Part shown: piece after piece, positions 1-64,000 of the stretch
Layout of the letters: the number at the start of each line of letters is the position of its first letter
How positions within the stretch are numbered: the first letter of the stretch is position 1
Source: Candidatus Omnitrophota bacterium
Lineage (GTDB): Bacteria > Omnitrophota > Gorgyraeia > 2-01-FULL-45-10
Direction of reading: 5' to 3'
DNA: 64,000 bases
NCBI GenBank assembly: GCA_028716065.1
Contig: JAQUQN010000002.1
Location: forward strand, 6,485-70,484
Made by a program: the position numbers and the translations under genes
Notes under the pieces: generated by a model
Database searches by the model: none
The model's input: the letters and a program-made list of their open reading frames with translations, nothing else
Told to the model about the DNA's origin: nothing

Positions 1-1
1 C

Positions 2-721
2 GGAAAGAATTTCACTGAAATCCCCATAAACAAAAAGCACCTTTCGAAAGTCAAGATAGCCTCGGAGATCGCCTCCTGCGACAGCCTGATCGTCCTAAGC
101 CATGTCACGGCTCACATGCAGACCGGCCTGGCCGGGGCCATAAAAAACGTAGGGATGGGATGCGCCGCCAGGCGCGGTAAATATGAACAGCACTCGGGTG
201 CGGTACCAGATATAGATTTAAGTTTTTGCGTGGGCTGCGGATTGTGTTCGCAGGATTGTCCCGCTTCCTGCATTGAAATGAAAAAGGAGCGGCCCGTACT
301 TCATAAAGACTCCTGCATAGGATGCGGGGAGTGCGCGGTTGTATGCAGGACCAAGGCCATAAGTATAAAATGGAGCGAAACACTTGAAAATCTACAGGAG
401 AAGATGGTAGAATATGCCTGCGGCGTAACGAAGGCTTTGAGCGGGAGGATCGCATATATAAACTTTGTCCTGAACGTCACTAAAAACTGCGATTGCATGG
501 CCCAGGACGAACCTCGGATAGCCGATGATATAGGCATCCTGGCATCGTATGATCCCGTAAGCCTGGATAAATCGTCGGCCGACCTGCTCAACGCCTCCTG
601 TAGAGGCGATGTGCTGCGTAAAACTTATAAAGAGATAGACTGGACCTCGCAACTGCGTTATGCCGAAGAAGCCGGATTGGGCGCGATGGATTACAACCTC
701 AAGAAAGTGGAGTATGTTTAA
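2..721 (+). CDS. DUF362 domain protein with two 4Fe-4S ferredoxin-type motifs (5' end cut by window edge)
   Basis: Frame is open from nt 2 into listed ORF 116-721. It carries CVGCGLCSQDCP and CIGCGECAVVC cluster motifs and a DUF362-like core (HMQTGLAGAIKNVGMG). Confidence 0.7.
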   Translation, partial: GKNFTEIPINKKHLSKVKIASEIASCDSLIVLSHVTAHMQTGLAGAIKNVGMGCAARRGKYEQHSGAVPDIDLSFCVGCGLCSQDCPASCIEMKKERPVLHKDSCIGCGECAVVCRTKAISIKWSETLENLQEKMVEYACGVTKALSGRIAYINFVLNVTKNCDCMAQDEPRIADDIGILASYDPVSLDKSSADLLNASCRGDVLRKTYKEIDWTSQLRYAEEAGLGAMDYNLKKVEYV

Positions 722-1064
722 AGATTCGTGCTTATTCTGCAAAATAGCCAAAAAGGAGATACCCTCGCGCATAGTATTTGAAGACGACGAGGTCACCGCG
801 TTTGAAGATATAAAACCGCAGGCGCCGGTCCATATAGTAATAATCCCGAAGATGCATATCGAAAGATTATCCGATATCGACATTAAAGACGGCGCTATCA
901 TGAGCAAACTGATCCTTACGGCAAAAGATATGGCTGAGAAAAGAGGCGTCAGCGAATCCGGCTACAGAGTCGTTATAAATTGTAATAGAGACGGCGGGCA
1001 GGAGATATTTCATCTACATGCACATCTTCTTGGGGGCAGGCCCTTGGCCTGGCCGCCGGGATAA
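714..1064 (+). CDS. HIT (histidine triad) family protein
   Basis: HxHxHxx motif HLHAHLLGG. Start moved to ATG 714 (MFKDSCLFCKI) because the 660 start overlaps the upstream gene by 62 nt. Confidence 0.85.
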   Translation: MFKDSCLFCKIAKKEIPSRIVFEDDEVTAFEDIKPQAPVHIVIIPKMHIERLSDIDIKDGAIMSKLILTAKDMAEKRGVSESGYRVVINCNRDGGQEIFHLHAHLLGGRPLAWPPG

Positions 1065-1137
1065 ACCCCTCGACGCATCCCCGGCCTGAAAGGCCGGGCT
1101 ATTTGCTCGGGGTAATCCTGAGCGGCGCTTCCTTATA

Positions 1138-1162
1138 TGCGGCCTAAAGGCCGCAGTTTTGG
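1138..1162 (+). terminator. GC-rich hairpin with short U-tail after the HIT gene
   Basis: TGCGGCC-TAAA-GGCCGCA then GTTTTGG. A near-identical hairpin (CCCGGCC-TGAAA-GGCCGGG) sits at 1080-1098. Confidence 0.4.
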
Positions 1163-1195
1163 CGCCGTCGAAGGATAAAAAGGAGAAACAGTTTT

Positions 1196-1564
1196 ATGGT
1201 CCCAACAGAAAGAAGATCTTTCCCCAGAATAGCGGATAGCGGACTATCTCTCAAGCTCCATTCCGGCGATTTCGACGCGATAACGCATACGTTGAACATA
1301 AGCGCGTCCGGCATCTATTGCAAGCTTGATAAGGAGATACCTCTCATGTCGCGGGTAAATCTTGTGCTTATGCTTCCGGATAGCCCCAAAAATGAGGATG
1401 CGCCGAAAAAAATTGAAGTTAGCGGAGTCGTCGTAAGGGAGCACCCGGTCATAATAGACGGGAAGACCAAGCATTTTGATGTGGCGATATTCTTCGAAGA
1501 CTTATCGCAAAAACAGAGAGATATGATATCCGGCTATATCTCAAGGAAGATCTCTAAACGCTAA
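1196..1564 (+). CDS. PilZ domain protein (c-di-GMP receptor type)
   Basis: RxxxR motif (ERRSFPR) and D/NxSxxG motif (NISASG). Confidence 0.8.
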   Translation: MVPTERRSFPRIADSGLSLKLHSGDFDAITHTLNISASGIYCKLDKEIPLMSRVNLVLMLPDSPKNEDAPKKIEVSGVVVREHPVIIDGKTKHFDVAIFFEDLSQKQRDMISGYISRKISKR

Positions 1565-1611
1565 GCTTCTCATCATATATTTACCCCTTAACCAGAAAGA
1601 GGAAATAAAAG

Positions 1612-2100
1612 ATGTTGCTCATAATGGAGTTGTTTTTAATAGCCCTCTTGGGGATGATAGTCTTCCTTCTCATAAAGAATCAGAAGATCAATTCAAAAAA
1701 GACCGTCCCGCACGCGAAGCTTGAAGAATACTGGGATGGCAAGGAACGAAGGCGCCACTTCCGGTTCCATAAAGAACTAGTATTAGAATATAAATTACTA
1801 AAAAATCCTCATTCGAACAAAAATTGCAGGACCATAAATATATCCGAAGGAGGCCTTAAGCTATACCTTGACGATAAATTGCTCAAAGGGACCATCATGC
1901 AGATAGAGATCGAGATCCCGGAGGCCAAGCTGCATGGTGAGATAGAGGGTGAGGTCGTTTGGACCGAAGATGCCGATTCGAAAGATGGTTCGGGCAAGAG
2001 ATTTTTTTACTCCGGGATAAAATTTTTAAGAATTGAAGAGCCATTTAGGACAAAGCTCGGTAATTACATACGTTCGCTCGTATCAGGGACCAGGAGTTAA
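1612..2100 (+). CDS. Membrane-anchored PilZ domain protein
   Basis: N-terminal hydrophobic helix, then KERRRHFRF and NISEGG PilZ motifs. Confidence 0.8.
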   Translation: MLLIMELFLIALLGMIVFLLIKNQKINSKKTVPHAKLEEYWDGKERRRHFRFHKELVLEYKLLKNPHSNKNCRTINISEGGLKLYLDDKLLKGTIMQIEIEIPEAKLHGEIEGEVVWTEDADSKDGSGKRFFYSGIKFLRIEEPFRTKLGNYIRSLVSGTRS

Positions 2101-2107
2101 ATCTATC

Positions 2108-2638
2108 ATGGGGACAGCCCATATCCCGTCAAAGGTCAAGTTGTTTACGGGGCTGATCTACGGCGATGAGGAGATCCTTCAAGAAGTAAAGACGGCCCTC
2201 GAGTCAAAATTCAGGAATAGCATAGCTTACGAGAGCGCTCCGCTTGAATTTACATATACGAACTACTACAATGAAGAGATGGGAGGCAATCTCAAAAGGA
2301 GATTTATTAGCTTTAAAGACCACGTGCCCCTCGAGGATATTTATAAGAAAAAGATAGGGGCGAACAACGTTGAGAGGGCATTTTCTGAATCGGGTAGGAG
2401 AAGGGTTAATATCGACCCGGGTTATATCGACCTGGCGAAACTGGTCCTCTTTTCCACGAAGGATTATTCTCACCGCATATATCTTGCAGATGGTATATAC
2501 GCTGAGATTACCCTTATATATAAAGACAGGCATTTTAATCACATGGGATGGACTTATCCTGACTATAAAAGCAGCGCTTACCTAAAAATATTCAACGATA
2601 TTCGCAAAAATTATAAAAGAGAACTTACCGATGCCTAA
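2108..2638 (+). CDS. DUF4416-like conserved hypothetical protein
   Basis: Start taken at ATG 2108 (MGTAHIPSKVKLFTGLIY). Family assignment is from memory of DUF4416 N-termini and was not searched. Confidence 0.45.
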   Translation: MGTAHIPSKVKLFTGLIYGDEEILQEVKTALESKFRNSIAYESAPLEFTYTNYYNEEMGGNLKRRFISFKDHVPLEDIYKKKIGANNVERAFSESGRRRVNIDPGYIDLAKLVLFSTKDYSHRIYLADGIYAEITLIYKDRHFNHMGWTYPDYKSSAYLKIFNDIRKNYKRELTDA

Positions 2639-3218
2639 GATAATAATAAAACAAAAAAGCCTTATCGTAGCCATGGTTTCAAGCTTCGTAATATTGCTCG
2701 TCCTGGTATTCACGCTCCTGGGATATCTCATATATATCGAATTGAGCGGGGAAGATTTCAAAAGAACCTACGAGGAGATGCTGAGAAAAGTCAACGCCAG
2801 GGTCTATTCAGGCAACATAGACATACAAAGGTTGACGGCCAAAATAGAGAAGACGGGCCCGCTTAAGGGAAAACCTATAATAGAAGGAGAGCTGAAGAAC
2901 AAGGGGCCTAAAGAGATCAGCGACATCCTGATAAAGGTCAAATTTCTGGATAAGGATGGTGCCATCATATACGAGACAGTCTTTCATCCACAGGAACCCT
3001 CCCTGGGAACATCCGGTCTTGGCTCCGTCAGCATTCCCTATTTTTCCGGATCCAGCCGGCTTACCTTAAAAACCGGCGGGTCGTTTCCGTTCAAAAGAGT
3101 ACTCAACAATTGTCCCGGAGAGATCATGGAAACGCTGCAAGATACTTCCGGATACGCTAAGGGCGCACCCAGGTGGTCCGGCAAGCTTACGTTTGAAGTT
3201 TCTGCTATAGCCTTCTGA
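2631..3218 (+). CDS. Membrane-anchored hypothetical protein
   Basis: Long ORF with an 8-nt overlap to the upstream gene. One N-terminal TM helix (IVAMVSSFVILLVLVFTLLGYLIYI). No recognisable motif. Confidence 0.5.
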   Translation: MPKIIIKQKSLIVAMVSSFVILLVLVFTLLGYLIYIELSGEDFKRTYEEMLRKVNARVYSGNIDIQRLTAKIEKTGPLKGKPIIEGELKNKGPKEISDILIKVKFLDKDGAIIYETVFHPQEPSLGTSGLGSVSIPYFSGSSRLTLKTGGSFPFKRVLNNCPGEIMETLQDTSGYAKGAPRWSGKLTFEVSAIAF

Positions 3219-3261
3219 GTTTTTCAACAATCTTAACAAAAGAAAGGATGCGAACCGAACG

Positions 3262-4941
3262 GTGAGAAGGTTTTATGTTTTTCTAATATCGATCTTCATA
3301 ACATGCGTATTGATATTCATAGGCTCGTTCATCTATCTGGATAAACAAAGCCGCAAAACTTTTTATTATACGATAAGCCTGGAAGGTCACGATGTGGGCA
3401 CTGCAAAGATAGACAGGTATGGAACGGCGGATAAGCTGATTTATAAGTGCGCGGCCAGTGAACCGTTAGCTCCTGTATATCCCGACACCAAGTTTAAGAT
3501 GGTACTCGACAGACATTATAATTTTGAATATTACTCAAAGGAAAGAAGCGGTGCGGGCGCATACGAAAATACATATGTGGAAAACACCAGAAACGGTATA
3601 TCGTTCGTATCGAACCTTCAATCCAGTTTCATCTGCATCAGTGACATACAGGCACGAAGAGGGGCTTTCGTTTTTGAGGAAGACGCGCCCATCACATATC
3701 TGCCCATGATAGAGAACTACGATTTCAGGAAAGGGCGTTCTCAAGGGTTCAATTCGCTCGTCTTATTTTCGAACGCTCTTCCTCCAATGAAGAGATTCGT
3801 CACGTTTACCTCCGTAAGAGACGAATACGTAAAAGTTGGCTCCAGAAAGATTAAGACAGAATGCCTATTAGTAAAGATACGCAATTTTCCCCAGGCCACC
3901 ATATGGGTATCCAAACAGGATAAAAGCCTGGTCATGCTGGAGATACCGAATAAAAAGCTCAAGATCACCAGAACGTTCAAGCCACCCGTCATAAAACCGG
4001 AGGAATACGTCCTGGCAAGCGAGGAGTACATTTCGAAAGATATTGTTATAAAAGGCAAGTCCGTCCAATTGGCCGGGACGCTTGCCCTACCCAAAGGGCC
4101 TGGTCCCTTTCCCGCGATCCTTCTGGTTCCCGGCACGGCTCCCTGTGACCGTAATTATTTAGGGCTTTTCTACTCGATATCCGACTATCTGGCCAAAAAG
4201 GGATATTGCGTGCTGAGATATGACAAGCGCGGAACGGGCGAAAGCACCGGCTCCCTTGAATCATCCACCGGCAACGATGAGATAGAAGACGCCGGGAACG
4301 CCCTGGAATACCTTGCAAGCCAAAAAGAGGTGGATCCCGGCAGAATGGCCGTAATAGCATATGGCCGCGGGTCATTTTTCGCGATTAAGGCATCATCCGA
4401 AAAATCCGGTGTAAGGACGCTGGTTTTAATATCGCCTTCTTTCGATTTCGGCATAGACCTGAACAGGGATTTTGAGAAGTTGAAAGCCATGGCTGCTAAA
4501 TTCGGCTGGAGCGAAGATTACCTAAAGACGGCTCAGAGGTCTGTGACAGAAACCCTCGATAAGGTCAAAAAAACGAAACATGACTATATTTCGGTCCTAA
4601 GAAGCAGGTGTTTTGCCAAGAGGATGAGACAGGGGGCCGAATACAGGCCTTTGGAGGCCGTCAAGAAGATCGAAATTCCGGTATTGGTATTGCAGGGCAA
4701 GGCGGATTTGACAGATAAGGCCGACACAGCCTCAGTTATAGATAAGACCCTTGAGGAATCCGGCAATAAACGCCATACCCTGACCTACTTTTCATACCTT
4801 GACGCCTTTCTGGGTAAGTGGGTCAACGACGGCATCCACAAAATGCATTATGAGGGTGACGCGGCAGTGCTGGATACGATAGGGTGCTGGTTGCAGGATA
4901 ATATGGTATTATTTTCCAGCGAAGATACCGTCCAAAAATAG
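3262..4941 (+). CDS. N-terminally anchored alpha/beta-hydrolase fold protein
   Basis: GTG start and a TM helix. The C-terminal ~280 aa has hydrolase-fold hallmarks (PAILLVPG, YDKRGTGES). The nucleophile elbow AYGRGSFF is not a canonical GxSxG. Confidence 0.6.
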   Translation: MRRFYVFLISIFITCVLIFIGSFIYLDKQSRKTFYYTISLEGHDVGTAKIDRYGTADKLIYKCAASEPLAPVYPDTKFKMVLDRHYNFEYYSKERSGAGAYENTYVENTRNGISFVSNLQSSFICISDIQARRGAFVFEEDAPITYLPMIENYDFRKGRSQGFNSLVLFSNALPPMKRFVTFTSVRDEYVKVGSRKIKTECLLVKIRNFPQATIWVSKQDKSLVMLEIPNKKLKITRTFKPPVIKPEEYVLASEEYISKDIVIKGKSVQLAGTLALPKGPGPFPAILLVPGTAPCDRNYLGLFYSISDYLAKKGYCVLRYDKRGTGESTGSLESSTGNDEIEDAGNALEYLASQKEVDPGRMAVIAYGRGSFFAIKASSEKSGVRTLVLISPSFDFGIDLNRDFEKLKAMAAKFGWSEDYLKTAQRSVTETLDKVKKTKHDYISVLRSRCFAKRMRQGAEYRPLEAVKKIEIPVLVLQGKADLTDKADTASVIDKTLEESGNKRHTLTYFSYLDAFLGKWVNDGIHKMHYEGDAAVLDTIGCWLQDNMVLFSSEDTVQK

Positions 4942-4943
4942 AT

Positions 4944-4972
4944 TTGACATTAGAATTAAGATATGATATACT
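4944..4972 (+). promoter_or_regulatory. Sigma70-type promoter (TTGACA-N17-TATACT, TGn)
   Basis: Exact -35, 17-nt spacer, extended -10 TGa. About 30 nt upstream of the TIGR04073 gene. Confidence 0.6.
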
Positions 4973-5002
4973 TCATAAAAAATGGAGGGGGTGAGAAAAT
5001 AG

Positions 5003-5383
5003 ATGAACATGTTTAAAATCGGAATGATCTTTTTATTAGTATTATCAATAGGCGCAGTAGCATACGCCGATAGCGCGAACGTCACGCCCGATACCAAAGG
5101 CACGGCAACGCAGACTGGATCTAGAGGGGCTGGTATAAAAGCGGAAAGAGGGGTAAAAAATATCCTCTTCGGATGGACAGAGATACCCAAGTCTATCATA
5201 CAGGTATCAAGAGATACGAAAAACCCGATCTGGGGTATTACCGCTGGAACTTTCAAAGGTGTAGGCAAGGCATTCCCCAGAACCGTTTCGGGTATAGCCG
5301 ATGTGGCAACGTTTCCTTTAGCAGCAGGGGATTACAACAAGCCGCTCGTAAAACCTGATGAGTTAAACACCCAGGTTCAGTAA
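5003..5383 (+). CDS. Exosortase-system-associated protein, TIGR04073-like
   Basis: Signal peptide plus the family pattern RGVKNILFGWTEIPKSI...GITAGTFKGVGKAFPRTVSGIADVATFP. Confidence 0.65.
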   Translation: MNMFKIGMIFLLVLSIGAVAYADSANVTPDTKGTATQTGSRGAGIKAERGVKNILFGWTEIPKSIIQVSRDTKNPIWGITAGTFKGVGKAFPRTVSGIADVATFPLAAGDYNKPLVKPDELNTQVQ

Positions 5384-5404
5384 AGAGATTTGTGAAATAA
5401 AAAA

Positions 5405-5437
5405 AGGGCTATTTTCCAAAAATAGCCCTTTTTTTAT
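5405..5437 (+). terminator. Intrinsic terminator
   Basis: AGGGCTATTT-tccaa-AAATAGCCCT followed by TTTTTTT. Confidence 0.8.
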
Positions 5438-5458
5438 TTAGCTACATATAATAATATA

Positions 5459-5487
5459 TTGACGCAAGACCAACTATATGTTATATT
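5459..5487 (+). promoter_or_regulatory. Sigma70-type promoter (TTGACG-N17-TATATT, TGn)
   Basis: Upstream of the PilZ gene at 5512. Confidence 0.55.
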
Positions 5488-5511
5488 TCTAATGCAAATA
5501 GGGAGAGACGC

Positions 5512-5907
5512 GTGGTAAAGATAAAGAACGTCCTGGCCGAGAGAAGAAGATATATAAGGCTCCAGACCCCCATCACGATCAGTTTTGCCGTACCGGAAAC
5601 CGGTAAAGTTTACACTACATCCGTGAAAAATATATCCGCTGACGGCTTAAGGTTCGAAACACGCGATAAACACCTTAAAGAATCCAGCGAGATTGAATTT
5701 AAACTGGATATTTCGGCAGCCACCAACCCCGTTCATGCCAAGGGCAGGGTAGTATGGAAGAAAAAGTTGAGCCTTGAAGATGCGGCGCCATTTGATGTCG
5801 GCATAGAGTTCATCGAGATAGAGAACGACAATAAAAACACGTTCCTGAAGTTCCTCTGCGATCTCATATATAATATTGTAAAGGAGAAGAAGCATCCTAA
5901 TGAGTAG
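5512..5907 (+). CDS. PilZ domain protein
   Basis: GTG start. ERRRYIRL and NISADG motifs. Confidence 0.8.
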   Translation: MVKIKNVLAERRRYIRLQTPITISFAVPETGKVYTTSVKNISADGLRFETRDKHLKESSEIEFKLDISAATNPVHAKGRVVWKKKLSLEDAAPFDVGIEFIEIENDNKNTFLKFLCDLIYNIVKEKKHPNE

Positions 5908-6244
5908 TCCAAATACCCTCAAAGCCTCTCTTTTGCTGCTTACCCTGGCAATCATGCTGACAGGATGTGCCGGCATAGAGCCGCCCACTACGGACGAAGT
6001 CATGAAAGAACCTCTCGGAAAGGGCTCTCTAAGGGTCGGTATGAGCAAGGAGCAGGTCATATCGATATGGGGTAAGCCGGACGAGATACAAACAAATATG
6101 GAAGACAAGAAAAGGTGGAAGGGAACCAGAGAAGTATGGATATATCATGCGCAGCTGGCTGCGATACCGGTTGACGCCGATTATTTATCTCAGACCAAAA
6201 AACTATATTTCGATGGTAATAACCTGACAAATATCGGAGGATAG
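5900..6244 (+). CDS. Lipoprotein, BamE/SmpA-OmlA-like
   Basis: Lipobox LTGC, and a GMSKEQVISIWGKPDEI segment typical of SmpA/OmlA domains. Confidence 0.55.
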   Translation: MSSPNTLKASLLLLTLAIMLTGCAGIEPPTTDEVMKEPLGKGSLRVGMSKEQVISIWGKPDEIQTNMEDKKRWKGTREVWIYHAQLAAIPVDADYLSQTKKLYFDGNNLTNIGG

Positions 6245-6253
6245 TCGCCCAAG

Positions 6254-6601
6254 ATGTTAAGACTTATGTGCAAGTCAAAGATACATAGAGCTAAAATCAC
6301 AAAGATAGACCTTCACTATGAGGGGAGTATCGGCATAGATAAAAACCTGCTCAAGACCAGTGACATATATCCCAATGAAATCGTTCAAGTCGTAAATATT
6401 AACAATGGAGCCCGTTTTGAGACATACGCCATAGAAGAACCTTCGGGTTCCGGGACGATAGCGCTTTACGGAGCCGCCGCCCACTTAGGGAAAATAGGTG
6501 ATTTGATAATAATTTTTTCTTATGGCGTGTTAGATGATGAAAAATCAAGAAATCTTAAGATGAAAGTATTGCGGGTAGATTCCAGCAATAAACCTCTTTA
6601 A
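6254..6601 (+). CDS. panD: Aspartate 1-decarboxylase
   Basis: [16 protein letters not shown]...YEGSIGID (Gly-Ser self-cleavage site), about 115 aa. Confidence 0.9.
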
Positions 6602-6609
6602 TCCTCGCC

Positions 6610-7083
6610 ATGAATCATCTTATAATAAAGAAATTTCCGAATTCTTGCTTAAGAAAAAAAGCTGAAAAAGTTAAAAAGATAAGCTATGCAGAAAAAGAAC
6701 TACTTTCTGAGATGGCAAAGATCATGTATCTAAATGAGGGGGTGGGCCTTGCGGCGACGCAGGTGGGTATCAACTTCCAGTTGGTCGTTATAGATATTGG
6801 CCAGGGCCTAATCAAGCTCATAAATCCTGAAATAATCTCCAGAGAAGGCAAACAAACGTCTGAAGAGGGCTGTCTCAGCGTTCCTGGTACGGTGGTGAAG
6901 GTCAAGCGTGCCGAGAAGGTAAACTTAAACTTTCTTGATGAAAATGGCAACGCTTCCCGGTTACGCACCGAGGGGCTCCTGGCCCGCGTCGTACAGCACG
7001 AAATGGACCATCTTTCCGGAAAACTGATCATAGACTACCTGAATCCTATCAAAAAACTCCTAATAAAAAGAAAAAAATCTTGA
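6610..7083 (+). CDS. def: Peptide deformylase
   Basis: All three Def motifs are present: GVGLAATQVG, EGCLSVPG, QHEMDHL. Confidence 0.95.
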   Translation: MNHLIIKKFPNSCLRKKAEKVKKISYAEKELLSEMAKIMYLNEGVGLAATQVGINFQLVVIDIGQGLIKLINPEIISREGKQTSEEGCLSVPGTVVKVKRAEKVNLNFLDENGNASRLRTEGLLARVVQHEMDHLSGKLIIDYLNPIKKLLIKRKKS

Positions 7084-7108
7084 CATTTCGCTCATTATAT
7101 GGTATATT
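7080..7108 (+). promoter_or_regulatory. Sigma70-type promoter (TTGACA-N17-TATATT, TGn) for cspA with ~300-nt leader
   Basis: The -35 overlaps the def stop codon. The leader contains repeat copy A. Confidence 0.55.
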
Positions 7109-7201
7109 TAAGACATTATAAGCGAGTATTATAAGTGTCAAAAAATTTAATTAGTAGGGAATGCCATTCAAGGCTTTAAATAAGCCGCGGATGGCTTTTT
7201 T

Positions 7202-7351
7202 TATCCGCCTTCGCAATCAACGTGTAATAGGCTGGGTGCTTCGGCGGATGTCACACTGAAGCGGGTAGGCGGATACCCCCACCGCTAGATTTGCGAAGCA
7301 AATCTGGTGGGGGTAAAGAAAGGAACCACGGGCGTAAGCCCGTGGGGTTCC
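7202..7351 (+). repeat. Structured repeat element, copy A (in cspA leader)
   Basis: Has three parts. First, a TATCCGCC...GGCGGATA 8-bp clamp. Second, a 40-nt palindrome, ACCCCCACC-gct-AGATTTGC-GAA-GCAAATCT-GGTGGGGGT. Third, the hairpin GGAACCACGGGC-GTAA-GCCCGTGGGGTTCC. About 97% identical to copy B. Confidence 0.85.
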
Positions 7352-7419
7352 ATACATTCGCGGGCGTTGGCGCTGATACGCACTGCGAAGCTTCAGATGA
7401 AGGGGGGTGAACTAATTTA

Positions 7420-7623
7420 ATGGTTCAAGGAACAGTAAAATGGTTCAACGACAAAAAAGGTTACGGTTTTATCATTGCTGACACCGGTAAAGACGTTTTT
7501 GTGCATCATTCTGCCATAGAAGGCGAAGGATATAAAACTCTTAAGGAAGGCGAGAAAGTCGAATTTGAGATCGTAAAAGGCCCCAAGGGCGAACAGGCTA
7601 CTAAGGTCGTAAAAGCATCTTAA
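7420..7623 (+). CDS. Cold-shock protein (CspA family)
   Basis: 67 aa with RNP1/RNP2 motifs KGYGFI and VFVHHS. Strong RBS aaggggggtga. Confidence 0.95.
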
Positions 7624-7774
7624 TTCGTTCTAAAGCCGTATCTACCCGCAATAGAGTTCAGCATAGAGGTCATTTCTTAATACTCCCATGGCCAACGAGT
7701 GTGGTCATTCTATAAGCTGCCATAATGTATTAAGTTAGGGTGGAAATTATTCTCTTATTTTTCATGAGGCATTT

Positions 7775-8221
7775 ATGGAATTATATCGGAAATTAGAGTC
7801 CGACATGCGGAACGCATTAAAAAGCAAGGCCGCGATCGCGTTGTCGGTATTGCGCATGCTCATATCGGCGATCAAGACCTTTGAGATAGATAAAAAGATA
7901 AAAGAGGCTTCTGACACGGATATATTGCAGATAATACAAAGACAGATAAAACAACACAAAGAATCGATAGAACAGTTCAAGAAAGGCAACCGTGCCGATC
8001 TTGTGGAAAAAGAACTGGCGGAGTTAAAAATTTTAGAGGCCTATATGCCTGAGCAGCTTACAGAAGATGAGCTGACCGGCCTGATCAAAGAGGCATTGGC
8101 CCAGACCGGCGCCGTTACTAAATCCGACACGGGCAAGGTCATGAAGGTATTGATGGAAAAGGTAAGGGGCAGAGCCGACGGCAAGCTCGTAAATCAACTT
8201 GTGTCCAAACTCCTAAAATAG
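7775..8221 (+). CDS. GatB/YqeY domain protein
   Basis: 148 aa, YqeY-like (LxxDMxxALKxK...ELxILEAYMPEQL...TGKVMKVLM). Confidence 0.8.
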   Translation: MELYRKLESDMRNALKSKAAIALSVLRMLISAIKTFEIDKKIKEASDTDILQIIQRQIKQHKESIEQFKKGNRADLVEKELAELKILEAYMPEQLTEDELTGLIKEALAQTGAVTKSDTGKVMKVLMEKVRGRADGKLVNQLVSKLLK

Positions 8222-8238
8222 GTTCTAGAAAATTTACC

Positions 8239-8598
8239 ATGTCTACGATATCATACATATTGCTGGGTCTTATAACTGGCCTCTGCAGCGGTTTTTTAGG
8301 CTTAGGCGGGGGTTTCGTCCTTGTACCTGCCCTGGTATTCTTGTTCGGGCTTACGCAACACCAGGCGCAGGGAACCTCTTTGGCCGTAATGGTTCCACCC
8401 ATAACCCTATTAGCCGCGCTCAGGTATTACATGGGGGGCAACGTTAAGGTTGACATGGCCATTTTTATAGCTTTGGGGTTCGCCATAGGCGGTTTAATAG
8501 GGGCGGATATTGTTCAGCGCGTACCCGGGCCTCTGTTAAAGAAGATATTTGGTGTCGTACTTCTCTTTGTAGCCGTCAAAATGATAACCTCCAAATGA
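8239..8598 (+). CDS. Half-size (4-TM) TauE/SafE (TSUP) family membrane protein
   Basis: 119 aa with GxxGxGGG motif (GFLGLGGGFVLVP) and four hydrophobic segments. Confidence 0.6.
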   Translation: MSTISYILLGLITGLCSGFLGLGGGFVLVPALVFLFGLTQHQAQGTSLAVMVPPITLLAALRYYMGGNVKVDMAIFIALGFAIGGLIGADIVQRVPGPLLKKIFGVVLLFVAVKMITSK

Positions 8599-8619
8599 GA
8601 TTGCCGTCACAAGACTTTC

Positions 8620-8648
8620 TTGATTAATTACGCTATTTGGTGTATATT
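8620..8648 (+). promoter_or_regulatory. Sigma70-type promoter (TTGATT-N17-TATATT)
   Basis: Upstream of the gene at 8682. Confidence 0.5.
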
Positions 8649-8681
8649 AGTACCATAAATTCATGTTGAAAGGAGGAGAAG

Positions 8682-9038
8682 ATGAGGAAAATCATATGTA
8701 GCGTGGTCTCGATGTGCCTGGTATTATCTTTTATCTTTATAATGACGTCTCAGGCTGCTGAAGAAAATACTACGGGCAGAGATGCTAAAAGTTTCTGGCA
8801 GAGACTCTTCAACTATCCCGCAAAAGTTACAAACGAATCGGCCAACGTCGTAGCCGAAACGGGGAAAAGGGGCACCAGGGTAGTTACCGATGAAGTGAAG
8901 AGGGTGGGCCAGGTTACTTCCGGCGATGTGGCAAAGTCAAAAGAACTGGTCACCGAACCGATCACCGGAACAGCGGAAACGGTCGTAGATGCCGTAAAAG
9001 GAACCGCGAAAGCGCCCATAGAAGCAGCTAAGGAATAA
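8682..9038 (+). CDS. Secreted hypothetical protein
   Basis: Signal peptide ending SQAAEE. Preceded by RBS aaaggaggag and a TTGATT-N17-TATATT promoter. Confidence 0.5.
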   Translation: MRKIICSVVSMCLVLSFIFIMTSQAAEENTTGRDAKSFWQRLFNYPAKVTNESANVVAETGKRGTRVVTDEVKRVGQVTSGDVAKSKELVTEPITGTAETVVDAVKGTAKAPIEAAKE

Positions 9039-9085
9039 GAAGCTATAGTCGAGAAAATAATATTTTCAGCCTAAACAAAAGATGA

Positions 9086-9125
9086 AAAAGCCATATTTTC
9101 TTAGATGAAGATGTATGGCTTTTTC
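9086..9125 (+). terminator. Intrinsic terminator
   Basis: AAAAGCCATA...TATGGCTTTT stem with an 18-nt loop and a T-rich tail. Confidence 0.5.
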
Positions 9126-9135
9126 TGTATTATCC

Positions 9136-9654
9136 ATGAAACGTTTTTTGTTCTGCATAACGCTGATCGTCGTAACTGTCTTTGTCACCGCGTCGTTGTA
9201 TCAGCCCGTTTCCATAGCTCTGTTCAATATAAGAGAGCCCTATTTTAAGAGCCCAATCATGAACGGCTCTGGCGAGCTGACCATACGAAGTGATTCCAGG
9301 GGCGATGGCCATTACGGCGCGAAGCGAAGAAATAACAGGACGCATAGCGGTATCGATATAGCGGCGCCCGTGGGCACCCCTGTATATGCGGCCAAAAGCG
9401 GCATTGCGTTTTGCGGCAAGGTGCCTACCGGTTACGGCAAATATGTCATGATATACCATCCCGATGGTTCTCAGACGATGTATGCGCACTTATCGGATTG
9501 GGCCGTTGTCTCCACGCAAAAGATAGCACGGGGGCAAGTGGTGGGATTCGTCGGCAAGAGCGGCAATGCCGCCAATAAGCATATACAGCCGCATCTACAT
9601 TTCGAGATACGCAAGACCGGCAAGCCGCAGAATCCCATGGAACTGATGAGATAG
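9136..9654 (+). CDS. M23 family metallopeptidase
   Basis: HSGIDIAAPVGTPVYAA and HLHFEIR motifs. Start moved to ATG 9136 because the 9115 ATG lies inside the upstream terminator stem. Confidence 0.85.
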   Translation: MKRFLFCITLIVVTVFVTASLYQPVSIALFNIREPYFKSPIMNGSGELTIRSDSRGDGHYGAKRRNNRTHSGIDIAAPVGTPVYAAKSGIAFCGKVPTGYGKYVMIYHPDGSQTMYAHLSDWAVVSTQKIARGQVVGFVGKSGNAANKHIQPHLHFEIRKTGKPQNPMELMR

Positions 9655-9666
9655 GAGGACGTTATT

Positions 9667-9804
9667 ATGAAAAAGTTTATATTGGCCTGTTTATTGTTAA
9701 GCATCTTCGCGATCCTCGAAGGATGCGGCGAAACCATACAAGGCGTGGGAAAAGACGCAAACCGGATGGGTAAAGGCGTCAATACCTTTTTCTTCCGACA
9801 GTGA
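9667..9804 (+). CDS. Entericidin-like small lipoprotein (45 aa; below ORF-track cutoff)
   Basis: RBS aggagg 6 nt upstream. Sequence MKKFILACLLLSIFAILEGCGETIQGVGKDANRMGKGV has a lipobox Cys followed by the GxGxDxxxxG pattern of EcnA/B. Confidence 0.45.
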   Translation: MKKFILACLLLSIFAILEGCGETIQGVGKDANRMGKGVNTFFFRQ

Positions 9805-9827
9805 TTTAAAAGGGGATTGGAATAAAT

Positions 9828-10547
9828 ATGGCCGTACGAATTAGGGAGATCAATAACATAAATATATTGGATATCGAGGGGAACATTGATATAAATTCCT
9901 CCGATATCATAGAGATGGTCGGCTGGCTCGTCAACACCGGGAAACTTCAGATAATCCTGAATTTGGAGAACGCGGGGCTGGTCGACTATAGCGGGTTGTC
10001 GGTGCTGGCCATCGCATATAAAAACGTTGTTAACCACAAAGGTAAAATTAAGTTCGCCCATGTTTCTCTGCCTGCGATGGAGATGTTCAAGATCGTGAGG
10101 CTGGACGGCCTCTTCGAATCGTATGCAGATGTTGAAGCCGCGCTTAAGAGCTTTAGCGAAGAAGAGATCGATAAACTTGCTCTGAGGCGAAAATTTACCA
10201 GGCTTGATATCCATCTGCGTGTTAAATACAGGATTACGGATCCCCGGACAGACGAGGAACGCAAGGTCTTTGAGGGTGACGCCTTAAACATCAGCGCCGC
10301 GGGGGTATACATATATAGTTCTTCGAAATTACCCATAAATACGAAGGTGGATCTGGAATTCATGATCCCGAGCACCAATACCGCGCTGGCGGCGGATGGA
10401 AAGGTAGTCTGGCATGCGGACAAAGAGATTCAACCGCACTCGTATCCCGGAATGGGGGTGGCGTTCACTCACCTATCATCGGAAAAAGAACAAAGAATAA
10501 TCGATTTCATAGACAAGAATATCACCCACAGGGCAGAGCCTTATTAG
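9828..10547 (+). CDS. STAS domain - PilZ domain fusion protein
   Basis: N-terminal anti-sigma-antagonist-like STAS (LVDYSGLSVL). C-terminal PilZ (LRRKFTRL, NISAAG). Confidence 0.75.
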   Translation: MAVRIREINNINILDIEGNIDINSSDIIEMVGWLVNTGKLQIILNLENAGLVDYSGLSVLAIAYKNVVNHKGKIKFAHVSLPAMEMFKIVRLDGLFESYADVEAALKSFSEEEIDKLALRRKFTRLDIHLRVKYRITDPRTDEERKVFEGDALNISAAGVYIYSSSKLPINTKVDLEFMIPSTNTALAADGKVVWHADKEIQPHSYPGMGVAFTHLSSEKEQRIIDFIDKNITHRAEPY

Positions 10548-10563
10548 AGGCGAGCGGCATCTT

Positions 10564-11571
10564 ATGAAATGCAAATTTGATAAATGCAAAAATAGCTCTA
10601 TTACAAATTCCGACTTTTGCTGGAACCATCTTCATGACAAGGAGACATATAAAAAGGATCTTCTCGACCGCATCGACAGGGGCGAGGACTTGTCAGGTTA
10701 TAATCTGCAAAAGGTCTCCTTCAAAGATGCACACCTGGAGAAGGCCAATTTTTCTAAAGCCAACCTGTCTCAGTCTGACTTCTCCGGAAGCCATATATTC
10801 AATTCAATATTCGAGAACGCCGATCTGATAGGGGCGGATTTCACGGATTCCGACGTGACACACTGCGATCTGAAAGGGACTGACATCACAAAATCGCGTT
10901 TCGTGAATGCCAGGCTCTGGAACTCGAACCTATCCGATTCGAACATGACGGAATGCGACATGTCGGGGGCTGATTTCTGGAATACCAGATTATTCAATGT
11001 AAAGATATGGCACACGACCTTCGCAGCCGCCAAGTCGCTCAATCAGAGGAATTTTTCAAGCGAAAAGAAATTGATGCCGGCGCCGCGGATAAACGAGACG
11101 GGCCTATTTTCGGCGCAGGAGTCATACAGGGACCTCAAAGGCTACTTTCTCGCCGGCGGCATGTATGATGACGCCAGCTGGGCTTCGTTCAAGGAGAAGA
11201 GCCTGGAACGCCTTATCCTCCTGAAGAACAGGGACATCGCGTATTTCCCCAGCCTTCTCATGAACATCCTGTGCGGATACGGCGAGAAACCTTACCGGAT
11301 AGTACTGTCCGCGATCGTGTCGATACTTTTTTTCGCCATAATGTTCTTCACATTCAATACCGTAGAAAACCCCGCCAATCCCGGGTATTCGATGAACTGG
11401 GCCGATTATCTCTATTACAGCGCCATAACCTTTACGACGGTGGGTTATGGCGACTTCATTCCGAGGCCGATCCCCATCTTCAGGCTCCTGGCGGCATGCG
11501 AGGGCTTCATAGGCGTCTTCCTGACAGGGCTCTTCGTATTCACGCTGGCAAGAAGATACTCTGCCAGATAA
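10564..11571 (+). CDS. Pentapeptide-repeat protein fused to a 2-TM K+ channel pore
   Basis: Run of A(D/N)LxX-type repeats, then two TM helices flanking the selectivity filter TTVGYGD. Confidence 0.8.
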   Translation: MKCKFDKCKNSSITNSDFCWNHLHDKETYKKDLLDRIDRGEDLSGYNLQKVSFKDAHLEKANFSKANLSQSDFSGSHIFNSIFENADLIGADFTDSDVTHCDLKGTDITKSRFVNARLWNSNLSDSNMTECDMSGADFWNTRLFNVKIWHTTFAAAKSLNQRNFSSEKKLMPAPRINETGLFSAQESYRDLKGYFLAGGMYDDASWASFKEKSLERLILLKNRDIAYFPSLLMNILCGYGEKPYRIVLSAIVSILFFAIMFFTFNTVENPANPGYSMNWADYLYYSAITFTTVGYGDFIPRPIPIFRLLAACEGFIGVFLTGLFVFTLARRYSAR

Positions 11572-11599
11572 AACAAGTTACATAAATAGATCGGTACAA

Positions 11600-12565
11600 A
11601 TGCCTACCCGTAAAGTTGATTCTAAATTACACAAAATAAGGGACTCCGCAAAGATCTTGAAAGAGTCTCTCGAAAGATGCAGCATCTGTCCGCGCAGATG
11701 CGGCATAAACAGGATCAGAGGAGAGAGGGGTTACTGCAGGGCCGGGCTGCAACCAGCAGTATATAGCCATTCTCCTCACCATGGAGAGGAGCCGCCTCTC
11801 TCAGGGACGCGGGGCTCCGGCACCATATTCTTTACTTATTGCAACATGAAGTGCGCCTATTGTCAGAATTATTACTTCAGCCAGCTCGGGCACGGCGTGG
11901 AGATATCCATAGAAAAGCTTTCCGAGATAATGCTCGGGCTTGAAAAACACGGATGCCATAATATAAATCTCGTAAGCCCGACCCATTTCGTACCGCAGAT
12001 AGTGATGGCGCTGGAGATGGCCGTTGGCAAGGGACTGGATATACCGATCGTCTATAATAGCGGCGGATATGACCTGCCGCGGACATTACGCCTGCTTGAA
12101 GGTATTGTCGATATATACATGCCCGACATGCGGTATAGCGACGACAATACCGCAAAAAAGTATTCGGATGCGGAAGACTATGTTAAATATAACCGCGGTT
12201 CCGTGATGGAGATGCAGCGGCAGGTCGGAGATCTCTTACTCGACGAGAATGGTATCGCCGAAAAAGGGTTGATCGTCAGGCTTCTGGCGCTGCCGCAAGA
12301 GCTGTCCGGTATAAAAGAAAGTTTAAAGTTTATAAAAGACAGGGTCAGCGGAAACGCCTACCTGAGTATCATGAGCCAGTACTACCCTACATATAAGGCC
12401 TATGATTTTAAAGAGCTATCGCGCGGCGTGACGAAGGAAGAGTATAAGAATGTTGTTGACGAGGCAAAGAGATTAGGGTTAAATAATGGTTGGATACAGG
12501 AGAGGCCCCGACAGCAAGACGTTACTTTCCTGGGTACAAACATAAAACCAAAAAGGGAAATTTAA
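11600..12565 (+). CDS. Radical SAM protein (PflX / PFL-activase-like)
   Basis: CNMKCAYCQN radical-SAM cluster motif, about 320 aa. Confidence 0.8.
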   Translation: MPTRKVDSKLHKIRDSAKILKESLERCSICPRRCGINRIRGERGYCRAGLQPAVYSHSPHHGEEPPLSGTRGSGTIFFTYCNMKCAYCQNYYFSQLGHGVEISIEKLSEIMLGLEKHGCHNINLVSPTHFVPQIVMALEMAVGKGLDIPIVYNSGGYDLPRTLRLLEGIVDIYMPDMRYSDDNTAKKYSDAEDYVKYNRGSVMEMQRQVGDLLLDENGIAEKGLIVRLLALPQELSGIKESLKFIKDRVSGNAYLSIMSQYYPTYKAYDFKELSRGVTKEEYKNVVDEAKRLGLNNGWIQERPRQQDVTFLGTNIKPKREI

Positions 12566-12566
12566 G

Positions 12567-13280
12567 ATGCCTGAGAAGGAAAATAAAGGCGCTTCTTACG
12601 CCAGGCAACTGGAAGCGATCTCGAAGGTCAGCAAGACCATCACATCCGGACTATATCTGGAAGAGATCCTGAAACTCATCGTAACCGTGACGGCGGAGAT
12701 AATGAACTCAAAGATATGTTCACTGATGCTGTTAGATGAGAAGAGCAACATGCTCGTGCTCAAGGCAACGCAGTCGATGAGCGAGGTCTATAATAAGAAG
12801 TCCCCCTTGAAGGTAGGCGAGGGCATTGCGGGCAAGGTCGCGCAACAGAACAGCCCTATGGCAATATATGATATAGCCAAGGAGGCGGAATATAAAAATA
12901 AGGACATAGCAAAAAAAGAAGGATTAAAATCCCTTCTATCCGTCCCTCTGGCAGTAAAGGGCAGGGTAATAGGCGTACTCAATAATTACACTTCTCACCC
13001 TCACAAGTTCATTAAAAGCGAAGTCGAACTTCTGACCACGGTAGCAAACCAGGCTGCCATAGTGATAGAAAACGCGGCGCTGATGCTAAAAGCGAAGGTC
13101 ATGCAGGACGAACTTGAGACCAGAAAAACGGTCGAAAGGGCCAAGGGGGTACTGATGCGCACCCAGGGCCTTTCCGAAGAGGAGGCGTTCAGAAAGATAC
13201 AGAAACAGAGCATGGACATGAGAAAAACGATGCGCGAGATTGCCGAGGCCATCCTGCTTCTCGAGAAGATGAAATCCTGA
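12567..13280 (+). CDS. GAF-ANTAR RNA-binding antiterminator-type regulator (paralog 1)
   Basis: GAF-like N-terminal two-thirds (GEGIAGKV...VPLAVKGRVIGVLN). C-terminal ANTAR signature (ERAKGVLMRTQGLSEEEAFRKIQKQSMDMRKTMREIAEAI). Confidence 0.85.
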   Translation: MPEKENKGASYARQLEAISKVSKTITSGLYLEEILKLIVTVTAEIMNSKICSLMLLDEKSNMLVLKATQSMSEVYNKKSPLKVGEGIAGKVAQQNSPMAIYDIAKEAEYKNKDIAKKEGLKSLLSVPLAVKGRVIGVLNNYTSHPHKFIKSEVELLTTVANQAAIVIENAALMLKAKVMQDELETRKTVERAKGVLMRTQGLSEEEAFRKIQKQSMDMRKTMREIAEAILLLEKMKS

Positions 13281-13315
13281 CCCATGTTAGGCAATAAAAA
13301 GTTGCTACTTTATGA

Positions 13316-13343
13316 TTGACAGAATCTGAAAATATGGTATACT
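13316..13343 (+). promoter_or_regulatory. Sigma70-type promoter (TTGACA-N16-TATACT, TGn) for nadE leader
   Basis: Exact -35. Followed by two leader terminators. Confidence 0.6.
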
Positions 13344-13361
13344 TATTATGAAGAGACAAGG

Positions 13362-13398
13362 ATGTCTTTCGGCAAAGTATGCTGAAAGACATTTTTTA
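13362..13398 (+). terminator. nadE leader terminator 1
   Basis: 13-bp stem ATGTCTTTCGGCA / TGCTGAAAGACAT (one G.U), loop AAGTA, then TTTTTT. Confidence 0.75.
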
Positions 13399-13408
13399 TA
13401 GACTAGGG

Positions 13409-13448
13409 CGTCTAGATCCGATATTGCGGATATAGGCGTTTTTTGTTT
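13409..13448 (+). terminator. nadE leader terminator 2
   Basis: CGTCTA-g-ATCCG-atattg-CGGAT-a-TAGGCG (11 bp, one G.U), then TTTTTTGTTT. Ends 12 nt before the nadE ATG. Confidence 0.55.
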
Positions 13449-13460
13449 ATAGGCGGTTTT

Positions 13461-15143
13461 ATGAAGAGAAATATGCGTTTTGCGATAGCCCAGATCGATT
13501 GTTGTGTAGGCGATTTTGAAGGCAACCTTAAGAAGATGACGGCCTGCCTTCAACAAGCCAAGCAGACGGGGGTGGATATTATAGCCTTTCCGGAACTTGC
13601 TGTGACGGGCTATCCCCCTGAAGATCTCCTCCTCAAGGCCAGATTCATAGATGAAAATCTGGAGACCTTGAGAAAGTTATCCAGGTCCGTAGAAGACGTG
13701 GTGGCCGTTATAGGTTTTGTCGACAGGATAGGCTCGGATATATATAATGCGGCAGCGGTAATATATAAAGGCAAGGTGCTAGGAAAATACTATAAGATGT
13801 TCTTGCCCAATTACGGCGTATTCGATGAGCACAGGTATTTCAGGCAGGGTAAGGAACCAATAGTATTCAAGTGGGGCGATCTGGTATTCGGTGTCAATAT
13901 ATGCGAGGACATATGGCATGAGGATGGGCCCACCCGCGCCCAGGCTTCTAGAGGCGTGAAGGTCATAATAAATATCAACGCCTCGCCTTATTACAGCGGA
14001 AGGATCAGGGAAAGGGAGGAGGCCGTAAAAAGCCAGGCAATAGAGAATAAGGTCCATGTGGTTTACGCCAATCTCGTAGGAGGACAGGACGAACTGATCT
14101 TCGATGGCCAGAGCATGATAGTGGATAATAACGGAAAGATAATAAAAAAGGCCGAGGCCTTCAAGGAAGACTTGCTTATTGCTGACCTGGAGATACCGGA
14201 AAACTCTGAAAGATTGAAGGACCTTTATATTACTATCGGTGATAGCGTACCTCCAAAAGATAAGCCTGGTCTGGTCCGGAAAGAGGTAAAGCAGTTAGAC
14301 CCTGTTAGCGAGGTATATGAAGCGCTGGCCCTGGGATTGAGGGACTATGTGACCAAAAACGGTTTTAAAAAAGTGGTTCTCGGATTAAGCGGAGGGATAG
14401 ACTCGTCCCTCGTTGCCTCCATAGCAACGGATGCCATGGGCAAGGACAATGTTATCGGAATTTACATGCCTTCCCGCTACTCTTCATCCGATTCGGAAAA
14501 TGACGCCAAAAAACTGGCTGCGAATCTAGGCATACAGCTTTTGACCATAAGTATCGAGCAGATATTTAAAATATCCCTGATGTCGCTGGACCCTAAATTT
14601 TCCGGACTGGCCAAAGATTCGACCGAAGAGAACCTTCAGGCGCGTATAAGGGGAAACATCCTGATGGCACTTTCAAATAAATTCGGGTGGCTGGTATTGA
14701 CAACCGGAAATAAATCGGAGATGAGCACGGGTTATTCTACATTGTATGGCGACATGGCAGGAGGACTGGCCGTTATAAAGGATGTCCCCAAAACTTTAGT
14801 TTATAAACTGGTTAAATACAGGAATACGGTGAGCGCTGTGATACCCGAGTCGGTGATCAAAAAGGAGCCCACGGCTGAACTGAAACACGACCAAAAGGAT
14901 AGAGACACCCTGCCTCCCTACGATGTGCTGGATCCTATCCTGAAGGCATATGTGGAGGATGATAAGGGACTGAAGGAAATAGTGGCATTGGGTTTTAACA
15001 AGGATACCGTATGCAAAGTCCTGAACATGGTCGATAGAAGCGAATATAAACGCCGCCAATCGCCTCCGGGTTTGAAGATAACCCCTAGGGCGTTCGGCAG
15101 GGACAGGAGAATGCCGGTTACCTCTAGATATAAAGAATATTAA
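13461..15143 (+). CDS. nadE: Glutamine-dependent NAD+ synthetase (CN-hydrolase + NAD synthetase domains)
   Basis: N-terminal nitrilase-like domain (FPELAVTGYPPEDL, NICEDIW). C-terminal SGGIDSS PP-loop. Start chosen at ATG 13461. Confidence 0.9.
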   Translation: MKRNMRFAIAQIDCCVGDFEGNLKKMTACLQQAKQTGVDIIAFPELAVTGYPPEDLLLKARFIDENLETLRKLSRSVEDVVAVIGFVDRIGSDIYNAAAVIYKGKVLGKYYKMFLPNYGVFDEHRYFRQGKEPIVFKWGDLVFGVNICEDIWHEDGPTRAQASRGVKVIININASPYYSGRIREREEAVKSQAIENKVHVVYANLVGGQDELIFDGQSMIVDNNGKIIKKAEAFKEDLLIADLEIPENSERLKDLYITIGDSVPPKDKPGLVRKEVKQLDPVSEVYEALALGLRDYVTKNGFKKVVLGLSGGIDSSLVASIATDAMGKDNVIGIYMPSRYSSSDSENDAKKLAANLGIQLLTISIEQIFKISLMSLDPKFSGLAKDSTEENLQARIRGNILMALSNKFGWLVLTTGNKSEMSTGYSTLYGDMAGGLAVIKDVPKTLVYKLVKYRNTVSAVIPESVIKKEPTAELKHDQKDRDTLPPYDVLDPILKAYVEDDKGLKEIVALGFNKDTVCKVLNMVDRSEYKRRQSPPGLKITPRAFGRDRRMPVTSRYKEY

Positions 15144-15187
15144 ACTCCTATCGCGTTGAAGAGATAGGATACTAAAAGGTGCGATGC

Positions 15188-15231
15188 AGCCCTTTATGCG
15201 CAAAGTAGGCGTGTAAAGGGCTTTAGTTTTT
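15188..15231 (+). terminator. nadE 3' terminator
   Basis: AGCCCTTTA / TAAAGGGCT, 9 bp, 17-nt loop, tail TTAGTTTTT. Confidence 0.65.
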
Positions 15232-15240
15232 ACAAGGCTG

Positions 15241-15789
15241 GTGATAAGAATGAACTTAAATTTCGAAACGCTCGTCAATAGAATAACGCCCACGCTGAAA
15301 AGGATAACGCACCGGCTTAACGGCCATTTTACCTTTTTCGACGACGATGATCTATACCAGGAGGCCGTGACATATCTATGGCCGCTCTTCCAAAGAGGCA
15401 GACTTGGCGACAAGACGGACAGTTATATCCTACAGGGCTGTTATTTTCATCTTAAAAATTATATACGCACCTCGATGGACAAGGCCAAATTGATAAGCAT
15501 CTATAAGATAATAGATGCTGACGAAACCGAGCTTGGCGCGGTCCTGGCCGCGAAGGAGACGCCGGATCCGGAAAATCTGGAATACAAGATATTACTGAAA
15601 GAATCGGATAGGATGGGCCTGACGGAAAAGGAAAGGCGCGTTATATCATATTCATTGGAGGGACTTACTACAAGAGAGATAGGCGACCGCCTCGGTGTAT
15701 CTCACGTAATGGTGCTAAAGATAAAGGGAAAGATCAAACATAAGCTGCGTATTTTCAGAAATGAATACCGGAGAGGTTACCAAAATTAG
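15241..15789 (+). CDS. Sigma-70 family (ECF-like) RNA polymerase sigma factor
   Basis: Region-2-like DDLYQEAVTYLW. Region-4 HTH LTEKERRVISYSLEGLTTREIGDRLGVSHVMV. Confidence 0.7.
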   Translation: MIRMNLNFETLVNRITPTLKRITHRLNGHFTFFDDDDLYQEAVTYLWPLFQRGRLGDKTDSYILQGCYFHLKNYIRTSMDKAKLISIYKIIDADETELGAVLAAKETPDPENLEYKILLKESDRMGLTEKERRVISYSLEGLTTREIGDRLGVSHVMVLKIKGKIKHKLRIFRNEYRRGYQN

Positions 15790-15814
15790 GCATTTTTTAC
15801 TTGTAGAATCGTAG
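15774..15814 (+). promoter_or_regulatory. Conserved 41-nt box, copy 1 (upstream of porin-amtB-glnK)
   Basis: AGGTTACCAaAaTtAgGCATTTTTTACTTGTAgAaTcGTAG. 34/41 identical to 18917-18957. Contains a TAnAnT -10-like hexamer. Overlaps the sigma-factor stop codon. Confidence 0.6.
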
Positions 15815-15849
15815 CCTTGGCAACAAAGGCTAAAGACACATAGAAGTGT
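15812..15849 (+). promoter_or_regulatory. Tandem leader hairpins (amtB operon leader)
   Basis: TAGCCTT-GGCAACA-AAGGCTA and, 3 nt later, ACAC-ATAGAA-GTGT. The second has a hexaloop with A at position 1 and G at position 4, as in ANTAR target loops. Confidence 0.45.
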
Positions 15850-15859
15850 AAAAATGACG

Positions 15860-15896
15860 AAGGCGTTTGGAAGATAAAACGCCTTTTATTTTTTTC
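15860..15896 (+). terminator. amtB-operon leader terminator a
   Basis: AAGGCGTTT-ggaagata-AAACGCCTT then TTATTTTTTT. The 5' arm carries ACGAAGGCGTT. Confidence 0.75.
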
Positions 15897-15908
15897 ATAG
15901 TGGACAGG

Positions 15909-15956
15909 GACGTCTATTCTAATCCGAGGAGGAAAGGAGAGGCGTCTTTTGTTTTT
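15909..15956 (+). terminator. amtB-operon leader terminator b (weaker)
   Basis: GACGTCT / AGGCGTC (7 bp, one G.U), 24-nt loop, tail TTTTGTTTTT. Confidence 0.4.
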
Positions 15957-15975
15957 ATATTAAAGGAGATTTTTA

Positions 15976-17292
15976 ATGAGTCTTAATACAAAAAACATAC
16001 TTAGCGGTCTTGTGGTGTCTCTCTTTATAATCATCAGTTCCTCTACGGCGGTATTTGCGAATGAGATAGAGGAGCTAAGAAATGAGATAAAGATGATGAA
16101 GGAGAAGCTTAGCGCCATGGAGGCGAGATTGCAGCAATCCGAGGCAAGGGCCGCAGACGCCGAAAAACCAAAAACTGGACCGGAAGGGACTATTACGGAC
16201 GCCATCACCTCGATTACTAAGGAGATAGAGTTTCATGGTTTTGTAGACACTTCCTATATATTCAATACGAATACGCCTGTACCTCCCAACCCCAGGACTA
16301 ACAACCTCCGGGTATTCGATACGGACGCCAATGGATTCATGCTCAACATGGCACAATTGAGCTTTGAAAAGACCGTATCGAAAGAATCACCCCTGGGCTT
16401 CAGGGTAGACCTGGATTTCGGCCAGGACGCAAAACTCATACACTCAAACGGCCTTGGCAATCCCGGAGACGAATTCGACCTTGAGCAGGCATATGCACAG
16501 TTCTGCATCCCATTCAGCCTTCCTTTAATGGATACGTTGAGTTTCAAGTTCGGCAAATTCGTCACGTTAATGGGCGCGGAAGTCATTGAATCCGTCAATA
16601 ACTGGAATTTTTCCAGGTCGTACCTTTTCGGTTACGCGATACCGTTCACGCATACGGGCTTGAGGGCCTATTATAAACCCTTCGCGGACATACCGGTCGA
16701 ATCGTACATCGGCATAGTCAATGGATGGGATCAGGTGGACGACCTTAACCGGGCCAAGACGCTGGAAGCCCAGATAGCCGTAACACCTAACGATAAGCTA
16801 TCGTTTTCGTTGGGAGGCATGTTCGGTCCGGAGAGGGCGGATTCCAATAAGGATTTCCGGGACCTTATAGATTTCGTCATAACCTACCAGCCTCTTGATA
16901 AGTTGACTTTAAAAGCCAACTATGACTACGGGTGGGAGAGGAATGGCACGTCGGCCTTCGCCGGCTATACAGACGGCAAGGACGCATCCTGGGATGGTGT
17001 TGCCGGTTACGCCAAATATGATATTTTCGACTGGTGGTCGATCGCCGGCCGCGGTGAATTTTTCCATGACAGGAACGGCGTAAGGACAGGCGTCCTTACA
17101 AGTTCTACGATGCCCATCTCCGACCTGGCTGTCTGGGAATTCACACTTACCAATGAATTCAAGATATTTAAAAATTTCATAGCGAGATTTGAATATAGGT
17201 TCGACAAGGCAAGCGGTCAGGCCTTCACGAAAAACAAGACTACCGCTAATAATCAAAGCACTATAGCTGCTGAAGTAATAACCAAGTTTTAA
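15976..17292 (+). CDS. Outer-membrane beta-barrel porin with N-terminal coiled coil
   Basis: Signal peptide, heptad-like segment, alternating beta-strand pattern and a C-terminal Phe. Sits first in the operon with amtB-glnK. Confidence 0.6.
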   Translation: MSLNTKNILSGLVVSLFIIISSSTAVFANEIEELRNEIKMMKEKLSAMEARLQQSEARAADAEKPKTGPEGTITDAITSITKEIEFHGFVDTSYIFNTNTPVPPNPRTNNLRVFDTDANGFMLNMAQLSFEKTVSKESPLGFRVDLDFGQDAKLIHSNGLGNPGDEFDLEQAYAQFCIPFSLPLMDTLSFKFGKFVTLMGAEVIESVNNWNFSRSYLFGYAIPFTHTGLRAYYKPFADIPVESYIGIVNGWDQVDDLNRAKTLEAQIAVTPNDKLSFSLGGMFGPERADSNKDFRDLIDFVITYQPLDKLTLKANYDYGWERNGTSAFAGYTDGKDASWDGVAGYAKYDIFDWWSIAGRGEFFHDRNGVRTGVLTSSTMPISDLAVWEFTLTNEFKIFKNFIARFEYRFDKASGQAFTKNKTTANNQSTIAAEVITKF

Positions 17293-17314
17293 TATAAGGA
17301 AGGAGGAAAATGCG

Positions 17315-18550
17315 ATGATCAATTCCGGAGATACTGCGTGGATATTGATTTCGACGGCGCTCGTCATGATGATGACTGCGCCGGGTTTAGCGTTCTTTTA
17401 CGGTGGGCTGGTGCGGAGGAAAAACGTCCTCGCCACCATGATGCAGTCTTTCTTCGTACTGTGCCTGATCAGCATCCAGTGGATCTTGTGGGGCTATAGT
17501 CTTGCCTTTGGTCCCGATAAGGGCCATTTCATAGGTAGTCTCGCGTGGTTCGGTCTGAAAGGAGTGGGGATGGCGCCAAATCCTGATTACGCCGCGACCA
17601 TTCCGCATCTATTATTTATGGCATATCAGATGATGTTCGCAGTGATCACGCCCGCCCTGATAACAGGGGCTTTTGCTGAAAGAATGAAATTCTCCGCATA
17701 CGTCGTCTTTACCTTATTATGGGCAACTTTCGTATATGACCCCGTCTGCCATTGGGTATGGGGTACAGGCGGATGGTTAAAAGAGATGGGGGCCCTGGAC
17801 TTCGCAGGCGGCACAGTGGTCCATGTCTCATCAGGCATAGCTGCCCTCGTATGCGCGCTCGTATTAGGAAAACGGCGAGGATATGGCAATGAACCGATGC
17901 CTCCTCATAACTTGCCATTAACCGTCCTTGGGGCCGCGCTATTGTGGTTCGGATGGTTCGGATTTAATGCTGGTAGCGCATTAGGGGCCAACGAATTAGC
18001 CGTGACGGCTTTCATCGCTACAAATACGGCGGCTGCTGCGGCGGCACTTACATGGATGGCCATTGAATGGAACACTATCGGAAAGCCTACCATACTTGGC
18101 GGGGCTACGGGCGCTGTGGCGGGGCTTGTCGCAATAACGCCTGCCGCCGGCTTCGTCTCTCCGATATCCGCCATCTTCATAGGGATCATAGTAGGCCTGG
18201 TATGCTATACAGCTGTCGCCATCATTAAATTAAAACTTTCTTATGATGACAGTCTCGATGCTTTTGGCGTTCATGGTGTCGGCGGAGCAGTGGGTGCCCT
18301 GGTAACTGGGCTTTTCGCGCAGAAGATAATAAATCCCGGAGGGAGCAACGGGCTATTTTTCGGCAACCCTTCACAGCTAGCCACTCAAGCCATCGGTGTC
18401 ATAGCCACCATGGCATATTCGATCGCCGTAACATTCATCTTACTCAAAGTCCTTGATGCGGTCATGGGGCTGCGTGTTTCCGAAGAAGACGAGGTGGCCG
18501 GACTCGACATAACGCAACACGAGGAAAGCGCCTATACATTGTTAGACTAG
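17315..18550 (+). CDS. amtB: Ammonium transporter
   Basis: 411 aa polytopic protein with Amt signatures (DFAGGTVVHVSSG, FGVHGVGG). Confidence 0.95.
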   Translation: MINSGDTAWILISTALVMMMTAPGLAFFYGGLVRRKNVLATMMQSFFVLCLISIQWILWGYSLAFGPDKGHFIGSLAWFGLKGVGMAPNPDYAATIPHLLFMAYQMMFAVITPALITGAFAERMKFSAYVVFTLLWATFVYDPVCHWVWGTGGWLKEMGALDFAGGTVVHVSSGIAALVCALVLGKRRGYGNEPMPPHNLPLTVLGAALLWFGWFGFNAGSALGANELAVTAFIATNTAAAAAALTWMAIEWNTIGKPTILGGATGAVAGLVAITPAAGFVSPISAIFIGIIVGLVCYTAVAIIKLKLSYDDSLDAFGVHGVGGAVGALVTGLFAQKIINPGGSNGLFFGNPSQLATQAIGVIATMAYSIAVTFILLKVLDAVMGLRVSEEDEVAGLDITQHEESAYTLLD

Positions 18551-18562
18551 GAGGAGGTAGAA

Positions 18563-18904
18563 ATGAAACTGATAATCTCTATAATACAGCCGCATAGGCT
18601 TGAAAAGGTGCTGGAAGAATTGAACAAATCGGGAATCAGCCTGAGGACCGTATCCAACGTCCTGGGTTGCGGCAGGCAGAAAGGCCACACCGAGGTATAT
18701 CGCGGGAGGAAAGAGACGGGTAACCTTCTTAAAAAGGTACGCCTCGAAATTGCCGTCAATGAAGATTTCGTGGAACCTACGGTCAGGGCCATCATAAAAG
18801 GGGCAAAGACCGGAGAGATCGGAGACGGGAAGATATTTATAGCCGATCTGGCCGAATGCATAAGGATACGGACCGGGGAGAGGGGCGGCGAGGCGATAGG
18901 GTAA
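18563..18904 (+). CDS. glnK: P-II nitrogen regulatory protein
   Basis: 113 aa with T-loop [12 protein letters not shown] (Tyr51 retained) and DGKIFI. Directly downstream of amtB. Confidence 0.9.
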
Positions 18905-18916
18905 ACTTTAAAAAAT

Positions 18917-18957
18917 AGGTTACCAGAGTAACGCATTTTTTACTTGTATAGTTGTAG
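18917..18957 (+). promoter_or_regulatory. Conserved 41-nt box, copy 2 (upstream of glnA)
   Basis: AGGTTACCAgAgTaAcGCATTTTTTACTTGTAtAgTtGTAG, starting 13 nt after the glnK stop. Confidence 0.6.
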
Positions 18958-18967
18958 GGTATTAATA

Positions 18968-18983
18968 GGCACGCAGTAGTGCC
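18968..18983 (+). promoter_or_regulatory. Leader hairpin GGCAC-GCAGTA-GTGCC (glnA leader)
   Basis: 5-bp GC-rich stem with a hexaloop. Preceded by TA (TAGGCA word). Confidence 0.5.
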
Positions 18984-19010
18984 CCAAAAATAGGCAAACT
19001 TAAAGAACAG

Positions 19011-19066
19011 AGGCGTTCATTTTGGTCAGCGAGTGATTTGACCGAGTGAGCGCCTTTTTATCTTTT
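19011..19066 (+). terminator. glnA leader terminator
   Basis: 16-bp stem AGGCGTTCATTTTGGTC / GACCGAGTGAGCGCCT (three G.U, one bulge), then TTTTTATCTTTT. Ends 28 nt before the glnA ATG. Confidence 0.7.
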
Positions 19067-19094
19067 ATGCCCCACCACTAAAGGAGGAGTAAAC

Positions 19095-20603
19095 ATGAAA
19101 AAGAAGAAAGAGAAAAAACTAACAGACGTGAGGACAAAGAACCCGCTCATAAACGGCTCTTTCGATGAAAAGGCCGCCCGGGAAGTGATGAAGATGATCA
19201 AGGAGAAGAAGATACAGATCCTTGATCTTAAATTCAATGACCTGCCGGGCCTGTGGCAGCATTTCTCCATACCCGCATCGGAGCTTACGGAGATGGATGA
19301 CCTGACACGCTCTATCTGGGTGGACGGCATAGGGTTCGACGGCTCATCCATACGCGGCTTCCAGAAGATCCAGGAGTCGGACATGATCCTGATCCCTGAC
19401 CCTGCGACAGCCGTAATAGACCCTGTTTGCGAAGTGCCGACATTAAGCGTCATATGCGATATCTATGACCCGCTTACCAGAAAAGCATATACCCGAGACC
19501 CTAGATATATCGCGAAAAAGGCGGAAAAGTACCTGAAGGCATCCGGTATTGCCGACAATGTATACTTCGGGCCGGAGGCTGAGTTCTTTCTCTTCAATGA
19601 CGTCCGCTTTGACCAGACGGAAAACTCGGGATACTATTTTATAGACTCAGTCGAGGCTGACTGGAATACTGGAAAATCCGAAAATCCTAACCTGGGCTAT
19701 AAGATACGGTTCAAGGAAGGATATTTCCCAGTACCTCCGCACGACTCGCTACAGGACCTTCGCAGTAAGATGATCCTAAAGATGATAGAGGCCGGGATCC
19801 CCGTTGAAGTGCACCACCACGAAGTGGCCACAGCAGGACAATGCGAAATCGATATGAAGTTCGACACGTTGACAAAGATGGGCGATAACCTTTTGCTTTA
19901 CAAATATATCATAAAGAACATGGCCAGGAAGAACAACATGGTGGCCACGTTCATGCCCAAGCCGCTCTTTGCGGATAACGGCTCAGGCATGCACTGCCAC
20001 CAGAGCCTGTGGAAAAACGGCGTAAACCTTTTTTACGACAAGAACGGATACGCGCTCCTGAGCCAGACGGCCAAATACTACATAGGGGGGCTTTTAAAAC
20101 ACGCCAAGAGCCTCATGGCGTTCTGCGCGCCGACGACAAATTCTTACAAACGCCTGGTGCCGGGATACGAAGCGCCCGTAAACCTTGTTTACTCTGCCCG
20201 CAACCGGTCAGCGGCGGTAAGGATACCGATGTATTCCGACAGCCCCAAATCGAAAAGGATAGAGTTCAGGCCGCCCGATCCGTCCTGCAACGCCTACATA
20301 GCGTTCAGCGCAATGTTGATGGCGGGCCTTGACGGGATACAGCATAAGATCGATCCCGGCGAACCCGCAGACCAGGATCTATTCGAATTGAATGAGGAAG
20401 AACTGGCGAAGATCCCAACCGTGCCGTCATCTCTGCGCAGGGCTATAGATGCCCTGGAAGAAGACCATGACTACCTTCTCAAGGGCGGCGTCTTCACAAA
20501 AGACGTTATCGATGTATGGCTCGAATATAAACGCAAAAGAGAAATAGACACGGTGAGGATGCGCCCGCATCCATACGAGTTTTATCTATATTTTGATATT
20601 TAA
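19095..20603 (+). CDS. glnA: Glutamine synthetase type I
   Basis: GSI motifs ([32 protein letters not shown]). The adenylylation-site Tyr is replaced (DLFEL). Strong RBS aaaggagg. Confidence 0.95.
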
Positions 20604-20615
20604 TTACGAATCGCG

Positions 20616-20658
20616 GTAGGCGGCGCGGATATTTTTTAACCGGGCCTGCCTATCTTTT
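20616..20658 (+). terminator. Probable glnA 3' terminator
   Basis: TAGGCGG / CCTGCCTA stem with inner CGG/CCG pairs, tail TCTTTT. Confidence 0.45.
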
Positions 20659-20668
20659 AGGCATTGAT

Positions 20669-20854
20669 ATGGATGACAACCTACCCATTTACAGAACGAT
20701 CATAGCGCAGGTTGAAAAACCGCTCATAGAGATGGCCCTGGAGAGAACGAGCGGCAATCAGATCAGGGCCGCCGAACTGTTAGGGATCAATCGTAATACG
20801 ATCCGCACCAAGATAAAAAAACTCGGCATCGACGTCAAGAGATGGAAGGTATGA
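20669..20854 (+). CDS. Stand-alone Fis/NtrC-C-terminal-type HTH protein (61 aa)
   Basis: [26 protein letters not shown] is an HTH_8-type motif. Its stop overlaps the gltB start (ATGA). Confidence 0.65.
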
Positions 20855-23800
20855 ACAAAATGAGACACAACCACTTGCCCGAAAGACAGGGCCTCTATGA
20901 TCCGCGCTTCGAGCATGACTCATGCGGCGTCGGGTTCGTCTGTAATATAGACGGAGTGCGGTCGCACGATGCCGTTCAAAAAGGCCTTGAAGTGCTGAAA
21001 CGGCTCTCGCATCGCGGAGCGACCGGTTCGGACCCGAAAACCGGAGACGGCGCAGGCATACTACTGCAGATCCCGCATGAGTTCCTGCTCAAGGCCTGCG
21101 GGGAAGAAGGTATGGAATTACCGGACGAGGGGAGCTATGGCACCGGCATCGTTTTCCTGCCGACCGATGAGAGAGAAAGAAGGTTCTGCAAGGCCGCCTT
21201 CGCGAAAATAGCTAAGGAGGAGGGACAGGCTCTTTTAGGATGGCGCAAAGTCCCGGTAGACGATTCGGATATAGGCAGAATCGCGAGGGAGACCGAGCCG
21301 GTGATAGAACAAGTCTTCATCGCTAAAAATAGAAGGCTGAAGGATAGGCTGGCTTTCGAACGCAGACTGTATGTTATCAGAAAAGGGGTCGAGAATCTCA
21401 TAAGAACGACCGGCTTAAGGCAGAAGGCCTTCTTCTATATCACCAATATATCCAATCGTACCATGTCGTATAAAGGGCTTCTCATGCCCTATCAATTAGA
21501 AAAATTCTTCATCGATCTAAAAGATAATTCGCTAAAAAGCTCTTTATGCCTTGTTCATTCCCGGTACAGCACGAATACTTTCCCGACATGGGATCTGTCA
21601 CAGCCGTTCAGGTTCCTTGCGCATAATGGCGAGATAAACACATTGCGGGGGAACATAAATTGGATGAGGGCCAGGGAAAAATTACTGAAGAGTAATCTAT
21701 TCGGGCAGGAGATCAAAAATATCATGCCTGTAATCGTTCCGAACGGAAGCGATTCGGCGGCCATAGACAACGTGCTTGAACTTCTGGCACTATCGGGCAG
21801 GTCGCTACCCCATGCCATGGCAATGCTCATACCTTCAGCGTGGGAAGGCGATGGCCTGATGGATGATGAACTTAGAGACTTTTACAGATACCACGCCTGC
21901 ATGATGGAGCCATGGGACGGGCCTGCGGCTATCGCCTTTACGGATGGCACGAGGATAGGGGCAGTGCTGGACAGGAACGGGTTGAGGCCCGCACGCTACA
22001 TGATAACTAAAGGCGGGCTTGTAGTTATGGCATCCGAAGTGGGGGTTCTCGACATAAGACCGGAGGATATATCGGTATCGGGCAGGCTGGAACCCGGTAA
22101 GACGTTCTACATCGATACGGAACTAAAACGTGTGATCGACGATGTGGAGATCAAGAGATCTCTTTCCATGGCACAGCCTTACGGCGACTGGATTAAAAAG
22201 AAGCTGGTCTCTCTCAATGATCTGCCGGAGAGAGGCAATGAACCAAAGCATCCCGAAGATGTCATTACATCCTTAAAGGCGTTTGGTTACACGCGCGAAG
22301 ACCTCAAGACCATACTTAAACCGATGGCGGAGAAAGGTGCGGAACCGATCGGCTCCATGGGAAACGATACGCCCCATGCCGTCCTATCGGCCATGCCTCA
22401 GATACTCTTCAACTACTTCAAACAATTATTCGCCCAGGTAACAAACCCTGCCATAGATCCGATAAGGGAAGAGCTGGTAATGAGCCTGACGGCACTTGTC
22501 GGGCCCGAAAAAGGACTGCTCGATGAGACACCGGAACACTGTCACAAACTCGAGGTGGCCCGTCCCATTCTCTCGGACGGCGAGTTATCAAAAATACGCG
22601 ATATCGCTATAAACGGGTTCAGGACCAAAACCATATCCATATTATTCGACCCTCTTCGAGAAAAAAGTTTCATCGATACGATAGACCACATATGTGAAGA
22701 GTCATCCAGGGCCATAAACGAGGGTTATTCATTCATTATTTTAAGCGATAGGGGCGCGGATATTTCCAAGGCCGCTCTTCCGAGCCTTTTGGCAGTAGGC
22801 GCCGTGCATCATCACCTCGTCAGAAAATCTTCGAGAACCCAGATAGGCATAATCCTCGAGAGCGCCGAACCCAGAGAGGTTCACCATTTTGCGCTCCTTT
22901 TCGGCTATGGGGCGGACTGCATAAACCCTTACCTCGCGTATGAGGCCCTCGGCTATCTGGTAAGAGAAAAAGAACTGGAGATGGATTACGAGAAGGCTCT
23001 CGAAAATTACAGAAAGGCCCTGGAGAGCGGCATATTGAAGGTGCTCTCAAAGATGGGCATATCGACATTGCAGAGCTACCGCGGCGCTCAGATATTTGAG
23101 GCGCTCGGATTGAGCGATGCCCTCATAGAAAAATGTTTTACAGGCACCGTTTCCAGAATAGGCGGTATAGGCTTCGACACAATAGCGAAGGAGTATATCG
23201 CCAGGCACTCTCAAGTCTATCCTGTAAGCGCGGCGTCCCAACCATACCTGCCTACCGGAGGCGTATACCAGTGGAAGAGAGACGGAGAGATCCACCTCTG
23301 GAACCCTGACTCCATAGCTGCGTTGCAGGATGCCGCCAGGACCAACGATAATAAAAAGTACTCGGAATTCGCTGGATTGATAAACGACCAATCGAAAGGC
23401 CCCTGCACGTTGCGAGGGCTCTTAAAATTCAGAAAAGCCAGGCCCATCCCGATAGAGGAGGTGGAGCCCTCGAAAGAGATCGTAAAAAGATTCGCGACCG
23501 GCGCCATGAGTTTCGGTTCCATAAGCAAGAGCGCTCACGAAGCCATAGCCATAGCCATGAACATGCTCGGAGGCAGGTCAAACACCGGGGAAGGCGGAGA
23601 GGATCCGGCGCGATTCAATCCATTGCCGAACGGTGATTCTGCGAGAAGCGCCATAAAGCAGGTCGCTTCCGGCAGGTTCGGCGTTACCACCAATTATCTC
23701 GTCAATGCGGATGAACTGCAGATAAAGATAGCCCAGGGGGCAAAACCCGGAGAAGGCGGGCAGCTGCCCGGCCACAAAGTGAGCGCCATCATAGCGCGGA

Positions 23801-25389
23801 CCAGGTATACCACGCAAGGCGTCACCCTCATATCGCCGCCTCCGCACCACGACATATATTCCATCGAGGACCTTGCGCAGCTCATATTTGACCTGAAGAA
23901 CGTCAATCCTAAAGCCCGAATAAGCGTTAAGCTTGTATCGGAGATAGGGGTGGGCACGGTCGCCGCGGGTGTCGCCAAAGGTCATGCCGACATGATACTG
24001 ATCTCGGGCGGAGACGGGGGAACCGGCGCATCGCCTCTCAGTTCCATAAAACACGCGGGCCTCCCGTGGGAACTCGGCCTTTCGGAGACACATCAAACTC
24101 TGGTCCTGAACGACCTGCGCAGCAGGGTCAGGCTGCAGACGGACGGACAGATGCGCACGGGCCGCGACATCGCCATCGCCGCCTTGCTGGGAGCGGAAGA
24201 GTTTGGCTTCTCTACCGCGGTACTGATAGTCCTCGGATGTGTGATGTTGAGGCATTGCCACCTGAATAATTGTTCCGTGGGAGTCGCCACGCAGGACGCC
24301 ATCCTGCAGAATAGGTTCAGGGGAAGGCCTGAATATATAATCAACTACTTCTATTTCGTCGCGCAAGAACTGAGAGAGATAATGGCCGGGCTGGGTATTC
24401 GCCGCGTTGACGACATGATCGGCAGGACGGATCTATTGCTGGTCGATAAGACGGCCTTGACCTGGAAGACCAAAGGGCTGGATTTTTCAAGAATGCTGTA
24501 CAAGGCCGGAACGAAGAGGCCGGACACCAGATACCATGTTATGCCTCAGAAGCCTGCAATGCACGGGGAATTGGATTCAGAACTCATCAAACTCTCAAAA
24601 GATGCGATAGGCAATAGAGCACCTGTAAAACTCTCCATGGGCATAAAAAATAGCAATAGGACTGCCGGCGCCATGTTGAGCGGAGAGGTGTGCAGGGTAC
24701 ATGGGGAAGGCGGCCTGCCTGATGATACCGTATACTGCAAATTCAAGGGTGTAGCCGGCCAGAGCTTCGGCGCCTTTCTCTCCAAAGGAATAACATTTGA
24801 ACTCGAAGGCATGGCGAACGATTATGTGGGCAAGGGTATCTCCGGCGGGAAGATCATAATATATCCGGACAGGAGAGCGGGTTATGACGCCAGCAGGGGC
24901 ATCATCATCGGAAATACGACATTTTACGGCGCCATAAGCGGTGAGGCATATATAAGGGGGACCGCGGGAGAAAGGTTTTGCATAAGGAATTCGGGGCTGA
25001 ATGCCGTCGTAGAAGGCACCGGTGACCATGGATGCGAATACATGACCGGAGGAAGGGTTGTCATTCTGGGAAAAACTGGAAGGAACTTTGCCGCTGGGAT
25101 GTCTGGCGGCATCGCGTATGTTTACGATCCGAAGAGAGATTTTAAAGATAGGTGCAACATGGAGATGGTAACCCTGGAAAGCATAAATTCCGACGATGAG
25201 ATGACGATCGGCGAGCTGCTATCCAACCACCACAGGTTCACCGGCAGTACATTGGCCAGAGAGATACTGGACGACCTTAAATCCAGGTTAAAGAGCTTTA
25301 TCAAGGTCATGCCGATAGAATACAAGCGTATCCTGGAAAGCAAAGAGCTAGAGGAAGATTTGAATCTCGTAGAGGTGTCAGATGGGTGA
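20851..25389 (+). CDS. gltB: Glutamate synthase large subunit
   Basis: About 1510 aa. N-terminal Ntn Cys (HDSCGVGF), FMN domain and C-terminal GXGXG domain. Start set at the ATG of the ATGA overlap. Confidence 0.95.
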
Positions 25390-26827
25390 TCCGAGAGGAT
25401 TTTTGAAAGTAAAGCGGGAAGGCTCTCCATATAGACCCGTATGTGAACGCGTTAAGGATTACAAAGAAGTATCGGCGCCGAGAGACGACGAACGTTCCAA
25501 GGAACAGTCTTCGCGTTGCATGGATTGCGGAACGCCCTTCTGCCACTGGGCCTGCCCGGTCGGTAATTATATCCCGGAATGGAACGACGCGATGTTCCAC
25601 GGCCACTGGAAAAAGGCCATAGACCTACTGCATGCGACGAACAATTTTCCGGAGATAACGGGGCGGTTGTGCCCGGCGATGTGCGAATACGCCTGCGTAT
25701 TGGGTATAAACGACGACCCTGTTACGGTAAGAGAGAACGAACTGGCCATCATAGAGCATGGGTTTAGACAGGGCATCATAAAGGCGTCTGGGCCCGCGAA
25801 GCGCAGCGGAAAACGTATCGCCATAATAGGCTCGGGCCCTGCAGGGCTGGCCTGCGCCGACCAATTAAATAAAGCGGGACACGAGGTGACGGTCTATGAA
25901 AAAGACGACAGGGCCGGAGGAATATTACGATACGGCATACCGGACTTTAAACTGGAAAAATGGGTCCTGGACAGGCGGCTCGATATTTTAAAAAAAGAAG
26001 GCGTAAAACTCATAACCTCGGTCAATGTTGGAACCGATATCACCATTTCCGAACTGCGGAAAGGTTTTGACGCCGTCTGCCTGGCCGGAGGCAGCCGCGT
26101 TCCGAGAGACCTGAAGATCGAAGGAAGGGAATTGAAAGGTATACATTTCGCCATGGACTTCCTGGTGCAGGCGAACAGGATGGTAGCTGGAGAAAAGATA
26201 CTGGAAGATAAATTCATAGACGCTAAGGGCAAAAGGATAGTCGTAATAGGCGGAGGCGATACGGGATCTGACTGCGTCGGTGTATCGCACCGTCACGGCG
26301 CAAGCTGCGTAGTCCAGATCGAACTGTTACCTCAGCCGTCAGAATCCCGCACCGGGGAATATAACTGGCCGAAATATCCGCTTCTCCTCAAGAGATCCTC
26401 CAGCCATGAAGAAGGGGGCGAGCGCAACTGGTCGATACTCACGAAGCGGCTTATCGGAGTAGACGGACGCGTGAAAAGATTGTCCTGCGTCCGCGTCAGT
26501 TTTGACCAAAAAGACGAGCGAGGCCGTCCGCTCATGAGGGAACTACCCGGAAGCGAGTTCGAGATAGAGGCCGATCTGGTAATATTGGCTATGGGTTTTG
26601 TACACCCGGAGCACGACATCCTGCTCGATGCGCTCGGCGTAAAACTGGATCCGTACGGAAATGTGGCCACGGATGACAAGTACATGACTTCGGCCAAAGG
26701 CGTATTCTCGGCCGGCGACATGAGAAGGGGGCAATCCCTGATCGTCTGGGCCATATCGGAAGGCCGCCGCTCAGCCCACGCCATCGATAAATACCTTATG
26801 GGTTCAAGCAACCTGCCGGTAGTCTAA
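25382..26827 (+). CDS. gltD: Glutamate synthase small subunit (NADPH)
   Basis: Cys clusters (CMDCGTPFC, CPAMCEYAC) and the dinucleotide fold IAIIGSGPAGLACA. Confidence 0.95.
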   Translation: MGDPRGFLKVKREGSPYRPVCERVKDYKEVSAPRDDERSKEQSSRCMDCGTPFCHWACPVGNYIPEWNDAMFHGHWKKAIDLLHATNNFPEITGRLCPAMCEYACVLGINDDPVTVRENELAIIEHGFRQGIIKASGPAKRSGKRIAIIGSGPAGLACADQLNKAGHEVTVYEKDDRAGGILRYGIPDFKLEKWVLDRRLDILKKEGVKLITSVNVGTDITISELRKGFDAVCLAGGSRVPRDLKIEGRELKGIHFAMDFLVQANRMVAGEKILEDKFIDAKGKRIVVIGGGDTGSDCVGVSHRHGASCVVQIELLPQPSESRTGEYNWPKYPLLLKRSSSHEEGGERNWSILTKRLIGVDGRVKRLSCVRVSFDQKDERGRPLMRELPGSEFEIEADLVILAMGFVHPEHDILLDALGVKLDPYGNVATDDKYMTSAKGVFSAGDMRRGQSLIVWAISEGRRSAHAIDKYLMGSSNLPVV

Positions 26828-26852
26828 TCCCCCTTAAAACCTCCATTATTAT

Positions 26853-26881
26853 TTGCCAATATTCCAAAAGATTAGTATAAT
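26853..26881 (+). promoter_or_regulatory. Sigma70-type promoter (TTGCCA-N17-TATAAT)
   Basis: The -10 ends 10 nt before ATG 26892, so the transcript would be leaderless or nearly so. Confidence 0.5.
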
Positions 26882-26891
26882 AAAACCTGTC

Positions 26892-27773
26892 ATGATATCC
26901 TTATTAAAATTTAAGGACTGGATATTGAAATTCTTCTTAGAAGAGAACCCATCCGCCAGGGCGGCAGGTGAGCCGATAAAAGATGGCCTATCCGACAAAT
27001 TAAAAATAAGCGAAACGGAGGCGCGCATATTAAACTCGCTCATATCCGTCCTATTCAGCCCAACATTGTCTATGGGGTACACCCATCCGTTCAGAGAGAT
27101 AGATACCCGGTCTCTCGATAAACTCAAATCCTCCGGTTGTTATTCTTATATAGAAAATTTCGCCGCGAATTTCGGGCCCGGCTATTCCGAAGATGATATC
27201 TCCAAACTGCGTAAACTGGTTTCGGCTAAAGGCGCAGATCTTACAGACGAGCAGATCGGCGATCTGATCGCCCTCGAAAAGAGAAATCATCAATACAGCG
27301 ATTTCCGGAGGATCTTTTCGTCACATAATCCGCGTTCCGTAAAAGATACGATAAAGCTATTCTCGGCTGCCTTCTCTAAAGAGATCGGCTCACTGGAGAC
27401 CTATGGCGAGAGGGTCAGGCGTTTCGGCCTGCGCAAGGTCGTCATCTACAAAAAGGGGAGGAGTTTCCGGGCGGCGTTTGAGAGACTCGACAGATACGAG
27501 CTGGGCGGAGGCGAAGACCTCGGGTCGCTTCATATCGCAGACGACGAGGGAAGATACTATAACAGCATGGACAAGGTATATGACGAGATAAAGGAGATGG
27601 TCTGCCGGCTGTCATTTCTCAAGCGCCTGATATCCGAGTCAAAGATAGACTCAAAAGAGGCCCCGGCCAGGCGGCCAAACGATAATGAGCTGATCAAATT
27701 GATCATATCCTCGAGAAAAGAATCGGAAATGGAGGATTTCGAAAAAAGCCTTAAAAACGGAGGAAAGTTATGA
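26892..27773 (+). CDS. Hypothetical protein
   Basis: Long ORF with no recognisable motif. The ATG at 26892 lies 11 nt after a TTGCCA-N17-TATAAT promoter. ATGA overlap with the next gene. Confidence 0.5.
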   Translation: MISLLKFKDWILKFFLEENPSARAAGEPIKDGLSDKLKISETEARILNSLISVLFSPTLSMGYTHPFREIDTRSLDKLKSSGCYSYIENFAANFGPGYSEDDISKLRKLVSAKGADLTDEQIGDLIALEKRNHQYSDFRRIFSSHNPRSVKDTIKLFSAAFSKEIGSLETYGERVRRFGLRKVVIYKKGRSFRAAFERLDRYELGGGEDLGSLHIADDEGRYYNSMDKVYDEIKEMVCRLSFLKRLISESKIDSKEAPARRPNDNELIKLIISSRKESEMEDFEKSLKNGGKL

Positions 27774-28246
27774 GCGTATTCAATGCGGCCGAGATAATAG
27801 ACATGGGCATAGAAAAGGAAAAGAAGCGAAGGGACTTCTACGGGCTAGTAGCTGAAAAATTCACGGAAAAAGAGATGAAGGATCTCTTCACCCGCTTAAG
27901 AGATTGGGAAGATGAGCACATCAAAAAATTCAGCGAGATAAGACAGGGCGTTGAAGAGGACGATACCCATGAAACATATCCCGGGGAACTGGCGGATTAC
28001 ATGAAAGTACTGGTGGAGGACAGGCTCTATAAAGAGGCCTCGCCGTCCGAATTCGCCAAAAATGTAAAGACACCCATCGTGGCCATTCAATACGGAATGG
28101 CATTCGAAAGGGACGCGATATTGTTCTTCAGCGAGCTTCTGCCGGCCATGGGCCGGACCAACAGGGATTCCGTACAGAAGTTGATAGATGAAGAGAAGCA
28201 GCACTTGATCTATCTTTCCAAGTTAAAACAAAAATTCCAATCCTGA
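27770..28246 (+). CDS. Rubrerythrin/ferritin-like diiron-fold protein
   Basis: Four-helix pattern with paired E...ExxH motifs (WEDEHIKKF, DEEKQHLIYL). Confidence 0.6.
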   Translation: MSVFNAAEIIDMGIEKEKKRRDFYGLVAEKFTEKEMKDLFTRLRDWEDEHIKKFSEIRQGVEEDDTHETYPGELADYMKVLVEDRLYKEASPSEFAKNVKTPIVAIQYGMAFERDAILFFSELLPAMGRTNRDSVQKLIDEEKQHLIYLSKLKQKFQS

Positions 28247-28250
28247 CAGC

Positions 28251-29078
28251 ATGAAAATAAAACGGTTGGTTTTAATGCGCCAAATATCACAGACCGTTTT
28301 TTTCTTTTTATTTATCTACATCATCTGGTCGGCCACTTACCAATTAAAAGGGCCTCTGTCTCCCAGGTTAATTTTTGACGCCGATCCTCTCCTGACATTA
28401 TCCGCATCCATAGGCAGCCGCGTGATCATCCCCGGCATCTCATTGTCCCTCATCATCTTATTTATGACAGCTGTCCTCGGAAGATTCTTCTGCGGCTGGA
28501 TATGCCCCCTGGGTTCGACCATGGACCTGATCGCATCCTTTAAAAAAAGAAAGGCCGGTATTCCAGATTCGAAGAATAAAAAATTGAGAAGGCCGAAATT
28601 TTACATATTCGGCCTGATAGGCCTGTCGGCCGTGATGGGTACTCAGATAGCATGGTTGCTTGACCCGCTGGTGATCACAGAGCGTTTCCTGTCACTGACC
28701 ATCAGGTCCGCCTGCTCTTTACTGGGGAAGGGGGCTAATTTCTCGCCATACTCCATCATAACGCTTATATTCTTCGCGGTTATTTGCTCAATGGCGATAT
28801 TCTTAAGCCGTTTCTGGTGCCGGGCCATCTGCCCGTTAGGAGCGTTATATGCGGTCATGGCGCGTTTTTCCATATTAAGGCGTATTGTGGTGGAATGCAA
28901 GGATTGCGGCAACTGTAAAAGTTCGTGCAGGATGGGTGCTATAAAGGATGACGCCAGTTATGTAAAGTCAGAATGCATCCTTTGCATGGACTGTATCTAT
29001 GACTGCTCTTCCAACTCGACCAGCTTCGGCTGGGGCGATAAAAAGACCCGCAATTTTCTACTTGACAAAACACACTAA
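28251..29078 (+). CDS. Polytopic 4Fe-4S binding membrane protein (NapH/MauN-like)
   Basis: Repeated CxxxCP(L)G motifs (FCGWICPLG, FWCRAICPLG) plus two ferredoxin motifs (CKDCGNCKSSC, CILCMDCIYDC). Confidence 0.7.
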   Translation: MKIKRLVLMRQISQTVFFFLFIYIIWSATYQLKGPLSPRLIFDADPLLTLSASIGSRVIIPGISLSLIILFMTAVLGRFFCGWICPLGSTMDLIASFKKRKAGIPDSKNKKLRRPKFYIFGLIGLSAVMGTQIAWLLDPLVITERFLSLTIRSACSLLGKGANFSPYSIITLIFFAVICSMAIFLSRFWCRAICPLGALYAVMARFSILRRIVVECKDCGNCKSSCRMGAIKDDASYVKSECILCMDCIYDCSSNSTSFGWGDKKTRNFLLDKTH

Positions 29079-29090
29079 TGTTGCTATATT
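29062..29090 (+). promoter_or_regulatory. Sigma70-type promoter (TTGACA-N17-TATATT) for nfnAB-gdhA leader
   Basis: The -35 lies inside the 3' end of the upstream CDS. Followed by a leader terminator. Confidence 0.6.
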
Positions 29091-29119
29091 ATATCATCAA
29101 TATTATGTTAAAAGGGGAC

Positions 29120-29159
29120 AAAGACGTCCGCTAAAAAAAGCGGCGTCTTTTTTTATTTT
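29120..29159 (+). terminator. nfnAB-gdhA leader terminator
   Basis: AAAGACG-t-CCGC-taaaaaaa-GCGG-CGTCTTT (11 bp, one bulge), then TTTTATTTT. About 25 nt after the promoter -10. Confidence 0.75.
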
Positions 29160-29199
29160 CCAATGCATAAAAAATAGGCAACTGCCATTTCTTTAAAAA

Positions 29200-30026
29200 A
29201 TGAAGATACTGAAAAAAGAGATACTTGCCGATCACGAAGGGACGAGGCTGGTTAGGATGGAGCTCCACTCCCCGCTAATTGCCAAAAAGGCGTCAGCGGG
29301 CCAATTTGTCGTCCTCATGGCCGATGAGAAAGGCGAGAGGATACCTCTTACCATAGTTGAGGCCGACAGGGAAAAGGGGTCCATAGCCATCATCTTCCAG
29401 GAGGTGGGCCATACTACAAAACTCCTGGGAAAGATGGAAGCGGGCAAATCGCTATATTCCTTAACGGGGCCCCTGGGACATGCGACAGAGATAAGGAAAT
29501 TCGGGAAGGTTATCCTCGTGGGAGGAGGGGTCGGCATAGCAGAGATTTACCCCGTGGCAAGGGCCTTAAAAGCAAGCGGCAACCGTGTCGTGACCATACT
29601 CGGCGCCAGGACAAAAGCGTTATTAATACTGGAAAAAGAGCTCAAAGAGACATCCGATGAAATCTACATAACTACCGATGACGGATCTTACGGGTTAAAG
29701 GGTTTCACGACATCGGTACTGGAGGGCCTCCTCTCTAAAGGAAATTACGATCTCGTCTATTCAGTAGGTCCTATTCCAATGATGAAGAACTCTTCTTCAG
29801 TGACCAGGCGTTTTAATGTCAGGACGCTCGTCTCGCTGAATGCCCTGATGGTGGACGCAACGGGCATGTGCGGGTGCTGCAGGGTCGCAGTCGGGGGTAA
29901 GGTAAAGTTCAGCTGCGTTGACGGGCCGGAATTTGACGCGCACCAGGTCGACTGGGAGGAACTGGATAAGAGAAACAGGGTATACACGGACAAAGAAAAA
30001 CATATCTGCAAACTGAATAATTTAAA

Positions 30027-30030
<4 letters not shown>
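29200..30030 (+). CDS. nfnA: NfnA / SudB-type ferredoxin-NADP+ oxidoreductase subunit alpha (FAD, 2Fe-2S)
   Basis: PyrK-like fold with DATGMCGCCRV...FSCVDGPEF. Overlaps the nfnB start by 4 nt. Confidence 0.8.
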
Positions 30031-32800
<2,770 letters not shown>

Positions 32801-32823
32801 CGGAGGGCGGTAAAAAATAATAC

Positions 32824-32852
32824 TTGACAAAATAGACAAATCGTGGTATAAA
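32824..32852 (+). promoter_or_regulatory. Sigma70-type promoter (TTGACA-N17-TATAAA, TGn) for GAF-ANTAR-2 leader
   Basis: Lies 24 nt after the gdhA stop. Followed by three terminators. Confidence 0.6.
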
Positions 32853-32869
32853 TAGTTGATTAAAAATTA

Positions 32870-32886
32870 GGCACAAAGTCAGTGCC
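32870..32886 (+). promoter_or_regulatory. Leader hairpin GGCAC-AAAGTCA-GTGCC (GAF-ANTAR-2 leader)
   Basis: Same stem as 18968-18983 and a related loop (AGT-A). Preceded by TTA (TAGGCA word). Confidence 0.5.
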
Positions 32887-32902
32887 ATAATGAGAAAGGA
32901 CG

Positions 32903-32933
32903 AAGGCGTTCGAAAGAACGCCTTTCTCTTTTT
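32903..32933 (+). terminator. GAF-ANTAR-2 leader terminator 1 (may also end the gdhA transcript)
   Basis: AAGGCGTTC-GAAA-GAACGCCTT then TCTCTTTTT. The 5' arm carries ACGAAGGCGTT. Confidence 0.65.
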
Positions 32934-32973
32934 AGACAACCTTTCTCTTTCAACGCGGAAAACCTGGATAAAG

Positions 32974-33018
32974 ACGTCCGATCTGGCAGTATCATAATGC
33001 CGGAGAGGGCGTTTTTTT
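32974..33018 (+). terminator. GAF-ANTAR-2 leader terminator 2
   Basis: ACGTCCGATCTGGC / GCCGGAGAGGGCGT (12 pairs including two G.U, tandem G-A internal loop), then TTTTTTT. The 5' arm carries AAAGACGTCCG. Confidence 0.7.
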
Positions 33019-33025
33019 ATGAACG

Positions 33026-33070
33026 AAGGCGTTCTGTGCCGATAAACGGCGCATTGCGCCTTATTTTTTT
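33026..33070 (+). terminator. GAF-ANTAR-2 leader terminator 3
   Basis: Outer AAGGCG/CGCCTT plus inner TGTGCCG-ataaa-CGGCGCA, then TTATTTTTTT. The 5' arm carries ACGAAGGCGTT. Ends 10 nt before ATG 33081. Confidence 0.7.
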
Positions 33071-33080
33071 AGGTGACGCC

Positions 33081-33776
33081 ATGTCATACGAAGAACAGAT
33101 AAAGGCATTATCACGGATAAGCAGGGCCATAGCATCCGATCAATACCTGGAAGATATCCTACGCCTCATAGTCACGGTAACCGCGGAGATGATGGGTTCG
33201 AACATATGTTCGCTCATGCTGCTGGATGAGAACAGGAATGAGCTCATCATAAGGGCGACTCAAAGCGTAAGCGATGCATACAATAAAAAACCACCAGTAA
33301 AAATAGGCGAAGGCATAGCAGGCAAGGTATTCAAGGAGAAGGTGCCGGTAAAGGTCCTTGACGTGCGCAAAGATAAAAATTACATAAGCAGGAGCATAGC
33401 GAAGAAAGAAGGGCTGTGCTCGCTCCTGTGTGTACCCCTGATAGTCAAGAATAAGGCCATAGGGGTCCTAAATTGCTACACATCGAAACCCCGCGATTTC
33501 AGCGAGACGGAGACGAATATCCTGGCGACCATCGCCAATCAGGCGGCGGTAGCCATAGAGAATACGGAATTGATGGTCAGGAGCAAGGTCATACAGGAAG
33601 AGCTGGAGGTACGTAAGAAGATAGAACGCGCCAAGGGCATCATAATGAAGAGGGAGGGATTGAAAGAGGAAGAGGCCTATTTAAAACTCAGGAAATACAG
33701 TATGGATAGCCGTAAGACGATGCGCGAAATAGCGGATGCCATCATTCTTACGGAGGATTTAAGCAAGAAATTATAA
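33081..33776 (+). CDS. GAF-ANTAR RNA-binding antiterminator-type regulator (paralog 2)
   Basis: Roughly 55% identical by eye to 12567-13280. ANTAR signature ERAKGIIMKREGLKEEEAYLKLRKYSMDSRKTMREIADAI. Start at ATG 33081, downstream of the leader terminators. Confidence 0.85.
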   Translation: MSYEEQIKALSRISRAIASDQYLEDILRLIVTVTAEMMGSNICSLMLLDENRNELIIRATQSVSDAYNKKPPVKIGEGIAGKVFKEKVPVKVLDVRKDKNYISRSIAKKEGLCSLLCVPLIVKNKAIGVLNCYTSKPRDFSETETNILATIANQAAVAIENTELMVRSKVIQEELEVRKKIERAKGIIMKREGLKEEEAYLKLRKYSMDSRKTMREIADAIILTEDLSKKL

Positions 33777-33800
33777 TCAACAAAAAGAAAGGAGTCAGAC

Positions 33801-35393
33801 ATGAATTTGTTGAGGCCAAATGGTAATGATGCAACAAAGACCTTCAACAGGTCCAAAAACGTGGTGCCCGGTTCGGGCATATGTTCAAGGTGCATAGACG
33901 GATGTAAGGGTAATTGTGAAATATTCAAGTCGTCATTCAGAGGCCGTGAGGTCATCTATCCCGGCCCATTCGGCGATGTAACGGCCGGTGGAGACAAGGA
34001 TTACCCCGTGGACTATTCACACCTCAATATCCAGGGATATGCCCAGGGGGCAAAGGGCCTGCCCAACGGCACCGAAGGAAACCCGGATACGGCCACGTTT
34101 CCGGCAGTCGACGTCGGAACGGAATACGGATGGGATAAGAAGGTCAAGATGCAGCTGCCCATCTTTACGGGGGCGCTGGGTTCCACAGAAGTGGCGCGAA
34201 AGAACTGGGAGCATTTCGCTATAGGTGCGGCGATATCCGGTATAACGATAGTCTGCGGTGAGAACGTCTGCGGGATAGACCCGAAGCTTGAGCTCGACTC
34301 CAAGGGTAAGATCGTAAGCGCTCCTGACATGGACAGGCGCATAGAGACCTACAAAAAGTTCCATAACGGCTTTGGGGAGATCCTCGTGCAGATGAACGTG
34401 GAAGATACGCGGCTGGGCGTAGCCGAATATATCCGCAAGAAACATAAGCTCGACACGATAGAGCTGAAATGGGGGCAGGGCGCAAAGTGTATAGGCGGAG
34501 AGATAAAGGTCTCCAGCATTGAACGCGCCAAGGAATTGAAGAGGCGCGGATACATAGTCACTCCCGACCCGACGGTCCATGCTAATGAACAAGCATTTAA
34601 GGATGGCGCCATAAAAGAATTCGAAAGGCATTCAAGGCTCGGTTTCGTCTCGGAAGAATCTTTCATGAAAGAGGTCAAACGTCTTCGCGACCTCGGTTTC
34701 AAGAGGATTACGGTAAAGACCGGGGCATATTCCATGGTAGAGCTGGCGCAGGCCATACGGTATTCCGCGAACGCCAAGATAGATCTCTTGACCATAGACG
34801 GCGCGCCGGGCGGGACCGGGATGAGCCCGTGGCGCATGATGGAAGAGTGGGGCATACCGACATTCTACCTGCAGGCGTTGACGTACCAGTTCTGCGAGAA
34901 GCTGAGAAAAAAGAAGATAAGGGTCCCGGATATAGCCATCGCGGGAGGATTTTCGCTGGAAGACCATGTCTTTAAAGCGATAGCGATGGGCGCGCCGTAC
35001 GTGAAGGCGGTCTGCATGGGACGCGCGCTGATGATACCCGGTTTCGTGGGAAAGAACATCGGAGAATGGATAAAAGAAGGCAAACTGCCTCCGACCATAT
35101 CTGAATTCGGGACAAAACCTGAAGAGATATTCGTATGTTACGAAGAGCTGGTGGACCGGTTCGGCAAGGAGATGAAGAATATATCCCTAGGTGCCGTAGG
35201 TATTTACAGCTTCGCCCAGAGGGTCAAGGTCGGACTGCAGCAGCTCATGGCCGGCTCGAGGAACTTCAGGCTCAATACGATCTCCAGGAACGACCTCATG
35301 AGCCTGACGGAAGAGGCCGCCAAAATATCAGGCATTCCATACGTCATGGACGCGTATCGTAAAGAGGCAGAGGCGATCATCGACGGCAAATAA
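33801..35393 (+). CDS. FMN-binding glutamate-synthase-related protein (GltB domain-2 only) with N-terminal Cys cluster
   Basis: 530 aa. CSRCIDGCKGNC near the N-terminus, and a TIM-barrel FMN region (IELKWGQGAK...TIDGAPGGTG). Confidence 0.8.
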   Translation: MNLLRPNGNDATKTFNRSKNVVPGSGICSRCIDGCKGNCEIFKSSFRGREVIYPGPFGDVTAGGDKDYPVDYSHLNIQGYAQGAKGLPNGTEGNPDTATFPAVDVGTEYGWDKKVKMQLPIFTGALGSTEVARKNWEHFAIGAAISGITIVCGENVCGIDPKLELDSKGKIVSAPDMDRRIETYKKFHNGFGEILVQMNVEDTRLGVAEYIRKKHKLDTIELKWGQGAKCIGGEIKVSSIERAKELKRRGYIVTPDPTVHANEQAFKDGAIKEFERHSRLGFVSEESFMKEVKRLRDLGFKRITVKTGAYSMVELAQAIRYSANAKIDLLTIDGAPGGTGMSPWRMMEEWGIPTFYLQALTYQFCEKLRKKKIRVPDIAIAGGFSLEDHVFKAIAMGAPYVKAVCMGRALMIPGFVGKNIGEWIKEGKLPPTISEFGTKPEEIFVCYEELVDRFGKEMKNISLGAVGIYSFAQRVKVGLQQLMAGSRNFRLNTISRNDLMSLTEEAAKISGIPYVMDAYRKEAEAIIDGK

Positions 35394-35404
35394 AGGAGGT
35401 CTAT

Positions 35405-35542
35405 ATGAAAAAGAAAGGGTTGTGTTCCAACTGCTCCAATCACGGCAACTGTATCTTCTTGAAAGAGCCTCCTGTGTTGCAATGCGAGGAATATACGTTT
35501 CTACAGCCTAAGGCCGCGAAAGAGAAGAGAGCTCGCCGATAA
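35405..35542 (+). CDS. Small Cys-rich protein (45 aa; below ORF-track cutoff)
   Basis: RBS aaaggagg 6 nt upstream. Sequence MKKKGLCSNCSNHGNCIFLKEPPVLQCEEY... has a CxxCx5C...C pattern. Lies 11 nt after the GltB-like gene. Confidence 0.35.
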   Translation: MKKKGLCSNCSNHGNCIFLKEPPVLQCEEYTFLQPKAAKEKRARR

Positions 35543-35556
35543 GAGCCCGTAACGGT

Positions 35557-35584
35557 TTGACATATTAAAAAAATGTGATATACT
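35557..35584 (+). promoter_or_regulatory. Sigma70-type promoter (TTGACA-N16-TATACT, TGn) for pyrG-carA-carB(N-half)
   Basis: Exact -35 and extended -10 TGa. Confidence 0.6.
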
Positions 35585-35619
35585 GTTCGAGTAGCTCAGA
35601 GCGGATCTACTATAAAAAC

Positions 35620-37294
<1,675 letters not shown>

Positions 37295-37295
37295 C

Positions 37296-38375
37296 ATGAA
37301 AGCGATACTGGCCCTGGAAGACGGAAAAATATTTAAAGGAGATTCCTTCGGAGCGGAAGGCGAAACCTTCGGGGAGGTCGTCTTCAACACGAGCATGGCG
37401 GGCTATCAGGAGATAGTGACCGACCCCTCCTACAAGGGGCAGATCGTGACGATGACCTATCCGTTGATAGGCAATTATGGTGTCAACGCAGAGGACGCGG
37501 AATCATGCAGGCCATTTGCCGAGGCTCTCGTCGTAAAAGAATATTCCAAGGTTGCCTCAAGCTGGCGCAGCCAGAAGTCCCTCGGCGATTATCTCAAGGA
37601 GAATAAAATATTGGGCATAGAAGATATCGATACCCGACAGCTGACCCTTCATATACGAGAGGCCGGGGCGATGAAAGCAGTTCTATCCACCGTCGATTTC
37701 GATGAAGCAAATCTCGTGAGGAAGGCCAAGAAATCTCCCGGACTTATAGGCATAGACCTGGTAAAAGATGTCTCTTCACAAAAGAGACGCGTATGGAACA
37801 CGGAAGGGCGCTACAAGGTAGTTGTTTTGGACTGCGGAGTGAAATTTAATATCTTAAGAGAACTTGCCAAGCGTGACTGCGCCGTTACGGTACTACCGGC
37901 AAGCGCATCCGCTGAAGAGATATTATCACTCAAGCCAAATGGCATATTGTTATCGAATGGTCCGGGGGACCCGGCCGCTGTTCCATATGTCGTCGAGACG
38001 GCCCGGGATCTACTGGGAAAGGTTCCTATATTCGGAATATGCCTGGGCCATCAGATGCTGGGGCAGGCCTTCGGCGGCAAGACATATAAACTCAAATTCG
38101 GCCACCATGGCGGCAACCATCCCGTAAAGGACCTAAAGACAGACAAGGTGGCAATAACGGTTCAAAATCACGGTTTTTGCGTAGACATAGATACCTTGAA
38201 CAAGAAAGAGATCGAGATAACACACATAAATCTGAACGACAAAACACTGGAAGGAATGAGGCATAAGAGACTGCCTGTATTCTCCGTGCAGTTTCATCCG
38301 GAATCTTCGCCGGGCCCCCATGACTCCGAATACCTTTTTTGCAATTTTGTGGAGATGATGAAACGCCATGCCTAA
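37296..38375 (+). CDS. carA: Carbamoyl-phosphate synthase small (glutaminase) subunit, catalytically intact copy
   Basis: Canonical triad context GICLGHQ and [15 protein letters not shown]. Starts 1 nt after the pyrG stop. Confidence 0.9.
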
Positions 38376-40035
38376 GCGAAAGGACATAAAAAAGATACTG
38401 ATCATAGGCTCGGGGCCTATCGTGATAGGCCAGGCATGCGAGTTTGACTATTCCGGATCTCAGGCGTGCAAGGTCCTGAGGCAGGAAGGTTACAAAGTGA
38501 TCCTTGTAAATTCAAATCCCGCCACTATAATGACCGATCCGGAGATGGCGGATAAAACCTACATAGAACCCATAGATGTAGATACCGTCGGAAGGATAAT
38601 CGCAAAGGAGAGACCCGACGCGTTGCTTCCCACGCTAGGGGGACAGACCGCATTGAACACTGCTGTAGGACTTGCCGAGGCGGGTATATTAAAAAAATAT
38701 AAGGTGGAGACGATAGGCGCCAATATAAAAGCGATCAAGAAGGCTGAGGACAGGCGGCTCTTTAAGGAGGCGATGCAGAAGATAGGGCTTGATCTGCCGG
38801 AGAGCGGCAAGGCTTATAACATGAAAGAGGCTTTTGAAACTGCGGAGAAGATAGGGTTTCCCGTCATCATAAGACCGAGCTTTACCCTGGGAGGAAAAGG
38901 CGGGAGCGTCGCATATAATAAAGAGGATTTTAAAGAGCTTGCGAAAATAGGCATTGAATCCAGCATGATAAGCGAGATATTGATAGAGGAATCTGTTATG
39001 GGATGGAAGGAGTTCGAGCTCGAAGTCATGAGGGACGTCAAGGACAATGTAGTAATAATATGTTCTATCGAAAATCTGGATCCTATGGGGATCCACACAG
39101 GGGACAGCATAACGGTCGCGCCCGCCCAGACACTGACCGATAGAGAATACCAGAAGATGAGAGACGCCTCGATAGCATGTATAAGAGAGATAGGGGTTGA
39201 AACCGGCGGATCCAATATACAGTTTGCCGTGAACCCCAAAACGGGCAGGATGGTAGTTATAGAGATGAACCCCAGGGTATCGAGAAGTTCTGCCCTGGCC
39301 TCCAAGGCGACCGGATTTCCGATAGCCAAGATAGCTGCCAAACTGGCGGTCGGTTATACGCTGGATGAAATACCGAACGATATCACGAAGGAGACGCCTG
39401 CATGTTTTGAGCCGGCCATCGACTATTGCGTCGTCAAGATACCGAGGTTTACATTCGAAAAGTTCGCCACGGCAGACCCAACATTGACAATATCGATGAA
39501 ATCCGTGGGAGAGGCGATGGCAATTGGCAGGACTTTCAAGGAAGCGCTACAGAAAGGCCTGCGTTCACTAGAGATTAAAAAATCAGGCCTCGACACCATC
39601 ATCTTTAAGGGGCACGTCGACGATATAAACGCCGATGAGGAGACGAGGGATGAAATCTGTCAAAAGGTTATAATACCAAACTCGGAAAGGATATTTTATA
39701 TCGGCGACGCCCTGAGGGCCGGTATCGATGCCGAAAAGATATGCGAGCTTTCCGGAATAGACCCTTGGTTCATACATAATATCAAAGAAATTATAATCGC
39801 GGAAAAAGAGATCATCTCGGGAAAGGATAAGATGACCGCTGAACTGTTGGCCAAGGCAAAACGGCTGGGTTTCAGTGATATTCAGATCGCCTGCCTGACA
39901 GGCACCAAGGAGAAAGCTATACGCGCCTTAAGAAAAAAATTCGGGATAAATCCTTCCTTCAAGCTCGTCGATACCTGCGCCGCTGAGTTCAGGGCCCACA
40001 CCCCATACTATTACTCAACGTACGATCATCAATAA
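38368..40035 (+). CDS. carB: Half-size CarB: N-terminal (carboxyphosphate) ATP-grasp plus oligomerisation domain only, 555 aa
   Basis: Collinear with residues 1-555 of the full-length carB at 46593. ATP-grasp motifs are intact. Ends ...[18 protein letters not shown], exactly at the half boundary. 8-nt overlap with carA. Confidence 0.85.
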
Positions 40036-40097
40036 TTTCCATTGCATCATAACCACTTTCATTATAGAATAATCCTATAAAATCCAAGAGGTGAGAC

Positions 40098-40562
40098 GTG
40101 CCTAAAAAAATACCCATAATAGAACAGCGCCATTTCATAAGGCACCCTTTGTGCATTCCGCTGGAATATAGAATTCTCGAGAAGACTTCCGACAAAGACT
40201 CACAGCCGCAACGTTCCATGACGATAAATATAAGCCAGGGCGGATTGATGTTTTCTGCGCGCAGGGCCGTGCCGCAGAACCGTATAATCAGCGTCAAGAT
40301 GCCTTTTCAGGATAAGGTATTCAACGTGAGGGCAAAGGTCGTCCATTGCAATAAAAATTCCGATACCAAACTATACAACATCGGTGTATCTTTCTACCGG
40401 TTCACCGACGCCTTCAAAGCGAAATTGATAGAGCAGCTCTATCTGATATCGGAATATCGGGATCTGCGCAGCATACAACTCGGCAGGGACGTCTCGCTGG
40501 AACAGGCCTCTGAGGAATGGATCAAAAGATATTCGGCACGCTTCAAGCGGTTGTATTGGTAA
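40098..40562 (+). CDS. PilZ domain protein
   Basis: GTG start. QRHFIRH and NISQGG motifs. Confidence 0.8.
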   Translation: MPKKIPIIEQRHFIRHPLCIPLEYRILEKTSDKDSQPQRSMTINISQGGLMFSARRAVPQNRIISVKMPFQDKVFNVRAKVVHCNKNSDTKLYNIGVSFYRFTDAFKAKLIEQLYLISEYRDLRSIQLGRDVSLEQASEEWIKRYSARFKRLYW

Positions 40563-40615
40563 AGCATGAAAGCGAGAAAGCCGTTCATAATAGCCCTTAT
40601 CGTAGCAACCGGAAT

Positions 40616-42142
40616 ATGACAAAAAAAACTGGTTTCGATAACGAAAAATATCTGAACGAGCAGACCTCGGCCATAGTAAACAGGGTAAAAAAGTTCGACA
40701 ACAAACTGTATCTAGAGTTCGGGGGCAAGCTCTGTTTCGACTATCACGCCGCGCGCGTCCTTCCTGGATATGACTCCAACGTCAAAATACGGCTCCTGCA
40801 GCTATTGAAAGACAAGATTGATATAGTACTCTCCATATATTCGGGCGATATAGAGAAGGGCAGGGTAAGGGGCGATTTCGGTATCACCTACGACGCCGCC
40901 ACTCTCAAACTGATAGACGACCTGCGAAAATGGGGTCTCGATATCCTCGCCGTAGTCATCACCCGTTTCGCTAATCAGTCCTCGGCCATCATCTTCAAAA
41001 ACAAACTGGAACGTAGGGGTGTCAAGGTATACCTCCATTACCCCATAGACGGGTATCCTACCAATATAGACCGCGTGGTCAGCGACGATGGTTTCGGAAA
41101 GAATGAGTACATCCAGACTAAAAAACCGATAGTGGTCGTTACGGGCCCCGGGCCGAACAGCGGCAAGCTGGCAACGTGCCTTTCCCAGCTCTATCAAGAA
41201 CATAAACGCGGAATAAACGCCGGGTACGCCAAATTCGAAACATTCCCTATCTGGAACATCCCGCTCAAACACCCTGTCAACGTCGCTTATGAAGCGGCTA
41301 CCGCCGATATAATGGACTTCAATCTCGTAGATCCTTTCCATCTAAACGTATATAATGAAACGGCGATAAACTATAATCGCGACGTGGAGAGCTTTCCCAT
41401 ACTCAAGCTGATCCTCAGCAAGATATTCACTAAAAACGCGAACCTGCCGATGTATAACTCTCCTACCGATATGGGGGTAAACAAGGCCGGCTTTGGAATC
41501 ATAGATGATAGCGTGGTCCAGGAGGCCGCGAAACAGGAACTGATAAGAAGGTATTTCAGATATAACACAGAATACGTACTCGGCATAGAGAGAAAAGAGA
41601 CGGTGGATAAGGTAGCTATCCTGATGGAAGAGATGGGCGTCAAGATAACCGACCGCCTCGTAGTGGAGATCGCCAGGAAGACCGCCGAAGAAGCGGAGTC
41701 GAAAGGCAAGGGGCATGCCGGTATACATTGCGGTGCGGCCGTTCAACTCGGGGACGGGCAGCTCATAACGGGTAAAAATTCAAACCTGATGCACGCCGCC
41801 TCGAGCGTCGTCTTGAACGCCATCAAGATGCTCGCGAACATACCGGATGAGATATTACTATTATCACCGCATATAATAAACCAGATCTCGAAATTAAAAG
41901 AGGGCATTCTGAAGGCCGACCCCGAAAGCCTGGACCTCGAAGAGACGCTTATAGCGCTCTCCATAAGCGCTACCACAAACCATACCGCCGAACTTGCCAT
42001 GCAGAAGCTGGTCGCATTAAGAGGATGTGAAATGCACATGACCCACATTCCTACCCCCGGTGACGAAGTCGGTTTAAAAAGGCTGGGCGTAAACCTCACC
42101 ACGGACGGCAAATTCTCATCCCGCAACCTATTCGTAGCCTGA
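40616..42142 (+). CDS. DUF1846 (UPF0371) family protein
   Basis: Start at ATG 40616 (MTKKTGFDNEKYLNEQ), about 508 aa. Family assignment is from memory and was not searched. Confidence 0.7.
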   Translation: MTKKTGFDNEKYLNEQTSAIVNRVKKFDNKLYLEFGGKLCFDYHAARVLPGYDSNVKIRLLQLLKDKIDIVLSIYSGDIEKGRVRGDFGITYDAATLKLIDDLRKWGLDILAVVITRFANQSSAIIFKNKLERRGVKVYLHYPIDGYPTNIDRVVSDDGFGKNEYIQTKKPIVVVTGPGPNSGKLATCLSQLYQEHKRGINAGYAKFETFPIWNIPLKHPVNVAYEAATADIMDFNLVDPFHLNVYNETAINYNRDVESFPILKLILSKIFTKNANLPMYNSPTDMGVNKAGFGIIDDSVVQEAAKQELIRRYFRYNTEYVLGIERKETVDKVAILMEEMGVKITDRLVVEIARKTAEEAESKGKGHAGIHCGAAVQLGDGQLITGKNSNLMHAASSVVLNAIKMLANIPDEILLLSPHIINQISKLKEGILKADPESLDLEETLIALSISATTNHTAELAMQKLVALRGCEMHMTHIPTPGDEVGLKRLGVNLTTDGKFSSRNLFVA

Positions 42143-42160
42143 AAAAGATCTCTACATGAA

Positions 42161-42234
42161 ACCCCCACCAGATTTGCTTCGCAAATCTAGCTGTGGGGGG
42201 TATCCGCCTAACGATTTTTATGCGAAGGCGGATA
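42161..42234 (-). repeat. Structured repeat element, copy C (short, inverted; between convergent genes)
   Basis: The reverse complement carries the TATCCGCC...GGCGGATA clamp and the same palindrome. It lacks the internal ~50 nt and the GTAA hairpin. Confidence 0.8.
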
Positions 42235-42265
42235 AAAAAGACCCCGCGATTTTCGCGCGGGGTCA
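42232..42265 (-). terminator. Intrinsic terminator for the minus-strand two-component/CBM operon
   Basis: GACCCCGCG-attttcg-CGCGGGGTC. On the minus strand it is followed by TTTTTTAT. Confidence 0.7.
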
Positions 42266-42288
42266 GAAAAAACAGGTTAACGTGTCTC

Positions 42289-42894
42289 TTACTTTATGAC
42301 CTTCACATTATCGATGTAGATAGGCCCGTCATATACGGGGTTCCTGTTGGACTCAACCCTGATGGCTATCTTCCTCACGTCCTTCCTGAAGTTGTCATCC
42401 ACCACTGTCCTTTTCCAGTCTTCGCTTCCGGGCATCAAATTGGCGGATATCGTGACCCATTCACCGGGCACCAGAGGAATGGAGCGTGCCATTTCCGTAA
42501 ACTTCCAGCTCTCGCCCACGGTCAGTATCAATTTTCCCTTCAGACCGGACGGCGAATCTTGCGGTATATATACGTCGCAAGAAACCTCTTTATAAGGCGA
42601 CCAATCAAAATATTCGAAATCTTCCACTATGGCAGCGGTCCAAACCTTGCCAGGGAAGTTCGCTGTCAATTTCAGGGACTTCGTGCCGTTTTTGGCGAAA
42701 TCGGCTGAGGATGCAACGGTCTTTCCTACATAATCCTGCTGTTCCAGTGCCCATTCAGGCACTTCCCAGCCCTGAGTGTCTTTTTCGAAATTGAAGAGAA
42801 CCTTCTCTTCGCCTTCTGCGCTGGCTAACGCGGAAAATAACCCTAGAAGGGCTACCGCCACGACCATCGCCATTATCTTCTTCATAGTGATCAC
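42289..42894 (-). CDS. Secreted protein with CBM / galactose-binding-like beta-sandwich
   Basis: Signal peptide (ALASAEGE). Ends ...PIYIDNVKVIK, typical of CBM-type modules. Assignment is tentative. Confidence 0.5.
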   Translation of the reverse strand: MITMKKIMAMVVAVALLGLFSALASAEGEEKVLFNFEKDTQGWEVPEWALEQQDYVGKTVASSADFAKNGTKSLKLTANFPGKVWTAAIVEDFEYFDWSPYKEVSCDVYIPQDSPSGLKGKLILTVGESWKFTEMARSIPLVPGEWVTISANLMPGSEDWKRTVVDDNFRKDVRKIAIRVESNRNPVYDGPIYIDNVKVIK

Positions 42895-42989
42895 TCCTTT
42901 CCTGTTTTTTCATACCTATTATACATCACAATCCATTAAAAAATAATTAAAATTATATTAAAAATTTCTAATATTCCACAGGTCTTTCG

Positions 42990-44480
42990 TCATGCAGAAC
43001 CGTTCTTAAAAGATGGGAGGGAGACCGTAAAAGTAGATCCTTTCGAAACCTCGCTCTTCACATCGATCCTTCCATTATGGGTTTCGGCTATGGACCTGGC
43101 TATGCTTAAGCCGAGGCCAAATCCCGCATCGTCTGCGCGCGACTTATCAACGCAATAGAACCTGTCGAAGATGTGGCCGATCTCTTCTCTTGAAATACCA
43201 ACGCCGGTATCGCTTATCTTGACCGTGACAAGATCGCCGTTTGCAACAGCGACGATCTCTATCCTGCCGCCTGGTTCCGTATATTTAACGGCATTATCAA
43301 TGATATTAAGGAAGAGGGTCTTTAACTGATTCTCGTCTCCGTACAAGAAAAGGGGCTTATCATCCTGGCCCAATGAAATCCGTATATTTTTCAATTCGGA
43401 TAGCGTCTTTACATTCTTCATGACGTCATTGAGTAATTGGCCAAGCTCTAACCGCTTCTTTTCGGGCATCATCTGACTCGAATCGAACTTCGCCAGAAAG
43501 AGGAGGTTTTCAGCCAATTTTATTATTTTATTCACTTCCTGAAGCGCGCTCTTCAATATCGATTCATATTCACCCTGAGAACGCATCTTCTTGAGCACGA
43601 CCTCAAATTCACCTTTCAGTATGGTCAGAGGAGTCTTGAGATCATGCGACAAGTTTTCAAAAAGCTGCCTCTGAGCATTAAAAGAGCTCTCGAGGCGTCC
43701 AAGCATGCTGTTGAATGTTTCGGCAAGCTTCTGTATTTCGTCCCTGGTGTCGGGGATGGAGAGTTTCAGCTTCATGTTCTCAGCTGTAATTTGGTGTATG
43801 GTATCTATCATGCTGTCAACGGGGTGGAGCGCCACCTTCGCCAGAAAAGCGCCCATAACTCCCGTGAGCAGAACGGTCGCGGGCAGTATCAATAAGAGGG
43901 CCGCCCTAAGGCTATTGAGGGCAACATGTATGGAGGTCAGTGGACTGGCGACCTGGACTATATAGGCGACCTTCTCCTTTTCAAATATAGGCGTGGTAAA
44001 TACCCTGTACGATTCCCTGTCGGATTGATTGATATCGCCCAACGTATCGAAGCGGGTCTTCCCCTGTAGCACCGTGATAAAATTCTTTCTCGAAATGGTC
44101 GGCATATCTTTGGCTTCGATTGAAGAGGCTATCGTGGCGCCGTCGGTATCGAATACCTGGACAAATATATCCATGAGCCTCGGATCGCTCGTCTCCTTCT
44201 TGACCCAGCGTTGGGCTATCTTCGCGAAATTCACGTTGCGTCTCTTCCGGACCTCATCGGGCTTTACGCCGCTGTCTATGACTTCCAGCTTCGATGCCTC
44301 CCAGTAAGTGTCTATGGCCTGCGCTATGCCTGCCGCCTTTGACTTGAGCAGGGTATCCATGTTGCCATAGAGGCTATTATCGACATTGTGGTAAAGAGCT
44401 ATGCTGATGGCGGCCAGCGTAACCGCCAGTATGGCCATGTACAATATCGTGATCTTGAATCTTATTGATTTTAAAAACAT
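42990..44480 (-). CDS. Sensor histidine kinase (2 TM, HAMP, HisKA, HATPase)
   Basis: H-box FENLSHDLKTPLT, N-box NIIDNAVKYT, G-box GFGLGLSIA. Confidence 0.9.
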   Translation of the reverse strand: MFLKSIRFKITILYMAILAVTLAAISIALYHNVDNSLYGNMDTLLKSKAAGIAQAIDTYWEASKLEVIDSGVKPDEVRKRRNVNFAKIAQRWVKKETSDPRLMDIFVQVFDTDGATIASSIEAKDMPTISRKNFITVLQGKTRFDTLGDINQSDRESYRVFTTPIFEKEKVAYIVQVASPLTSIHVALNSLRAALLLILPATVLLTGVMGAFLAKVALHPVDSMIDTIHQITAENMKLKLSIPDTRDEIQKLAETFNSMLGRLESSFNAQRQLFENLSHDLKTPLTILKGEFEVVLKKMRSQGEYESILKSALQEVNKIIKLAENLLFLAKFDSSQMMPEKKRLELGQLLNDVMKNVKTLSELKNIRISLGQDDKPLFLYGDENQLKTLFLNIIDNAVKYTEPGGRIEIVAVANGDLVTVKISDTGVGISREEIGHIFDRFYCVDKSRADDAGFGLGLSIARSIAETHNGRIDVKSEVSKGSTFTVSLPSFKNGSA

Positions 44481-44486
44481 TGGGGC

Positions 44487-45155
44487 TCACTCTTTCAATA
44501 TGTAGCCTCTGCCGCGTATCGTATGTATCAGCTTCTTGCTAAAACCGGAATCGACCTTTTTCCTCAGATAATTTATATAGACGTCTATGACATTCGTGAA
44601 GGTGTCGAAATCTATATCCCATACGTGCTCCGATATCATCGTCCTGCTTACGACCGTGCCGGCATTCCGCATCAGGTACTCCAGAAGACTGTACTCTTTG
44701 GCGGTCAGTGATATCTCCTTGCCTGATCGCGCCACTTTATGAGTCAGAAGATCCAGCTCAAGATCCCCCACCTGCAGTTTCGTAACGGTGCCGGACTCCT
44801 TTTTCCTGAGTATGACCCTGATCCTGGCGAGCAGTTCCTCGAAAGCAAACGGCTTTGTCAGATAATCGTCGGCTCCAGTATCAAGGCCCACAACCTTGTC
44901 CTTGACCGTATCCTTTGCCGTAAGCATGATAATGGGGGAGGAGACACCTTCCTTCTTCAACTGCCCGCAGAGGCTGAGGCCGTCTATCTTGGGAAGCATG
45001 AGGTCCAGGAGTATGAGGTCGTAGTTGTTGGTCTTGGCCAGAAAATGGCCCTGTTCACCGTCATGGGCCAAATCCACGGCGTAGCCTTCTTCCTTAAGGC
45101 CCCTTTTAATAAAATCCGCTATTTTTCTCTCATCTTCAATGATAAGGATCCGCAT
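44487..45155 (-). CDS. OmpR-family response regulator
   Basis: REC domain (DLILLDLMLP, acceptor Asp) plus a winged-helix C-terminus (TIRGRGY). Confidence 0.95.
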   Translation of the reverse strand: MRILIIEDERKIADFIKRGLKEEGYAVDLAHDGEQGHFLAKTNNYDLILLDLMLPKIDGLSLCGQLKKEGVSSPIIMLTAKDTVKDKVVGLDTGADDYLTKPFAFEELLARIRVILRKKESGTVTKLQVGDLELDLLTHKVARSGKEISLTAKEYSLLEYLMRNAGTVVSRTMISEHVWDIDFDTFTNVIDVYINYLRKKVDSGFSKKLIHTIRGRGYILKE

Positions 45156-45239
45156 CTTTATCTCCCTATAGGAACCGTATTATTATACGCTTTTTTATGG
45201 AAAAATAGAATTAAAATATTAATGCTTATCTCAAAATAT

Positions 45240-45268
45240 CTTGACATATAAGATGTGATGTGTTAGAG
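45240..45268 (+). promoter_or_regulatory. Sigma70-type promoter (TTGACA-N17-TAGAGT) for carA*-carB-purF-guaA-purLQ
   Basis: Exact -35. Followed by a ~190-nt leader with a terminator. Confidence 0.55.
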
Positions 45269-45378
45269 TATTGCTCTGATAACAACCAAGAAATATATCT
45301 TATGGAAAATATGAATGTCTCTCGAAAAGGAGTTATCAAGATACAAGGTAAATAACAAGTTCGTGCAACCGAAGGTTG

Positions 45379-45418
45379 TGGCCAGGGGAGGTTTCGTCTC
45401 TCGTGGCCATTTTTTATT
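45379..45418 (+). terminator. carA*-carB-pur operon leader terminator
   Basis: TGGCCA-g-GGGAGG / TCTCTC-g-TGGCCA (12 pairs, two G.U, one G-G mismatch), loop TTTCG, then TTTTTTATT. Lies 49 nt upstream of the ATG. Confidence 0.7.
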
Positions 45419-45466
45419 GGCGGGTTATCGGAATTCCGCCGTTTAAGATCAATTGCGGAGAATGAG

Positions 45467-46606
45467 ATGAAAGCAACGTTAGTTCTGGAAAATGGCAGGT
45501 CCTTTGAGGGTGTTTCAATAGGCGCGCCGGCCGAGAGGATAGGCGAGGTCATTTTAAATACGGCGGTAGTGGGCTATCAGGAGATGATGACCGACCCGGC
45601 AAATGCCGGTAAGTTATTGGCCCTGACTTATCCTTTGATAGGTAATTACGGGGTGGCGAACAAATTTTACGAGTCTAGAAAATGCTGGGTTAACGGATTG
45701 ATCATGAAAGAATGCAGCAGGATATATTCGAACTGGCAGGCAGAGGGTTCCTTCCAGGACTTTCTGAATCATGAAGGGGTCGTCGCCTTGAGCGAAGTCG
45801 ACACGAGAACTCTGGCCGTTGAATTACGTAATCACGGAGAGATGATGGGTATCATAACGAGCGAGCCGCTCGATGGGCAGAAGGCGATAAAAAAACTGCG
45901 AGAGCATAAAAAGAAGGGCAAAAATAATTTTATAAGCAATATCTCCGTGAAGGCCATAACCGAAGTAGAGACCGGCTCCAGGGGGCCAAGGGTCGCGGTG
46001 CTTGACCTTGGCATGCTGAAGAGCTTCACCGCCCAATTGAAGAGCCTTAAATGCGGCGTGGCCCTGTTGCCCTACAACATAACGCCCAAAGAGATCCTGG
46101 CCATAAAACCGGACGGCCTCGTAATATCCAGCGGGCCGGAGGACGATGCTGCCATACCCGAGATCATCAAGACCGTGAACGGCGTGCTTGGAAAAATTCC
46201 TATATTGGGCATATCTTTAGGACATGAGCTCATCGCGCTTGCGTTGGGCGGCAAAGTGAAAAAGATGAAGCTGGGGCACCGAGGAGTAAACTATCCGGTA
46301 AAGCCGGCGGATTCGTTTAAGGGCGAGATAACGACGCAAAATCATAGCTACATCGTTGACGAGGACTCAATAAGAAGAAAGAAGGCCGTAGAAATAACCC
46401 TGAGAAATATAAACGACGGCTCCATAGAGGAGATGGAAAGCAAGAGCTTGAAGTTCATCTCGACACAATACTATCCGGTCAGCCCCGGTTTCGGGGAGGT
46501 CAACAATGTCTTCTTGCGATTTTTGAAATTGCTAAACCCTTCCGGGAGAGCGGGGATAAAAACGAAGAAAAATAAACAACTTGAGGTGAGCTATGCCAAA
46601 ACGTAA
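45467..46606 (+). CDS. carA: CarA-like subunit with the glutaminase catalytic triad lost (pseudo-glutaminase)
   Basis: Full-length CarA fold, but GICLGHQ is GISLGHE (Ser250, codon TCT 46214-46216) and QFHPE is QYYPV (Tyr336, Val338). 14-nt overlap with full-length carB. Confidence 0.85.
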
Positions 46607-49600
46607 GGATATACATAAAATACTGATGATAGGCTCCGGCCCAATAGTCATCGGCCAGGCATGCGAATTTGACTATTCCGGCTCCCAGGCATGCAAGGCG
46701 TTAAAAGAAGAGGGGTATCGCACCATACTCGTGAATTCGAACCCCGCCACCATCATGACCGATCCCAACATGGCCGACGTCACATATATAGAGCCCCTCA
46801 CGGTGGAGGCGGTTACCGAGATAATAAAAAAGGAAAGGCCTGACGCCATCCTTCCCACTCTTGGCGGCCAGACCGGACTGAACCTGGCATTCTTCCTGAT
46901 GAAGGAAGGGATATTGAAAAAATACGGAGTCGAATCGATAGGCGCAAATGTCGATGCCATCTCGCGGGCCGAAGACAGGGAGCTGTTCAAAAAGGCCATG
47001 CTCGAGATAGGCATAGATGTCCCAAAAAGCGGTATCGCCACCACTATAGAAGAGGGCATAAAGATAGGGCTCGGTATAGGGTTTCCGCTCATCTTAAGGC
47101 CGGCCTACACGCTCGGGGGCACGGGCGGATCCATAGCGTATAATAAAGAAGAGCTGGAGCTCTTCCTGGCCAAGGGCATAGAATTGAGCCCCGTGGGCCA
47201 GATCCTGGTGGAACAATCTGTCCTGGGCTGGAAAGAGATAGAATTTGAAGTTATGCGGGATTGCGTCGATAACGTCATCATGATAACATCGATGGAGAAT
47301 GTCGACCCCATGGGCGTCCATACAGGCGACAGCATCGTCGTCGCTCCATCGCAGACCCTGACCAAAGAGGAATATGCTCAGTTCGTAAACCTGTCCAAGA
47401 AGATAATAAGGAAGATAGGCATAACCGGAGGGGGCGCCAATATCCAGTTTGCGCAAAACCCCGCCAATGGCCATATAGTTATAATCGAGGTGAACCCGCG
47501 CCTCTCCAGAAGCTCTGCCCTGGCATCGAAGGCCACGGGATTTCCTATCGCGCGCGTCGCCACCAAGCTGGCTGTTGGGCTGACGCTTCCGGAGGTCCTC
47601 AATCAGATAACGGGCGGGACGAAGGCCTTTTTCGAACCGACGGTTGATTATTGCGTCTTCAAGATATGCAGGTTCACGTTTGAGAAATTTCCGCAGACTA
47701 ACAGGACGCTGAATACCTCCATGAAGGCGGTGGGAGAGGCGATGTCCATAGGGAGAAACTTCAAAGAGGCCCTCCAGAAAGGCATAAGGTCGACCGAGAT
47801 CCGAAGGTTCGGGCTGGGTTGTGACGGCCGGGACAAGATAACGGATGAAAACATCGAATCTCCCGGAGCGGATACCATACAGACCATAAAAGAGAAGATA
47901 CGCCTTCCCAACGACGACAGGCTATTCTATATAAGATACGCCCTTAAGCTGGGAATGACGGCCGAGGAGATATATGAATTGTCCAGGATCGACATGTGGT
48001 TTATCGACAACTTAAAGCAGATCGTGGAATTAGAAGAAGGCCTCAAGAACTACCGCAAGACCAGCCAGAAGGGTTCTATAAAGATCCCTCCCGCGGTACT
48101 TCTGGAGGCGAAGAAATACGGATTTTCAGATGTACAGATCGCGTTCCTTACAAAATCCAGCGAAAAAGAGGTGAGAGAATTGAGAAAGAGGCATGATATA
48201 AAACCTACTTATAAATTGGTAGATACATGCGCGGGGGAGATCAAGGCCAAACAGCCCTATTATTACTCTACCTATGAGACCGAAGACGAAAGCCGCCCGA
48301 CGAAGAACAAGAAGGTCCTGATCCTGGGTGGAGGCCCCAACAGGATCGGCCAAGGCATAGAGTTCGATTACTGCTGCTGCCACGCATCATACGCCCTGAA
48401 AGAAGAGGGGATAGAGAGCATCATGGTCAATTGTAACCCTGAAACAGTCTCCACGGATTATGATACATCCGATAAGTTATATTTTGAGCCGCTTACCGTG
48501 GAAGATGTGATGAATATAGTGGACAACGAAAAACCGATAGGGGCAATAGTACAGTTCGGAGGCCAGACGCCCCTGAATATTTCGGGCGAATTACACAAGA
48601 TGGGCCTCAATATATTAGGCACCAGCCCGGACTCAATCGATATCGCTGAGGACAGGAAACGCTTCCAGCAGATGCTGAAGAAACTTAAACTGGTCCAACC
48701 CGATAACGGAACGGCGACCTCTTTCGAGGAGGCAAAGAAGATCGCGCATACGATAGGGTATCCCGTGGTAGTAAGGCCTTCTTACGTGCTGGGTGGCAGG
48801 GCGATGGAGATAGTTTATGATGAAAAGGCCCTGTGCGATTATATGGAAAGGGCCACGGAGGCTTCGCCCGAAAAACCCATATTGATCGATAAATTCCTCG
48901 AAGACGCCATAGAGGTTGATGTCGACGCCATAGCCGACGGTAAAAGATGCGTGATAGGAGGATTCCTTGAGCATATAGAGGAGGCGGGGATCCATTCGGG
49001 CGACAGCGCGATGGTGCTCCCTCCGCATACCCTGGGCAAGGATATCATAGACACCATAAAGAAAAATACCTATGCGATGGCAAAGGAGCTGAAGGTCAAG
49101 GGCCTCATGAACGTGCAATACGCCGTAAAAAACAACATAGTCTATGTGCTGGAAGTAAACCCGAGGGCCAGCAGGACCGTTCCGTTCGTCTCTAAGGCGA
49201 TAGGCATACCCCTGGCAAAACTCGCCACGAAGATAATGCTGGGCAAGACATTGGATGAACTCGGTTTTACAAAAGAGAAAAATATAAATTTTGTCGTGGT
49301 CAAAGAATCTGTATTCCCCTTCATAAGGTTCCCTGGCGCGGACGCCATATTGGGCCCTGAAATGAAATCTACCGGTGAGGTAATGGGCATGGACTCTACA
49401 TTCGGCATGGCTTACGCTAAAAGCCAGTTAGCGGCCGGCCAGAAACTGCCTAAAAAAGGCAATGTCTTTATAAGCGTAAAAAACCAGGACAAGAGAAACA
49501 TGGTATTCGTGGCAAAGAAGCTTTCCGATCTTGGCTTTAAGATCCTGGCCACTATAGGGACCGCTGAGGCTCTGAGGAGCAATGACATAGAGGTCCGGGT

Positions 49601-49862
49601 ATTGCCAAAGCTTCATGAAGGCCGGCCCAATATCATAGATTTTATAAAGGATAATAAAGTCCATCTAATCATAAATACCCCTGCGGGAAAGGCCACGAAA
49701 GAGGACGAGTCTAAAATAAGGGCCCATGCGATCCTTTATAATGTTCCGCTCATAACCACGGTTTCGGGCGCGCAGGCATCCGTAAACGGAATAGAAAATC
49801 TGATTAAAAAACCTGAGATGTCCGTAAGGTCTCTGCAGGATTACCACAAGAAGATAAAATAG
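46593..49862 (+). CDS. carB: Carbamoyl-phosphate synthase large subunit (full length)
   Basis: 1089 aa with both ATP-grasp halves and a C-terminal MGS-like allosteric domain. Confidence 0.95.
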
Positions 49863-49880
49863 CTACGTCGGAAGGTATTT

Positions 49881-51281
49881 ATGAAAGAGTATTGCGGAGT
49901 TGTCGGTATCTTCGGCCATAAAGACGCTGCGCGGCTGGCATACCTGGCGCTCTATGCCTTGCAGCACAGGGGAGAAGAATCCGCTGGGATAGTCAGCTTC
50001 GACAGAAAAAAAGTCTATACCCATAAAGGCATGGGCCTCGTAGGCAATGTATTCAGTGAGGAAGGATTAAAAAAATTAAAGGGGCCCATGGCAATAGGCC
50101 ATGTAAGATATTCTACGACGGGCTCGAGCACCACCAAGAATATCCAGCCATTATTGATAAATCATAAAAAAGGGTTCATTGCGGTAGCCCACAACGGAAA
50201 TCTCACGAATTCCGTTGAGCTGCAAAATGAACTCGAAGATTCCGGATCGATACTTCAGACCTCGATGGACTCCGAACTGATAATCCATCTTCTGGTCAGG
50301 GACCAGAAAAATAATTATAGGGAGAAGATGATACCCATCCTGTCGAGGCTTGAAGGGGCCTACGCATTCGTCTTCATGATTAATGACACCATCTATGCCG
50401 TAAGGGATCCATACGGTTTCAGGCCCCTTTCCATAGCGAAAGCGGAAGACGCCTACGTCGTTGCCAGCGAGACCTGCGCCTTCGACATGATACGCGCCAA
50501 ATACGTGCGTGATGTGGAGCCCGGGGAAGTCGTAATGATAAACAAGGACGGCCTGACATCGCTCGGCCACATACCCGGAAAGAGACACGCCTTCTGTATA
50601 TTTGAATATATATACTTCGCGCGCCCCGACAGCAATATCTTTACGAAAAGCGTCTATCTGACGAGGAAGAACCTGGGCAGGGCCCTTGCCAGAGAGCACC
50701 CCGTCGGAGCCGATATAGTGATGCCGATACCCGACTCGGGCACATACGCCGCCCTCGGTTATGCCGAGGAATCCAAGATACCTCTTGAGATGGCTTTCGT
50801 AAGAAACCATTACATAGGAAGGACATTCATACAGCCCAGCCAATTCATAAGAGATTTCAAGGTGCGTGTAAAGCTGAATCCCGTCAGGGATGCCTTGAAA
50901 GATAAACGAATCGTCATAATCGAGGATTCTATAGTCAGGGGCACTACCTCGAGGAGCAGGGTAAGGGCGCTCAAGGAGGCAGGGGCACGCGAGATACACA
51001 TGAGGGTCAGTTGTCCGCCGTTAATATCGCCATGTTTTTACGGGATAGACTTCCCGACCAAAAAAGAGCTCATAGCCTCCAGCCATAAGATCGAAGAGAT
51101 AAGGCAGTTCATAGGGCTGGACAGCCTTGAATATTTAAGTATTGAAGGCATGCTGAATTCCATGCTTCTTCCGAAAGAGGAATTCTGCACCGCCTGTTTT
51201 TCAGGAGATTATCCGACCAGGATATGCAAGCCACCGTCAAAAAAGGCGCTCGAAAAGAGCCGCTGCATGGGGATAAAATAA
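49881..51281 (+). CDS. purF: Amidophosphoribosyltransferase
   Basis: N-terminal [11 protein letters not shown] (Ntn Cys) and PRTase motif [12 protein letters not shown]. Confidence 0.95.
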
Positions 51282-51282
51282 G

Positions 51283-52827
51283 ATGGCTACTGAAGATATT
51301 CTAATAATCGATTTCGGTTCGCAGTATAACCAGTTAATAGCCCGTAAGGTAAGGGAGCATGATGTCTTTTGCGAGATCGTGCCTCCGGACATCTCAGCGG
51401 CATCCATCAGGAAAAAAAATGTGAAGGGTATCATCCTCTCCGGAGGTCCGGCCAGCGTCTACGCGAAGAATGCGCCGTCCTGCGATAAGGAGATATTCTC
51501 GTTGGGCATACCGGTCCTCGGCATATGCTACGGCATGCAGCTCATGACGAAGCTCCTGGGCGGAAAGGTAGAGAGGACTCGCTTTCGCGAATACGGCAGA
51601 GCCGCTCTCACAGTTACAAACCGTAGGATGTTATTCAAGCATATACCTAAAAAGAGCGTCTCCTGGATGAGCCACGGCGACAAGGTGAAACGGATGCCGC
51701 AAGGTTTTACGCGGTTGGCATTGTCCAAGAACACATCCATTGCGGCCTTCGCCGATTTTCGTAGAAGGCTGTATGGCGTCCAATTCCATCCCGAAGTGGT
51801 CCATACCGAACACGGCAAGACCATCATAAAAAATTTCGTAAAAGATATCTGCCGCTGCAGCGGCGACTGGTCGATGCGCTCTTTCGTAAAAGATACCATA
51901 TCCGAGATACGAAAGGTGGTAGGCAAAAAAGAGAAGGTGGTGCTGGGGCTTTCGGGAGGCGTAGACTCCTCGGTGACGGCACTCTTGATAAATAAGGCCA
52001 TAGGCCACCGGCTCGTATGCATATTCGTGGACAACGGCCTCTTGCGTAAGAACGAGGCCGGAAGCGTTAAGGAGATATTCCAGAAGCACTTCAAGATAAA
52101 CCTGAAGTGCGTGGACGCCTCAAAATATTTTTTAAACGAACTTCGCGGCGTCCAGGACCCGGAAAAGAAGAGAAAGATAATCGGCAGGACTTTCATAAAG
52201 GTATTCGAGGAGGAGGCACACAAGGTAGGCGGCGTAAAATTCCTGGCGCAGGGCACGCTCTATCCGGACCTTATAGAATCCCGTTCGGCATTCGGCGGGC
52301 CGAGCGCGACCATAAAGACCCACCATAACGTCGGGGGACTGCCCAAAGAGATGAAACTGAAACTCATCGAACCGCTAAAATACCTATTTAAGGACGAAGT
52401 AAGAAGGGTAGGACGGGAACTCAAAATGCCGCAAGAGGTGCTCGGACGTCATCCGTTCCCGGGTCCGGGCCTGGCCGTACGGATAATAGGGGAGGTCACT
52501 AAAGCGCGCTGTGATATCCTGCGCGAAGTGGATGACAGGTTCATAAGCGCCCTGCGGAGCAACAACCTCTACGATAAGATCTGGCAGGCGTTCGCCGTGC
52601 TCTTACCGATAAAATCCGTCGGAGTCATGGGCGACGAGAGGACATACGAAAACGTGGTCGCCATACGGGCCGTCACGAGCCTTGACGGCATGACAGCCGA
52701 TTGGGCGAAGATACCCCATGAAGTGCTCGGAAAAGTATCGAACAGGATAATCAATGAGGTCAACGGTGTCAACAGAGTCGTCTATGATATAAGCTCCAAA
52801 CCTCCCTCCACCATCGAGTGGGAATAA
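51283..52827 (+). CDS. guaA: GMP synthase (glutamine-hydrolysing)
   Basis: GICYGMQ GATase, SGGVDSS PP-loop, C-terminal ...PPSTIEWE. Confidence 0.95.
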
Positions 52828-52845
52828 TCTAAAAGGAAGCTATAG

Positions 52846-55707
52846 ATGTTTTGGCGGATCGAGATAAAGGAAAAAGAAGGTCATTTCGACGCGCTGGGCG
52901 AAAGCGCCAAAAGAGATATCAATGACCTTGACCTGAGGAGCAGGGCCAGAGAAGTAAAGACCGTCCAGGTCTACCATTTGGATGGGGAACTGCAAGAACC
53001 CGACATAAAGACGATATGCGAAGACTTGCTCATAGATCCCGTAACGCAGGAATACGACTACTCCGGCAGCGCTGAGGCCGAAAGCAGATTTAAAGTTGTC
53101 GAAGTGGCCTACAACCCTGGCGTGATGGATCCCGTTGAGGAGAGCACTAAAAAGGCGATACTCGACCTGGGCATAGCGGGCATACGTTCCGTAAGAACCG
53201 CTAAGAAATATCTGATAAAAGGGGATCTAAGCGCCGACGATATCCGCCTTCTGGCCGAGAAGGTCCTCTACAATAAACTCGTGCAGCATGTCGTCAAAGA
53301 TCCTTCGGAGGTCTCAGCAGAACCGCCCACCTACTGCTTCAAACTTATCAGCGTTGATCTTATAAAGGCAGCTGACAAAAGATTAAAAAAGATATCCAGG
53401 GACGGCCAGCTCTTCCTGGACCTGGAAGAGATGCGGACGATAAAAAAGTACTTCGTGAAGCTCGGCAGGAATCCCACCGACTGTGAACTCGAAACGATCG
53501 CGCAGACCTGGTCCGAACATTGTTATCACAAAACATTCAGAGGCCTCGTCAAGTATAACGGAAAGACGATCGACAACCTGCTCAAGAATACGGTGATGAA
53601 GGTCACCAAAAAACTAAAAAAAAAGTGGTGCGTCTCTGTCTTCGAGGATAATTCGGGCGTCATCAGGTTTGACGAGAAATTCAATATCTGTTTCAAGGTA
53701 GAGACCCACAATCATCCATCCGCGCTTGAACCATACGGCGGCGCAGGGACGGGCATAGGAGGGGTCATCCGCGATCCCTTGGGGACCGGCCTTGGCGCAA
53801 AGCCTATAATAAATACCGATGTATTCTGTTTCGGTCCGCCCGATCATTCCTATAAAAAACTTCCTAAAGGGGTACTTCATCCTAAACGCATAATGAAGGG
53901 CGTCGTCGCCGGCGTGAGGGACTACGGCAACAGGATGGGCATACCTACCTCGAACGGCGCGGTCCTGTTCGACGAGAATTTTGTGGGAAATCCACTCGTC
54001 TTCTGCGGAAACGTCGGTATCATGCCCAGGAACAAATCTTTCAAAGAGGCCCATAGCGGCGACCTGATAGTGGTGGTGGGCGGCAGGACGGGAAGGGACG
54101 GGATACACGGCGCGACCTTTTCCTCCGGAGAACTTACACACGAATCGCACGGCGTCTCGGGTTCAGCGGTACAGATCGGAAACCCTATACAGGAAAAGAA
54201 GCTTGTGGATACCATACTTCAGGCCAGGGACCTCAATCTATACAGCGCTATAACGGACTGCGGAGCCGGCGGATTATCAAGCGCCGTGGGAGAGATGGGC
54301 GCAGAGCTGGGCGCCGAGGTCGAACTGGAGAAGGTGCCTTTAAAATACAAGGGCCTAAGATATGACGAGATATGGATATCCGAAGCTCAGGAACGGATGG
54401 TCCTGGCGGTGCCGCCGGAGAAGATAGACGCGCTTCAGAACGTCTTTAAAAAAGAAAATGTGGAGGCTACCGTAATAGGAAATTTTACGAAAGACAGACG
54501 GCTCAGATTATCCTATGATGGAAACCGTGTTTGCGACATAGATATGCGGTTCTTGCATAAAGGCGCTCCAAGGACGGTGCGAAAGGCCTCATGGAAGAGG
54601 CCCCGGTTCTCCGAACCCAGGATAATCCCTAAAAAAGACCTTACGGGGGAACTCTTGGGACTCCTATCCAACCCTAACATCGCGTCAAAAGAATGGATAA
54701 TCAGGCAATATGACCATGAAGTGCAGGGCGGAAGCGTGATAAAACCTCTGCAGGGCATAAACGGCGGCGGGCCGGGAGACGCTTGCGTAACGCGCCCCGT
54801 TCTCAATTCAAAAAAAGGCATCGTCTTAGGCTGCGGAATAAATCCGGATTACGGAAAGATAGACCCTTACTGGATGGCGGCAAGCGTGATAGACGAGGCC
54901 CTACGACAGATCACATCCGTAGGAGGAAAACTGGATAGGTGCGCCATATTGGACAATTTCTGCTGGGGCAATACGAATAAACCGGATAGGCTTGGCGGAC
55001 TGGTGCGGGCAGCGGAGGGGTGTCATGACATAGCCTTGGCCTACGGTGTTCCTTTCATCTCAGGAAAAGACAGCCTTAACAATGAATATTCAGCCGGAAA
55101 TAAATCCATATCTATACCTCCGACGCTGCTAATATCGGCGATCGCAATAATGGATGACGTGGCCAGGGCGGTCACGATGGACGCGAAAAAATCCGGGAAC
55201 GCGATATATATCATAGGAAAGACCCATGACGAGCTCGGAGGCTCGCAGTATTACAAGATGAAAGGTTATGTAGGCAACAACGTTCCTAAAGTAGATACCC
55301 CAACGGGAAAAAGTATCATGGAGTCCATGAATAAGGCCATGGATGCCGGATGCGTCCGGTCATGCCATGATTGCTCGGAGGGTGGAATGGCGGTAGCCCT
55401 GGCTGAAATGGCTTTTGCCGGAGGACTCGGCATGGAGATAGACCTCTCTATTCTTCCCGACTCGGCTCATGAGGACATCAAAAGAGACGATACGTTATTA
55501 TTCTCCGAAAGCAATTCAAGATTTATTGTAGAGGTCGAGAATGAAGCTAAATTCATAAAGATCATGAAGGGAAAACCGGTATTCAAACTTGGCCGCATAA
55601 ATAAAGGTAAAATTTTCAAAATATACGGCATGAGCGGAGATATTTTGATAAAGAGCGATGTGGACAGGTTAAAAGCGGCATGGCAAAGGCCGTTCAAAAA
55701 CATGTAA
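52846..55707 (+). CDS. purL: Phosphoribosylformylglycinamidine synthase PurL with fused N-terminal PurS-like domain(s)
   Basis: 953 aa. The first ~170 aa are PurS-like, followed by the PurL core (ETHNHPSALEPYGGAGTGIGGVIRD). Confidence 0.9.
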   Translation: MFWRIEIKEKEGHFDALGESAKRDINDLDLRSRAREVKTVQVYHLDGELQEPDIKTICEDLLIDPVTQEYDYSGSAEAESRFKVVEVAYNPGVMDPVEESTKKAILDLGIAGIRSVRTAKKYLIKGDLSADDIRLLAEKVLYNKLVQHVVKDPSEVSAEPPTYCFKLISVDLIKAADKRLKKISRDGQLFLDLEEMRTIKKYFVKLGRNPTDCELETIAQTWSEHCYHKTFRGLVKYNGKTIDNLLKNTVMKVTKKLKKKWCVSVFEDNSGVIRFDEKFNICFKVETHNHPSALEPYGGAGTGIGGVIRDPLGTGLGAKPIINTDVFCFGPPDHSYKKLPKGVLHPKRIMKGVVAGVRDYGNRMGIPTSNGAVLFDENFVGNPLVFCGNVGIMPRNKSFKEAHSGDLIVVVGGRTGRDGIHGATFSSGELTHESHGVSGSAVQIGNPIQEKKLVDTILQARDLNLYSAITDCGAGGLSSAVGEMGAELGAEVELEKVPLKYKGLRYDEIWISEAQERMVLAVPPEKIDALQNVFKKENVEATVIGNFTKDRRLRLSYDGNRVCDIDMRFLHKGAPRTVRKASWKRPRFSEPRIIPKKDLTGELLGLLSNPNIASKEWIIRQYDHEVQGGSVIKPLQGINGGGPGDACVTRPVLNSKKGIVLGCGINPDYGKIDPYWMAASVIDEALRQITSVGGKLDRCAILDNFCWGNTNKPDRLGGLVRAAEGCHDIALAYGVPFISGKDSLNNEYSAGNKSISIPPTLLISAIAIMDDVARAVTMDAKKSGNAIYIIGKTHDELGGSQYYKMKGYVGNNVPKVDTPTGKSIMESMNKAMDAGCVRSCHDCSEGGMAVALAEMAFAGGLGMEIDLSILPDSAHEDIKRDDTLLFSESNSRFIVEVENEAKFIKIMKGKPVFKLGRINKGKIFKIYGMSGDILIKSDVDRLKAAWQRPFKNM

Positions 55708-55708
55708 G

Positions 55709-56524
55709 ATGGGTAAAATAAAAGTCATAATAATACGGACTGCGGGTACCAATTGCGACGAGGAAACGGCATACGCATTTCAGCTGGCGGGGGCCGACGC
55801 GGCACTGGTCCATATAAACGAGGTTACGAGGGGAGAGCGGGATCTTAATGGCTACCATATTATGGCCATTCCGGGAGGATTCACATACGGCGACGACATA
55901 GCAAGCGGCAAGATACTGGCCAACGAATTCAAGTTTGAGTTAAAACACCAGATGCGTAAATTCGTGAAAGACGGCAGGCTCATAATAGGCATATGCAACG
56001 GCTTTCAGGTGCTTGTCAAATCAGGGTTCTTGCCTAATTTAAACGGCTCTTTTGAATCTATCGAGGCTACATTGACAATAAATGATTCTGCAAAGTTCGA
56101 AGATAGATGGGTATATTTAAAAAAAGGGGCAAGGGGCAAGGGACAAGGGGCAAGTAAAGACAGGTGCGTGTGGACAAAGGGGATAGGAGATATAATATAT
56201 CTGCCGGTAGCTCACGGCGAGGGAAAGTTCATGCCGGGAAACAGAGACATCATGAAAAGGCTTAAAAACGAAGGGATGATAGCCTTGGAGTATGTGGACG
56301 AAAACGGCCGAAAGAAAGGATACCCTCACAATCCAAACGGCTCAATAGATAATATCGCCGGTATATGCGATAATACCGGAAGGATATTTGGCCTGATGCC
56401 CCATCCCGAAAGACACATAACATGCTTTCAGCATCCCCGATGGACAAGAAAGAACGCGAAGAAAGAGGGAGACGGCCTGGCAATATTCAGGAATGGTGTG
56501 GCTTTCGCTAAAAAAAATTTGTAA
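55709..56524 (+). CDS. purQ: Phosphoribosylformylglycinamidine synthase glutaminase subunit
   Basis: GICNGFQ nucleophile and HGEG / HPER motifs. Contains a Gly/Lys-rich insertion, KGARGKGQGASKD. Confidence 0.9.
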   Translation: MGKIKVIIIRTAGTNCDEETAYAFQLAGADAALVHINEVTRGERDLNGYHIMAIPGGFTYGDDIASGKILANEFKFELKHQMRKFVKDGRLIIGICNGFQVLVKSGFLPNLNGSFESIEATLTINDSAKFEDRWVYLKKGARGKGQGASKDRCVWTKGIGDIIYLPVAHGEGKFMPGNRDIMKRLKNEGMIALEYVDENGRKKGYPHNPNGSIDNIAGICDNTGRIFGLMPHPERHITCFQHPRWTRKNAKKEGDGLAIFRNGVAFAKKNL

Positions 56525-56588
56525 TTTGGCTAAAATTAGTATATATTTATATAAAAGGATCGGAGTATAAAATCGCCCTATATACTTA

Positions 56589-57308
56589 ATGAGTAAAAGT
56601 ATCGAGTCATTAAGAAGGTTCCCCTCCAAGGAAGAGATATTATTCCACGACCATATTGTCGACACTTATTTCCGCAAAACCAACCGAAAAAAAAGACTTA
56701 AGATCGAAAAAAAGAAATTGGCGTCTTTTCTAATTATCGCCTTCACGGCTATCGCCGTCGTGTCGGCCCTTTTCTATATATTCAATTTTTTCAACAATAG
56801 GTATGTTAGTTTTCTGAAAGAGAAGATAACCAATTCCAGTATAGTAGAGCTCGTCAAAAACGGCACCCGCAACAATGAAGCCATCAAAAGATTAGAGTTC
56901 CGGGGATATGCGAAGTCAAGGAGCAAGTTATCCTTAGACACGATGGTGTTGAACAATCCAAAAAAATATAATTGGGCCGATGCCGCTATAGATTTCCGTT
57001 TTCCCATAGATTTTACGGATAAGACCATCTTCCTGTCGCTCAAAGGCAAGATAGGGGGCGAGAGGGTGGGCCTCGTCATAAGGGATAATCTAAACCGTTC
57101 TGCCAGGGTCTGCGATATCTACCTGGGGCGCGATTGGATAGAGAAGACCATACAGCTCGACAATGTTAAAAGAGATGTAGACCTTTCTCAGATATCTCAT
57201 ATGAGGCTTGAATGCGGCCGTATCGGAGAAGAGGCCGATAAGATGGATAAGCCCATAGATGTCACGGTATACGTAAAAGAGATTCGAATAGCAAAAAAAG
57301 GAGATTAG
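56589..57308 (+). CDS. Single-pass membrane protein with Lys/Arg-rich cytoplasmic N-terminus and CBM-like ectodomain
   Basis: N-terminal ~45 aa are basic (RKTNRKKRLKIEKKK), followed by a TM helix and a ~170-aa domain ending VYVKEIRIAKK. Ends 3 nt before the ParA-like gene. Confidence 0.5.
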   Translation: MSKSIESLRRFPSKEEILFHDHIVDTYFRKTNRKKRLKIEKKKLASFLIIAFTAIAVVSALFYIFNFFNNRYVSFLKEKITNSSIVELVKNGTRNNEAIKRLEFRGYAKSRSKLSLDTMVLNNPKKYNWADAAIDFRFPIDFTDKTIFLSLKGKIGGERVGLVIRDNLNRSARVCDIYLGRDWIEKTIQLDNVKRDVDLSQISHMRLECGRIGEEADKMDKPIDVTVYVKEIRIAKKGD

Positions 57309-57311
57309 GCT

Positions 57312-58454
57312 ATGAAAATAGTATCTGTGGCTAATCAAAAAGGCGGATGCGGAAAGACTACCACGGCCATAAACCTGGCGGGCGCCCTGGCCAAACTCGG
57401 GAAGAAGACGCTTCTCATCGACCTGGATCCGCAGGCGCACGCGTCATATGGGCTTGGAATATCGAGCCAGGCGGTAAAAAAATCGATATATAATGTCTTG
57501 ACCGATATCCCTGAGAAGAGATGCGCACTGAATGGTTGCATAGTGAACGTTTTACAGAACCTCGATCTCATTCCATCCAACATACTACTGAGCACCCTGG
57601 AACAGGAGCTGAAAGACAAGGAAGACGCCGTATCAAGGCTGAACCAGGTCCTCTCCGGAGGTAAATTGAATTATGATTACGTGATAATGGACTGCCCTCC
57701 GAGCCTGGGCTTTCTGACATTCAACGCCCTGAGGGCATCGGAGCTCATAATAGTTCCCATCGACATGAGTGCCTTTTCCCTGATGGGGGTGGGGATGCTT
57801 CTCGGAATGCTGGAACTTATAAAGGTAAAGATATTCCACGCTCCGCGCGTGAACGCGGTCGCCACTCTTTTCGATAAAAGGACCAAATATTCCCAGACGA
57901 TGCTGGAAGAGATACGGGCGTTCTTCAAGGGACAGACCCTCGATGCCGTCATAAGAAACAGCGTCGCCCTAAAAAAGGCCGTATATAAAGGGATACCTGT
58001 CACGGAGTTCGAAGCCGGATCGAACGGCGCGATGGACCACATAGCGCTGGCGCGAGAGATACTCCAGAAAGAAGGCGACCTTGAATTTGAAAAGGCCATG
58101 GAAGATACTAAGCCCGGTGCGCAGGAACCGGAAATAACTCCCGCGCAGGAAGGACCGCTACCGGCCAGGACAGAAAGTCCGATCCTGCCGGCCAGTTTCA
58201 TAGAATCTATCTTCTCTATACAGGCGCCCACCGCCAAGGATGTATATATCGTGGGTGATTTTAACAACTGGAAGATCAATGACGAGAGCAAACTATCGAA
58301 GATCAATGAGGGCAGGTGGGAGAAGCGGCTCAATCTCACGAGCGGAAAATACAGATATAAATTCGTCGTGGACGGGGAGTGGCAGCTTGACTCGAGAAAT
58401 AACGAACGCGAGATGAACCCGTTCGGCACATTTGATTCTATAATAAAACTATAG
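57312..58454 (+). CDS. ParA/MinD-family ATPase fused to a C-terminal CBM48 (AMPK-beta-type glycogen-binding) domain
   Basis: Deviant Walker A NQKGGCGKTT and DCPPSLG. A Pro/Glu-rich linker precedes the C-terminal segment VYIVGDFNNWK...GKYRYKFVVDGEWQLDSRN...FGTFDSII. Confidence 0.85.
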   Translation: MKIVSVANQKGGCGKTTTAINLAGALAKLGKKTLLIDLDPQAHASYGLGISSQAVKKSIYNVLTDIPEKRCALNGCIVNVLQNLDLIPSNILLSTLEQELKDKEDAVSRLNQVLSGGKLNYDYVIMDCPPSLGFLTFNALRASELIIVPIDMSAFSLMGVGMLLGMLELIKVKIFHAPRVNAVATLFDKRTKYSQTMLEEIRAFFKGQTLDAVIRNSVALKKAVYKGIPVTEFEAGSNGAMDHIALAREILQKEGDLEFEKAMEDTKPGAQEPEITPAQEGPLPARTESPILPASFIESIFSIQAPTAKDVYIVGDFNNWKINDESKLSKINEGRWEKRLNLTSGKYRYKFVVDGEWQLDSRNNEREMNPFGTFDSIIKL

Positions 58455-58467
58455 ATGAAAGATATTG

Positions 58468-58920
58468 ATGAGGCCTACCGCACATATCATCACATCCGGC
58501 ATAATAGGCGTCTGGGTGGGCCTCTATCTCAAATCCATGGGGTATGGCTTAATCTCCTTCTTGTCGGGCATCATCATCGATATCGACCACATATTCGACT
58601 ACTATCGTAGTCGCGGGTTTACGCATGAACTGGGCAAGATATATCATGCCTGTGTCAAAATGGACTTAAAATATGCATATCTCCTATTGCACTCCTATGA
58701 GTTTTTATTACTGCTCTGGACGGCGATAATTTTGTTTTCGCTCGGAAATTTCTGGAAGGCGATGGCCATAGGCGTAACACAGCACATCATTTTTGACCAG
58801 GTAACAAATTCTATTAACACGTTCGGATATTTTTTGACATTCAGGATGATCAAGGGGTTCGAGTCTGACAAGATATTAAAAAAGGATGATTTATGCGACA
58901 GCGGGAAGCAGAGCACCTGA
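58468..58920 (+). CDS. Small polytopic membrane protein, DUF457/YdjM-like putative metal-dependent hydrolase
   Basis: N-terminal TAHIITSG and IIDIDHIFD motifs with 3-4 TM helices. Tentative. Confidence 0.5.
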   Translation: MRPTAHIITSGIIGVWVGLYLKSMGYGLISFLSGIIIDIDHIFDYYRSRGFTHELGKIYHACVKMDLKYAYLLLHSYEFLLLLWTAIILFSLGNFWKAMAIGVTQHIIFDQVTNSINTFGYFLTFRMIKGFESDKILKKDDLCDSGKQST

Positions 58921-59558
58921 GAGGGCTCAAACAAGACTTCACTAAAGAGGATCCATGGCGGATCTTTCGCATCATGAGCGAGTTCGTGGACGGCTTCGAG
59001 ACGCTGTCTGACATAAAGAAGGCCGTGTCCATCTTCGGTTCCTCAAAGGCGAGGCCTCAAGATAAATTTTACGGCCTGGCCCAAAAATGCGCACAGGCCC
59101 TTGTAAAAAACGGATACGCAATAATAACGGGGGCCGGCTCGGGTATAATGGAGGCGGCCAATAAAGGCGCCAAGGAGGGCGGGGGAGAGTCCATCGGGCT
59201 CAACATCCTTATCCCTACCATGCAGAAACCCAACAGGTATATTACGCGCCTGCTCGAATTCAGGTACTTCTTCTGCAGAAAGGTCATGTTTGCTAAATAT
59301 AGCAAGGCCTTCGTGGTATTTCCAGGCGGATTTGGAACGATGGATGAGCTGTTCGAGGCCATGACGCTGGTGCAGACAAGAAGGGTTGAGCCATTTCCAG
59401 TAATCCTTGTCAGCCGCAACTACTGGAACGACCTGATAAGATGGATAGAGGGAACCCTATTAAAACATGGGGCAATAGAAAAAAAGGACCTGGCCATTAT
59501 CAGCGTGGCGGATACGCCGGATGAGGTCGTCTCAATAATAAAGAGATTCTATAAATAA
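58893..59558 (+). CDS. LOG family (TIGR00730) nucleotide phosphoribohydrolase
   Basis: PGGFGTMDELFE and GAGSGIMEAANKGA motifs. Confidence 0.85.
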   Translation: MRQREAEHLRGLKQDFTKEDPWRIFRIMSEFVDGFETLSDIKKAVSIFGSSKARPQDKFYGLAQKCAQALVKNGYAIITGAGSGIMEAANKGAKEGGGESIGLNILIPTMQKPNRYITRLLEFRYFFCRKVMFAKYSKAFVVFPGGFGTMDELFEAMTLVQTRRVEPFPVILVSRNYWNDLIRWIEGTLLKHGAIEKKDLAIISVADTPDEVVSIIKRFYK

Positions 59559-59573
59559 CCCGTCTTGACCATC

Positions 59574-59602
59574 TTGACAAAGACGCGCCCTGCCTGTAAA
59601 AT
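59574..59602 (+). promoter_or_regulatory. Sigma70-type promoter (TTGACA-N17-TAAAAT) for mnmG leader
   Basis: Exact -35. The ~345-nt leader contains the 3-way-junction structure and repeat copy B. Confidence 0.55.
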
Positions 59603-59629
59603 CTCATTGAAACAACCTGAAAATAAAAA

Positions 59630-59702
59630 GGATGGCAACAGCTCTCTTGTAGGTATCTAGTACCTCGAGGCCCGATAACGGGTCATTCTGCTGTTGTCAT
59701 CC
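59630..59702 (+). other. 73-nt predicted three-way-junction RNA structure in mnmG leader
   Basis: 13-bp closing stem GGATGGCAACAGC / GCTGTTGTCATCC (one G.U). It encloses hairpins AGGTA-tctag-TACCT and GGCCCG-ataa-CGGGTC. No U-tail. Downstream of promoter 59574-59602. Confidence 0.45.
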
Positions 59703-59756
59703 AAAACTAGTATACACTATTACATTATAATTGACAAGGCAAAGTGGATAGATTTC

Positions 59757-59954
59757 TATCCGCCTTCGCAATCAACGTGTAATAGGCTAGGTGCTTCGGC
59801 GGATGTCACACTGAAGCGGGTAGGCGGATACCCCCACCGTTAGATTTGCGAAGCAAATCTGGTGGGGGTTGGCAGATACCCCCACTGTTAGATTTGCGAA
59901 GCAAATCTGGTGGGGGTAAATAAAGGAACCACGGGCGTAAGCCCGTGGGGTTCT
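59757..59954 (+). repeat. Structured repeat element, copy B (in mnmG leader) with tandem duplication of the 48-nt palindromic unit
   Basis: Same order of modules as copy A with 4 substitutions. The GATACCCCCAC(C/T)GTTAGATTTGCGAAGCAAATCTGGTGGGGGT unit occurs twice back to back. Coordinates +/-1-2 nt. Confidence 0.85.
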
Positions 59955-61745
59955 ATGAATAGCGAATACGACATAATAATAATAGGCTCAGGCCATGCCG
60001 GCTGTGAAGCCAGCCTTGCTTCATCGAGGCTGGGCTGCAAGACCCTGCTCATTACTATGAGCATAGATAAGATCGGCTTCATGTCCTGTAACCCGGCCGT
60101 GGGAGGCCTGGCAAAGGGCCAGCTGGTCAAGGAGATAGACGCGCTCGGCGGCCAGATGGCCAAGGCAACCGATGTGTCGTGCATCCAACTGAGATTGTTG
60201 AACACGCGCAAAGGCCCTGCGGTAAGATCCACGAGGGCGCAGGTAGACAGGCAGATATATAAAACATACATGACCTCCATAGTAGAAACGCAGCCAAATC
60301 TCTCTGTGAAGGAAGGGCTTGTCGAGAAGATCCTTGTCGAAAACAACGTCGCCAAAGGCGTAGTGACCTCTCTGAACGAGGAATATTTCGCAAAGGCCGT
60401 GATAATAACACCCGGTACATTTTTGAACGGCCTCATACACATAGGTCTGGAACATCATGCCGGCGGCAGAATAGGGGAGAGGCACTCCGAGAGATTGGCC
60501 GCAGATCTAAGGAAGCTCGGATTTAAAATGGGGCGTCTCAAGACAGGCACATGCGCGCGGATCGACGGCCGGACGATAAATTTTGAAAAGCTCACTGCAC
60601 AATATGGCGATAAAGAAATGCCTCCATTCTCATTCCAGACGGTAAGAAGGCAGGAAAAGGAACTACCCTGCTATATAACCTACACCAATGAAAGAACCCA
60701 CGATATCATCAGGGCCAATCTAAACAGGTCCCCATTATTCACTGGTATCATAAAAGGGACCGGCGTGCGGTATTGTCCTTCGATAGAAGATAAGATATAC
60801 CGCTTCCCGCAGCGTGACAGGCATCATATATTCCTTGAGCCCGAGGGCCTTAATACCATAGAGTATTACCCGAATGGAATATCTACCAGCCTGCCCGTAG
60901 ATGTGCAGGTGAAGATGATAAACTCCATAGAGGGCCTCGAAAACGCCAGGATAACACGGCCGGGATACGGGATAGAATATGATTTCGTCGATCCTACACA
61001 ACTCTATCCCACGCTGGAGACGAAATCCATTAAAGGCCTATACATGGCCGGCCAGATCAACGGAACCACCGGCTACGAAGAGGCGGCCGCACTTGGCCTC
61101 ATGGCAGGCATAAACGCCGCATTATCGATAAAGGGTAAAAGGCCTCTCGTACTCGACCGTTCTCAAGCCTACATAGGAGTTCTCATAGATGACCTGGTTA
61201 CAAAGGGCACTGCAGAACCATACAGGATGTTCACTTCAAGGGTGGAATACCGTCTTTTACTGCGCGAGGACAACGCTGATTGGCGGCTTACGCCGATAGG
61301 CTTCGAGATAGGCCTGATAGGGGACCAGAGGCACAGGGCCGTTTTAATGAAAAGAGAGAATATCGAGAGAGAGTTGCGCAAGTTAAGAGAGCGGGGCTTT
61401 GAGAAGATCCTCAGGCGGCCGGGCGTAACATATAAAACATTAGGTTACACAGAAGCCGATCCCGCGCTTACAAGGGAAGAGATAGCTGAATTGGAGATAG
61501 AGATAAAATATGAGGGCTTTGTAAAAAGGCAGCTTAATGACATAGGGCGTTTTAAAAAGATTGAAAAGATACGGATCCCGGAAATCATGGACTACGCAAA
61601 AGTGCACGGCCTATCCTCTGAAGTAAGGGAGAAACTCTCCGGCATCAAGCCTATCAATCTGGGACAGGCATCGCGGATCTCCGGAGTCACACCTGCGGCC
61701 ATATCCATATTGATGGTATATCTGGAGAAGTACAGAAGAAGTTAG
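59955..61745 (+). CDS. mnmG: tRNA uridine 5-carboxymethylaminomethyl modification enzyme
   Basis: Start taken at MNSEYDIIIIGSGHAGCEA (FAD fold). The listed 59910 GTG start lies inside the upstream repeat element. Confidence 0.95.
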   Translation: MNSEYDIIIIGSGHAGCEASLASSRLGCKTLLITMSIDKIGFMSCNPAVGGLAKGQLVKEIDALGGQMAKATDVSCIQLRLLNTRKGPAVRSTRAQVDRQIYKTYMTSIVETQPNLSVKEGLVEKILVENNVAKGVVTSLNEEYFAKAVIITPGTFLNGLIHIGLEHHAGGRIGERHSERLAADLRKLGFKMGRLKTGTCARIDGRTINFEKLTAQYGDKEMPPFSFQTVRRQEKELPCYITYTNERTHDIIRANLNRSPLFTGIIKGTGVRYCPSIEDKIYRFPQRDRHHIFLEPEGLNTIEYYPNGISTSLPVDVQVKMINSIEGLENARITRPGYGIEYDFVDPTQLYPTLETKSIKGLYMAGQINGTTGYEEAAALGLMAGINAALSIKGKRPLVLDRSQAYIGVLIDDLVTKGTAEPYRMFTSRVEYRLLLREDNADWRLTPIGFEIGLIGDQRHRAVLMKRENIERELRKLRERGFEKILRRPGVTYKTLGYTEADPALTREEIAELEIEIKYEGFVKRQLNDIGRFKKIEKIRIPEIMDYAKVHGLSSEVREKLSGIKPINLGQASRISGVTPAAISILMVYLEKYRRS

Positions 61746-61757
61746 GGGTGTGGAGTT

Positions 61758-62669
61758 ATGGGCTTGGAGTACAATGATTATAATACCTACCTTAAAACAA
61801 AATACGGATGCAAGGTCTACAGGATCGGGATTGATGCCGGCTTCTCCTGTCCGAACCGGGACAGAGTGAAAGGTGCCGGCGGATGCATCTATTGTAACAA
61901 GGAAGGCTCGAGGGCGCCCTACGCGAATCCAAATGAGGGTGTTTCAGAACAACTCGCAACGAGAATAAATTATCTAAAAGAGAAACGGGACGCCAAAAAA
62001 TTCATAGCATATTTTCAGGCGTTCACGAACACGTACGCCCCTCCCGCCAAATTAAAAAACATTTATGACGCGGTCCTGCCTTTTGAGGAAATCGTCGGCA
62101 TCTCCATAGGGACCCGGCCTGACGCCATAGATGAAGAGAAGCTAAAAGTGATATCGTCATATAAGAATGACTACGAAGTGTGGATAGAATATGGGCTGCA
62201 ATCCATTCATGATAAGACACTAAAGGCGCTGAAGAGGGGACATGACTTTAACGCCTTTCTTACCGCCTTAAAGATGACGAAGAGATTCGATATACCCGTA
62301 TCTGTCCACGTGATTTTGGGCCTACAGAACGAAACAAAAGAGGACATGTTGGAGACGGCCCGAAAATTAAGCGATCTAAGGATTAATGGCGTGAAGATCC
62401 ATCTTCTGCATATATTGAGAGGAAGTACCCTGGAAAGATTATATATGGAAGGCAAGGTAAAAATTCTCGAACAGGATGAATACGTCGAACTCGTCTGTGA
62501 CTTTCTGGAGCATATTGATAAAAGTATAATAGTCCAGCGGCTCACGGGCGAGGGGACGCGCCAGAATCACATTGCGCCCGCCTGGGCGCTTGATAAAATT
62601 GGTACGATAACTAAAATAGAGGCTACTTTAAAAAAGAGAGGAACGAGGCAGGGGTGTAGATGCGGATAA
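61758..62669 (+). CDS. TIGR01212-family radical SAM protein
   Basis: GFSCPNRD...GGCIYC cluster context, about 300 aa. Confidence 0.85.
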   Translation: MGLEYNDYNTYLKTKYGCKVYRIGIDAGFSCPNRDRVKGAGGCIYCNKEGSRAPYANPNEGVSEQLATRINYLKEKRDAKKFIAYFQAFTNTYAPPAKLKNIYDAVLPFEEIVGISIGTRPDAIDEEKLKVISSYKNDYEVWIEYGLQSIHDKTLKALKRGHDFNAFLTALKMTKRFDIPVSVHVILGLQNETKEDMLETARKLSDLRINGVKIHLLHILRGSTLERLYMEGKVKILEQDEYVELVCDFLEHIDKSIIVQRLTGEGTRQNHIAPAWALDKIGTITKIEATLKKRGTRQGCRCG

Positions 62670-62671
62670 AA

Positions 62672-63919
62672 TCAGATCTTGTTTCCATCTTTGACGAGGC
62701 CGTTCTTCGGAATTATAACGATGCCGTCTCTTATGAAGTAGCCCTGGCCGTCAAAATTTTTTAAATTCTTCAGATTTTTTATGATAACGTTCTTCCCGAT
62801 CCTGGCATTCTTATCGACTATGGCCGTATCGATCACCGTGCCATCCCCGATACCCAGTTTTATACTGCTCTTAACCGATCCTTCCTCGTAATAATCGGCG
62901 CCCATCACTATCGCCCTATTCACTTTACAGCCGTTTCCTATCATGGTCCTGAGCCCGATTATTGAGTTCTTTATGTCGGCATCCTTTATCACGGAACCTT
63001 CCGCGATTATAGAACGTGCTATGTTGCCATCCAGGAGGCAGGCAGGGGGGAGGAAGCGGGGCCTGCTGAATATAGCACCTCCATAAAAGAAGGAGAAATG
63101 GGGCTTGTAAGCCGCCAGTTCCATGTTAGCCTCATAGAAGGACTTTATAGTACCTATATCCCGCCAGTATCCATTAAACGGGTAAGCGAATGCCTTGAAG
63201 GTCTTGATGGAGTGGGGTATGATCTCATGCCCGAAATCCACGTCATTACCCTCCAGGACATTGGTCAGGACCCGGGCATTAAAGATGTAAACGCCCATGG
63301 AAGCCATGTAAGAGCCCTGCCTCCGAAAACCCTTTATCTCCGACATCTTCTTGGGTTTTTCTTTAAAACCTATTATTCTGTTATTTTTCGATAATTTCAA
63401 GATGCCAAATTCCTTTACCTCATATTCTTTTATGGGTATTACCGAAACCGTGATGTCCGCGCCCGTCCTTCTATGATAAGAGACTATCTCCCTGTAATCC
63501 ATGTTGTAAAGATGATCTCCCGAGAGTATAAGTATCTCTTCGTTGCCCTTCAGATTTAAATGGGCCATGCTCTTCCTGACGGCATCGGCAGTCCCTTCAT
63601 ACCAATCTGTATGTTCAAGCGTCTGTTCCGCAGCCAGTATCCTGACAAAGGCCCTCGAAAAATAATCAAAGCGGTAGGTATTGTTTATATGATTATTGAG
63701 CGATTCTGAATTGAACTGGGTAAGGACGTAGATATCTTTTATGCCTGAACGGAGACAATGGCTGATGGGGATATCGATGAGGCGGTATTTTCCGCCTATG
63801 GGGACCGCGGGCTTGGAACGGTATTCTGTAAGAGGGAAGAGCCTCTTGCCCTGACCGCCGCCCAGAATGAGGGATATGGTCTTTTTCATATTCGTGCTAA
63901 GTATACCATATTTTTTCAC
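62672..63919 (-). CDS. glgC: Glucose-1-phosphate adenylyltransferase
   Basis: LILGGGQGKRLFPLTEYRSKPAVPIGGKYRLIDIP N-terminal signature and a left-handed beta-helix C-terminus. Confidence 0.9.
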   Translation of the reverse strand: MKKYGILSTNMKKTISLILGGGQGKRLFPLTEYRSKPAVPIGGKYRLIDIPISHCLRSGIKDIYVLTQFNSESLNNHINNTYRFDYFSRAFVRILAAEQTLEHTDWYEGTADAVRKSMAHLNLKGNEEILILSGDHLYNMDYREIVSYHRRTGADITVSVIPIKEYEVKEFGILKLSKNNRIIGFKEKPKKMSEIKGFRRQGSYMASMGVYIFNARVLTNVLEGNDVDFGHEIIPHSIKTFKAFAYPFNGYWRDIGTIKSFYEANMELAAYKPHFSFFYGGAIFSRPRFLPPACLLDGNIARSIIAEGSVIKDADIKNSIIGLRTMIGNGCKVNRAIVMGADYYEEGSVKSSIKLGIGDGTVIDTAIVDKNARIGKNVIIKNLKNLKNFDGQGYFIRDGIVIIPKNGLVKDGNKI

Positions 63920-63940
63920 AAAAACAAAATTTTATATTCC

Positions 63941-63969
63941 TTGACACTGCGATGTCAGGCACTTATAAT
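63941..63969 (+). promoter_or_regulatory. Sigma70-type promoter (TTGACA-N17-TATAAT) reading out of the window
   Basis: Perfect consensus hexamers. The -35 is part of the inverted repeat TGACA-N6-TGTCA. Divergent from glgC. Confidence 0.55.
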
Positions 63970-64000
63970 TGTCGTAAATATCGTAAAAAGAGAGGTCAAT

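Follow-up and report, generated by a model that had tools for sequence, protein, structure and literature searches.

A probable promoter and two-step ANTAR-type attenuator in front of the porin-amtB-glnK operon of an uncultured Omnitrophota bacterium

Introduction

How is the expression of a porin-amtB-glnK operon controlled in an uncultured Omnitrophota bacterium that is represented by a metagenome-assembled genome (MAG)? The operon (15976-18904) encodes a BBP2-type porin (15976-17292), AmtB (17315-18550) and GlnK/PII (18563-18904), and is located in a stretch of 64,000 nucleotides, the whole of which was analysed and is called the window here. The elements of the region and the operon, as well as the sigma gene, the two GAF-ANTAR genes and the glnA leader described below, lie on its forward (+) strand. 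A sequence-only reading had assigned the preceding region to these genes as their leader, in which it listed a conserved box, two tandem hairpins, two terminators, an RBS and the porin start codon. It considered the mechanism unclear, as it saw no overlap between the hairpins and a terminator. All the listed elements are indeed present in the sequence and the assignment to the operon is upheld: the RBS AAAGGAG (15963-15969) precedes the porin ATG at 15976 (together 15963-15978), and AmtB and GlnK follow.

In our judgment, which we make with good confidence, region 15774-15975 contains a promoter and, downstream of it, a transcription attenuator of the ANTAR type that works in two steps and gates porin-amtB-glnK. 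Its two consecutive terminators would most likely be overridden by RNA-binding GAF-ANTAR proteins, the genes of which lie nearby. Such a nitrogen switch is of an already known sort; new here are the phylum and a regulator type not yet studied. The 170-nt leader is strongly structured, with a folding energy of -51.2 kcal/mol compared to -32.9 kcal/mol in shuffled sequences (z = -5.0; none of 200 shuffles was as good). An Rfam scan of the entire 64-kb window returned zero families at the gathering score, and a scan of the leader with E-values up to 10 gave PyrR, BTnc060 and snoRNA matches that are all at chance level, the score of PyrR (18 bits, E = 6.7) being below its gathering score of 54.

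The Proposed First Attenuator Module

ANTAR targets are defined by two short hexaloop hairpins with a G at loop position 4 (G4), the second of which (P2) overlaps the terminator (PMC3369931; PMC8164766). The linker between both hairpins ranges from 2 to 25 nt (PMC8164766). The hairpin ACAC-AUAGAA-GUGU at 15836-15849 (P1), which had been called ANTAR-like, is supported as such by folding, RNAalifold and covariation. Its hexaloop contains A1 and G4, and it is proposed to serve as the recruitment hairpin. After a linker of 6 nt, it is followed by a hairpin that had been overlooked, GAC-GAAGGC-GUU at 15856-15867 (P2a), a putative antiterminator identified with a model (R1) and in an alignment of orthologous leaders (A4). 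Its stem has only 3 bp here, including one G-U pair, and its hexaloop has G4 but begins with G, the canonical base being A; both points speak against the reading. Model R1 scores 44.3 bits on 15832-15873 (E = 7.5e-9). Terminator a, confirmed by a terminator scan (-9.3 kcal/mol), spans 15859-15896 and consists of a stem (GAAGGCGUUU / AAACGCCUUU; 15859-15886) and a T-run up to 15896 (UAUUUUUUU). The loop of P2a from G4 on and the 3′ arm of that hairpin form its 5′ arm. Bases 15859-15867 belong to both structures, and the two folds are mutually exclusive. This corrects the earlier statement that no hairpin overlaps a terminator. To judge from their sequence, P1 and P2a form a true ANTAR pair in textbook geometry.

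The two hairpins that had been proposed as a tandem pair are a different combination, namely P1 and an optional 5′-terminal hairpin, TAGCCUU-GGCAACA-AAGGCUA, found at 15812-15832 (P0). That this couple is functional without any terminator overlap is highly improbable. Both hairpins do occur in the minimum free energy (MFE) fold, 3 nt apart, but P0 has a 7-nt loop that lacks G4 and is absent in most orthologues, whereas a conserved terminator-overlapping P2 lies 6 nt after P1. An insert of any kind is present at the position of P0 in only about 8 of the 35 leaders of alignment A4, and the hairpin does not appear in the consensus structure. P0 does not belong to the conserved ANTAR motif; it may be a stabilising element at the 5′ end.

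In the proposed mechanism, the nascent RNA would fold P1 and then either P2a or terminator a from the same bases. A GAF-ANTAR protein would bind the hexaloops and hold P2a, thereby occupying the 5′ arm of terminator a and allowing RNA polymerase to read through.

The Proposed Second Attenuator Module

Approximately 40 nt further on, the same choice would present itself again, now between a second hexaloop hairpin, P2b, and terminator b. P2b (AGUGGAC-AGGGAC-GUCUAUU; 15899-15918), like P2a, had escaped the earlier reading; it was found by motif search and by its overlap with terminator b, and has both A1 and G4. The second of the two terminators reported earlier is likewise seen in the MFE fold (15909-15956; GACGUCU...AGGCGUC plus UUUUGUUUUU), with a stem at 15909-15946 followed by TTTTGTTTTT up to 15956. 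It had been described as the weaker one, which is not the case in terms of energy (-15.6 compared to -9.3 kcal/mol for terminator a). Bases 15909-15918 are common to P2b and terminator b. P2b is regarded as a putative single-hexaloop antiterminator of terminator b, in a module without a P1 of its own. EutV requires both hairpins in vivo (PMC3369931; PMC8934654), and the lack of a P1 in this module is a point against the reading. Only transcripts that clear both terminators would reach porin-amtB-glnK.

Taking both modules together, a short linker, G4 hexaloops (AUAGAA, GAAGGC and AGGGAC) and terminator overlap were found, and ANTAR genes are present in the genome. A1 is present in P1 and P2b, while P2a has G1, so this feature is not shared by both loops of the first pair.

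Conservation and Covariation of the Leader

Alignment A4 is a plain MAFFT alignment of 35 orthologous leaders that was fitted to no structure. Folding it with RNAalifold predicts exactly P1 and terminator a, with compensatory changes in 7 of 12 pairs; the consensus helix of terminator a, in which such changes occur, joins columns 63-70 with 91-98. P1 is 96% paired on A4 (96-98% when other counts are included) and shows changes on both sides in three of its four pairs. The pairs of P2a are a C-G in 35/35 leaders (100%), an A-U in 33/35 (94%) and an A-U, G-U or G-C in 32/35 (91%), and the G4 columns of the hexaloops are conserved. The covariation score of P1/P2a on A4 was reached by none of 500 shuffles, and controls with slid positions were only 22-51% paired. 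As the two inner pairs of P2 are invariant, they are uninformative on pairing. The support for P2 consists largely of sequence conservation, for which the terminator arm by itself might in principle account.

The same elements recur in a wider family, although several of the sets used for these statistics were retrieved by the box pattern or by hairpin regular expressions, which fixes some columns by construction. In about 120 loci, P1 and P2 are kept in their sequence as well as in their structure. Of the 129 P2-like hairpins in about 120 leaders, 111 precede a terminator that uses the bases from the loop G4 to the 3′ arm of the hairpin as its own 5′ arm, with a mean energy of -17.5 kcal/mol. 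With G4 imposed by the search, the first loop position of P1 is occupied by A in 78 hairpins and by G in 20, out of 101; the corresponding numbers for P2 are 64 (A) and 35 (G) out of 103, with A at position 3 in 73 and G at position 5 in 87. The GAAC/GUUC and AGAC/GUCU classes of P2, which were selected by a pattern, co-vary. Two linker classes exist in the family, with about 12 and about 30 nt between the loops. Hairpins of the GUU type occur across all gene classes, while those of the GUC type are confined to leaders of amtB: the GAC-nnnGRY-GUC class is present in 35 of 45 amtB-type leaders and lies 3′ of the GUU-type module when both occur. Two porin loci from Proteobacteria (L004 and L005), the only outgroups searched, gave no match to model R1, which is weak evidence with so few of them.

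An additional conserved element, GAGCACATAATTTATGGAGCG..., is present in part of the amtB leaders at other loci. A glutamine riboswitch was suspected for GAGCACATAATTTATGGAGCG... and was rejected, as there is zero Rfam support for it.

Candidate Antiterminators and Their Regulon in the Window

Two GAF-ANTAR genes are located in the window. The first (12567-13280; Pfam ANTAR 3.5e-22, GAF_2 1.9e-21) is a candidate antiterminator and the second (33081-33776; Pfam ANTAR 7e-20) is its paralogue, whose own leader (32820-33070) contains two terminator modules of the ANTAR type in addition to a sigma-70 promoter. Related loci contain 20 further GAF-ANTAR genes. In PDB searches with the first protein, the GAF domain matched PtsP and Nlh1, and the ANTAR domain matched Rv1626 (1.4e-11), NasR and EutV. 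In EutV, Tyr164 stacks on G4, and K143 and K147 are basic residues at the RNA contacts (PMC8934654). Tyr164 is replaced by Phe in the GAF-ANTAR proteins, and K143 and K147 correspond to K and R. As for the signal, the PtsP/NifA-type GAF domain is proposed to sense the nitrogen status, i.e., 2-oxoglutarate or glutamine.

The leader is not the only one of its kind in the window, which holds at least nine terminator modules. A sister leader precedes glnA (18918-19066), with a box at 18918-18948, P1 GGCAC-GCAGUA-GUGCC at 18968-18983, P2 GAAC-AGAGGC-GUUC at 19005-19018 and a terminator at 19009-19057 plus a U-run. Whereas 2.2 copies of the P2 motif RAC-NNNGRC-GTY would be expected, the window contains 11, a number reached by none of 100 shuffles, and 8 of the 11 motifs are within terminator-bearing leaders, namely those of nadE, amtB, glnA, a GDH operon, the second GAF-ANTAR gene and pyrG. 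The P1 pattern CACRNNGNNGTG by itself is not enriched in the window (2 compared to 1.3 expected), and only its position is informative. The terminator between nadE and the sigma gene discussed below (15188-15222) has an AAAGUAG loop, but a convincing P2 was not found for it.

The hairpins might instead be bound by a non-ANTAR protein or form a small-molecule riboswitch, the nearby ANTAR genes being coincidental. The missing A1 in the loop of P2a would fit such an explanation, as would the fact that no Rfam or published ANTAR model matched. We nevertheless consider it improbable. Paired short G4 hexaloop hairpins with P2 on a terminator are what the published ANTAR definition describes (PMC3369931; PMC8164766), and the P2 loop AnnGGC equals the loop of the validated GnfR site. 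Furthermore, there is no larger conserved fold able to make a ligand pocket, the PyrR match is at chance level, and one of the two ANTAR genes in the window lies behind a leader of this very type. GAF-ANTAR proteins therefore remain the preferred readers of the hairpins.

A Promoter-Like Box Upstream of the Hairpins

The leader is preceded by the conserved box, which was described earlier as a 41-nt element of the leader (15774-15814). The box is present at that position and has a strictly conserved core of 31 nt, GGTTACCA-N11-TTTTTTACTTGTA (15775-15805), as derived from two copies in the window, about 120 metagenome stretches and their logo. Its placement in the RNA leader does not stand, as the box behaves as a directional, promoter-like DNA element and not as RNA. 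It overlaps the upstream stop codon, it occurs in one orientation 5′ of the hairpins and it is replaced elsewhere by TTGACA-N17-TATAAT, all of which argue for a promoter. Its first 15 bases, GGT TAC CAA AAT TAG, are the last codons of the upstream sigma gene (G-Y-Q-N-stop). The second copy in the window lies upstream of glnA (18917-18948) and is identical in 28 of 32 bases; for the core GGTTACC-N12-TTTTTACTTGTA, 0.03 occurrences would be expected in the window, which has exactly two. The metagenome scan yielded about 120 copies, almost all 5′ of nitrogen-assimilation genes with the same leader. The box precedes glnA, amtB, porin, glnK, fis-gltB, GAF-ANTAR, GS-III, permease-PII fusion and hcp genes. 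In these copies the box is always 5′ of the hairpins, at a fixed orientation and distance. In other ANTAR leaders, TTGACA-N17-TATAAT or variants of the box occupy the same position relative to P1. Transcription would thus begin a few bases past GGTTACCA-N11-TTTTTTACTTGTA, with a predicted start at approximately 15810-15813.

It could be argued that the terminators merely end the upstream sigma gene in a constitutive way, and that the promoter of the operon lies further downstream. Terminator a is indeed located about 70 nt past the sigma stop codon. However, this set of box, hairpins and terminators is also found in front of glnA, gltB and further genes that have no sigma gene upstream, and the P1 and P2 sequences are kept across the 120 or so loci mentioned above, besides their structure. 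Moreover, only 19 nt separate the U-run of terminator b from the start codon, leaving no room for a promoter. The probability of this explanation is close to negligible, and a promoter upstream of the attenuator is retained.

Several known types of regulatory DNA were compared with the box. Sigma-54 promoters have the consensus TGGCAC-N5-TTGCW (-24/-12), and the box was rejected as such, as it has no GG...GC pair at the required GG-N10-GC spacing. A housekeeping -35/-10 reading, TTACCA-N17-CTTGTA, was rejected for want of a -10 match; good TTGACA-N17-TATAAT promoters are present elsewhere in the window. A CRP/NtcA-type palindrome was discarded as well, since GTTAC-N4-GTAAC is found in the glnA copy only, at positions that are variable across the family.

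A Candidate Reader of the Box

The gene that ends inside the box (15241-15789) probably encodes a divergent ECF-type sigma factor. The protein matches TIGR02937 over its full length (E = 7.6e-11), with 41.9 bits against a cutoff of 42.9. Pfam recognises region 4 only, region 2 being too divergent; a profile search of the PDB matched sigma factors, including region 2.1. The best PDB folds for its AlphaFold model (pLDDT 73.5) are ECF sigmas, with a probability of approximately 1 and low TM-scores. The protein has 1324 homologues, of which those with a named source all belong to Omnitrophota. The box is found at the 3′ end of the gene in 45 of 64 homologues, with nadE or GAF-ANTAR genes as upstream neighbours and amtB or porin genes as downstream ones. 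This conserved synteny, and the end of the gene inside the box, suggest that the sigma factor is probably the box reader. Neither an anti-sigma gene adjoining the sigma gene nor a self-promoter was seen in the window, no box was found upstream of the sigma gene within the window, and the box did not match known ECF -10 motifs.

A possible but rather unlikely alternative is that a DNA-binding activator or repressor uses the box as its operator, at a housekeeping-sigma promoter with TAGAAT (15804-15809) as its -10. One candidate for such a binder is a conserved 61-aa Fis/NtrC-type HTH protein (20669-20854), the gene of which is conserved in the regulon (28 loci). TAGAAT here and TATAGT in the glnA leader lie directly 3′ of the box; however, the family logo shows weak conservation at positions 32-35 after the box, and TAnnnT is not general. 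Besides, the shortest leaders start their first hairpin arm 6-7 nt past the box, which is too close for a -10 at that site. The GTTAC-N4-GTAAC palindrome of the glnA copy resembles an operator, but it is not conserved in the family, as box positions 12-18 are variable, and the parts that are conserved lack symmetry and keep a single orientation throughout. An operator would also agree with a sigma score 1 bit under the TIGR02937 cutoff and with the lack of a visible anti-sigma gene, against which stands the sigma-box synteny in 45 of 64 homologues. A promoter read by the ECF-type sigma factor is hence preferred.

A Possible Two-Tier Nitrogen Circuit

From these elements a broader picture can be drawn, albeit tentatively: Omnitrophota may possess a phylum-specific two-tier nitrogen circuit of an ECF-type sigma factor and GAF-ANTAR proteins, replacing NtrC/sigma-54, GlnR/TnrA and NtcA. 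In the first tier, a dedicated ECF-type sigma would read GGTTACCA-N11-T6ACTTGTA, the -35-like half of which would be written into the last codons (G-Y-Q-N-stop) of the sigma gene itself. The second tier would consist of one-component GAF-ANTAR antiterminators able to use single-hexaloop modules. Possibly, GUU- and GUC-type modules are read by different paralogues, which would make the amtB operon a two-signal AND gate. As the sigma gene is usually located behind an ANTAR-controlled nadE leader, the circuit as a whole would form a feed-forward loop.

That ANTAR proteins control nitrogen genes is already established, so the core mechanism is no surprise. The value of the analysis lies rather in a testable map of nitrogen assimilation for a large uncultured phylum, comprising promoter, sigma factor, antiterminators and terminator modules, and in more than 100 natural candidate targets for the GAF-ANTAR subclass, of which, to our knowledge, no member has been characterised. 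Judging from the likeness of the GAF domain to the sensors of PtsP and NifA, the ligand may be 2-oxoglutarate or glutamine, which is directly testable. An ECF-type sigma governing core nitrogen metabolism, as suggested here, would be unusual. Finally, natural single-hexaloop attenuators bear on the question raised by the EutV structure, i.e., why two hairpins are needed.

Comparison with Known Systems

ECF (group 4) promoters are bipartite, as in GGAACTT-N16-TCnaA for sigma-E and GGAAY-N16-19-GTT for SigH. The sigma factor described here resembles this group in its size of about 180 aa and its sigma2/sigma4 two-domain organization. The -35-like GGTTAC of the box resembles GGAAC, and its distances from the second conserved element and from the beginning of the RNA hairpins agree with an ECF promoter. 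Unlike in ECF systems, the -10-like TACTTGTA has no CGT or GTT, and the regulon comprises cytoplasmic nitrogen assimilation.

NasR (acting on nasF), NasT and AmiR are one-component or protein-partnered ANTAR regulators that control genes for the use of nitrogen sources through a hexaloop hairpin upstream of a terminator. Their sensors are a NIT domain, a receiver plus NasS and a pseudo-receiver plus AmiC, respectively, and each regulates one operon, whereas a GAF sensor and a global assimilation regulon are found here.

The EutV/eut system of Enterococcus faecalis shares two A1/G4 hexaloop hairpins, a short linker and the overlap between P2 and the terminator (PMC3369931; PMC8934654). Several leaders form a regulon in both cases, and an aromatic residue is kept at the position that stacks on G4. 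EutV, however, is a receiver-ANTAR protein that controls ethanolamine genes, whereas P2a starts with G here, and module b and some whole leaders are of the single-hexaloop type.

For Desulfotomaculum acetoxidans, an ANTAR nitrogen regulon with 13 sites in 6 transcription units has been predicted (PMC3369931). Regulons of this type and the present one share many sites before genes for PII, ammonium transporter and glutamine/glutamate synthase, with several modules per leader. The earlier predictions concern Firmicutes and Proteobacteria and were obtained with the published covariance model (PMC3369931). In our literature search, no paper was found that describes Omnitrophota ANTAR leaders, the GAF-ANTAR subclass or the associated promoter box.

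The closest characterised system is GnfK/GnfR of Geobacter sulfurreducens, where premature termination in the leaders of glnK, amtB and other nitrogen genes, nif among them, is relieved by an ANTAR protein (PMC2995071). The GnfR site, CAGGCAANGGCGCC, is experimentally validated and overlaps the glnK, amtB and nif terminators (PMC2995071). It forms a hexaloop hairpin, GGC-AAnGGC-GCC, the loop of which is nearly that of P2 here (AnAGGC). Both systems have two tiers, with nitrogen-specific activation of transcription followed by antitermination. They differ in that GnfR is a phosphorylated receiver-ANTAR response regulator, compared to the one-component GAF-ANTAR proteins found here, and in the upper tier, which is the GnfL/GnfM two-component system in Geobacter and, in the present case, a distinct promoter box with an ECF-type sigma as its probable reader. 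Tandem terminators and a separate P1 hairpin, in another phylum, further set the Omnitrophota leader apart from that of Geobacter.

The porin-amtB-glnK leader

The porin-amtB-glnK leader (15790-15975) is located within a large nitrogen-assimilation gene cluster of a Candidatus Omnitrophota MAG. It is preceded by the genes for GAF-ANTAR 1 (12567-13280), a candidate antiterminator protein, the glutamine-dependent NAD synthase NadE (13443-15143) and a 182-aa sigma-like protein (15241-15789), of which an identical copy is listed at NCBI under Omnitrophica. Downstream are the genes for a BBP2 porin (15976-17292), with orthologues of 66-73% identity in three Omnitrophota MAGs, AmtB (17315-18550), GlnK (18563-18904), GlnA (19095-20603), a 61-aa Fis-type HTH protein (20669-20854) and GltB and GltD (20842-26827). 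These are followed by a GltD-like/GDH operon (29200-32800), the paralogous GAF-ANTAR 2 (32997-33776), a Glu-synthase-domain protein (33801-35393) and PyrG (35681-37294).

The conserved box, two hairpins, two terminators, RBS and ATG of the leader are each found where the sequence-only reading had placed them. The MFE fold contains both hairpins and terminators a and b and is much more stable than the folds of shuffled sequences (z = -5.0); terminator a is also detected by a terminator scan. Terminator b had been called the weaker one, but its energy is -15.6 kcal/mol, compared to -9.3 kcal/mol for terminator a. From the hairpin pair, only the ACAC hexaloop hairpin (P1, 15836-15849) is conserved in the orthologous porin leaders of two related loci (L002 and L003), as ACAC-AU(A/U)GAA-GUGU with a second hexaloop hairpin 6 nt downstream; the TAGCCUU hairpin (15812-15832) is not conserved there.

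The earlier statement that the hairpins do not overlap the terminator 5′ arm had overlooked two further hexaloop hairpins. P2a, GAC-GAAGGC-GUU (15856-15867), shares its bases from loop G4 to the 3′ arm with the start of terminator a (15859-15886), and terminator b (15909-15946) likewise begins within P2b, AGUGGAC-AGGGAC-GUCUAUU (15899-15918). Because of this reuse of terminator bases, the leader has the textbook ANTAR arrangement, i.e., P1, a short linker and a P2 that is mutually exclusive with a terminator (PMC3369931; PMC8164766). It does so twice in tandem, the second module (P2b and terminator b) having no P1 of its own.

Conservation of the hairpins

A metagenome scan with the pattern GGTTACC-N13-TTTTACTTGTA gave at least 120 stretches, from which 127 distinct leaders were obtained. 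Several of the family counts are drawn from sets chosen by box or hairpin patterns, the composition of loop position 1 being left free by the hairpin search. Among the matches listed, P1-like and P2-like hexaloop hairpins are present in 101 and 103, respectively, of the 122 leaders that are 120 nt or longer. In these listed matches, loop position 1 of the 101 P1-like hairpins is A 78 times and G 20 times. The 103 P2-like hairpins have A1 in 64 and G1 in 35 cases, as well as A3 in 73 and G5 in 87. A terminator reusing hairpin bases follows 111 of 129 P2-like hairpins among the matches listed.

When 35 amtB-type leaders were aligned by MAFFT without structural input, the RNAalifold consensus was exactly P1 plus terminator a, with compensatory changes in 7 of 12 pairs. 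On the same alignment, the P1 + P2a structure is 85% paired, compared to 22-51% for slid controls, and its covariation score is reached by none of 500 shuffles. Both sides have changed in three of the four P1 pairs. The P2a pairs are paired in 35, 33 and 32 of the 35 leaders and the inner two never vary; support for P2 pairing comes largely from conservation. With a P1 + P2 covariance model based on 30 seeds (alignment A1, model R1), the window leader obtains 44 bits and there are 84 hits in related loci. These include hits not retrieved via the exact box, which lie behind the box variants AGTTACC, TGTTACC and GATTACC or behind TTGACA-N17-TATAAT promoters.

Some related leaders contain additional elements. 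A conserved structured element, GAGCACAUAAUUUAUGGAGCGAUAGCGAACAUAAAUUAUAAGUGCGAAAAAUCC...GCGGGAUAAA, follows terminator a in some amtB leaders (L055 1756-1845; L023, L030, L089, L123). It has no copy in the window and no Rfam match, and may represent either a mobile repeat or a further regulatory RNA. Short inserts between two terminator modules, GCCCAGCAAGGGCACACCCAACAAUCCGAUAUGUUGGGGUG (L030, L086 twice, L105) and CGCCACAAACCGUGGCGAAUCCGCC...GGCGGAAUUU (L088, L103), look like small hairpin repeats of the REP or MITE kind. A related Omnitrophota contig also has an Rfam group I intron match (71.8 bits, L086 3279-3485), unrelated to the leader.

GAF-ANTAR proteins and further leaders

Pfam assigns an ANTAR and a GAF domain to each of the two GAF-ANTAR proteins with strong scores, and their ANTAR region can be aligned with Rv1626, NasR, EutV and AmiR. 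EutV Tyr164, the aromatic residue stacking on G4 (PMC8934654), is replaced by Phe, and EutV K143 and K147 correspond to K and R. No member of the GAF-ANTAR subclass has been characterised (PMC3369931, PMC7496416). The nearest GAF domains are those of PtsP (EI-Ntr; 3trc, 3ci6) and the NifA-like Nlh1 (4g3k). PtsP- and NifA-type GAF domains respond to glutamine and 2-oxoglutarate. Based on this likeness, glutamine/2-oxoglutarate may be proposed as the signal for GAF-ANTAR.

The P2 motif RAC-NNNGRC-GTY occurs 11 times in the window, compared to 2.2 expected, a number reached by none of 100 shuffles. Eight occurrences lie within plus-strand terminator-bearing leaders, i.e., those of nadE (13401), porin-amtB-glnK (15856 and 15903), glnA (19006), the GDH operon (29117), GAF-ANTAR 2 (32899 and 33022, in two tandem modules) and pyrG (35617). 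In several of these leaders, clean sigma-70-type promoters replace the box. In the leaders of nadE (13300-13443), the DHODB-like/GltD-like/GDH operon (29060-29160) and pyrG (35556-35680), such a promoter precedes P2-like hexaloop hairpins that overlap terminators. The putative ANTAR regulon thereby reaches the glutamine-using synthesis of NAD and of CTP.

The GAF-ANTAR 2 leader (32820-33080) carries a TTGACA-N17-TATAAA promoter, its two P2-plus-terminator modules and a GGCAC-AAAGUCA-GUGCC hairpin with a 7-nt loop. This ANTAR-type leader suggests autoregulation of GAF-ANTAR 2, for which the ATG at 33081, rather than the annotated start at 32997, is probably the true one. The nadE-sigma intergenic region contains a long terminator hairpin (15188-15222) with the loop AAAGUAG (A1, G4), resembling the AAAGU(C/A)N heptaloops of the GAF-ANTAR 2 and nadE leaders.

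P2 hairpins fall into a GUU-type (RAC...GUU) and a GUC-type (GAC...GUC). Among the matches listed, the GUU-type is almost exclusive in glnA (20/25) and fis-gltB (9/10) leaders, and a GUC-type module is present in 35 of 45 amtB-type leaders. Where one leader has both, the GUU-type comes first in all 16 cases listed and in the window.

The box and the adjacent putative sigma factor

The box (15775-15805) has a second copy before glnA (18917-18948) that is identical at 28 of 32 bases, and its core occurs twice in the window where 0.03 occurrences are expected. It is asymmetric, consisting of GGTTACCA(A/G)AA, seven variable bases and TTTTTTACTTGTA, with an A-rich stretch upstream. Among the matches listed, it is invariably 5′ of the hairpins in a single orientation, and in the shortest of these leaders the first hairpin arm starts 6-7 nt past it. 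In other ANTAR leaders, the place of the box is taken by a sigma-70 consensus promoter. These sequence features indicate a promoter-like DNA element. Across the matches listed, the box precedes glnA (23), amtB/glnK (21), porin (8), fis-gltB (9) and GAF-ANTAR (2) genes. It also stands before a gene for a permease-PII fusion (L031 2161-4026), in which a PII domain forms the C-terminus of an amino-acid permease (Pfam AA_permease and P-II). On other Omnitrophota contigs (L003 4322-5850; L014 4018-6326), a box and ANTAR leader are found ahead of genes for a hybrid-cluster (Prismane) protein and for type III glutamine synthetase.

The stop codon of the preceding ORF lies within the box. The first half of the box (15775-15789), GGT TAC CAA AAT TAG, forms the last four codons and stop of the sigma gene, and encodes the conserved C-terminal G-Y-Q-N in the window and in about a third of loci. 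As GYQN is the C-terminal consensus of 40 sigma homologues, the promoter element appears to constrain the protein C-terminus, or the reverse.

The 182-aa ORF matches TIGR02937 (ECF superfamily) over its full length (E = 7.6e-11; 41.9 bits, cutoff 42.9). It has 1324 homologues, the named ones all being Omnitrophota 'sigma-70 family' proteins, and a profile of 40 homologues matches sigma factors in the PDB. The best fold matches of its AlphaFold model (pLDDT 73.5) are the ECF sigmas SigL, SigH, SigK, SigE and SigW. In the related loci, the box lies within -40 to +60 nt of the sigma 3′ end in 45 of 64 homologues; nadE, often 0-14 nt away, or GAF-ANTAR usually precedes the sigma gene, and amtB, porin or glnK follows it. 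From this conserved synteny, we infer that the ECF-type sigma would read the box. Alternatively, a transcription factor, e.g., the conserved Fis-type HTH, could act there at a housekeeping promoter. The stand-alone Fis/NtrC-type HTH_8 protein (20669-20854) lies directly 5′ of gltB, a pair kept in 28 related loci, often with its own box and ANTAR leader, and may serve the regulon as a DNA-binding partner.

Proposed mechanism

Transcription would begin just past the box and P1 would form in the nascent RNA. Active GAF-ANTAR would then bind the hexaloops and stabilise the weak 3-bp P2a, blocking terminator a. About 40 nt further, P2b and terminator b would compete likewise, and porin-amtB-glnK mRNA would be made once both terminators are read through. 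With its single hexaloop, module b still fits the minimal ANTAR motif as revised (PMC8934654). The circuit may be a feed-forward loop, as nadE, often with the sigma gene behind it, sits behind a putatively ANTAR-controlled leader.

Comparison with known systems

The closest characterised system is GnfK/GnfR of Geobacter, in which the binding site of an ANTAR response regulator is CAGGCAANGGCGCC. This hexaloop hairpin of the form GGC-AAnGGC-GCC overlaps the terminators of glnK, amtB and nif leaders, and a separate nitrogen-specific activator acts above GnfK/GnfR (PMC2995071). EutV needs both hairpins in vivo, whereas the Omnitrophota module b has a single hexaloop. For many bacteria, Ramesh et al. 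predicted ANTAR sites ahead of the genes for PII, AmtB and the synthases of glutamine and glutamate (PMC3369931); our literature search found no paper connecting ANTAR with Omnitrophota. ANTAR control of nitrogen genes is already known, and what sets the Omnitrophota system apart is the GAF-ANTAR regulator subclass, the frequent G1 in P2 loops, the single-hexaloop modules, the two module classes in tandem and the coupling of an ANTAR leader to a phylum-specific promoter and, putatively, an ECF-type sigma.

Follow-up and report, generated by a model that had tools for sequence, protein, structure and literature searches.

Words shared by leader terminators in a Candidatus Omnitrophota bacterium are parts of an ANTAR-type hairpin in a predicted nitrogen regulon

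Among antiterminators of the ANTAR type, NasR (Klebsiella) is a one-component NIT-ANTAR protein and AmiR (Pseudomonas) is controlled via a partner protein; each serves one operon, with sensing of nitrate via the NIT domain or sensing via the AmiC partner. The ANTAR target was described as two small stem-loops with hexanucleotide loops carrying A1 and G4, of which P2 overlaps the terminator (Ramesh et al. 2012, PMC3369931). The sites of EutV in the Enterococcus faecalis eut leaders were first spotted as a common 13-mer, AGCAANGRRGCUY, on the 5' part of the terminators; the closing A-U and C-G pairs of their P1 are sequence-specific, induction was lost when P1 was deleted, and little change in linker length is tolerated (PMC3369931). 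The minimal ANTAR site was later redefined as a single hexaloop (Walshe et al. 2022, PMC8934654). ANTAR-controlled nitrogen regulons have been predicted in Desulfotomaculum acetoxidans, with 13 attenuators in six transcription units, D. reducens and Pelobacter carbinolicus (Ramesh et al. 2012, PMC3369931), and in GnfK/GnfR of Geobacter sulfurreducens the ANTAR regulator is proposed to relieve terminators in nitrogen-gene leaders (Ueki and Lovley 2010, PMC2995071).

We analysed a stretch of 64,000 nucleotides from the genome bin of an uncultured Candidatus Omnitrophota bacterium (the window), in which an initial annotation had noticed two words, ACGAAGGCGTT (word 1) and AAAGACGTCCG (word 2), in the 5' arms of several leader terminators. 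Our reading, to which we assign a probability of about 85%, is that the shared words belong to the P2 hairpin of an ANTAR target and that a GAF-ANTAR protein stabilises P2, thereby blocking the leader terminators of a nitrogen regulon. Each word makes up the loop plus the 3' strand of a small hairpin in the RNA. Since the words are parts of an ANTAR-type hairpin and two ANTAR proteins are encoded alongside, the window is a new and well-conserved example of an already known nitrogen-control switch, without a new mechanism. Its features are as follows.

12567..13280, +, GAF-ANTAR protein 1, 237 aa; Pfam ANTAR 78.4 bits, GAF_2 77.2 bits
13354..13367, +, nadE leader hairpin a, AGAC-AAGGAU-GUCU
13358..13396, +, nadE leader terminator a, then T-run; -21.1 kcal/mol, z -6.1; uses 10 of 14 hairpin bases
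13400..13413, +, nadE leader hairpin b, AGAC-UAGGGC-GUCU
13405..13441, +, nadE leader terminator b, then T-run; -23.2 kcal/mol, z -5.5
15836..15849, +, porin-amtB-glnK leader P1, ACAC-AUAGAA-GUGU, from sequence reading and folding; model match 15836-15868
15856..15867, +, amtB leader P2a, GAC-GAAGGC-GUU, with word 1 inside (15857-15867)
15859..15886, +, amtB leader terminator a, from folding
15902..15915, +, amtB leader P2b, GGAC-AGGGAC-GUCU, the GGGACGTCT site
15903..15953, +, amtB leader terminator b; -20.8 kcal/mol; uses 13 of 14 hairpin bases
18968..18983, +, glnA leader P1, GGCAC-GCAGUA-GUGCC; model match 18968-19018, 24 bits
19005..19018, +, glnA leader P2, GAAC-AGAGGC-GUUC, the ACAGAGGCGTT site
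19009..19057, +, glnA leader terminator; -27 kcal/mol, z -4.9
29116..29129, +, nfnA-nfnB-gdh leader hairpin, GGAC-AAAGAC-GUCC, word 2
29120..29150, +, nfnA leader terminator; -16.9 kcal/mol
32870..32886, +, ANTAR-2 leader unit 1 P1, GGCAC-AAAGUCA-GUGCC, 7-nt loop; model match 32870-32911, 46.7 bits, E 1e-8
32898..32911, +, ANTAR-2 leader unit 1 P2, GGAC-GAAGGC-GUUC, word 1
32902..32925, +, ANTAR-2 leader terminator T1; z -7.4
32948..32961, +, ANTAR-2 leader unit 2 P1, UUUC-AACGCG-GAAA
32966..32979, +, ANTAR-2 leader unit 2 P2, GGAU-AAAGAC-GUCC, word 2
32970..33016, +, ANTAR-2 leader terminator T2; -25.3 kcal/mol
33021..33034, +, ANTAR-2 leader unit 3 P2, GAAC-GAAGGC-GUUC, word 1
33026..33062, +, ANTAR-2 leader terminator T3; -23.1 kcal/mol
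33081..33776, +, GAF-ANTAR protein 2 (ANTAR-2), 231 aa; Pfam ANTAR 71 bits, GAF_2 84.9 bits
35616..35629, +, pyrG-carA-carB leader candidate hairpin, AAAC-AAUGGC-GUUU; marginal model match 35590-35629, 17.2 bits, E 0.04

As in the EutV targets, the hairpins have 6-nt loops with G4 and A-U and C-G closing pairs, P2 shares bases with the 5' part of an intrinsic terminator, several units make up the regulon, and the element was first recognised as a shared word. The consensus here is AC-RANGRC-GU, compared with GC-AANGRR-GC in the EutV targets, from which the present sites further differ in that loop position 1 is A or G, the P1 loop is often 7 nt long, linkers span 4-21 nt and P1 is missing in some units; the regulator is a one-component GAF-ANTAR protein, while EutV is a phosphorylated REC-ANTAR protein. 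With the Desulfotomaculum and Pelobacter regulons the window shares the many attenuators and the genes for P-II, an ammonium transporter and glutamine, glutamate and arginine synthesis. It belongs to another phylum and adds nadE, nfnAB-gdh and pyrG-carAB as well as triple attenuation of the regulator gene. The proposal for GnfR likewise combines terminator relief in nitrogen-gene leaders with promoter-level control; GnfR is a two-component response regulator of nitrogen-fixation genes, whereas we find a GAF sensor with neither kinase nor nif genes. NasR and AmiR share with the present system the type of antiterminator, with ANTAR domains that align, and a hexaloop hairpin by the leader terminator of a nitrogen-related operon, but the present sensor is a GAF domain resembling those of PtsP and NifA, and the number of transcription units in the regulon is at least five and probably six.

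Exact copies of word 1 lie at 15857, 32900 and 33023, all on the + strand, and of word 2 at 29120 and 32970, with the variants ACAGAGGCGTT at 19007 in the glnA leader and GGGACGTCT at 15907 in terminator b of the amtB leader; each site is the start of the 5' arm of a leader-terminator hairpin followed by a T-run. All of these sites had been listed by the initial annotation, but three further units, at 13354 and 13400 (nadE) and 35616 (pyrG), had escaped it. Allowing one mismatch, word 1 has six matches against 0.92 expected, a number reached in 0 of 100 shuffles; word 2 alone is not significant (three matches at up to one mismatch, equalled in 12 of 100 shuffles). The reported repetition is thus real, although the two words are not two signals but versions of a single motif: a hairpin of four base pairs, xxAC-[R-A-N-G-R-C]-GUxx, whose loop has six bases (alternatively xxAC-[A/G]-A-N-G-[G/A]-C-GUxx). 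Sequence-specific recognition of an 11-mer had been suggested as well, and while the specificity finds support, the recognised unit would be the six-base-loop hairpin formed by the word and 2-4 upstream bases rather than the linear 11-mer. Across the window the words are confined to leaders, and equal frequencies in coding and intergenic sequence were not seen; in 80 related loci, 89% of whose sequence is coding, 22 copies of ACRRAGGCGTT are non-coding on the sense strand, two are coding-sense and two antisense. An unbiased terminator scan of both strands, which sought an AC...GT six-base-loop hairpin overlapping the 5' arm, returned it at eight leader terminators, the ninth (T2) being a GGAT/GTCC wobble variant, together with one intragenic false positive at 62690. 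At non-leader terminators, e.g. 5402, 7163, 42264(-), 45378, 7351(-) and 59953(-), this both-strand scan gave no such hairpin, so that the words do not recur in unrelated terminators at a like rate.

The window holds nine units and a weaker tenth (pyrG), which stand before nadE, porin-amtB-glnK, glnA, nfnAB-gdh and ANTAR-2, and probably also before pyrG-carAB. All have a stem of 3-4 bp, a 6-nt loop and G at loop position 4, and the stems are closed by A-U and C-G pairs, with G-U in place of A-U in T2. Loop position 1 is G instead of the canonical A in the three exact word-1 sites (GAAGGC) and A in the remaining P2 loops of the window, except UAGGGC at 13404. Four leader units carry an upstream P1 hairpin (15836, 18968, 32870 with its 7-nt loop, and 32948), and hairpins UUUC-AAAGUCA-GAAA, orthologous to P1 of ANTAR-2 unit 2, are present in related loci. 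P1 is missing or has no room at 13354, where only 10 nt separate the hairpin from the end of the -10 box and the transcript can hardly include one; at 29116, with no convincing P1 found in the nfnA-nfnB-gdh leader; and at four orthologous gdh/nfnA-type leaders, in which the -10 box ends at most 15 nt before P2. P1-P2 linkers measure 4 to 21 nt, and among the orthologues there are also P2 loops of 8 nt. The word-bearing terminator hairpins are much more stable than shuffled controls (z -3 to -7.4), their stems take up 7-13 of the 14 bases of the small hairpin, and the leader terminators, at -13 to -30 kcal/mol, contrast with far weaker isolated P2 hairpins, scored at about -1 to -4 kcal/mol. 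The pyrG candidate scores +0.4 kcal/mol and overlaps a hairpin at 35620-35661 (-30.5 kcal/mol, weak U-tail) downstream of a promoter at 35557-35584. In neither of the two alternative folds are the words single-stranded.

The seeds of a covariance model (R1) were 18 sites from other, related genomes, none of them in the window. Since seeds and scanner required G4 and AC/GU closing pairs, invariance at these positions is partly built in, and only outer-pair covariation, strand bias, window matches and gene context are independent of seed choice. Within the window R1 matched at 32870 (46.7 bits, E 1e-8), 18968, 29069, 33008, 35590, 15836, 15873, 13336 and 13371, nine of the best 12 window matches being sense-strand leaders, and over 776 kb searched on both strands all 48 matches at E<=0.1 fell on the sense strand. 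In the model alignment 97.6% of cells are paired and seven of nine pairs show compensatory changes, with covariation of the outer stem pairs and 15 G-U pairs at one stem position; this degree of pairing and covariation was reached in 0 of 500 shuffles, and slid controls were only 27-59% paired. P1 loops have A1 in 43 of 46 and G4 in 44 of 44 cases, P2 loops A or G at position 1 in 47 of 47 (A 38, G 9) and G4 in 47 of 47, G4 being partly built in by the seeds in both, and the closing A-U and C-G pairs are invariant, the seeds having been picked with those pairs. The hairpin recurs across genome bins labelled as several phyla. Of 76 related loci, 29 have it ahead of the ANTAR gene, often in two or three copies, and 18 of the 20 non-ANTAR genes downstream of hairpin-plus-terminator units in relatives belong to nitrogen assimilation, to glutamine-dependent biosynthesis or to a regulator also present in this cluster (glnA twice, amtB, P-II, gdh six times, gltB, nadE, carB, nfnA-like, Glu_synthase-like three times, and a GerE/sigma-like gene); the other two comprise one gene without Pfam match and one unrelated gene.

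Both GAF-ANTAR proteins, which share 58% identity, lie above the Pfam cut-offs (27.3 bits for ANTAR, PF03861). The ANTAR domain of ANTAR-2 aligns to EutV, Rv1626c and NasR, to EutV 135-191 without gaps, and 9 of 11 EutV RNA-contact residues (contact list from PMC8934654) are identical or conservative. Identity extends to R142, K143, K149, E160, Y164, R168, M172 and R175, and thus to R142, K149 and E160, which are among the EutV residues contacting G4 (PMC8934654); K147 is replaced by R, N173 by D and R177 by T. By inspection in the same register, protein 1 (ANTAR-1) carries F for Y164 and Q for R168. The GAF region has its best NCBIfam matches in PtsP (E 3e-20) and NifA (E 4e-16), which cover the GAF region only and stay far below the full-length cut-offs, and its best PDB matches in the PtsP GAF domains 3ci6 and 3trc; the PtsP GAF domain binds glutamine (PMC4848567). 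As a GAF sensor of PtsP/NifA type it probably reads nitrogen status, with glutamine and/or 2-oxoglutarate as presumed ligand.

We propose a model in which the P2 loop and 3' strand also open the 5' arm of a strong intrinsic terminator; since P2 and terminator both draw on these bases, only one of them could form. By default the terminator would win and transcription would halt inside the leader. In the direction of response that we infer, an active GAF-ANTAR dimer, formed by whichever paralogue acts, would bind the six-base loop and keep P2 closed, in four leaders probably after recruitment by the P1 of the same type upstream; with P2 held, the terminator would be unable to nucleate and RNA polymerase would enter the operon. 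The trans-acting, sequence-specific antiterminator that the initial annotation had envisaged as sequestering the 5' arm is supported by the P2 match, by the two ANTAR proteins and by the covarying element before nitrogen genes.

Recent common origin, with leaders copied from each other and the words as functionless residual identity, had been offered as another explanation and is favoured by T1 and T3, which are 120 nt from each other within the same leader and have a 13-mer in common (AACGAAGGCGTTC / GACGAAGGCGTTC). We consider it very improbable, since identity ends at the hairpin and each site has its own flanks, terminator loop and 3' arm, and since the hairpin is absent from non-leader terminators and recurs in bins labelled as several phyla, where its stem carries compensatory changes and the terminators are unrelated. 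We give just as little credence to a trans-acting small or antisense RNA that would pair with the linear word and so free or block the terminator, an option also raised earlier: what is conserved is a stem-loop pattern (covarying outer pairs, the G-U pairs, a conserved loop) and not a linear complement, the minus-strand matches in the window are the terminators' own 3' arms and include no complementary locus, and a protein dedicated to this hairpin type is encoded twice. DNA operators for a transcription factor might be suspected from the palindrome GACGTC within word 2, from the ECF-like sigma, Fis-type HTH and LuxR-type fold encoded nearby, and from the DNA-like motifs AAWTAGGCA and GGTTACCA that recur in these promoters. 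Yet the sites lie downstream of promoters, within transcribed leaders, always overlapping a terminator; the 48 model matches are all on the transcribed strand, with no orientation-independent occurrence seen, and the stems use G-U pairs, which are meaningless in duplex DNA, leaving this idea next to no probability.

A hairpin switch run by a non-ANTAR agent, be it another RNA-binding protein, a small-molecule riboswitch or ribosome-mediated attenuation, is unlikely but deserves more attention, since the link to ANTAR sites is here predicted from sequence and the motif departs from the EutV rules with G at loop position 1 in three window sites. Several units lack P1, although its deletion abolished EutV induction, and linkers vary from 4 to 21 nt, although EutV tolerates little change in their length; both count against the ANTAR reading. 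On the other side, the motif conforms to what is expected of ANTAR targets in G4, in its closing pairs and in overlapping the terminator, the element stands before an ANTAR gene in more than a third of the related loci, and a single hexaloop suffices as the redefined minimal ANTAR site (PMC8934654). An Rfam search matched no family, in a library whose inclusion of an ANTAR family is not established. We know of no riboswitch aptamer as small as the 14-nt hairpin, which speaks against a riboswitch.

With the GAF-ANTAR protein acting on P2 as the preferred reading, the predicted regulon would cover nitrogen assimilation (porin-amtB-glnK, glnA, nfnAB-gdh), glutamine consumers (nadE, probably pyrG-carAB) and the regulator's own gene. 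Immediately after the gene for GAF-ANTAR protein 1 come the nadE attenuators. The ANTAR-2 gene, whose product shares 100% identity with a protein recorded for a Candidatus Omnitrophica bin, has three units in series ahead of it and is apparently under the control of its own target type.

The recurrence of the two words that the initial annotation had picked out in the 5' arms of leader terminators is real and non-random. Word 1, ACGAAGGCGTT, has exact matches at 15857, 32900 and 33023, all on the + strand, and word 2, AAAGACGTCCG, at 29120 and 32970, as reported there; the variants ACAGAGGCGTT (19007) and GGGACGTCT (15907) could likewise be confirmed. With up to one mismatch, word 1 occurs six times in the window against 0.92 expected, a count reached in none of 100 shuffles. 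The count of word 2 alone is not significant (three matches at up to one mismatch, equalled in 12 of 100 shuffles). All word sites lie in intergenic leaders, with a hairpin and a T-run downstream of each, and the leader terminator hairpins show folding z-scores of -3.0 to -7.4 against shuffled controls. Each word, together with 2–4 upstream bases, folds into a small hairpin whose loop has six bases (P2), and in four window units, a unit being hairpin plus terminator, a hairpin of the same type (P1) lies upstream. Beyond the sites listed initially, we found further units in the nadE leader and a weaker one in the pyrG-carAB leader.

Hairpins of the leader units in the window
13354, + strand, further unit, nadE leader, AGAC-AAGGAU-GUCU
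13400, + strand, further unit, nadE leader, AGAC-UAGGGC-GUCU
15836, + strand, upstream hairpin (P1), ACAC-AUAGAA-GUGU
15856, + strand, P2 hairpin, GAC-GAAGGC-GUU
15902, + strand, P2 hairpin, GGAC-AGGGAC-GUCU
18968, + strand, upstream hairpin (P1), GGCAC-GCAGUA-GUGCC
19005, + strand, P2 hairpin, GAAC-AGAGGC-GUUC
29116, + strand, P2 hairpin, GGAC-AAAGAC-GUCC
32870, + strand, upstream hairpin (P1), GGCAC-AAAGUCA-GUGCC
32898, + strand, P2 hairpin, GGAC-GAAGGC-GUUC
32948, + strand, upstream hairpin (P1), UUUC-AACGCG-GAAA
32966, + strand, P2 hairpin, GGAU-AAAGAC-GUCC
33021, + strand, P2 hairpin, GAAC-GAAGGC-GUUC
35616, + strand, further weaker unit, pyrG-carAB leader, AAAC-AAUGGC-GUUU

Since all words close into the same hairpin type, words 1 and 2 are variants of a single motif, xxAC-RANGRC-GUxx. 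In the window, an unbiased scan for terminators placed an AC...GU hexaloop hairpin at eight leader terminators and at one intragenic false positive, with a wobble variant at T2, the second of three serial terminators in the ANTAR-2 leader. The same scan did not find this hairpin at the non-leader terminators 5402, 7163, 42264(-), 45378, 7351(-) and 59953(-), and by inspection it is also absent from those at 15188 and 20611. Scored in isolation, the P2 hairpins are weak (-1.1 to -4.0 kcal/mol; +0.4 kcal/mol for the pyrG candidate), whereas the terminators reach -13 to -30 kcal/mol and take up 7–13 of the 14 hairpin bases. As hairpin and terminator draw on the same bases, each fold precludes the other, and termination should be the default. 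When the stem and loop variants were tabulated by downstream gene, two specificities, one per ANTAR paralogue, were not supported. In gdh leaders of different genomes, GTTC, GTCC and GTCT forms all occur, so the words form a continuum of one motif; the GGAU-AAAGAC-GUCC form keeps a conserved position in ANTAR leaders, where it is the second unit.

The word-bearing leaders belong to a nitrogen gene cluster that includes the genes of two paralogous GAF-ANTAR proteins.

Genes of the cluster, in order
12567-13280, GAF-ANTAR-1
nadE, glutamine-dependent NAD synthase
15241-15789, small sigma-70/ECF-like protein of 182 aa, directly upstream of the amtB promoter
BBP2 porin, amtB, P-II
glnA
20660-20845, Fis-type HTH ORF of 61 aa
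gltB, gltD
nfnA-like, nfnB-like, gdh
33081-33776, GAF-ANTAR-2
33801-35393, Glu_synthase-domain protein
pyrG, carA, carB

The two GAF-ANTAR proteins share 58% identity, and both score above the Pfam cut-offs for ANTAR and GAF. ANTAR-2 shows 100% identity with a protein named from a genome bin of Candidatus Omnitrophica. Its ANTAR domain aligns without gaps to EutV (6wsh), Rv1626c and NasR. With an offset of 2 residues in the numbering taken into account, ANTAR-2 is identical to EutV at the contact residues R142, K143, K149, E160, Y164, R168, M172 and R175, carries a conservative R for K147, and differs in having D for N173 and T for R177. On this mapping, the pocket for G4, the G at loop position 4, is intact. 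The GAF domain finds its best matches in the N-terminal GAF of PtsP (EI-Ntr) and in that of NifA. The NifA GAF domain binds 2-oxoglutarate. That of PtsP binds glutamine (PMC4848567). By analogy with these ligands, we infer a nitrogen-status signal for the GAF-ANTAR proteins.

These features match ANTAR attenuation, whose RNA substrate consists of two small stem-loops with hexanucleotide loops carrying A at loop position 1 (A1) and G4, the second overlapping the terminator (Ramesh et al. 2012, PMC3369931). G4 is the sole base-specific contact (Walshe et al. 2022, PMC8934654), and in P1 of EutV both closing pairs, A-U and C-G, are sequence-specific (PMC3369931). The E. faecalis eut sites were themselves first spotted as a 13-mer that four terminators share in their 5' part (PMC3369931), the same kind of observation as that made in the initial annotation. 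In genome searches, ANTAR sites mostly precede nitrogen genes, those for P-II, ammonium transporters and glutamine, glutamate or arginine synthesis, with one organism having up to 13 sites spread over six transcription units (PMC3369931). Rfam, searched over the whole window at gathering thresholds and over 15000-36000 at E<=10, returned chance snoRNA and rimP matches and no relevant family. We regard the word-bearing leaders as members of the known ANTAR system, and the initial annotation was in all likelihood right to expect the 5' arm to be the target of an antiterminator ligand.

Several departures from the canonical site were observed. In contrast to the canonical A1, the three exact word-1 sites of the window carry G at loop position 1. 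Loop length also departs from six, with 7 nt often found in P1 and 8 nt in a small number of orthologous P2 loops, and linkers span 4–21 nt. Unlike canonical sites, the units at 13354 in the window and at L010 4284, L039 1824, L052 9288 and L079 4033 in related loci have no room for a P1, the -10 box of a strong sigma-70 promoter ending 10–15 nt before the hairpin; in the nfnA unit (29116), 25 nt separate -10 box and hairpin and there is no credible P1. Such departures agree with the minimal ANTAR site as redefined to a single hexaloop (Walshe et al. 2022, PMC8934654), whereas in EutV genetics P1 and the length of the linker are important. Units that apparently lack P1 are new and provide natural test cases of whether ANTAR antitermination can work from a single hexaloop with no hairpin for recruitment.

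Conservation was followed in 80 related loci, taken from one genome per species and encoding proteins 62–77% identical. Their bins are labelled Omnitrophota, Aerophobetes, Auribacterota, Elusimicrobiota, Margulisbacteria, Clostridia, Planctomycetia, Methanosarcinales and others; at such identities, the GAF-ANTAR proteins are uncommonly well conserved or move horizontally, unless many of the bins carry wrong labels. The upstream architecture in relatives reads GCAC-AARGUYA-GUGC, linker, GAAC-AAAGGC-GUUC, terminator, behind which UUUC-AAAGUCA-GAAA / GGAU-AAAGAC-GUCC and then a third unit often lie. The words are not equally frequent in coding and non-coding sequence, the comparison named by the initial annotation as able to refute it: ACRRAGGCGTT occurs 22 times in non-coding sense, twice in coding sense and twice in antisense orientation in these loci, 89% of whose sequence is coding. 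A regex-plus-fold scan yielded 81 hairpin-plus-terminator units in sense and 7 in antisense; with its too strict stem and terminator rules this scanner missed the window units 15856, 29116 and 33021, which were recovered by direct folding and a covariance model (R1).

R1 was seeded with 18 dual hairpins with 7-nt P1 loops, exclusively from related loci, and applied to the window with its filters switched off. It matched 32870-32911 with 46.7 bits (E 1e-8) and 18968-19018 with 24 bits, and with lower scores 29069, 33008, 35590, 15836, 15873, 13336 and 13371; nine of the 12 best window matches are sense-strand leaders. Over 776 kb, all 48 matches at E<=0.1 lie on the sense strand. In the R1-based alignment 97.6% of cells are paired and seven of nine pairs show changes on both sides, values reached in none of 500 shuffles, and sliding the partner column lowers pairing to 27–59%. 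P1 loops carry A1 in 43 of 46 and G4 in 44 of 44 cases and P2 loops A (38) or G (9) at position 1 and G4 in 47 of 47, an invariance partly built in at G4 and the closing pairs, since seeds and scanner required G4 and AC/GU. Outer-pair covariation, strand bias, window matches and gene context are independent of seed choice.

These data bear on other explanations of the words. Recent common origin, offered in the initial annotation as an alternative, would make the words leftovers of a recent duplication; this is contradicted by flanks that bear no relation to one another and by the conservation seen in bins carrying the labels of several phyla. Its other candidate, an sRNA target, is at odds with conservation that follows the stem-loop pattern. 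A DNA operator is contradicted by the complete strand specificity, the presence of G-U pairs and the location of the sites inside transcribed leaders. An RNA-binding factor other than an ANTAR protein would be a possible but unlikely alternative and is not needed. An established mechanism explains the words, and nothing exotic is required.

In relatives, the non-ANTAR genes examined behind a hairpin-plus-terminator unit number 20: glnA (2), amtB, P-II, gdh (6), gltB, nadE, carB, nfnA-like, Glu_synthase-like (3) and GerE/sigma-like (1), the remaining two being an ORF without Pfam match and an unrelated antiporter subunit. The ANTAR gene itself follows 1–3 units in 29 of the 76 loci with enough upstream sequence. 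This suggests that nitrogen assimilation and several glutamine-dependent enzymes are under attenuation in uncultured Omnitrophota and neighbouring phyla, with a PtsP/NifA-like domain as the suggested sensor. What we describe is probably a nitrogen regulon of an uncultured phylum under the control of one-component GAF-ANTAR proteins. The subclass was termed uncharacterised in 2012 (PMC3369931) and in 2020, and a full-text literature search for "GAF-ANTAR" found no newer work; a putative regulon, recognition consensus (xxAC-RANGRC-GUxx) and plausible signal can now be assigned to it. In a wider reading, to which we would give roughly one chance in three, GAF-ANTAR proteins would be direct one-component sensors of glutamine and/or 2-oxoglutarate, and global nitrogen control in Omnitrophota and allied uncultured phyla would run almost wholly by transcription attenuation, including the glutamine-consuming enzymes nadE, pyrG and carAB, P1-less single-hairpin sites at extreme transcript 5' ends and, on the gene of the regulator itself, a triple attenuator. 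If true, this would provide the first regulon, signal and recognition rules for the class.

The protein at 33801-35393, adjoining ANTAR-2 downstream, has about 525 aa with only a partial Glu_synthase domain, and a search of NCBIfam gave no match. Relatives of it possess their own hairpin-plus-terminator units (L044 4277, L078 6815, L079 5785), marking it as a conserved, unnamed regulon member. The 20660-20845 ORF consists of a Fis-family HTH_8 domain alone (61 bits), its stop codon overlapping the gltB start codon. The full length of the 15241-15789 protein aligns with the sigma-70/ECF superfamily at 41.9 bits, just below the cut-off of 42.9, and the protein also matches Sigma70_r4 and GerE; in L032, a GerE-like counterpart lies downstream of two hairpin-plus-terminator units.

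The amtB (15775-15808) and glnA (18918-18955) promoters have in common GGTTACCA, about 8 nt and GCATTTTTTACTTGTA(G/T)A(A/G)T in place of a TTGACA -35 box, a layout also present upstream of ANTAR genes in L011, L012 and L028. It suggests that a dedicated activator or alternative sigma factor could act upstream of the attenuators; the 15241-15789 protein may be the factor that serves such GGTTACC-type promoters, in which case an ANTAR-to-sigma cascade would result. For the AGGCATTTTTTACTTGTA promoter region, a sigma-54 reading was rejected by eye, the spacing being incompatible with the GG-N10-GC rule. The motif AAWTAGGCA has six window matches against 1.4 expected (15784, 18988, 29172 and 32865; 38945 and 56031 on the - strand), in or adjoining four nitrogen leaders or promoters. 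In relatives it forms a near-palindrome, TGCCTAAAAATTAAGCA, shortly before the ANTAR start codon (strand bias 48 to 10), with copies about 30–65 nt upstream of the start in L011, L012, L014, L016, L017, L026 and L028, and it may serve as an operator or as an RNA element.

Another carA-carB pair (45467-49862) is preceded by a promoter of its own and by a leader (45241-45466) with the hairpin GTGGCCAGGGGAGGTTTCGTCTCTCGTGGCCAT and a T-run; R1 gave no match in this leader, which is not of the ANTAR type, and the CCAGGGGAGG core of its hairpin may resemble a PyrR-binding loop. An identical 30-nt terminator hairpin, GGAACCCCACGGGCTTACGCCCGTGGTTCC, occurs at 7351(-) and 59953(-), 52 kb apart. The terminator after nadE (15188-15222) bears an apical AAAGUAG loop on a CGC/GCG stem, at its tip and not overlapping its arm; the likeness to P1 loops (AAAGUCA) may be coincidence.

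Follow-up and report, generated by a model that had tools for sequence, protein, structure and literature searches.

The window analysed here, a stretch of 64,000 nt from an Omnitrophota contig, contains a nitrogen cluster in which glnA, encoding a type I glutamine synthetase, follows a porin-amtB-glnK operon (Table 1). Homologues of the GlnA protein are 74–89% identical to it, and those carrying names come mostly from Omnitrophota metagenome-assembled genomes (MAGs); a lookup of contigs by the exact GlnA sequence gave no record. The glnK stop codon occupies positions 18902–18904, and a conserved 41-nt box begins 12 nt downstream, followed by a hairpin-rich leader and the glnA start. A preliminary description of this DNA had placed a strong ribosome-binding site (RBS) ahead of an ATG at 19095, and AGGAGG is indeed found at 19082–19087. 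It had also remarked that the enzyme lacks the Tyr that is adenylylated, which is borne out: GlnA reads DQDLFEL, with Phe at that place, where the E. coli glutamine synthetase has DKNLYDL.

Table 1. Features of the glnA locus and of related elements in the window, with the evidence for each.
Feature	Position	Strand	Evidence
GAF-ANTAR protein 1, candidate antiterminator	12567..13280	+	ANTAR PF03861 E = 3.5e-22, GAF_2 E = 1.9e-21
Small two-domain sigma-70-family (ECF-like) sigma factor, candidate box reader	15250..15789	+	TIGR02937, fold model, adjacency
Box copy 1, predicted promoter of the porin-amtB-glnK operon	15774..15814	+	Matches copy 2
Porin-amtB-glnK sister leader	15833..15886	+	RNA model 27.7 bits, E = 1.4e-5
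Conserved box copy 2, predicted complete alternative-sigma promoter	18917..18957	+	Two exact cores; consensus; spacing
P1 recruitment hairpin, 5-bp stem GGCAC/GUGCC, hexaloop GCAGUA	18968..18983	+	Folds, covariance model
P1-P2 linker, 21 nt, with conserved UAGGCA (18991-18996) and CCAAAA	18984..19004	+	Alignment
P2 antitermination hairpin, 4-bp stem GAAC/GUUC, hexaloop AGAGGC (A1, G4)	19005..19018	+	Covariance model
Intrinsic terminator, 20-bp stem 19009-19057, U-tract to 19066	19009..19066	+	Fold, shuffles
RBS AGGAGG (19082-19087) and glnA start codon ATG (19095-19097)	19082..19097	+	Sequence
glnA, type I glutamine synthetase, 502 aa, regulated gene	19095..20603	+	Pfam; TIGR00653 676 bits
GAF-ANTAR protein 2, candidate antiterminator	32997..33776	+	PF03861 E = 7e-20

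Searches for familiar nitrogen-control signals upstream of glnA gave negative results. A scan of the glnK-glnA spacer for canonical sigma70 promoters found none, and the site patterns of sigma54 (GG-N10-GC), NtcA, TnrA/GlnR, and NrpR were all absent upstream of glnA. The sigma54 -24/-12 element TGGCAC-N5-TTGCW had no match with up to two mismatches between 18850 and 19100; across the whole window the sigma54 pattern matched 13 times against 21 expected by chance, and the GG and GC of the box stand 13 nt apart, compared with the GG-N10-GC spacing of sigma54. Rfam 15 returned no families in the whole window at gathering thresholds, glutamine riboswitches included, and in E-value mode over 18880–19110 it gave chance matches only, to hairpin families such as miRNAs. 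The absence of these sites agrees with the initial proposal that glnA is not under NtrC, GlnR, or NtcA control.

The presence of a second copy of the 41-nt box before glnA, for which the preliminary description offered no explanation, was confirmed: copy 2 (18917–18957) is 83% identical to copy 1 (15774–15814). The core GGTTACC-N8-GCATTTTTTACTTGTA is identical in both copies and occurs nowhere else in the window (0.00 expected from shuffles). In the glnA copy, a -35-like GTTACC (18919–18924) and a -10-like ACTTGT(A) (18942–18948) are separated by a T-rich 17-bp spacer and followed by a conserved GTAG (18954–18957), at which glnA transcription is predicted to start, about G18954 to A18956. A consensus from 50 instances reads GTTACCAAAa-N7-tTTTTTACTTgTA, and the spacing GTTACC-N17-ACTT is kept in 93 of 98 distinct cases. 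Where the box overlaps the end of a sigma factor ORF, it does so in three different reading frames, and its conservation is therefore at the DNA level. Promoters found at other places in the window have the form TTGACA-N17-TATAAT, which the box does not fit. Together, these sequence features suggest that an alternative sigma factor uses the box as its promoter and that initiation is probably regulated too.

Two other roles for the box were considered and rejected. An RNA element is ruled out by the variable distance to P1, the first hairpin of the leader (7–35 nt, with P1 never less than 7 nt from the -10-like element), by the lack of covariation in the 17-nt spacer, and by the overlap with stop codons in three frames. 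A constraint from the sigma coding sequence was discarded as well, since copy 2 lies between genes and the reading frame is not the same in all genomes.

The most probable reader of the box is the ECF-like sigma factor of ORF 15250–15789, the last codons of which overlap box copy 1. The protein matches TIGR02937 over its full length with 41.9 bits (E = 7.6e-11) against a cutoff of 42.9, and PF04545 with 26.4 bits, above the cutoff of 24.1. Of 11 family members aligned, all but the window protein show Sigma70_r2, and Sigma70_r4 is likewise detected in 10. A structure model (pLDDT 78.6) has sigma factors as all 30 of its top 30 PDB fold matches, among them Mycobacterium sigma L and sigma H and E. 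coli sigma E. With regions 2 and 4 only, in about 170–200 aa, the ORF has the layout of a group 4 sigma factor; no specific NCBIfam family matches it. The family comprises more than 2,000 protein clusters with generic annotations, and the words ‘nitrogen’, ‘ammonium’, and ‘ANTAR’ do not occur in the main text of the 2021 ECF reclassification.

The proposed sigma-promoter pairing draws on genomic associations that are directly visible. In all 12 of the loci found through glnA, the box coincides with the sigma stop codon or directly follows it; among metagenome loci chosen by sigma similarity alone, it is at the stop codon in at least 50 of the 77 that could be evaluated. The labels of MAGs with the sigma family or the box span at least five phyla, and this holds for the box itself. 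A covariance model of the leader RNA described below has 46 matches in the sigma-selected loci, all on the + strand. About ten further box variants are visible by eye in the sigma-selected metagenome loci. Loci with boxes from Syntrophorhabdus and Elusimicrobia have no sigma homologue within their 6-kb flanks. The adjacency of sigma gene and box is an association and not proof of the pairing.

The strongest competing explanation holds that a DNA-binding activator or repressor uses the box as its operator, with the housekeeping sigma acting at a TAtaaT-like hexamer just downstream and a conserved 61-aa Fis/NtrC-type HTH protein as one candidate regulator. AT-rich genomes do carry such a hexamer after ACTTG (T 86%, A 86%, T 72% at positions 29–31), and the gene for the 61-aa HTH protein (PF02954, E = 8.7e-17) follows glnA in 20 of 25 loci with the box upstream of glnA compared with 6 of 47 without it, although this association is confounded by phylogeny. 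However, the TAtaaT-like hexamer has no -35-like hexamer 17 bp upstream, CAAAAN being found there instead, and in GC-rich contigs the downstream TAnnnT decays to TAGTCC or TAATCC, whereas ACTTGTA is invariant and GTTACC-N17-ACTTGTA stays. Both conserved blocks show the exact -35/17-bp/-10 geometry of sigma-70-family promoters in the same 93 of 98 cases, and the box physically overlaps the end of a sigma gene at the frequencies given above. We thus regard an operator as unlikely and favor a promoter for the ECF-like sigma factor.

Downstream of the box lies an intrinsic terminator. The preliminary description had recognized this element, with its U-rich tail, as a 16-bp hairpin with three G.U pairs at 19011–19066; the terminator is real, but its stem has 20 bp with five G.U pairs and starts at 19009. 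The stem contains a bulged U19023 and closes on an 8-nt loop (19030–19037), and its folding energy of -27 kcal/mol (z = -4.9) was equalled by no shuffled sequence. A U-rich tract starts at 19055 within the 3' arm of the stem and ends at 19066 (tail UUUUUAUCUUUUAU), so that the element combines the stable G-C-bearing stem and the immediate U-tract of an intrinsic terminator. A simple terminator scan of the window does not list it, probably owing to the bulge. With this strong terminator, part of a conserved leader, ahead of glnA, control of the gene is best understood as attenuation, as had been proposed. The preliminary description had further suggested that transcription-level control may be the main input; initiation is probably regulated too, and attenuation is not necessarily the main input. 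As glnK and the box have no terminator between them, the leader terminator would also gate porin-amtB-glnK transcripts.

The leader between the box and the terminator closely resembles the RNA targets of ANTAR proteins, which consist of two hairpins of at least 3 bp with hexaloops bearing A1 and G4, joined by a variable linker, the second hairpin (P2) overlapping a terminator (PMC3369931, PMC8934654). The GGCAC-GCAGTA-GTGCC hairpin at 18968–18983, present as described earlier but taken there as a separate item, corresponds to P1 of this motif. P1 appears in every minimum-free-energy fold and contributes -8.9 kcal/mol alone. P2 had been missed. The two stems have 5 and 4 bp and are joined by a 21-nt linker, for which relatives show the consensus AAAWUUAGGCA. 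G4 is present in both hexaloops (GCAGUA and AGAGGC); A1, a position important in the EutV system (PMC3369931), is found in P2 but not in P1, where the family as a whole does carry it. The genome also encodes ANTAR-domain proteins, in the form of two GAF-ANTAR genes.

P2 and the terminator are mutually exclusive, as can be seen directly in the sequence: the loop and 3' arm of P2 double as the base of the terminator 5' arm, which begins at 19009, the first base of the P2 loop. P2 alone is worth only -3.1 kcal/mol compared with about -27 to -36 kcal/mol for the terminator, which implies that termination is the default and that a stabilizing factor is needed for read-through. The overlap recurs in related genomes: among 85 distinct leaders, 81 have a terminator helix starting precisely at the G4 position of the P2 loop. 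Its basal pairs show compensatory changes (pair 2: G-C 62, A-U 10, G.U 9; pair 3: C-G 75, U-A 6), while the upper stem varies freely between genomes.

A covariance model trained on 31 leaders, all from other genomes, matched the glnA leader at 18966–19020 with 44.0 bits (E = 8.9e-10). The next matches were the porin-amtB leader (27.7 bits) and the leader of GAF-ANTAR protein 2 (23.8 bits), and all three matches in the window are 5' leaders on the coding strand. The training leaders had been picked by a regular expression that fixes the inner stem pairs and G4; the pairing statistics are thus partly circular, the inner pairs never vary, and the conservation of G4 is not independent. A1 was not imposed, and the first position of the P2 loop is A in 29 of the 31 relatives as well as in the window; the first position of the P1 loop is A in 25, G in 5, and U in 1, the window copy having G. 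These data point to an ANTAR-type dual-hexaloop motif in the glnA leader, a conserved alternative to the antiterminator proposed at first.

That earlier antiterminator was a simple attenuator in which CCAAAAAU (18984–18991) pairs with AUUUUGG (19019–19025) and no dedicated RNA-binding protein takes part. The pairing can form, as 6 bp between CCAAAA (18984–18989) and UUUUGG (19020–19025), and it appears, enclosing P2, in the co-transcriptional minimum-free-energy fold ending at 19026; it could further stabilize the read-through conformation in the Omnitrophota source genome. However, it is confined to this genome: across 23 related leaders the best helix from linker to post-P2 sequence averages 4.35 bp compared with 4.36 ± 0.16 bp after permutation, 275 of 500 controls reaching at least the observed value, and the terminator upper stem is not constrained across genomes. 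The helix adds only about -1.7 kcal/mol beyond P1 (-10.6 versus -8.9 kcal/mol), and an attenuator of this kind supplies no sensing mechanism. We consider it very unlikely that this pairing operates the switch in place of the dual-hexaloop motif.

P1 could also be viewed not as an RNA hairpin but as a DNA palindrome, GGCAC-N6-GTGCC, bound by a dimeric transcription factor. The NtrC consensus is TGCACC-N5-GGTGCA, which GCAC-N6-GTGC resembles with one base pair less spacing, and a stand-alone protein like the NtrC DNA-binding domain is encoded downstream of glnA (TIGR01818, E = 2.5e-11). Against this, the outer P1 pair in the 31 relatives is G-C in 17, G.U in 7, and A-U in 7; A.C, equally permitted, never occurs (Fisher p = 0.0013). 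The use of G.U without A.C points to selection on RNA and not on a DNA palindrome. The loop, moreover, is asymmetric with a conserved A..G.. as in ANTAR targets, and the element is always flanked by the predicted start on one side and, on the other, by a terminator with a second such hexaloop at its base. A protein-binding palindrome is accordingly a highly improbable account of P1. It is barely conceivable that the 19009–19066 hairpin is a mere 3' terminator of porin-amtB-glnK, with glnA served by a separate constitutive promoter: it does lie downstream of glnK with no other terminator separating glnK and glnA, but the U-tract is only 28 nt from the ATG including the RBS and therefore leaves no room for a promoter, the promoter-like box is upstream of the hairpin, and the box-P1-P2-terminator cassette precedes glnA in relatives without glnK upstream (L007, L017, and L023).

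As the protein that would act on the dual-hexaloop leader, we considered the two GAF-ANTAR proteins, which are 58% identical; the true start of protein 2 is probably the ATG at 33081. Both genes belong to the same nitrogen cluster as glnA, and ANTAR genes accompany the motif in related loci too. The leader of GAF-ANTAR protein 2 itself matches the RNA model (32868–32913, E = 1.4e-4). The sister leader of porin-amtB-glnK comprises P1 ACAC-AUAGAA-GUGU (15836–15849), P2 GAC-GAAGGC-GUU (15856–15867), and a terminator (15859–15886), with a second module downstream at 15899–15949. The preliminary description had already named the two GAF-ANTAR proteins for trial on the glnA leader RNA, and that suggestion points to the right family. 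The GAF domain of protein 1 has its closest counterparts in PtsP and NifA, and because of this resemblance the signal is plausibly 2-oxoglutarate or glutamine.

Taken together, the region upstream of glnA is in our judgment likely to be a two-layer switch that couples sigma-dependent initiation to GAF-ANTAR antitermination. In the first layer, the ECF-like sigma factor (15250–15789) would direct initiation at the box, near 18954–18956. The resulting leader of about 140 nt would by default fold into the 20-bp terminator, stopping transcription in the U-tract before the RBS. In the second layer, an active GAF-ANTAR dimer would bind the P1 hexaloop hairpin (18968–18983) and next capture and stabilize the weak P2 (19005–19018). 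P2 would thereby sequester AGAGGC-GUUC, the base of the terminator 5' arm, so that no terminator forms and RNA polymerase enters glnA. Transcripts reading through from porin-amtB-glnK would pass the same terminator gate.

More tentatively, the small sigmas may be a hitherto undescribed family that supplies the nitrogen-control sigma of Omnitrophota and several other, mostly uncultivated lineages, working in a feed-forward cascade with GAF-ANTAR proteins in place of NtrBC/sigma54, GlnR/TnrA, and NtcA; we hold this to be possible rather than probable. In such a cascade, each sigma gene would lie physically on its own target promoter, GTTACC-N17-ACTTGTA. A sigma70 promoter and an ANTAR leader would drive nadE and the sigma gene in a first tier, and the sigma promoter and an ANTAR leader would drive amtB-glnK and glnA in a second, forming a coherent feed-forward loop.

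The attenuator itself is not new: nitrogen genes are already known to be controlled by ANTAR antitermination, and a 2012 study predicted ANTAR motifs ahead of genes for glutamine synthetase (PMC3369931). GAF-ANTAR is counted among the abundant ANTAR architectures (PMC3369931), and the reviews consulted describe no characterized example of it. The glnA locus gives this architecture a predicted, defined regulon with RNA targets, which makes the ligand question directly testable. Assigning the box as a promoter of sigma-70-family geometry, linked through physical overlap with a large sigma family, likewise yields a sigma-promoter pair that can be tested and that might serve synthetic biology as an orthogonal part. 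The model also offers an initial view of nitrogen-assimilation control in Omnitrophota, described as a phylum never isolated in culture (PMC10066038). Literature searches by sequence strings or by Omnitrophota together with ANTAR returned nothing relevant.

Comparison with the EutV-regulated eutP leader of Enterococcus faecalis revealed the same arrangement as in the glnA leader: two short A1/G4 hexaloop hairpins, P1 upstream for recruitment, and P2 within the 5' arm of an intrinsic terminator, with termination as the default (PMC3369931, PMC8934654). Read-through in that system is given by a dimeric ANTAR protein (PMC3369931, PMC8934654), the role proposed here for GAF-ANTAR. In contrast to EutV, the candidate regulator has a GAF sensor and not a phosphorylated receiver domain, and its targets are ammonium assimilation genes. 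Compared with eutP, the P1 loop in the window starts with G, and the P2 loop is held to ANNGGC since it doubles as terminator stem.

In joining a sigma factor to ANTAR control, the proposed switch would work on the same principle as nasF, which uses sigma54/NtrC and NasR, and as Geobacter GnfR, though built from different components. In Klebsiella oxytoca, a nitrogen-responsive alternative-sigma promoter precedes the NasR-dependent ANTAR antiterminator leader of nasF (PMC12591593, PMC7496416), and the tiers at glnA would be alike. The first tier of nasF is sigma54 with NtrC (GG-N10-GC), whereas the glnA locus has GTTACC-N17-ACTTGT with an ECF-like sigma gene lying on the promoter; as sensor, NasR carries a NIT domain and the Omnitrophota candidates a GAF domain. 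In Geobacter sulfurreducens, the GnfK/GnfR system relieves premature termination in glnK, amtB, and nif leaders through an ANTAR regulator that is part of a cascade, and a sequence conserved in its leaders, CAGGCAANGGCGCC, is similar to the AGGCAA and GGCGUUC elements at glnA (PMC2995071). GnfR, however, is a response regulator driven from RpoN/GnfM promoters, while the cascade here appears to go through the small sigma, and Geobacter glnB-glnA has no terminator (PMC2995071), whereas here glnA itself is gated.

Predicted ANTAR regulons, for example that of Desulfotomaculum acetoxidans, include, in a single genome, many motifs before genes for P-II, ammonium transporters, and glutamine or glutamate synthases (PMC3369931). 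Those predictions concerned cultivated Firmicutes and Proteobacteria and attached no dedicated promoter (PMC3369931), in contrast to Omnitrophota and the other candidate phyla with the conserved sigma-promoter module described here. Like ECF (group 4) factors, the window sigma factor consists of sigma2-sigma4 in about 180 aa and would use a non-canonical -35/17-bp/-10 promoter beside its own gene. An anti-sigma gene was not noticed next to it. Unlike the upstream placement usual for ECF factors and found in classic autoregulated ECF systems, this promoter sits downstream, at the 3' end of the sigma gene, and therefore no autoregulation is evident.

The window holds a nitrogen-assimilation cluster in which every gene listed lies on the forward strand. 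Homologues of its GlnA were 74–89% identical to it, and the named ones came mostly from Candidatus Omnitrophota MAGs.

Genes of the nitrogen-assimilation cluster and window sites matched by the RNA covariance model
Feature	Position	Strand	Basis
radical SAM gene	11600-12565	+	Pfam
GAF-ANTAR 1	12567-13280	+	Pfam
glutamine-dependent nadE	13443-15143	+	Pfam
small sigma-like gene	15250-15789	+	Pfam
porin-amtB-glnK leader match	15833-15870	+	covariance model, 27.7 bits
OmpL-type porin	15976-17292	+	Pfam
amtB	17315-18550	+	Pfam
glnK	18563-18904	+	Pfam
glnA leader match	18966-19020	+	covariance model, 44.0 bits, E = 8.9e-10
glnA	19095-20603	+	Pfam
61-aa Fis-type HTH gene	20669-20854	+	Pfam
gltB and gltD	20842-26827	+	Pfam
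further redox and gltD-like genes, gdh	after gltB/gltD	+	Pfam
GAF-ANTAR 2 leader match	32868-32913	+	covariance model, 23.8 bits
GAF-ANTAR 2	ORF called from 32997	+	Pfam
glutamate-synthase-like gene	after GAF-ANTAR 2	+	Pfam
pyrG, carA, carB-like gene	35681-40035	+	Pfam

The mechanically called start of GAF-ANTAR 2 is probably too far upstream. An ATG at 33081 fits the N-terminus of paralogue 1, and the extra 84 nt (32997–33081) hold a terminator and hexaloop hairpins and are therefore leader.

Upstream of glnA, the 41-nt box reported in the preliminary description was recovered at 18917–18957, 83% identical to the copy at 15774–15814, and the 64 kb contain just two exact copies of its core, where none is expected. 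The GGCAC-GCAGUA-GUGCC hairpin (18968–18983, here P1) and the RBS and ATG of glnA were also found in place. The terminator is present but had been described as too small; it spans 19009–19057 as a 20-bp stem that includes five G.U pairs and a single bulge (-27 kcal/mol, z = -4.9), followed by a U-rich tail to 19066. GlnA has Phe in place of the adenylylated Tyr of the E. coli enzyme, as had been proposed. Site patterns for NrpR, sigma54, NtcA, and TnrA/GlnR were searched upstream of glnA and none was found, which agrees with the earlier suggestion that the gene looks attenuator-controlled rather than controlled by NtrC, GlnR, or NtcA.

Several intergenic regions of the cluster share a design in which a short hairpin has a six-base A..G.. 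loop and its 3' half doubles as the base of an intrinsic terminator. The glnA leader carries this hairpin as GAAC-AGAGGC-GUUC (19005–19018, here P2), and the 5' arm of the terminator starts at 19009. In published ANTAR recognition elements, two hairpins of 3 bp or more carry hexaloops marked by A1 and G4, the linker between them varies, and P2 is embedded in the terminator (PMC3369931, PMC8934654). Judged by sequence, P1 and P2 together are predicted to be such an element.

To test the motif, 80 loci encoding GlnA relatives were fetched. The box lies no more than 320 nt upstream of glnA in approximately 28 of them, nearly all labelled Omnitrophota, and 21 of these also passed the strict dual-hairpin pattern. 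A covariance model trained on 31 leaders, all from other genomes and none from the window, matched three window sites, and lower-scoring matches fell before gltD-like genes (29.1 kb) and before pyrG-carA (35.6 kb). Because the pattern used to pick the training set prescribed G4 and the inner stem pairs, the high pairing percentage partly reflects the selection, and the inner pairs show no variation; sequence-specific contacts with a protein would also be compatible with this invariance, by analogy with those reported for the closing pairs of EutV targets (PMC3369931). Loop position 1, a feature outside the selection pattern, is A in 25/31 P1 and 29/31 P2 loops. In 81 of 85 distinct dual-hairpin leaders from 160 fetched loci, the P2-loop G4 is the exact first base of a helix that ends in a U-tract, with compensatory changes at one pair (G-C 62, A-U 10, G.U 9) and the next (C-G 75, U-A 6). 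P2 alone folds at -3.1 kcal/mol, against a terminator at -27 to -36; the leader would therefore terminate by default and require a protein to keep P2 folded.

The preliminary description had instead proposed a simple antiterminator in which sequence at about 18984 pairs with AUUUUGG in the 5' arm of the terminator. CCAAAA (18984–18989) can indeed pair with UUUUGG (19020–19025); in this genome the helix can coexist with P1 and P2, and it encloses P2 in a shortened co-transcriptional fold. As a conserved switch it fails, since in 23 related leaders the best helix between linker and post-P2 sequence averages 4.35 bp versus 4.36 bp in permuted controls, and we regard it as coincidental in this genome or, at most, as a local embellishment. 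P1 as a DNA palindrome is made unlikely by its outer pair, which is G-C in 17 leaders, G.U in 7, A-U in 7, and A.C in none (Fisher p = 0.0013), a signature of RNA pairing. Attenuator control of glnA is supported by the terminator and the ANTAR-type leader, and the leader is very probably an ANTAR antitermination switch. No Rfam family matched it.

Tandem hexaloop-terminator modules were also seen, two each in the porin (the second at 15899–15949) and nadE (13405–13442) leaders and two or three in the GAF-ANTAR 2 leader (32965–33062). The second module has its own consensus, AGAC-nnAGGC-GUCU ... AUCC ... GGAU, seen again in many loci. The linker motif AAAWUUAGGCA (18991–18996; columns 18–28 of alignment A1), whose conservation is limited to glnA-type leaders, duplicates the P1 5' flank and arm (UUAGGCAC) and is similar to AGGCAA within the Geobacter GnfR box CAGGCAANGGCGCC.

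Pattern searches placed the box before many ANTAR-type leaders, including MAGs labelled Elusimicrobia, Firestonebacteria, Latescibacterota, and Syntrophorhabdus. Its consensus is aaa..gGTTACCAAAa-N7-tTTTTTACTTgTA. Of 98 distinct cases, 93 show GTTACC-N17-ACTT spacing and five have N16; the two invariant blocks are thus spaced like, and may represent, the -35 and -10 elements of sigma-70-family promoters. P1 lies 7–35 nt beyond the ACTTGT hexamer and never closer than 7, as expected of a promoter with its start 6–8 nt downstream, and a conserved GTAG or GTAA sits at the predicted start distance (18954–57 in the window). Contigs rich in GC keep GTTACC and ACTTGTA but have degenerate versions of the T-tract and of the TAnnnT that follows. 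Other ANTAR-type leaders in the window follow near-consensus TTGACA-N17-TATAAT promoters, and the box would therefore be a promoter class of its own within one organism. Box and ANTAR leader are separable modules, since in some lineages (fetched loci L030, L035, L036, L077) the box occurs without the leader.

Seven Omnitrophota loci (L010, L024, L026, L029, L034, and, by eye, L033 and L038) have neither box nor ANTAR leader before glnA. Approximately 100 nt upstream of the gene they carry a direct repeat, GATTTAACAT-N11-GATTTAACATT, then GTATACTTTTGGCAT and the RBS, which looks from its sequence like a different control element acting at initiation. Five of the seven (L010, L024, L026, L029, L038) nonetheless have a GAF-ANTAR gene approximately 5 kb downstream. 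The stand-alone Fis/NtrC-DBD-type HTH gene directly 3' of glnA (PF02954, E = 8.7e-17), which overlaps the gltB start, has a homologue 3' of glnA in 20/25 loci with the box upstream versus 6/47 without; its product is a candidate DNA-binding partner in the glnA regulon.

The small sigma-like protein gave a full-length match to the ECF superfamily model that scored 41.9 bits, below the cutoff of 42.9; region 4 passed the Pfam threshold, and regions 2 and 4 were each present in 10/11 aligned family members. Its AlphaFold model (pLDDT 78.6) returned sigma factors for all of its top 30 PDB matches, and an NCBI record from an Omnitrophica MAG has exactly the same protein sequence. Box copy 1 overlaps the last codons of the gene. 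All 11 sigma homologues in the glnA-selected loci are followed after 0–70 nt by a box, then an ANTAR leader and porin or amtB genes. The overlap is read in differing frames (…GYQN*, …VTK.., …GLPK*), so the conserved sequence is a DNA signal and not protein. In an independent metagenome scan with the sigma alignment alone, 50 of 77 evaluable loci had the box at the sigma stop codon, most commonly starting 13 nt before the ORF end, and approximately ten more had GC-rich variants outside the search pattern; the RNA model found 46 dual-hairpin motifs in these sigma-selected loci, all on the sigma strand. Four loci labelled Elusimicrobia or Syntrophorhabdaceae (L044, L063, L074, L075) have the box and P1-P2-terminator leaders and no sigma homologue within 6-kb flanks. 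On balance, we favor the box as a promoter read by the neighboring ECF-like sigma. The earlier reading is thus supported in part: attenuation was right, the stated antiterminator wrong, and probable control at initiation overlooked. The sigma family numbers at least 2,106 protein clusters, annotated at most as "sigma-70 family"; we found no description of it in the literature, and the main text of the 2021 ECF reclassification makes no mention of nitrogen, ammonium, or ANTAR.

A TTGACA-N17-TATACT promoter and two hexaloop-terminator modules precede nadE and the sigma gene in the window, and in L019, L021, and L027 a sigma70-type promoter and ANTAR-type leaders directly precede the sigma gene; sigma synthesis thus appears ANTAR-gated. 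The putatively sigma-dependent porin-amtB-glnK and glnA units would then be gated a second time, an arrangement that appears to be a coherent feed-forward. A terminator-like hairpin between nadE and the sigma gene (15188–15222; 14-bp stem, then UUUAGUUUUUA; apical loop AAAGUAG with the A..G pattern) may form a separate gate on expression of the sigma gene. Both ANTAR proteins have GAF domains most similar to those of PtsP (EI-Ntr) and NifA, which respond to glutamine and 2-oxoglutarate, so either metabolite is, by this likeness, a plausible signal. Near-consensus TTGACA-N17-TATACT promoters with hexaloop-terminator leaders also precede nadE (13310–13442) and pyrG with carA and the carB-like gene (35555–35680); the ANTAR regulon thus seems to take in glutamine users besides ammonium assimilation. 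The two GAF-ANTAR paralogues might split these classes or respond oppositely.

The RNA switch of the glnA leader would operate like EutV on eutP, and ANTAR motifs had been predicted before P-II, ammonium transporter, and glutamine synthase genes by Ramesh et al. (PMC3369931); the glnA attenuator alone is ordinary within the ANTAR field. Two-tier logic is shared with Klebsiella nasF, which combines a sigma54/NtrC promoter with NasR, and with Geobacter GnfL/M plus GnfK/R (PMC2995071). Unlike nasF, Gnf, and EutV, the system described here has a GAF sensor, and two ANTAR reviews describe no characterised GAF-ANTAR example. It also differs from nasF in probably using a small ECF-like sigma, encoded on its target promoter, in place of sigma54/NtrC, and from known ANTAR systems in the phyla involved. 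What the locus adds to these systems, in concrete and testable form, is a sigma-promoter-ANTAR module found across uncultivated phyla.

Follow-up and report, generated by a model that had tools for sequence, protein, structure and literature searches.

The dual-hairpin motif recognised by ANTAR proteins has been defined and linked to nitrogen regulons (PMC3369931). EutV, which acts on the Enterococcus faecalis eutP/G/S/A leaders, is joined by the NasR-nasF and AmiR-amiE systems. In each there are two short stem-loops whose loops have A in the first and G in the fourth position (A1 and G4), the second hairpin lies over the 5' half of a terminator, and termination is the default (PMC3369931, PMC8934654). 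An ANTAR gene is nearby and there are several sites per locus. In Geobacter sulfurreducens, GnfK and GnfR control a nitrogen regulon (nifH, glnK, amtB, and others) through leader terminators (PMC2995071). For Desulfotomaculum acetoxidans, a nitrogen regulon has been predicted in which six transcription units carry at least 13 sites (PMC3369931). The papers found give no characterised example of a one-component GAF-ANTAR regulator (PMC3369931, 2012; PMC7496416, 2020).

The DNA of a Candidatus Omnitrophota bacterium analysed here contains a gene for such a protein, GAF-ANTAR-2. Its leader most probably consists of three independent, protein-dependent ANTAR-type attenuators in series, with termination as the default. 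Coordinates are positions in the window, the whole 64-kb stretch that was analysed.

Layout of the GAF-ANTAR-2 leader

A first-pass annotation had placed a promoter, a GGCAC/GTGCC hairpin, and three hairpin-plus-U-tract terminators (T1, T2, T3) upstream of the ATG at 33081. Direct reading of the sequence located every one of these elements. The annotation overlooked a mini-hairpin at each terminator, which overlaps the 5' arm and has a 4-bp stem and a hexaloop with G at position 4. The features are listed below.

32824-32852, + strand: predicted sigma-70-type promoter, TTGACA (32824-32829), 17-nt spacer, TATAAA (32847-32852)
32870-32886, + strand: P1 of module 1, GGCAC (32870-32874), loop AAAGUCA (7 nt; A1, G4), GUGCC (32882-32886)
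32892-32899, + strand: 5' strand of helix P0 (GAGAAAGG), pairs with 32940-32947, encloses T1 and overlaps the P2 5' strand
32898-32911, + strand: P2 of module 1, GGAC-GAAGGC-GUUC, whose loop and 3' strand are the T1 5' arm
32902-32933, + strand: terminator T1, 10-bp stem of GAAGGCGTTC (32902-32911) and GAACGCCTTT (32916-32925), GAAA loop, tail to 32933
32940-32947, + strand: 3' strand of helix P0 (CCUUUCUC), from a pairing search and the MFE fold
32948-32961, + strand: P1' of module 2, UUUC-AACGCG-GAAA, hexaloop with A1 and G4
32965-32980, + strand: P2' of module 2, (U)GGAU-AAAGAC-GUCC(G), hexaloop with A1 and G4, overlaps the T2 5' arm
32973-33018, + strand: terminator T2, outer stem GACGUCC (32973-32979)/GGGCGUU (33007-33013) with two G-U pairs, inner stem CUGGCA/UGCCGG, 7 U
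32996-33013, + strand: alternative hairpin AAUGCC-GGAGAG-GGCGUU, from a hairpin scan; used as P1 by covariance model R1 in its module 3 match
33021-33034, + strand: P2'' of module 3, GAAC-GAAGGC-GUUC, overlaps the T3 5' arm
33026-33070, + strand: terminator T3, outer stem AAGGCG (33026-33031)/CGCCUU (33057-33062), inner stem UGUGCCG/CGGCGCA, tail AUUUUUUU
33071-33776, + strand: Shine-Dalgarno sequence AGGUGA and GAF-ANTAR-2 coding sequence, ATG at 33081, 231 aa
33801-35393, + strand: glutamate-synthase-domain (FMN) protein, Pfam Glu_synthase, 24 nt after the GAF-ANTAR-2 stop

The promoter is predicted to be strong, near consensus, and conserved. It has an extended -10 element (TG at 32844-32845), and TTGACA is found at an equal distance before the first hairpin in orthologous leaders (L001, L005, L010, L023, L030, L037, and L070). 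A promoter scan did not list the TTGACA/TATAAA pair because it demands a T as the last base of the -10 hexamer. Downstream, the last terminator is followed by 10 nt, which include the Shine-Dalgarno sequence AGGTGA, and then by the ATG at 33081. An extended open reading frame from 32997 was rejected because the orthologs share Met 33081 as their start and the Shine-Dalgarno sequence precedes it. The protein matches Pfam GAF_2 (6e-24) and ANTAR (PF03861, 6e-20) at 33081-33776; a look-up for the exact protein returned no record. The glutamate-synthase-domain gene is predicted to be co-transcribed with GAF-ANTAR-2, and the order of a GAF-ANTAR gene followed by a gltB-like gene occurs in about 35 loci.

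Each of the three terminators is a G+C-rich hairpin with a U-tract directly after it. All were recovered by a terminator scan and by a separate scan of our own (-16, -22, and -22 kcal/mol for T1, T2, and T3), and they are conserved in other genomes, which upholds their existence. The U-run of T1 is interrupted, and its tail CTCTTTTT (RNA CUCUUUUU) runs to 32933. T2 and T3 have runs of 7 T at 33012-33018 and 33064-33070. The apical loop of T2 is GUAUCAUAA, and since its outer stem holds G-U pairs, the structure is strand-specific. Folding of the full leader (228 nt), suggested earlier as a check, gave -91.7 kcal/mol with z = -7.6 against shuffles. The opposite strand gave -67.1 kcal/mol with z = -3.5.

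The clustering of terminators exceeds chance. A 3-kb scan contained seven terminator-like sites, compared with 2.7 +/- 1.8 in shuffles. Strict + strand sites number 25 per 64 kb, so that, by a rough Poisson estimate, three within 170 nt would arise with a probability of about 5e-5 at a given position and about 0.02 window-wide; these counts are those of a tightened scanner, the looser version having over-called, chiefly on the T-rich minus strand. Conservation across genomes is the stronger argument.

From the gdhA stop (32800) to the promoter the scans found no terminator, as had been claimed, and the gdhA transcript could indeed end at T1, as gdhA read-through RNA would meet the same terminators. 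The stack could thus be read as unregulated fail-safe terminators of a highly expressed gdhA operon, with GAF-ANTAR-2 expressed from an unrecognised promoter further downstream. T1 is also nearly symmetrical and scores on the minus strand too. However, the conserved TTGACA promoter precedes all three terminators, and since T3 ends 10 nt before the ATG, there is no space for another promoter between them. The order of promoter, P1, P2, and terminator is also seen behind upstream genes other than gdhA, and six other transcription units in the window have it in their leaders. This reading is therefore very improbable.

Structure and conservation of the modules

The P2-type mini-hairpins overlap the terminators at 32898-32911 (T1), 32965-32980 (T2), and 33021-33034 (T3), and the two folds are mutually exclusive. 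Modules 1 and 2 are each a putative dual-hairpin antiterminator of the type that ANTAR proteins recognise. In module 1 an 11-nt linker joins stems of 5 bp and 4 bp, and the terminator fold beats the fold that keeps P1 and P2 by about 11 kcal/mol. The orthologs have the P1 loop consensus A-R-N-G-U-Y-A. In the P2 loop, G4 is present and position 1 is G, where A is canonical.

In module 2 the stems are 4 bp and 4-5 bp long, and both hexaloops (AACGCG and AAAGAC) have A1 and G4. Its linker is 3-4 nt, compared with the 5-12 nt reported in E. faecalis, and its terminator fold is more stable than the P1 and P2 fold by about 8 kcal/mol. The window scan with covariance model R1 gave no match to module 2 at E <= 10. 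Its predicted presence is settled by an exact 14-mer match. The window has an exact copy of the P2' sequence GGATAAAGACGTCC, which recurs in 11 other loci with UUUC-ARRGUYA-GAAA, the form of P1' in the orthologs, before it. Eleven other loci have GGAT-N6-GTCC with an A1/G4 loop at the corresponding place, and in six of them the whole 14-mer is the same. This pattern has 19 + strand matches, six of them likely chance matches in coding sequence, versus four on the minus strand.

Module 3 shares an exact 12-nt repeat with module 1 (at 32900 and 33023), and the orthologs have RAAC-RANGGC-GUUY at the place of P2''. Its loop, GAAGGC, again has G at position 1 and G4. For the P2 hairpins with this loop (modules 1 and 3), RNAfold favours a 5-bp stem with a tetraloop. 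Neither the sequence nor R1 gave a convincing P1 hairpin upstream of module 3 in the window. The hairpin at 32996-33013 might, speculatively, serve as its P1 once T2 is open; the R1 match that uses it (32996-33034) is weak, at 18.1 bits and E 0.06.

Covariance model R1 was made from 21 dual hairpins drawn only from other genomes. With both strands searched and filters off, its best match in the whole window was 32870-32911 (37.1 bits, E 9e-6), which includes P1 of module 1. The seven next-best matches in the window, module 3 among them, all lay in leaders of nitrogen genes and on the + strand; the leaders that follow the best match are those of glnA, porin-amtB, nadE, the gdhA operon, and pyrG. 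Over the window and 80 related loci (498 kb), which include fragmentary MAG contigs, there were 50 matches at E <= 0.05, and 50 of 50 were on the gene strand. The P1 stem covaries over these 50 matches. Both helices covary, with 98.8% of cells paired (a percentage inflated by the fitting of alignment A3 to the model), 51 cells changed on both sides, and none of 500 shuffles reaching the observed score. Six of the nine helix pairs change on both sides in the same fitted alignment.

A strict search found at least one module in 32 of 77 leaders and in none of 77 coding-region controls. Among 227 strict + strand terminators in the window and the 80 related loci, 136 have a mini-hairpin with a hexaloop over the 5' arm. 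A1 and G4 are present in 55 of these 136, compared with 5 of 92 in the minus-strand control, which equals the chance rate of 1 in 16.

Two other readings of the GGCAC/GTGCC hairpin were rejected. As a sigma-54 promoter (GGCAC-N-TGC), its GG to GC spacing is 13-14 nt and not 11. A transcription-factor palindrome in the DNA would not fit stems that covary, loops that are conserved, matches that are 50 to 0 by strand, and adjoining structures that contain G-U pairs.

Tandem riboswitches on nitrogen genes are known, and the hairpins could be recognised by a non-ANTAR factor, either a metabolite such as glutamine or another RNA-binding protein. The 7-nt P1 loops and the P2 loops that start with G do stray from the canonical motif. 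This alternative appears improbable. Rfam had no matches at the gathering score in the whole window, and a permissive scan of 32500-33300 gave only chance-level matches (E >= 2, e.g., GibS and miRNA families). As for a riboswitch, Rfam gave no family match in the leader even at E <= 10, and the hairpins are tiny, with conserved loops and covarying stems but no conserved core the size of a ligand pocket. The motif also tracks GAF-ANTAR genes, with 34 of the 46 R1 matches in related loci upstream of one, and it agrees with published ANTAR and GnfR sites.

Modules occur as single copies in many leaders, and two or three recur in orthologous leaders. The mini-hairpins can be placed in class A (RAAC-ANNGGC-GUUY) and class B (GGAU-AAAGAC-GUCC). 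Module 2 is class B wherever it was seen, and most leaders have class A for modules 1 and 3. About ten Omnitrophota genomes, among them L001, L002, L006, L009, L010, L014, L039, and L046, have the terminator order A-B-A before the orthologous GAF-ANTAR gene. P1 loops are mostly 7 nt, where the canonical ANTAR loop has 6. In L006, L009, L014, and L046 there is a P1-type loop within the T2 apex. A triple stack before a regulator gene had been called unusual, which needs tempering, as orthologous leaders with two to three modules recur and two other leaders in the window have two modules.

A direct repeat, CCTTTCTCTTT, is present at 32921 and 32940, and each copy is complementary to 32889-32899. 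The pairing CCTTTCTC/GAGAAAGG had been put forward as an alternative, antiterminating fold. This role is not supported, as the strand 32940-32947 is transcribed only past the U-tract of T1. The pairing is better described as helix P0, a putative covarying helix around T1 in read-through transcripts. Its duplex has z = -3.6 in the window and is present in the MFE fold of the leader. Different compensating sequences are found in L039, L029, L046, L014, and L006. Most single-module leaders lack P0, but L012, L004, and L028 also scored. It is significant and covaries mainly in multi-module leaders.

Proposed control and the nitrogen regulon

The structures, their overlap, conservation, covariation, strand bias, and distribution over the regulon were computed; we infer protein binding, the choice of paralog, the ligand, and the kinetics. 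Transcription would start at the strong, conserved sigma-70-type promoter. By default each terminator would fold, and most transcripts would end near 32933, 33018, and 33070. An active GAF-ANTAR protein, presumably a dimer, could bind the loops of a P1-type hairpin (A-N-N-G-U-Y-A) and a P2-type mini-hairpin (4-bp stem, hexaloop R-N-N-G-R-C). Because the loop and 3' strand of P2 are the terminator 5' arm, the terminator could not form while P2 is held closed, and RNA polymerase would read on. As the three sites would each have to be opened independently, the output would be roughly the product of three read-through probabilities, so that basal expression would be very low and the response steep. 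Once T1 has been read through, P0 (32892-32899/32940-32947) would close round T1 and displace P2, probably insulating module 1 from module 2 or freeing the protein.

The control had been described as possibly processive. Serial terminators are typical targets of processive antitermination systems, in which one upstream RNA or protein signal alters RNA polymerase to ignore all three terminators. Here, however, each terminator bears its own local, overlapping antiterminator mini-hairpin, which is the site-by-site signature of ANTAR proteins and would be needless for a processive mechanism. The module also occurs as a single copy in many leaders, and Rfam gave no match to processive elements (put, EAR, or nut-like). 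A processive mechanism is thus scarcely credible.

Tight autoregulation by antitermination had also been proposed. Antitermination control of the regulator gene is strongly implied by the sequence. Autoregulation by GAF-ANTAR-2 itself is plausible, and is put no higher because a second GAF-ANTAR protein, with no attenuator of its own, could open the leader. This paralog and the other leaders with modules are as follows.

12567-13280, + strand: GAF-ANTAR-1, paralog 58% identical to GAF-ANTAR-2
13354-13440, + strand: nadE leader, two modules, AGAC-AAGGAU-GUCU and AGAC-UAGGGC-GUCU, each overlapping a terminator
15835-15955, + strand: porin-amtB leader, two modules, ACAC-AUAGAA-GUGU with GAC-GAAGGC-GUU, then GGAC-AGGGAC-GUCU
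18968-19060, + strand: glnA leader, one module, GGCAC-GCAGUA-GUGCC and GAAC-AGAGGC-GUUC, then a terminator; E 5e-4
29099-29155, + strand: leader of the operon at 29200, one module, GGAC-AAAGAC-GUCC, then a terminator; E 4e-3
35590-35665, + strand: pyrG leader, AAAC-AAUGGC-GUUU over a hairpin with only a weak U-tract

The window encodes two ANTAR-domain proteins. GAF-ANTAR-1 (ANTAR domain PF03861, 3.5e-22 at 12567-13280) had no attenuator in front of it in the R1 scan of the window and directly follows the preceding gene, so it could be made constitutively. If it opens the attenuators, the circuit would be a cascade and not autoregulation. The two paralogs share only 58% identity, and in Geobacter GnfR is in turn controlled by an upstream regulator (PMC2995071). 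This is a possibility to be kept in mind, though a doubtful one. In a variant, the two classes of P2 (GGC-GUUC and GAC-GUCC) would be read by different paralogs, so that the A-B-A leader would be an AND gate at the RNA level combined with a cascade. Module 2 being always class B where seen, and modules 1 and 3 mostly class A, would fit with this. However, published work places recognition chiefly at the closing pair and at positions 1 and 4 of the loop, all of them shared by both classes (PMC3369931), and the class difference may just mirror conservation of the terminator stem. The AND gate is unlikely. Were it true, production of GAF-ANTAR-2 would require both paralogs to be active, and P0 with the P1 loops in the T2 apex would couple successive termination decisions and pass the protein along the transcript.

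The GAF-ANTAR-2 leader appears to be a node of a nitrogen-assimilation ANTAR regulon because modules front nadE, porin-amtB-glnB, glnA, the gdhA operon, and pyrG-carAB. The operon at 29200 contains an NADPH-dependent glutamate synthase gltA-type gene and its FAD/NAD-binding partner, then gdhA. The RNA site occurs ten times within one 23-kb gene island. These genes cover ammonium uptake, GS/GOGAT, GDH, and the glutamine-dependent synthesis of NAD, CTP, and carbamoyl-phosphate. The GAF domains of both paralogs best match those of PtsP and NifA. A nitrogen-status ligand is the likely signal, since these are glutamine/2-oxoglutarate-sensing GAF domains.

Comparison with described ANTAR systems

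The mechanism is not new but of the established ANTAR type, so the result should be useful to a specialist and not surprising. The GAF-ANTAR locus does offer a concrete, testable system with a defined RNA site, a likely nitrogen signal, and a coherent regulon. It also gives a first look at how the uncultivated phylum Omnitrophota may control nitrogen assimilation, chiefly by attenuation. How serial attenuators set threshold and leakiness could naturally be studied here, where a conserved triple attenuator precedes the gene of the regulator itself.

Tandem glutamine riboswitches (glnA RNA) are likewise repeated in leaders of nitrogen genes. They bind the metabolite directly and have a larger conserved core, and the leader here has no Rfam match.

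With EutV, NasR, and AmiR, the locus shares the two short stem-loops, the second hairpin over the 5' half of the terminator, the predicted default termination, the nearby ANTAR gene, and the several sites per locus. The A1/G4 loop positions are shared in part, in both hairpins of module 2 and in P1 of module 1. The sensor differs, being a GAF domain here, a receiver in EutV, a NIT domain in NasR, and a pseudo-receiver in AmiR. Most P1 loops here have 7 nt, G is the first base in two of the three P2 loops, and an extra helix encloses T1. Three sites lie in about 200 nt before the regulator's own gene, whereas the eut sites are spread through the operon.

The predicted regulon of Desulfotomaculum likewise has several attenuators per unit and includes PII, amtB, and glutamine and glutamate synthases (PMC3369931). 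It is from the Firmicutes and has canonical hexaloops; no triple A-B-A regulator leader was described there, and Omnitrophota lay outside its coverage (PMC3369931). The GnfR site CAGGCAANGGCGCC, GGC-AANGGC-GCC, has a loop consensus equal to that of the class A P2 hairpins here (AAAGGC, AATGGC, and AGAGGC) (PMC2995071). GnfR is a phosphorylated response regulator whose own gene is under GnfM and sigma-54 (PMC2995071), whereas here the regulator is a one-component GAF protein with sites in the leader of its own gene.

Elements and folding of the GAF-ANTAR-2 leader

The leader of the GAF-ANTAR-2 gene contains three terminators, T1, T2, and T3. The first-pass annotation had placed these here with a promoter and a first hairpin, and each element was confirmed by reading of the sequence. 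Comparison of orthologous leaders added the upstream hairpin (P1') of module 2 and the mini-hairpins (P2, P2', and P2''), which overlap the terminator 5' arms. A module is an upstream hairpin (P1), a P2, and a terminator; primes mark modules 2 and 3.

Elements of the GAF-ANTAR-2 leader
32824-32829 and 32847-32852, + strand: promoter TTGACA and TATAAA, 17-nt spacer
32844-32845, + strand: extended -10 TG
32870-32886, + strand: first hairpin (P1, module 1), GGCAC/AAAGTCA/GTGCC
32898-32911, + strand: P2, module 1, GGAC/GAAGGC/GTTC
32902-32925, + strand: T1 stem with GAAA loop, tail ending at 32933
32948-32961, + strand: P1', module 2, TTTC/AACGCG/GAAA
32966-32979, + strand: P2', module 2, GGAT/AAAGAC/GTCC
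32973-33013, + strand: T2, with 7 T at 33012-33018
33021-33034, + strand: P2'', module 3, GAAC/GAAGGC/GTTC
33026-33062, + strand: T3, with 7 T at 33064-33070
After the T3 T-run, + strand: 10 nt with Shine-Dalgarno AGGTGA, then ATG at 33081

All three terminators were recovered by a consensus terminator scan and again by a second scan (dG -16, -22, and -22 kcal/mol). The leader folds at -91.7 kcal/mol (z = -7.6) and its complementary strand more weakly (-67.1, z = -3.5), a difference that fits a + strand RNA with G-U pairs in its stems.

The CCTTTCTCTTT repeat is present in the leader, together with its complement at 32889-32899. The pairing earlier proposed for this repeat is real. It forms a helix, P0, of GAGAAAGG/CCTTTCTC (32892-32899 with 32940-32947), which covaries in related loci (CAGGGAAC/GTTCCCTG in L039; TTTAGGGG/CCCCTAAA in L029) and is found mainly in leaders where a second module follows. 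The antiterminator role did not hold, since the 3' strand of P0 is transcribed only after the T1 U-tract and cannot decide termination there. In read-through RNA, P0 encloses T1 and displaces P2.

Dual hairpins and the ANTAR motif

T1 and T3 have the 12-mer ACGAAGGCGTTC as their 5' arm, and near-copies are the terminator 5' arms in the porin-amtB and glnA leaders. This reuse is explained by comparison with orthologous leaders: the 5' arm of each terminator doubles as the loop and 3' strand of a 4-bp hexaloop mini-hairpin. A second small hairpin (loop consensus A-N-N-G-T-Y-A) lies 5' of P2 in modules 1 and 2. ANTAR substrates consist of two short stem-loops with A1 and G4 in the loop, of which the second shares sequence with the 5' portion of an intrinsic terminator (PMC3369931). 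In Geobacter, the GnfR site CAGGCAANGGCGCC, GGC/AANGGC/GCC (PMC2995071), has the same loop as the class A mini-hairpins here (RAAC/ANNGGC/GUUY type). Judged by sequence, the leader hairpins appear to be the published ANTAR substrate.

Among strict + strand terminators in the window and related loci, 136 of 227 had an overlapping hexaloop mini-hairpin. A1/G4 occurred in 55 of the 136, against 5 of 92 in the minus-strand control, which is the chance rate. A covariance model was trained on 21 dual hairpins, all from genomes other than this one, and the whole window was searched with filters off. The best match was the first hairpin plus P2 (32870-32911, 37.1 bits, E 9e-6). The seven that followed were the glnA, gdhA-operon, and porin-amtB leaders, module 3 of the GAF-ANTAR-2 leader (E 0.06), the nadE leader, the second module of amtB, and the pyrG leader. 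The top eight were all intergenic and on the + strand. Over 498 kb, all 50 matches at E <= 0.05 lay on the gene strand. In an alignment of these 50, fitted to the model, 98.8% of cells were paired and 51 were changed on both sides; none of 500 shuffles reached the observed covariation values, and slid controls were all far lower. Module 2 was not recovered in the whole-window search. Its P2' 14-mer has an exact copy in six other loci, and the class B pattern GGAT-N6-GTCC (GGAU/AAAGAC/GUCC type) has 19 matches on the + strand, six of them apparently chance hits in coding sequence, compared with 4 on the - strand.

At least one strict module was present in 32 of 77 leaders and in none of 77 coding-region controls, and 34 of the 46 model matches in the loci were upstream of a GAF-ANTAR gene. 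Recognition of the hairpins by a riboswitch or another binding factor would leave this association with ANTAR genes unexplained and has no Rfam support; we regard it as very improbable.

Other leaders have features of their own. In the first nadE module (13354-13393) and the gdhA-operon module (29116-29149), P2 is very near the predicted transcription start, and no recognisable P1 lies upstream of it. The nadE terminator apex carries a P1-like loop, GC/AAAGUAU/GC, so some modules may have their second loop 3' of P2. The pyrG-carAB leader (35557-35680) has a consensus promoter, TTGACA-N17-TATACT, and an ANTAR-type mini-hairpin, AAAC/AATGGC/GTTT, that overlaps a strong hairpin with a weak U-tract (ATCATTTAA); it could be a degenerate version of the module or one that does not terminate. 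A second promoter-like element that departs from consensus, GGTTACC-N11-TTTTTTACTTGTAnAnT, is common to the porin-amtB and glnA leaders (15775-15802 and 18918-18945; 0 expected by chance). It is also found in L002, L011, L012, L017, L026, and L028, and in five of these six the GAF-ANTAR leader's first attenuator hairpin follows closely. Immediately 5' of the first copy is an ECF-like sigma-70 family gene (15241-15789), whose product might read the element.

Conservation and gene neighborhood

Homologs of GAF-ANTAR-2 (62-76% identical) came from 80 genomes, mostly Candidatus Omnitrophota MAGs. The A-B-A order of P2 classes was found 5' of the ortholog in L001, L002, L006, L009, L010, L014, L039, and L046, with variants in L005 and L029. 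This recurrence indicates that the three-terminator stack was inherited and is no one-off, lying at the top of a range of one to three. In several orthologs the T2 apex has a P1-type loop (ARRGTCT); it is probably P1 of module 3, because the T3 mini-hairpin directly follows T2. This loop and helix P0 both extend beyond the standard ANTAR motif. In this window the T2 apical loop, GUAUCAUAA, does not fit a P1-type loop, and the sole alternative P1 for module 3 is a weak hairpin (32996-33013).

Read-through transcripts from gdhA do meet T1, as first suggested, and in orthologs, too, no terminator separates gdhA from the promoter. The gdhA gene is upstream of the GAF-ANTAR homolog in six loci. A rival reading, in which T1-T3 are plain fail-safe terminators for gdhA, leaves two observations unexplained: a conserved promoter is upstream of all three, and the same promoter-P1-P2-terminator order is found in loci without gdhA.

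The window is a nitrogen-assimilation island with genes on the same strand. In order, these are GAF-ANTAR-1, nadE (glutamine-dependent NAD synthase), and an ECF-like sigma factor gene; porin, amtB, and a PII-like gene; glnA; a 61-aa Fis-like HTH protein gene; gltB and gltD; a gltA-type NADPH-dependent glutamate synthase gene with its FAD/NAD-binding partner, then gdhA; GAF-ANTAR-2 and a glutamate-synthase-domain protein gene; and pyrG, carA, and carB. The stand-alone Fis/NtrC-type HTH protein (20669-20854), between glnA and gltB and overlapping the gltB start, is a possible DNA-binding partner within this nitrogen circuit. The gene pair GAF-ANTAR and gltB-like is kept in about 35 of the 80 genomes. 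Its spacer is 100-480 nt with its own dual-hairpin match in many orthologous loci (L013, L016, L017, and others; also L022, L044, L053, and L078), and in this window is only 24 nt with no attenuator. A small Cys-rich ORF (MKKKGLCSNCSNHGNC...) is directly 3' of the gltB-like gene (35406-35543).

Switching and comparison with known ANTAR systems

Relative to the terminator folds, keeping P1 and P2 costs about 11 kcal/mol in module 1 and 8 kcal/mol in module 2; for module 3 the comparison was set up wrongly and should not be relied on. Isolated P2 hairpins reach only about -3 kcal/mol. Thus, termination appears to be the default, and a protein should be required to keep P2 closed for read-through. 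With three independent sites in series, read-through probabilities would multiply, so that GAF-ANTAR-2 and the co-transcribed gltB-like gene would be tightly shut off and respond steeply. The first-pass annotation was right in spirit about antitermination. The processive form that it raised as a possibility is not supported and is unnecessary, since each terminator is overlapped by its own local switch.

GAF-ANTAR-1 and GAF-ANTAR-2, both encoded in the window, are 58% identical. The closest matches to their GAF domains are the N-terminal GAF of PtsP/EI-Ntr and that of NifA, which are sensors of glutamine and 2-oxoglutarate. From this, a nitrogen-status signal is a reasonable inference, with hints of glutamine or 2-oxoglutarate as ligand. 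The solved PtsP and NifA-like GAF structures 3ci6, 3trc, and 4g3k are also matched. The leader may be opened by GAF-ANTAR-2 itself, in positive autoregulation. GAF-ANTAR-1 may instead open it in a cascade, and it is in favor of this that no attenuator precedes GAF-ANTAR-1.

Nitrogen-gene ANTAR regulons with multiple sites in a transcription unit were predicted already in 2012, among them one in Desulfotomaculum acetoxidans with at least 13 sites in six units (PMC3369931). According to papers of 2012 and 2020, no member of the GAF-ANTAR class had been characterised (PMC3369931, PMC7496416). Our literature search found no paper on ANTAR regulation in Omnitrophota, an uncultivated phylum. From its sequence, the leader would work like the ANTAR dual-hairpin attenuators (EutV, NasR, AmiR, GnfR) and belongs to that family by most criteria. 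It differs in the GAF sensor, the 7-nt P1 loops, G1 in two of three P2 loops, the conserved stack of three in the leader of the regulator itself, and the enclosing helix P0. It appears to be a well-supported case of known ANTAR regulation with some architectural twists.
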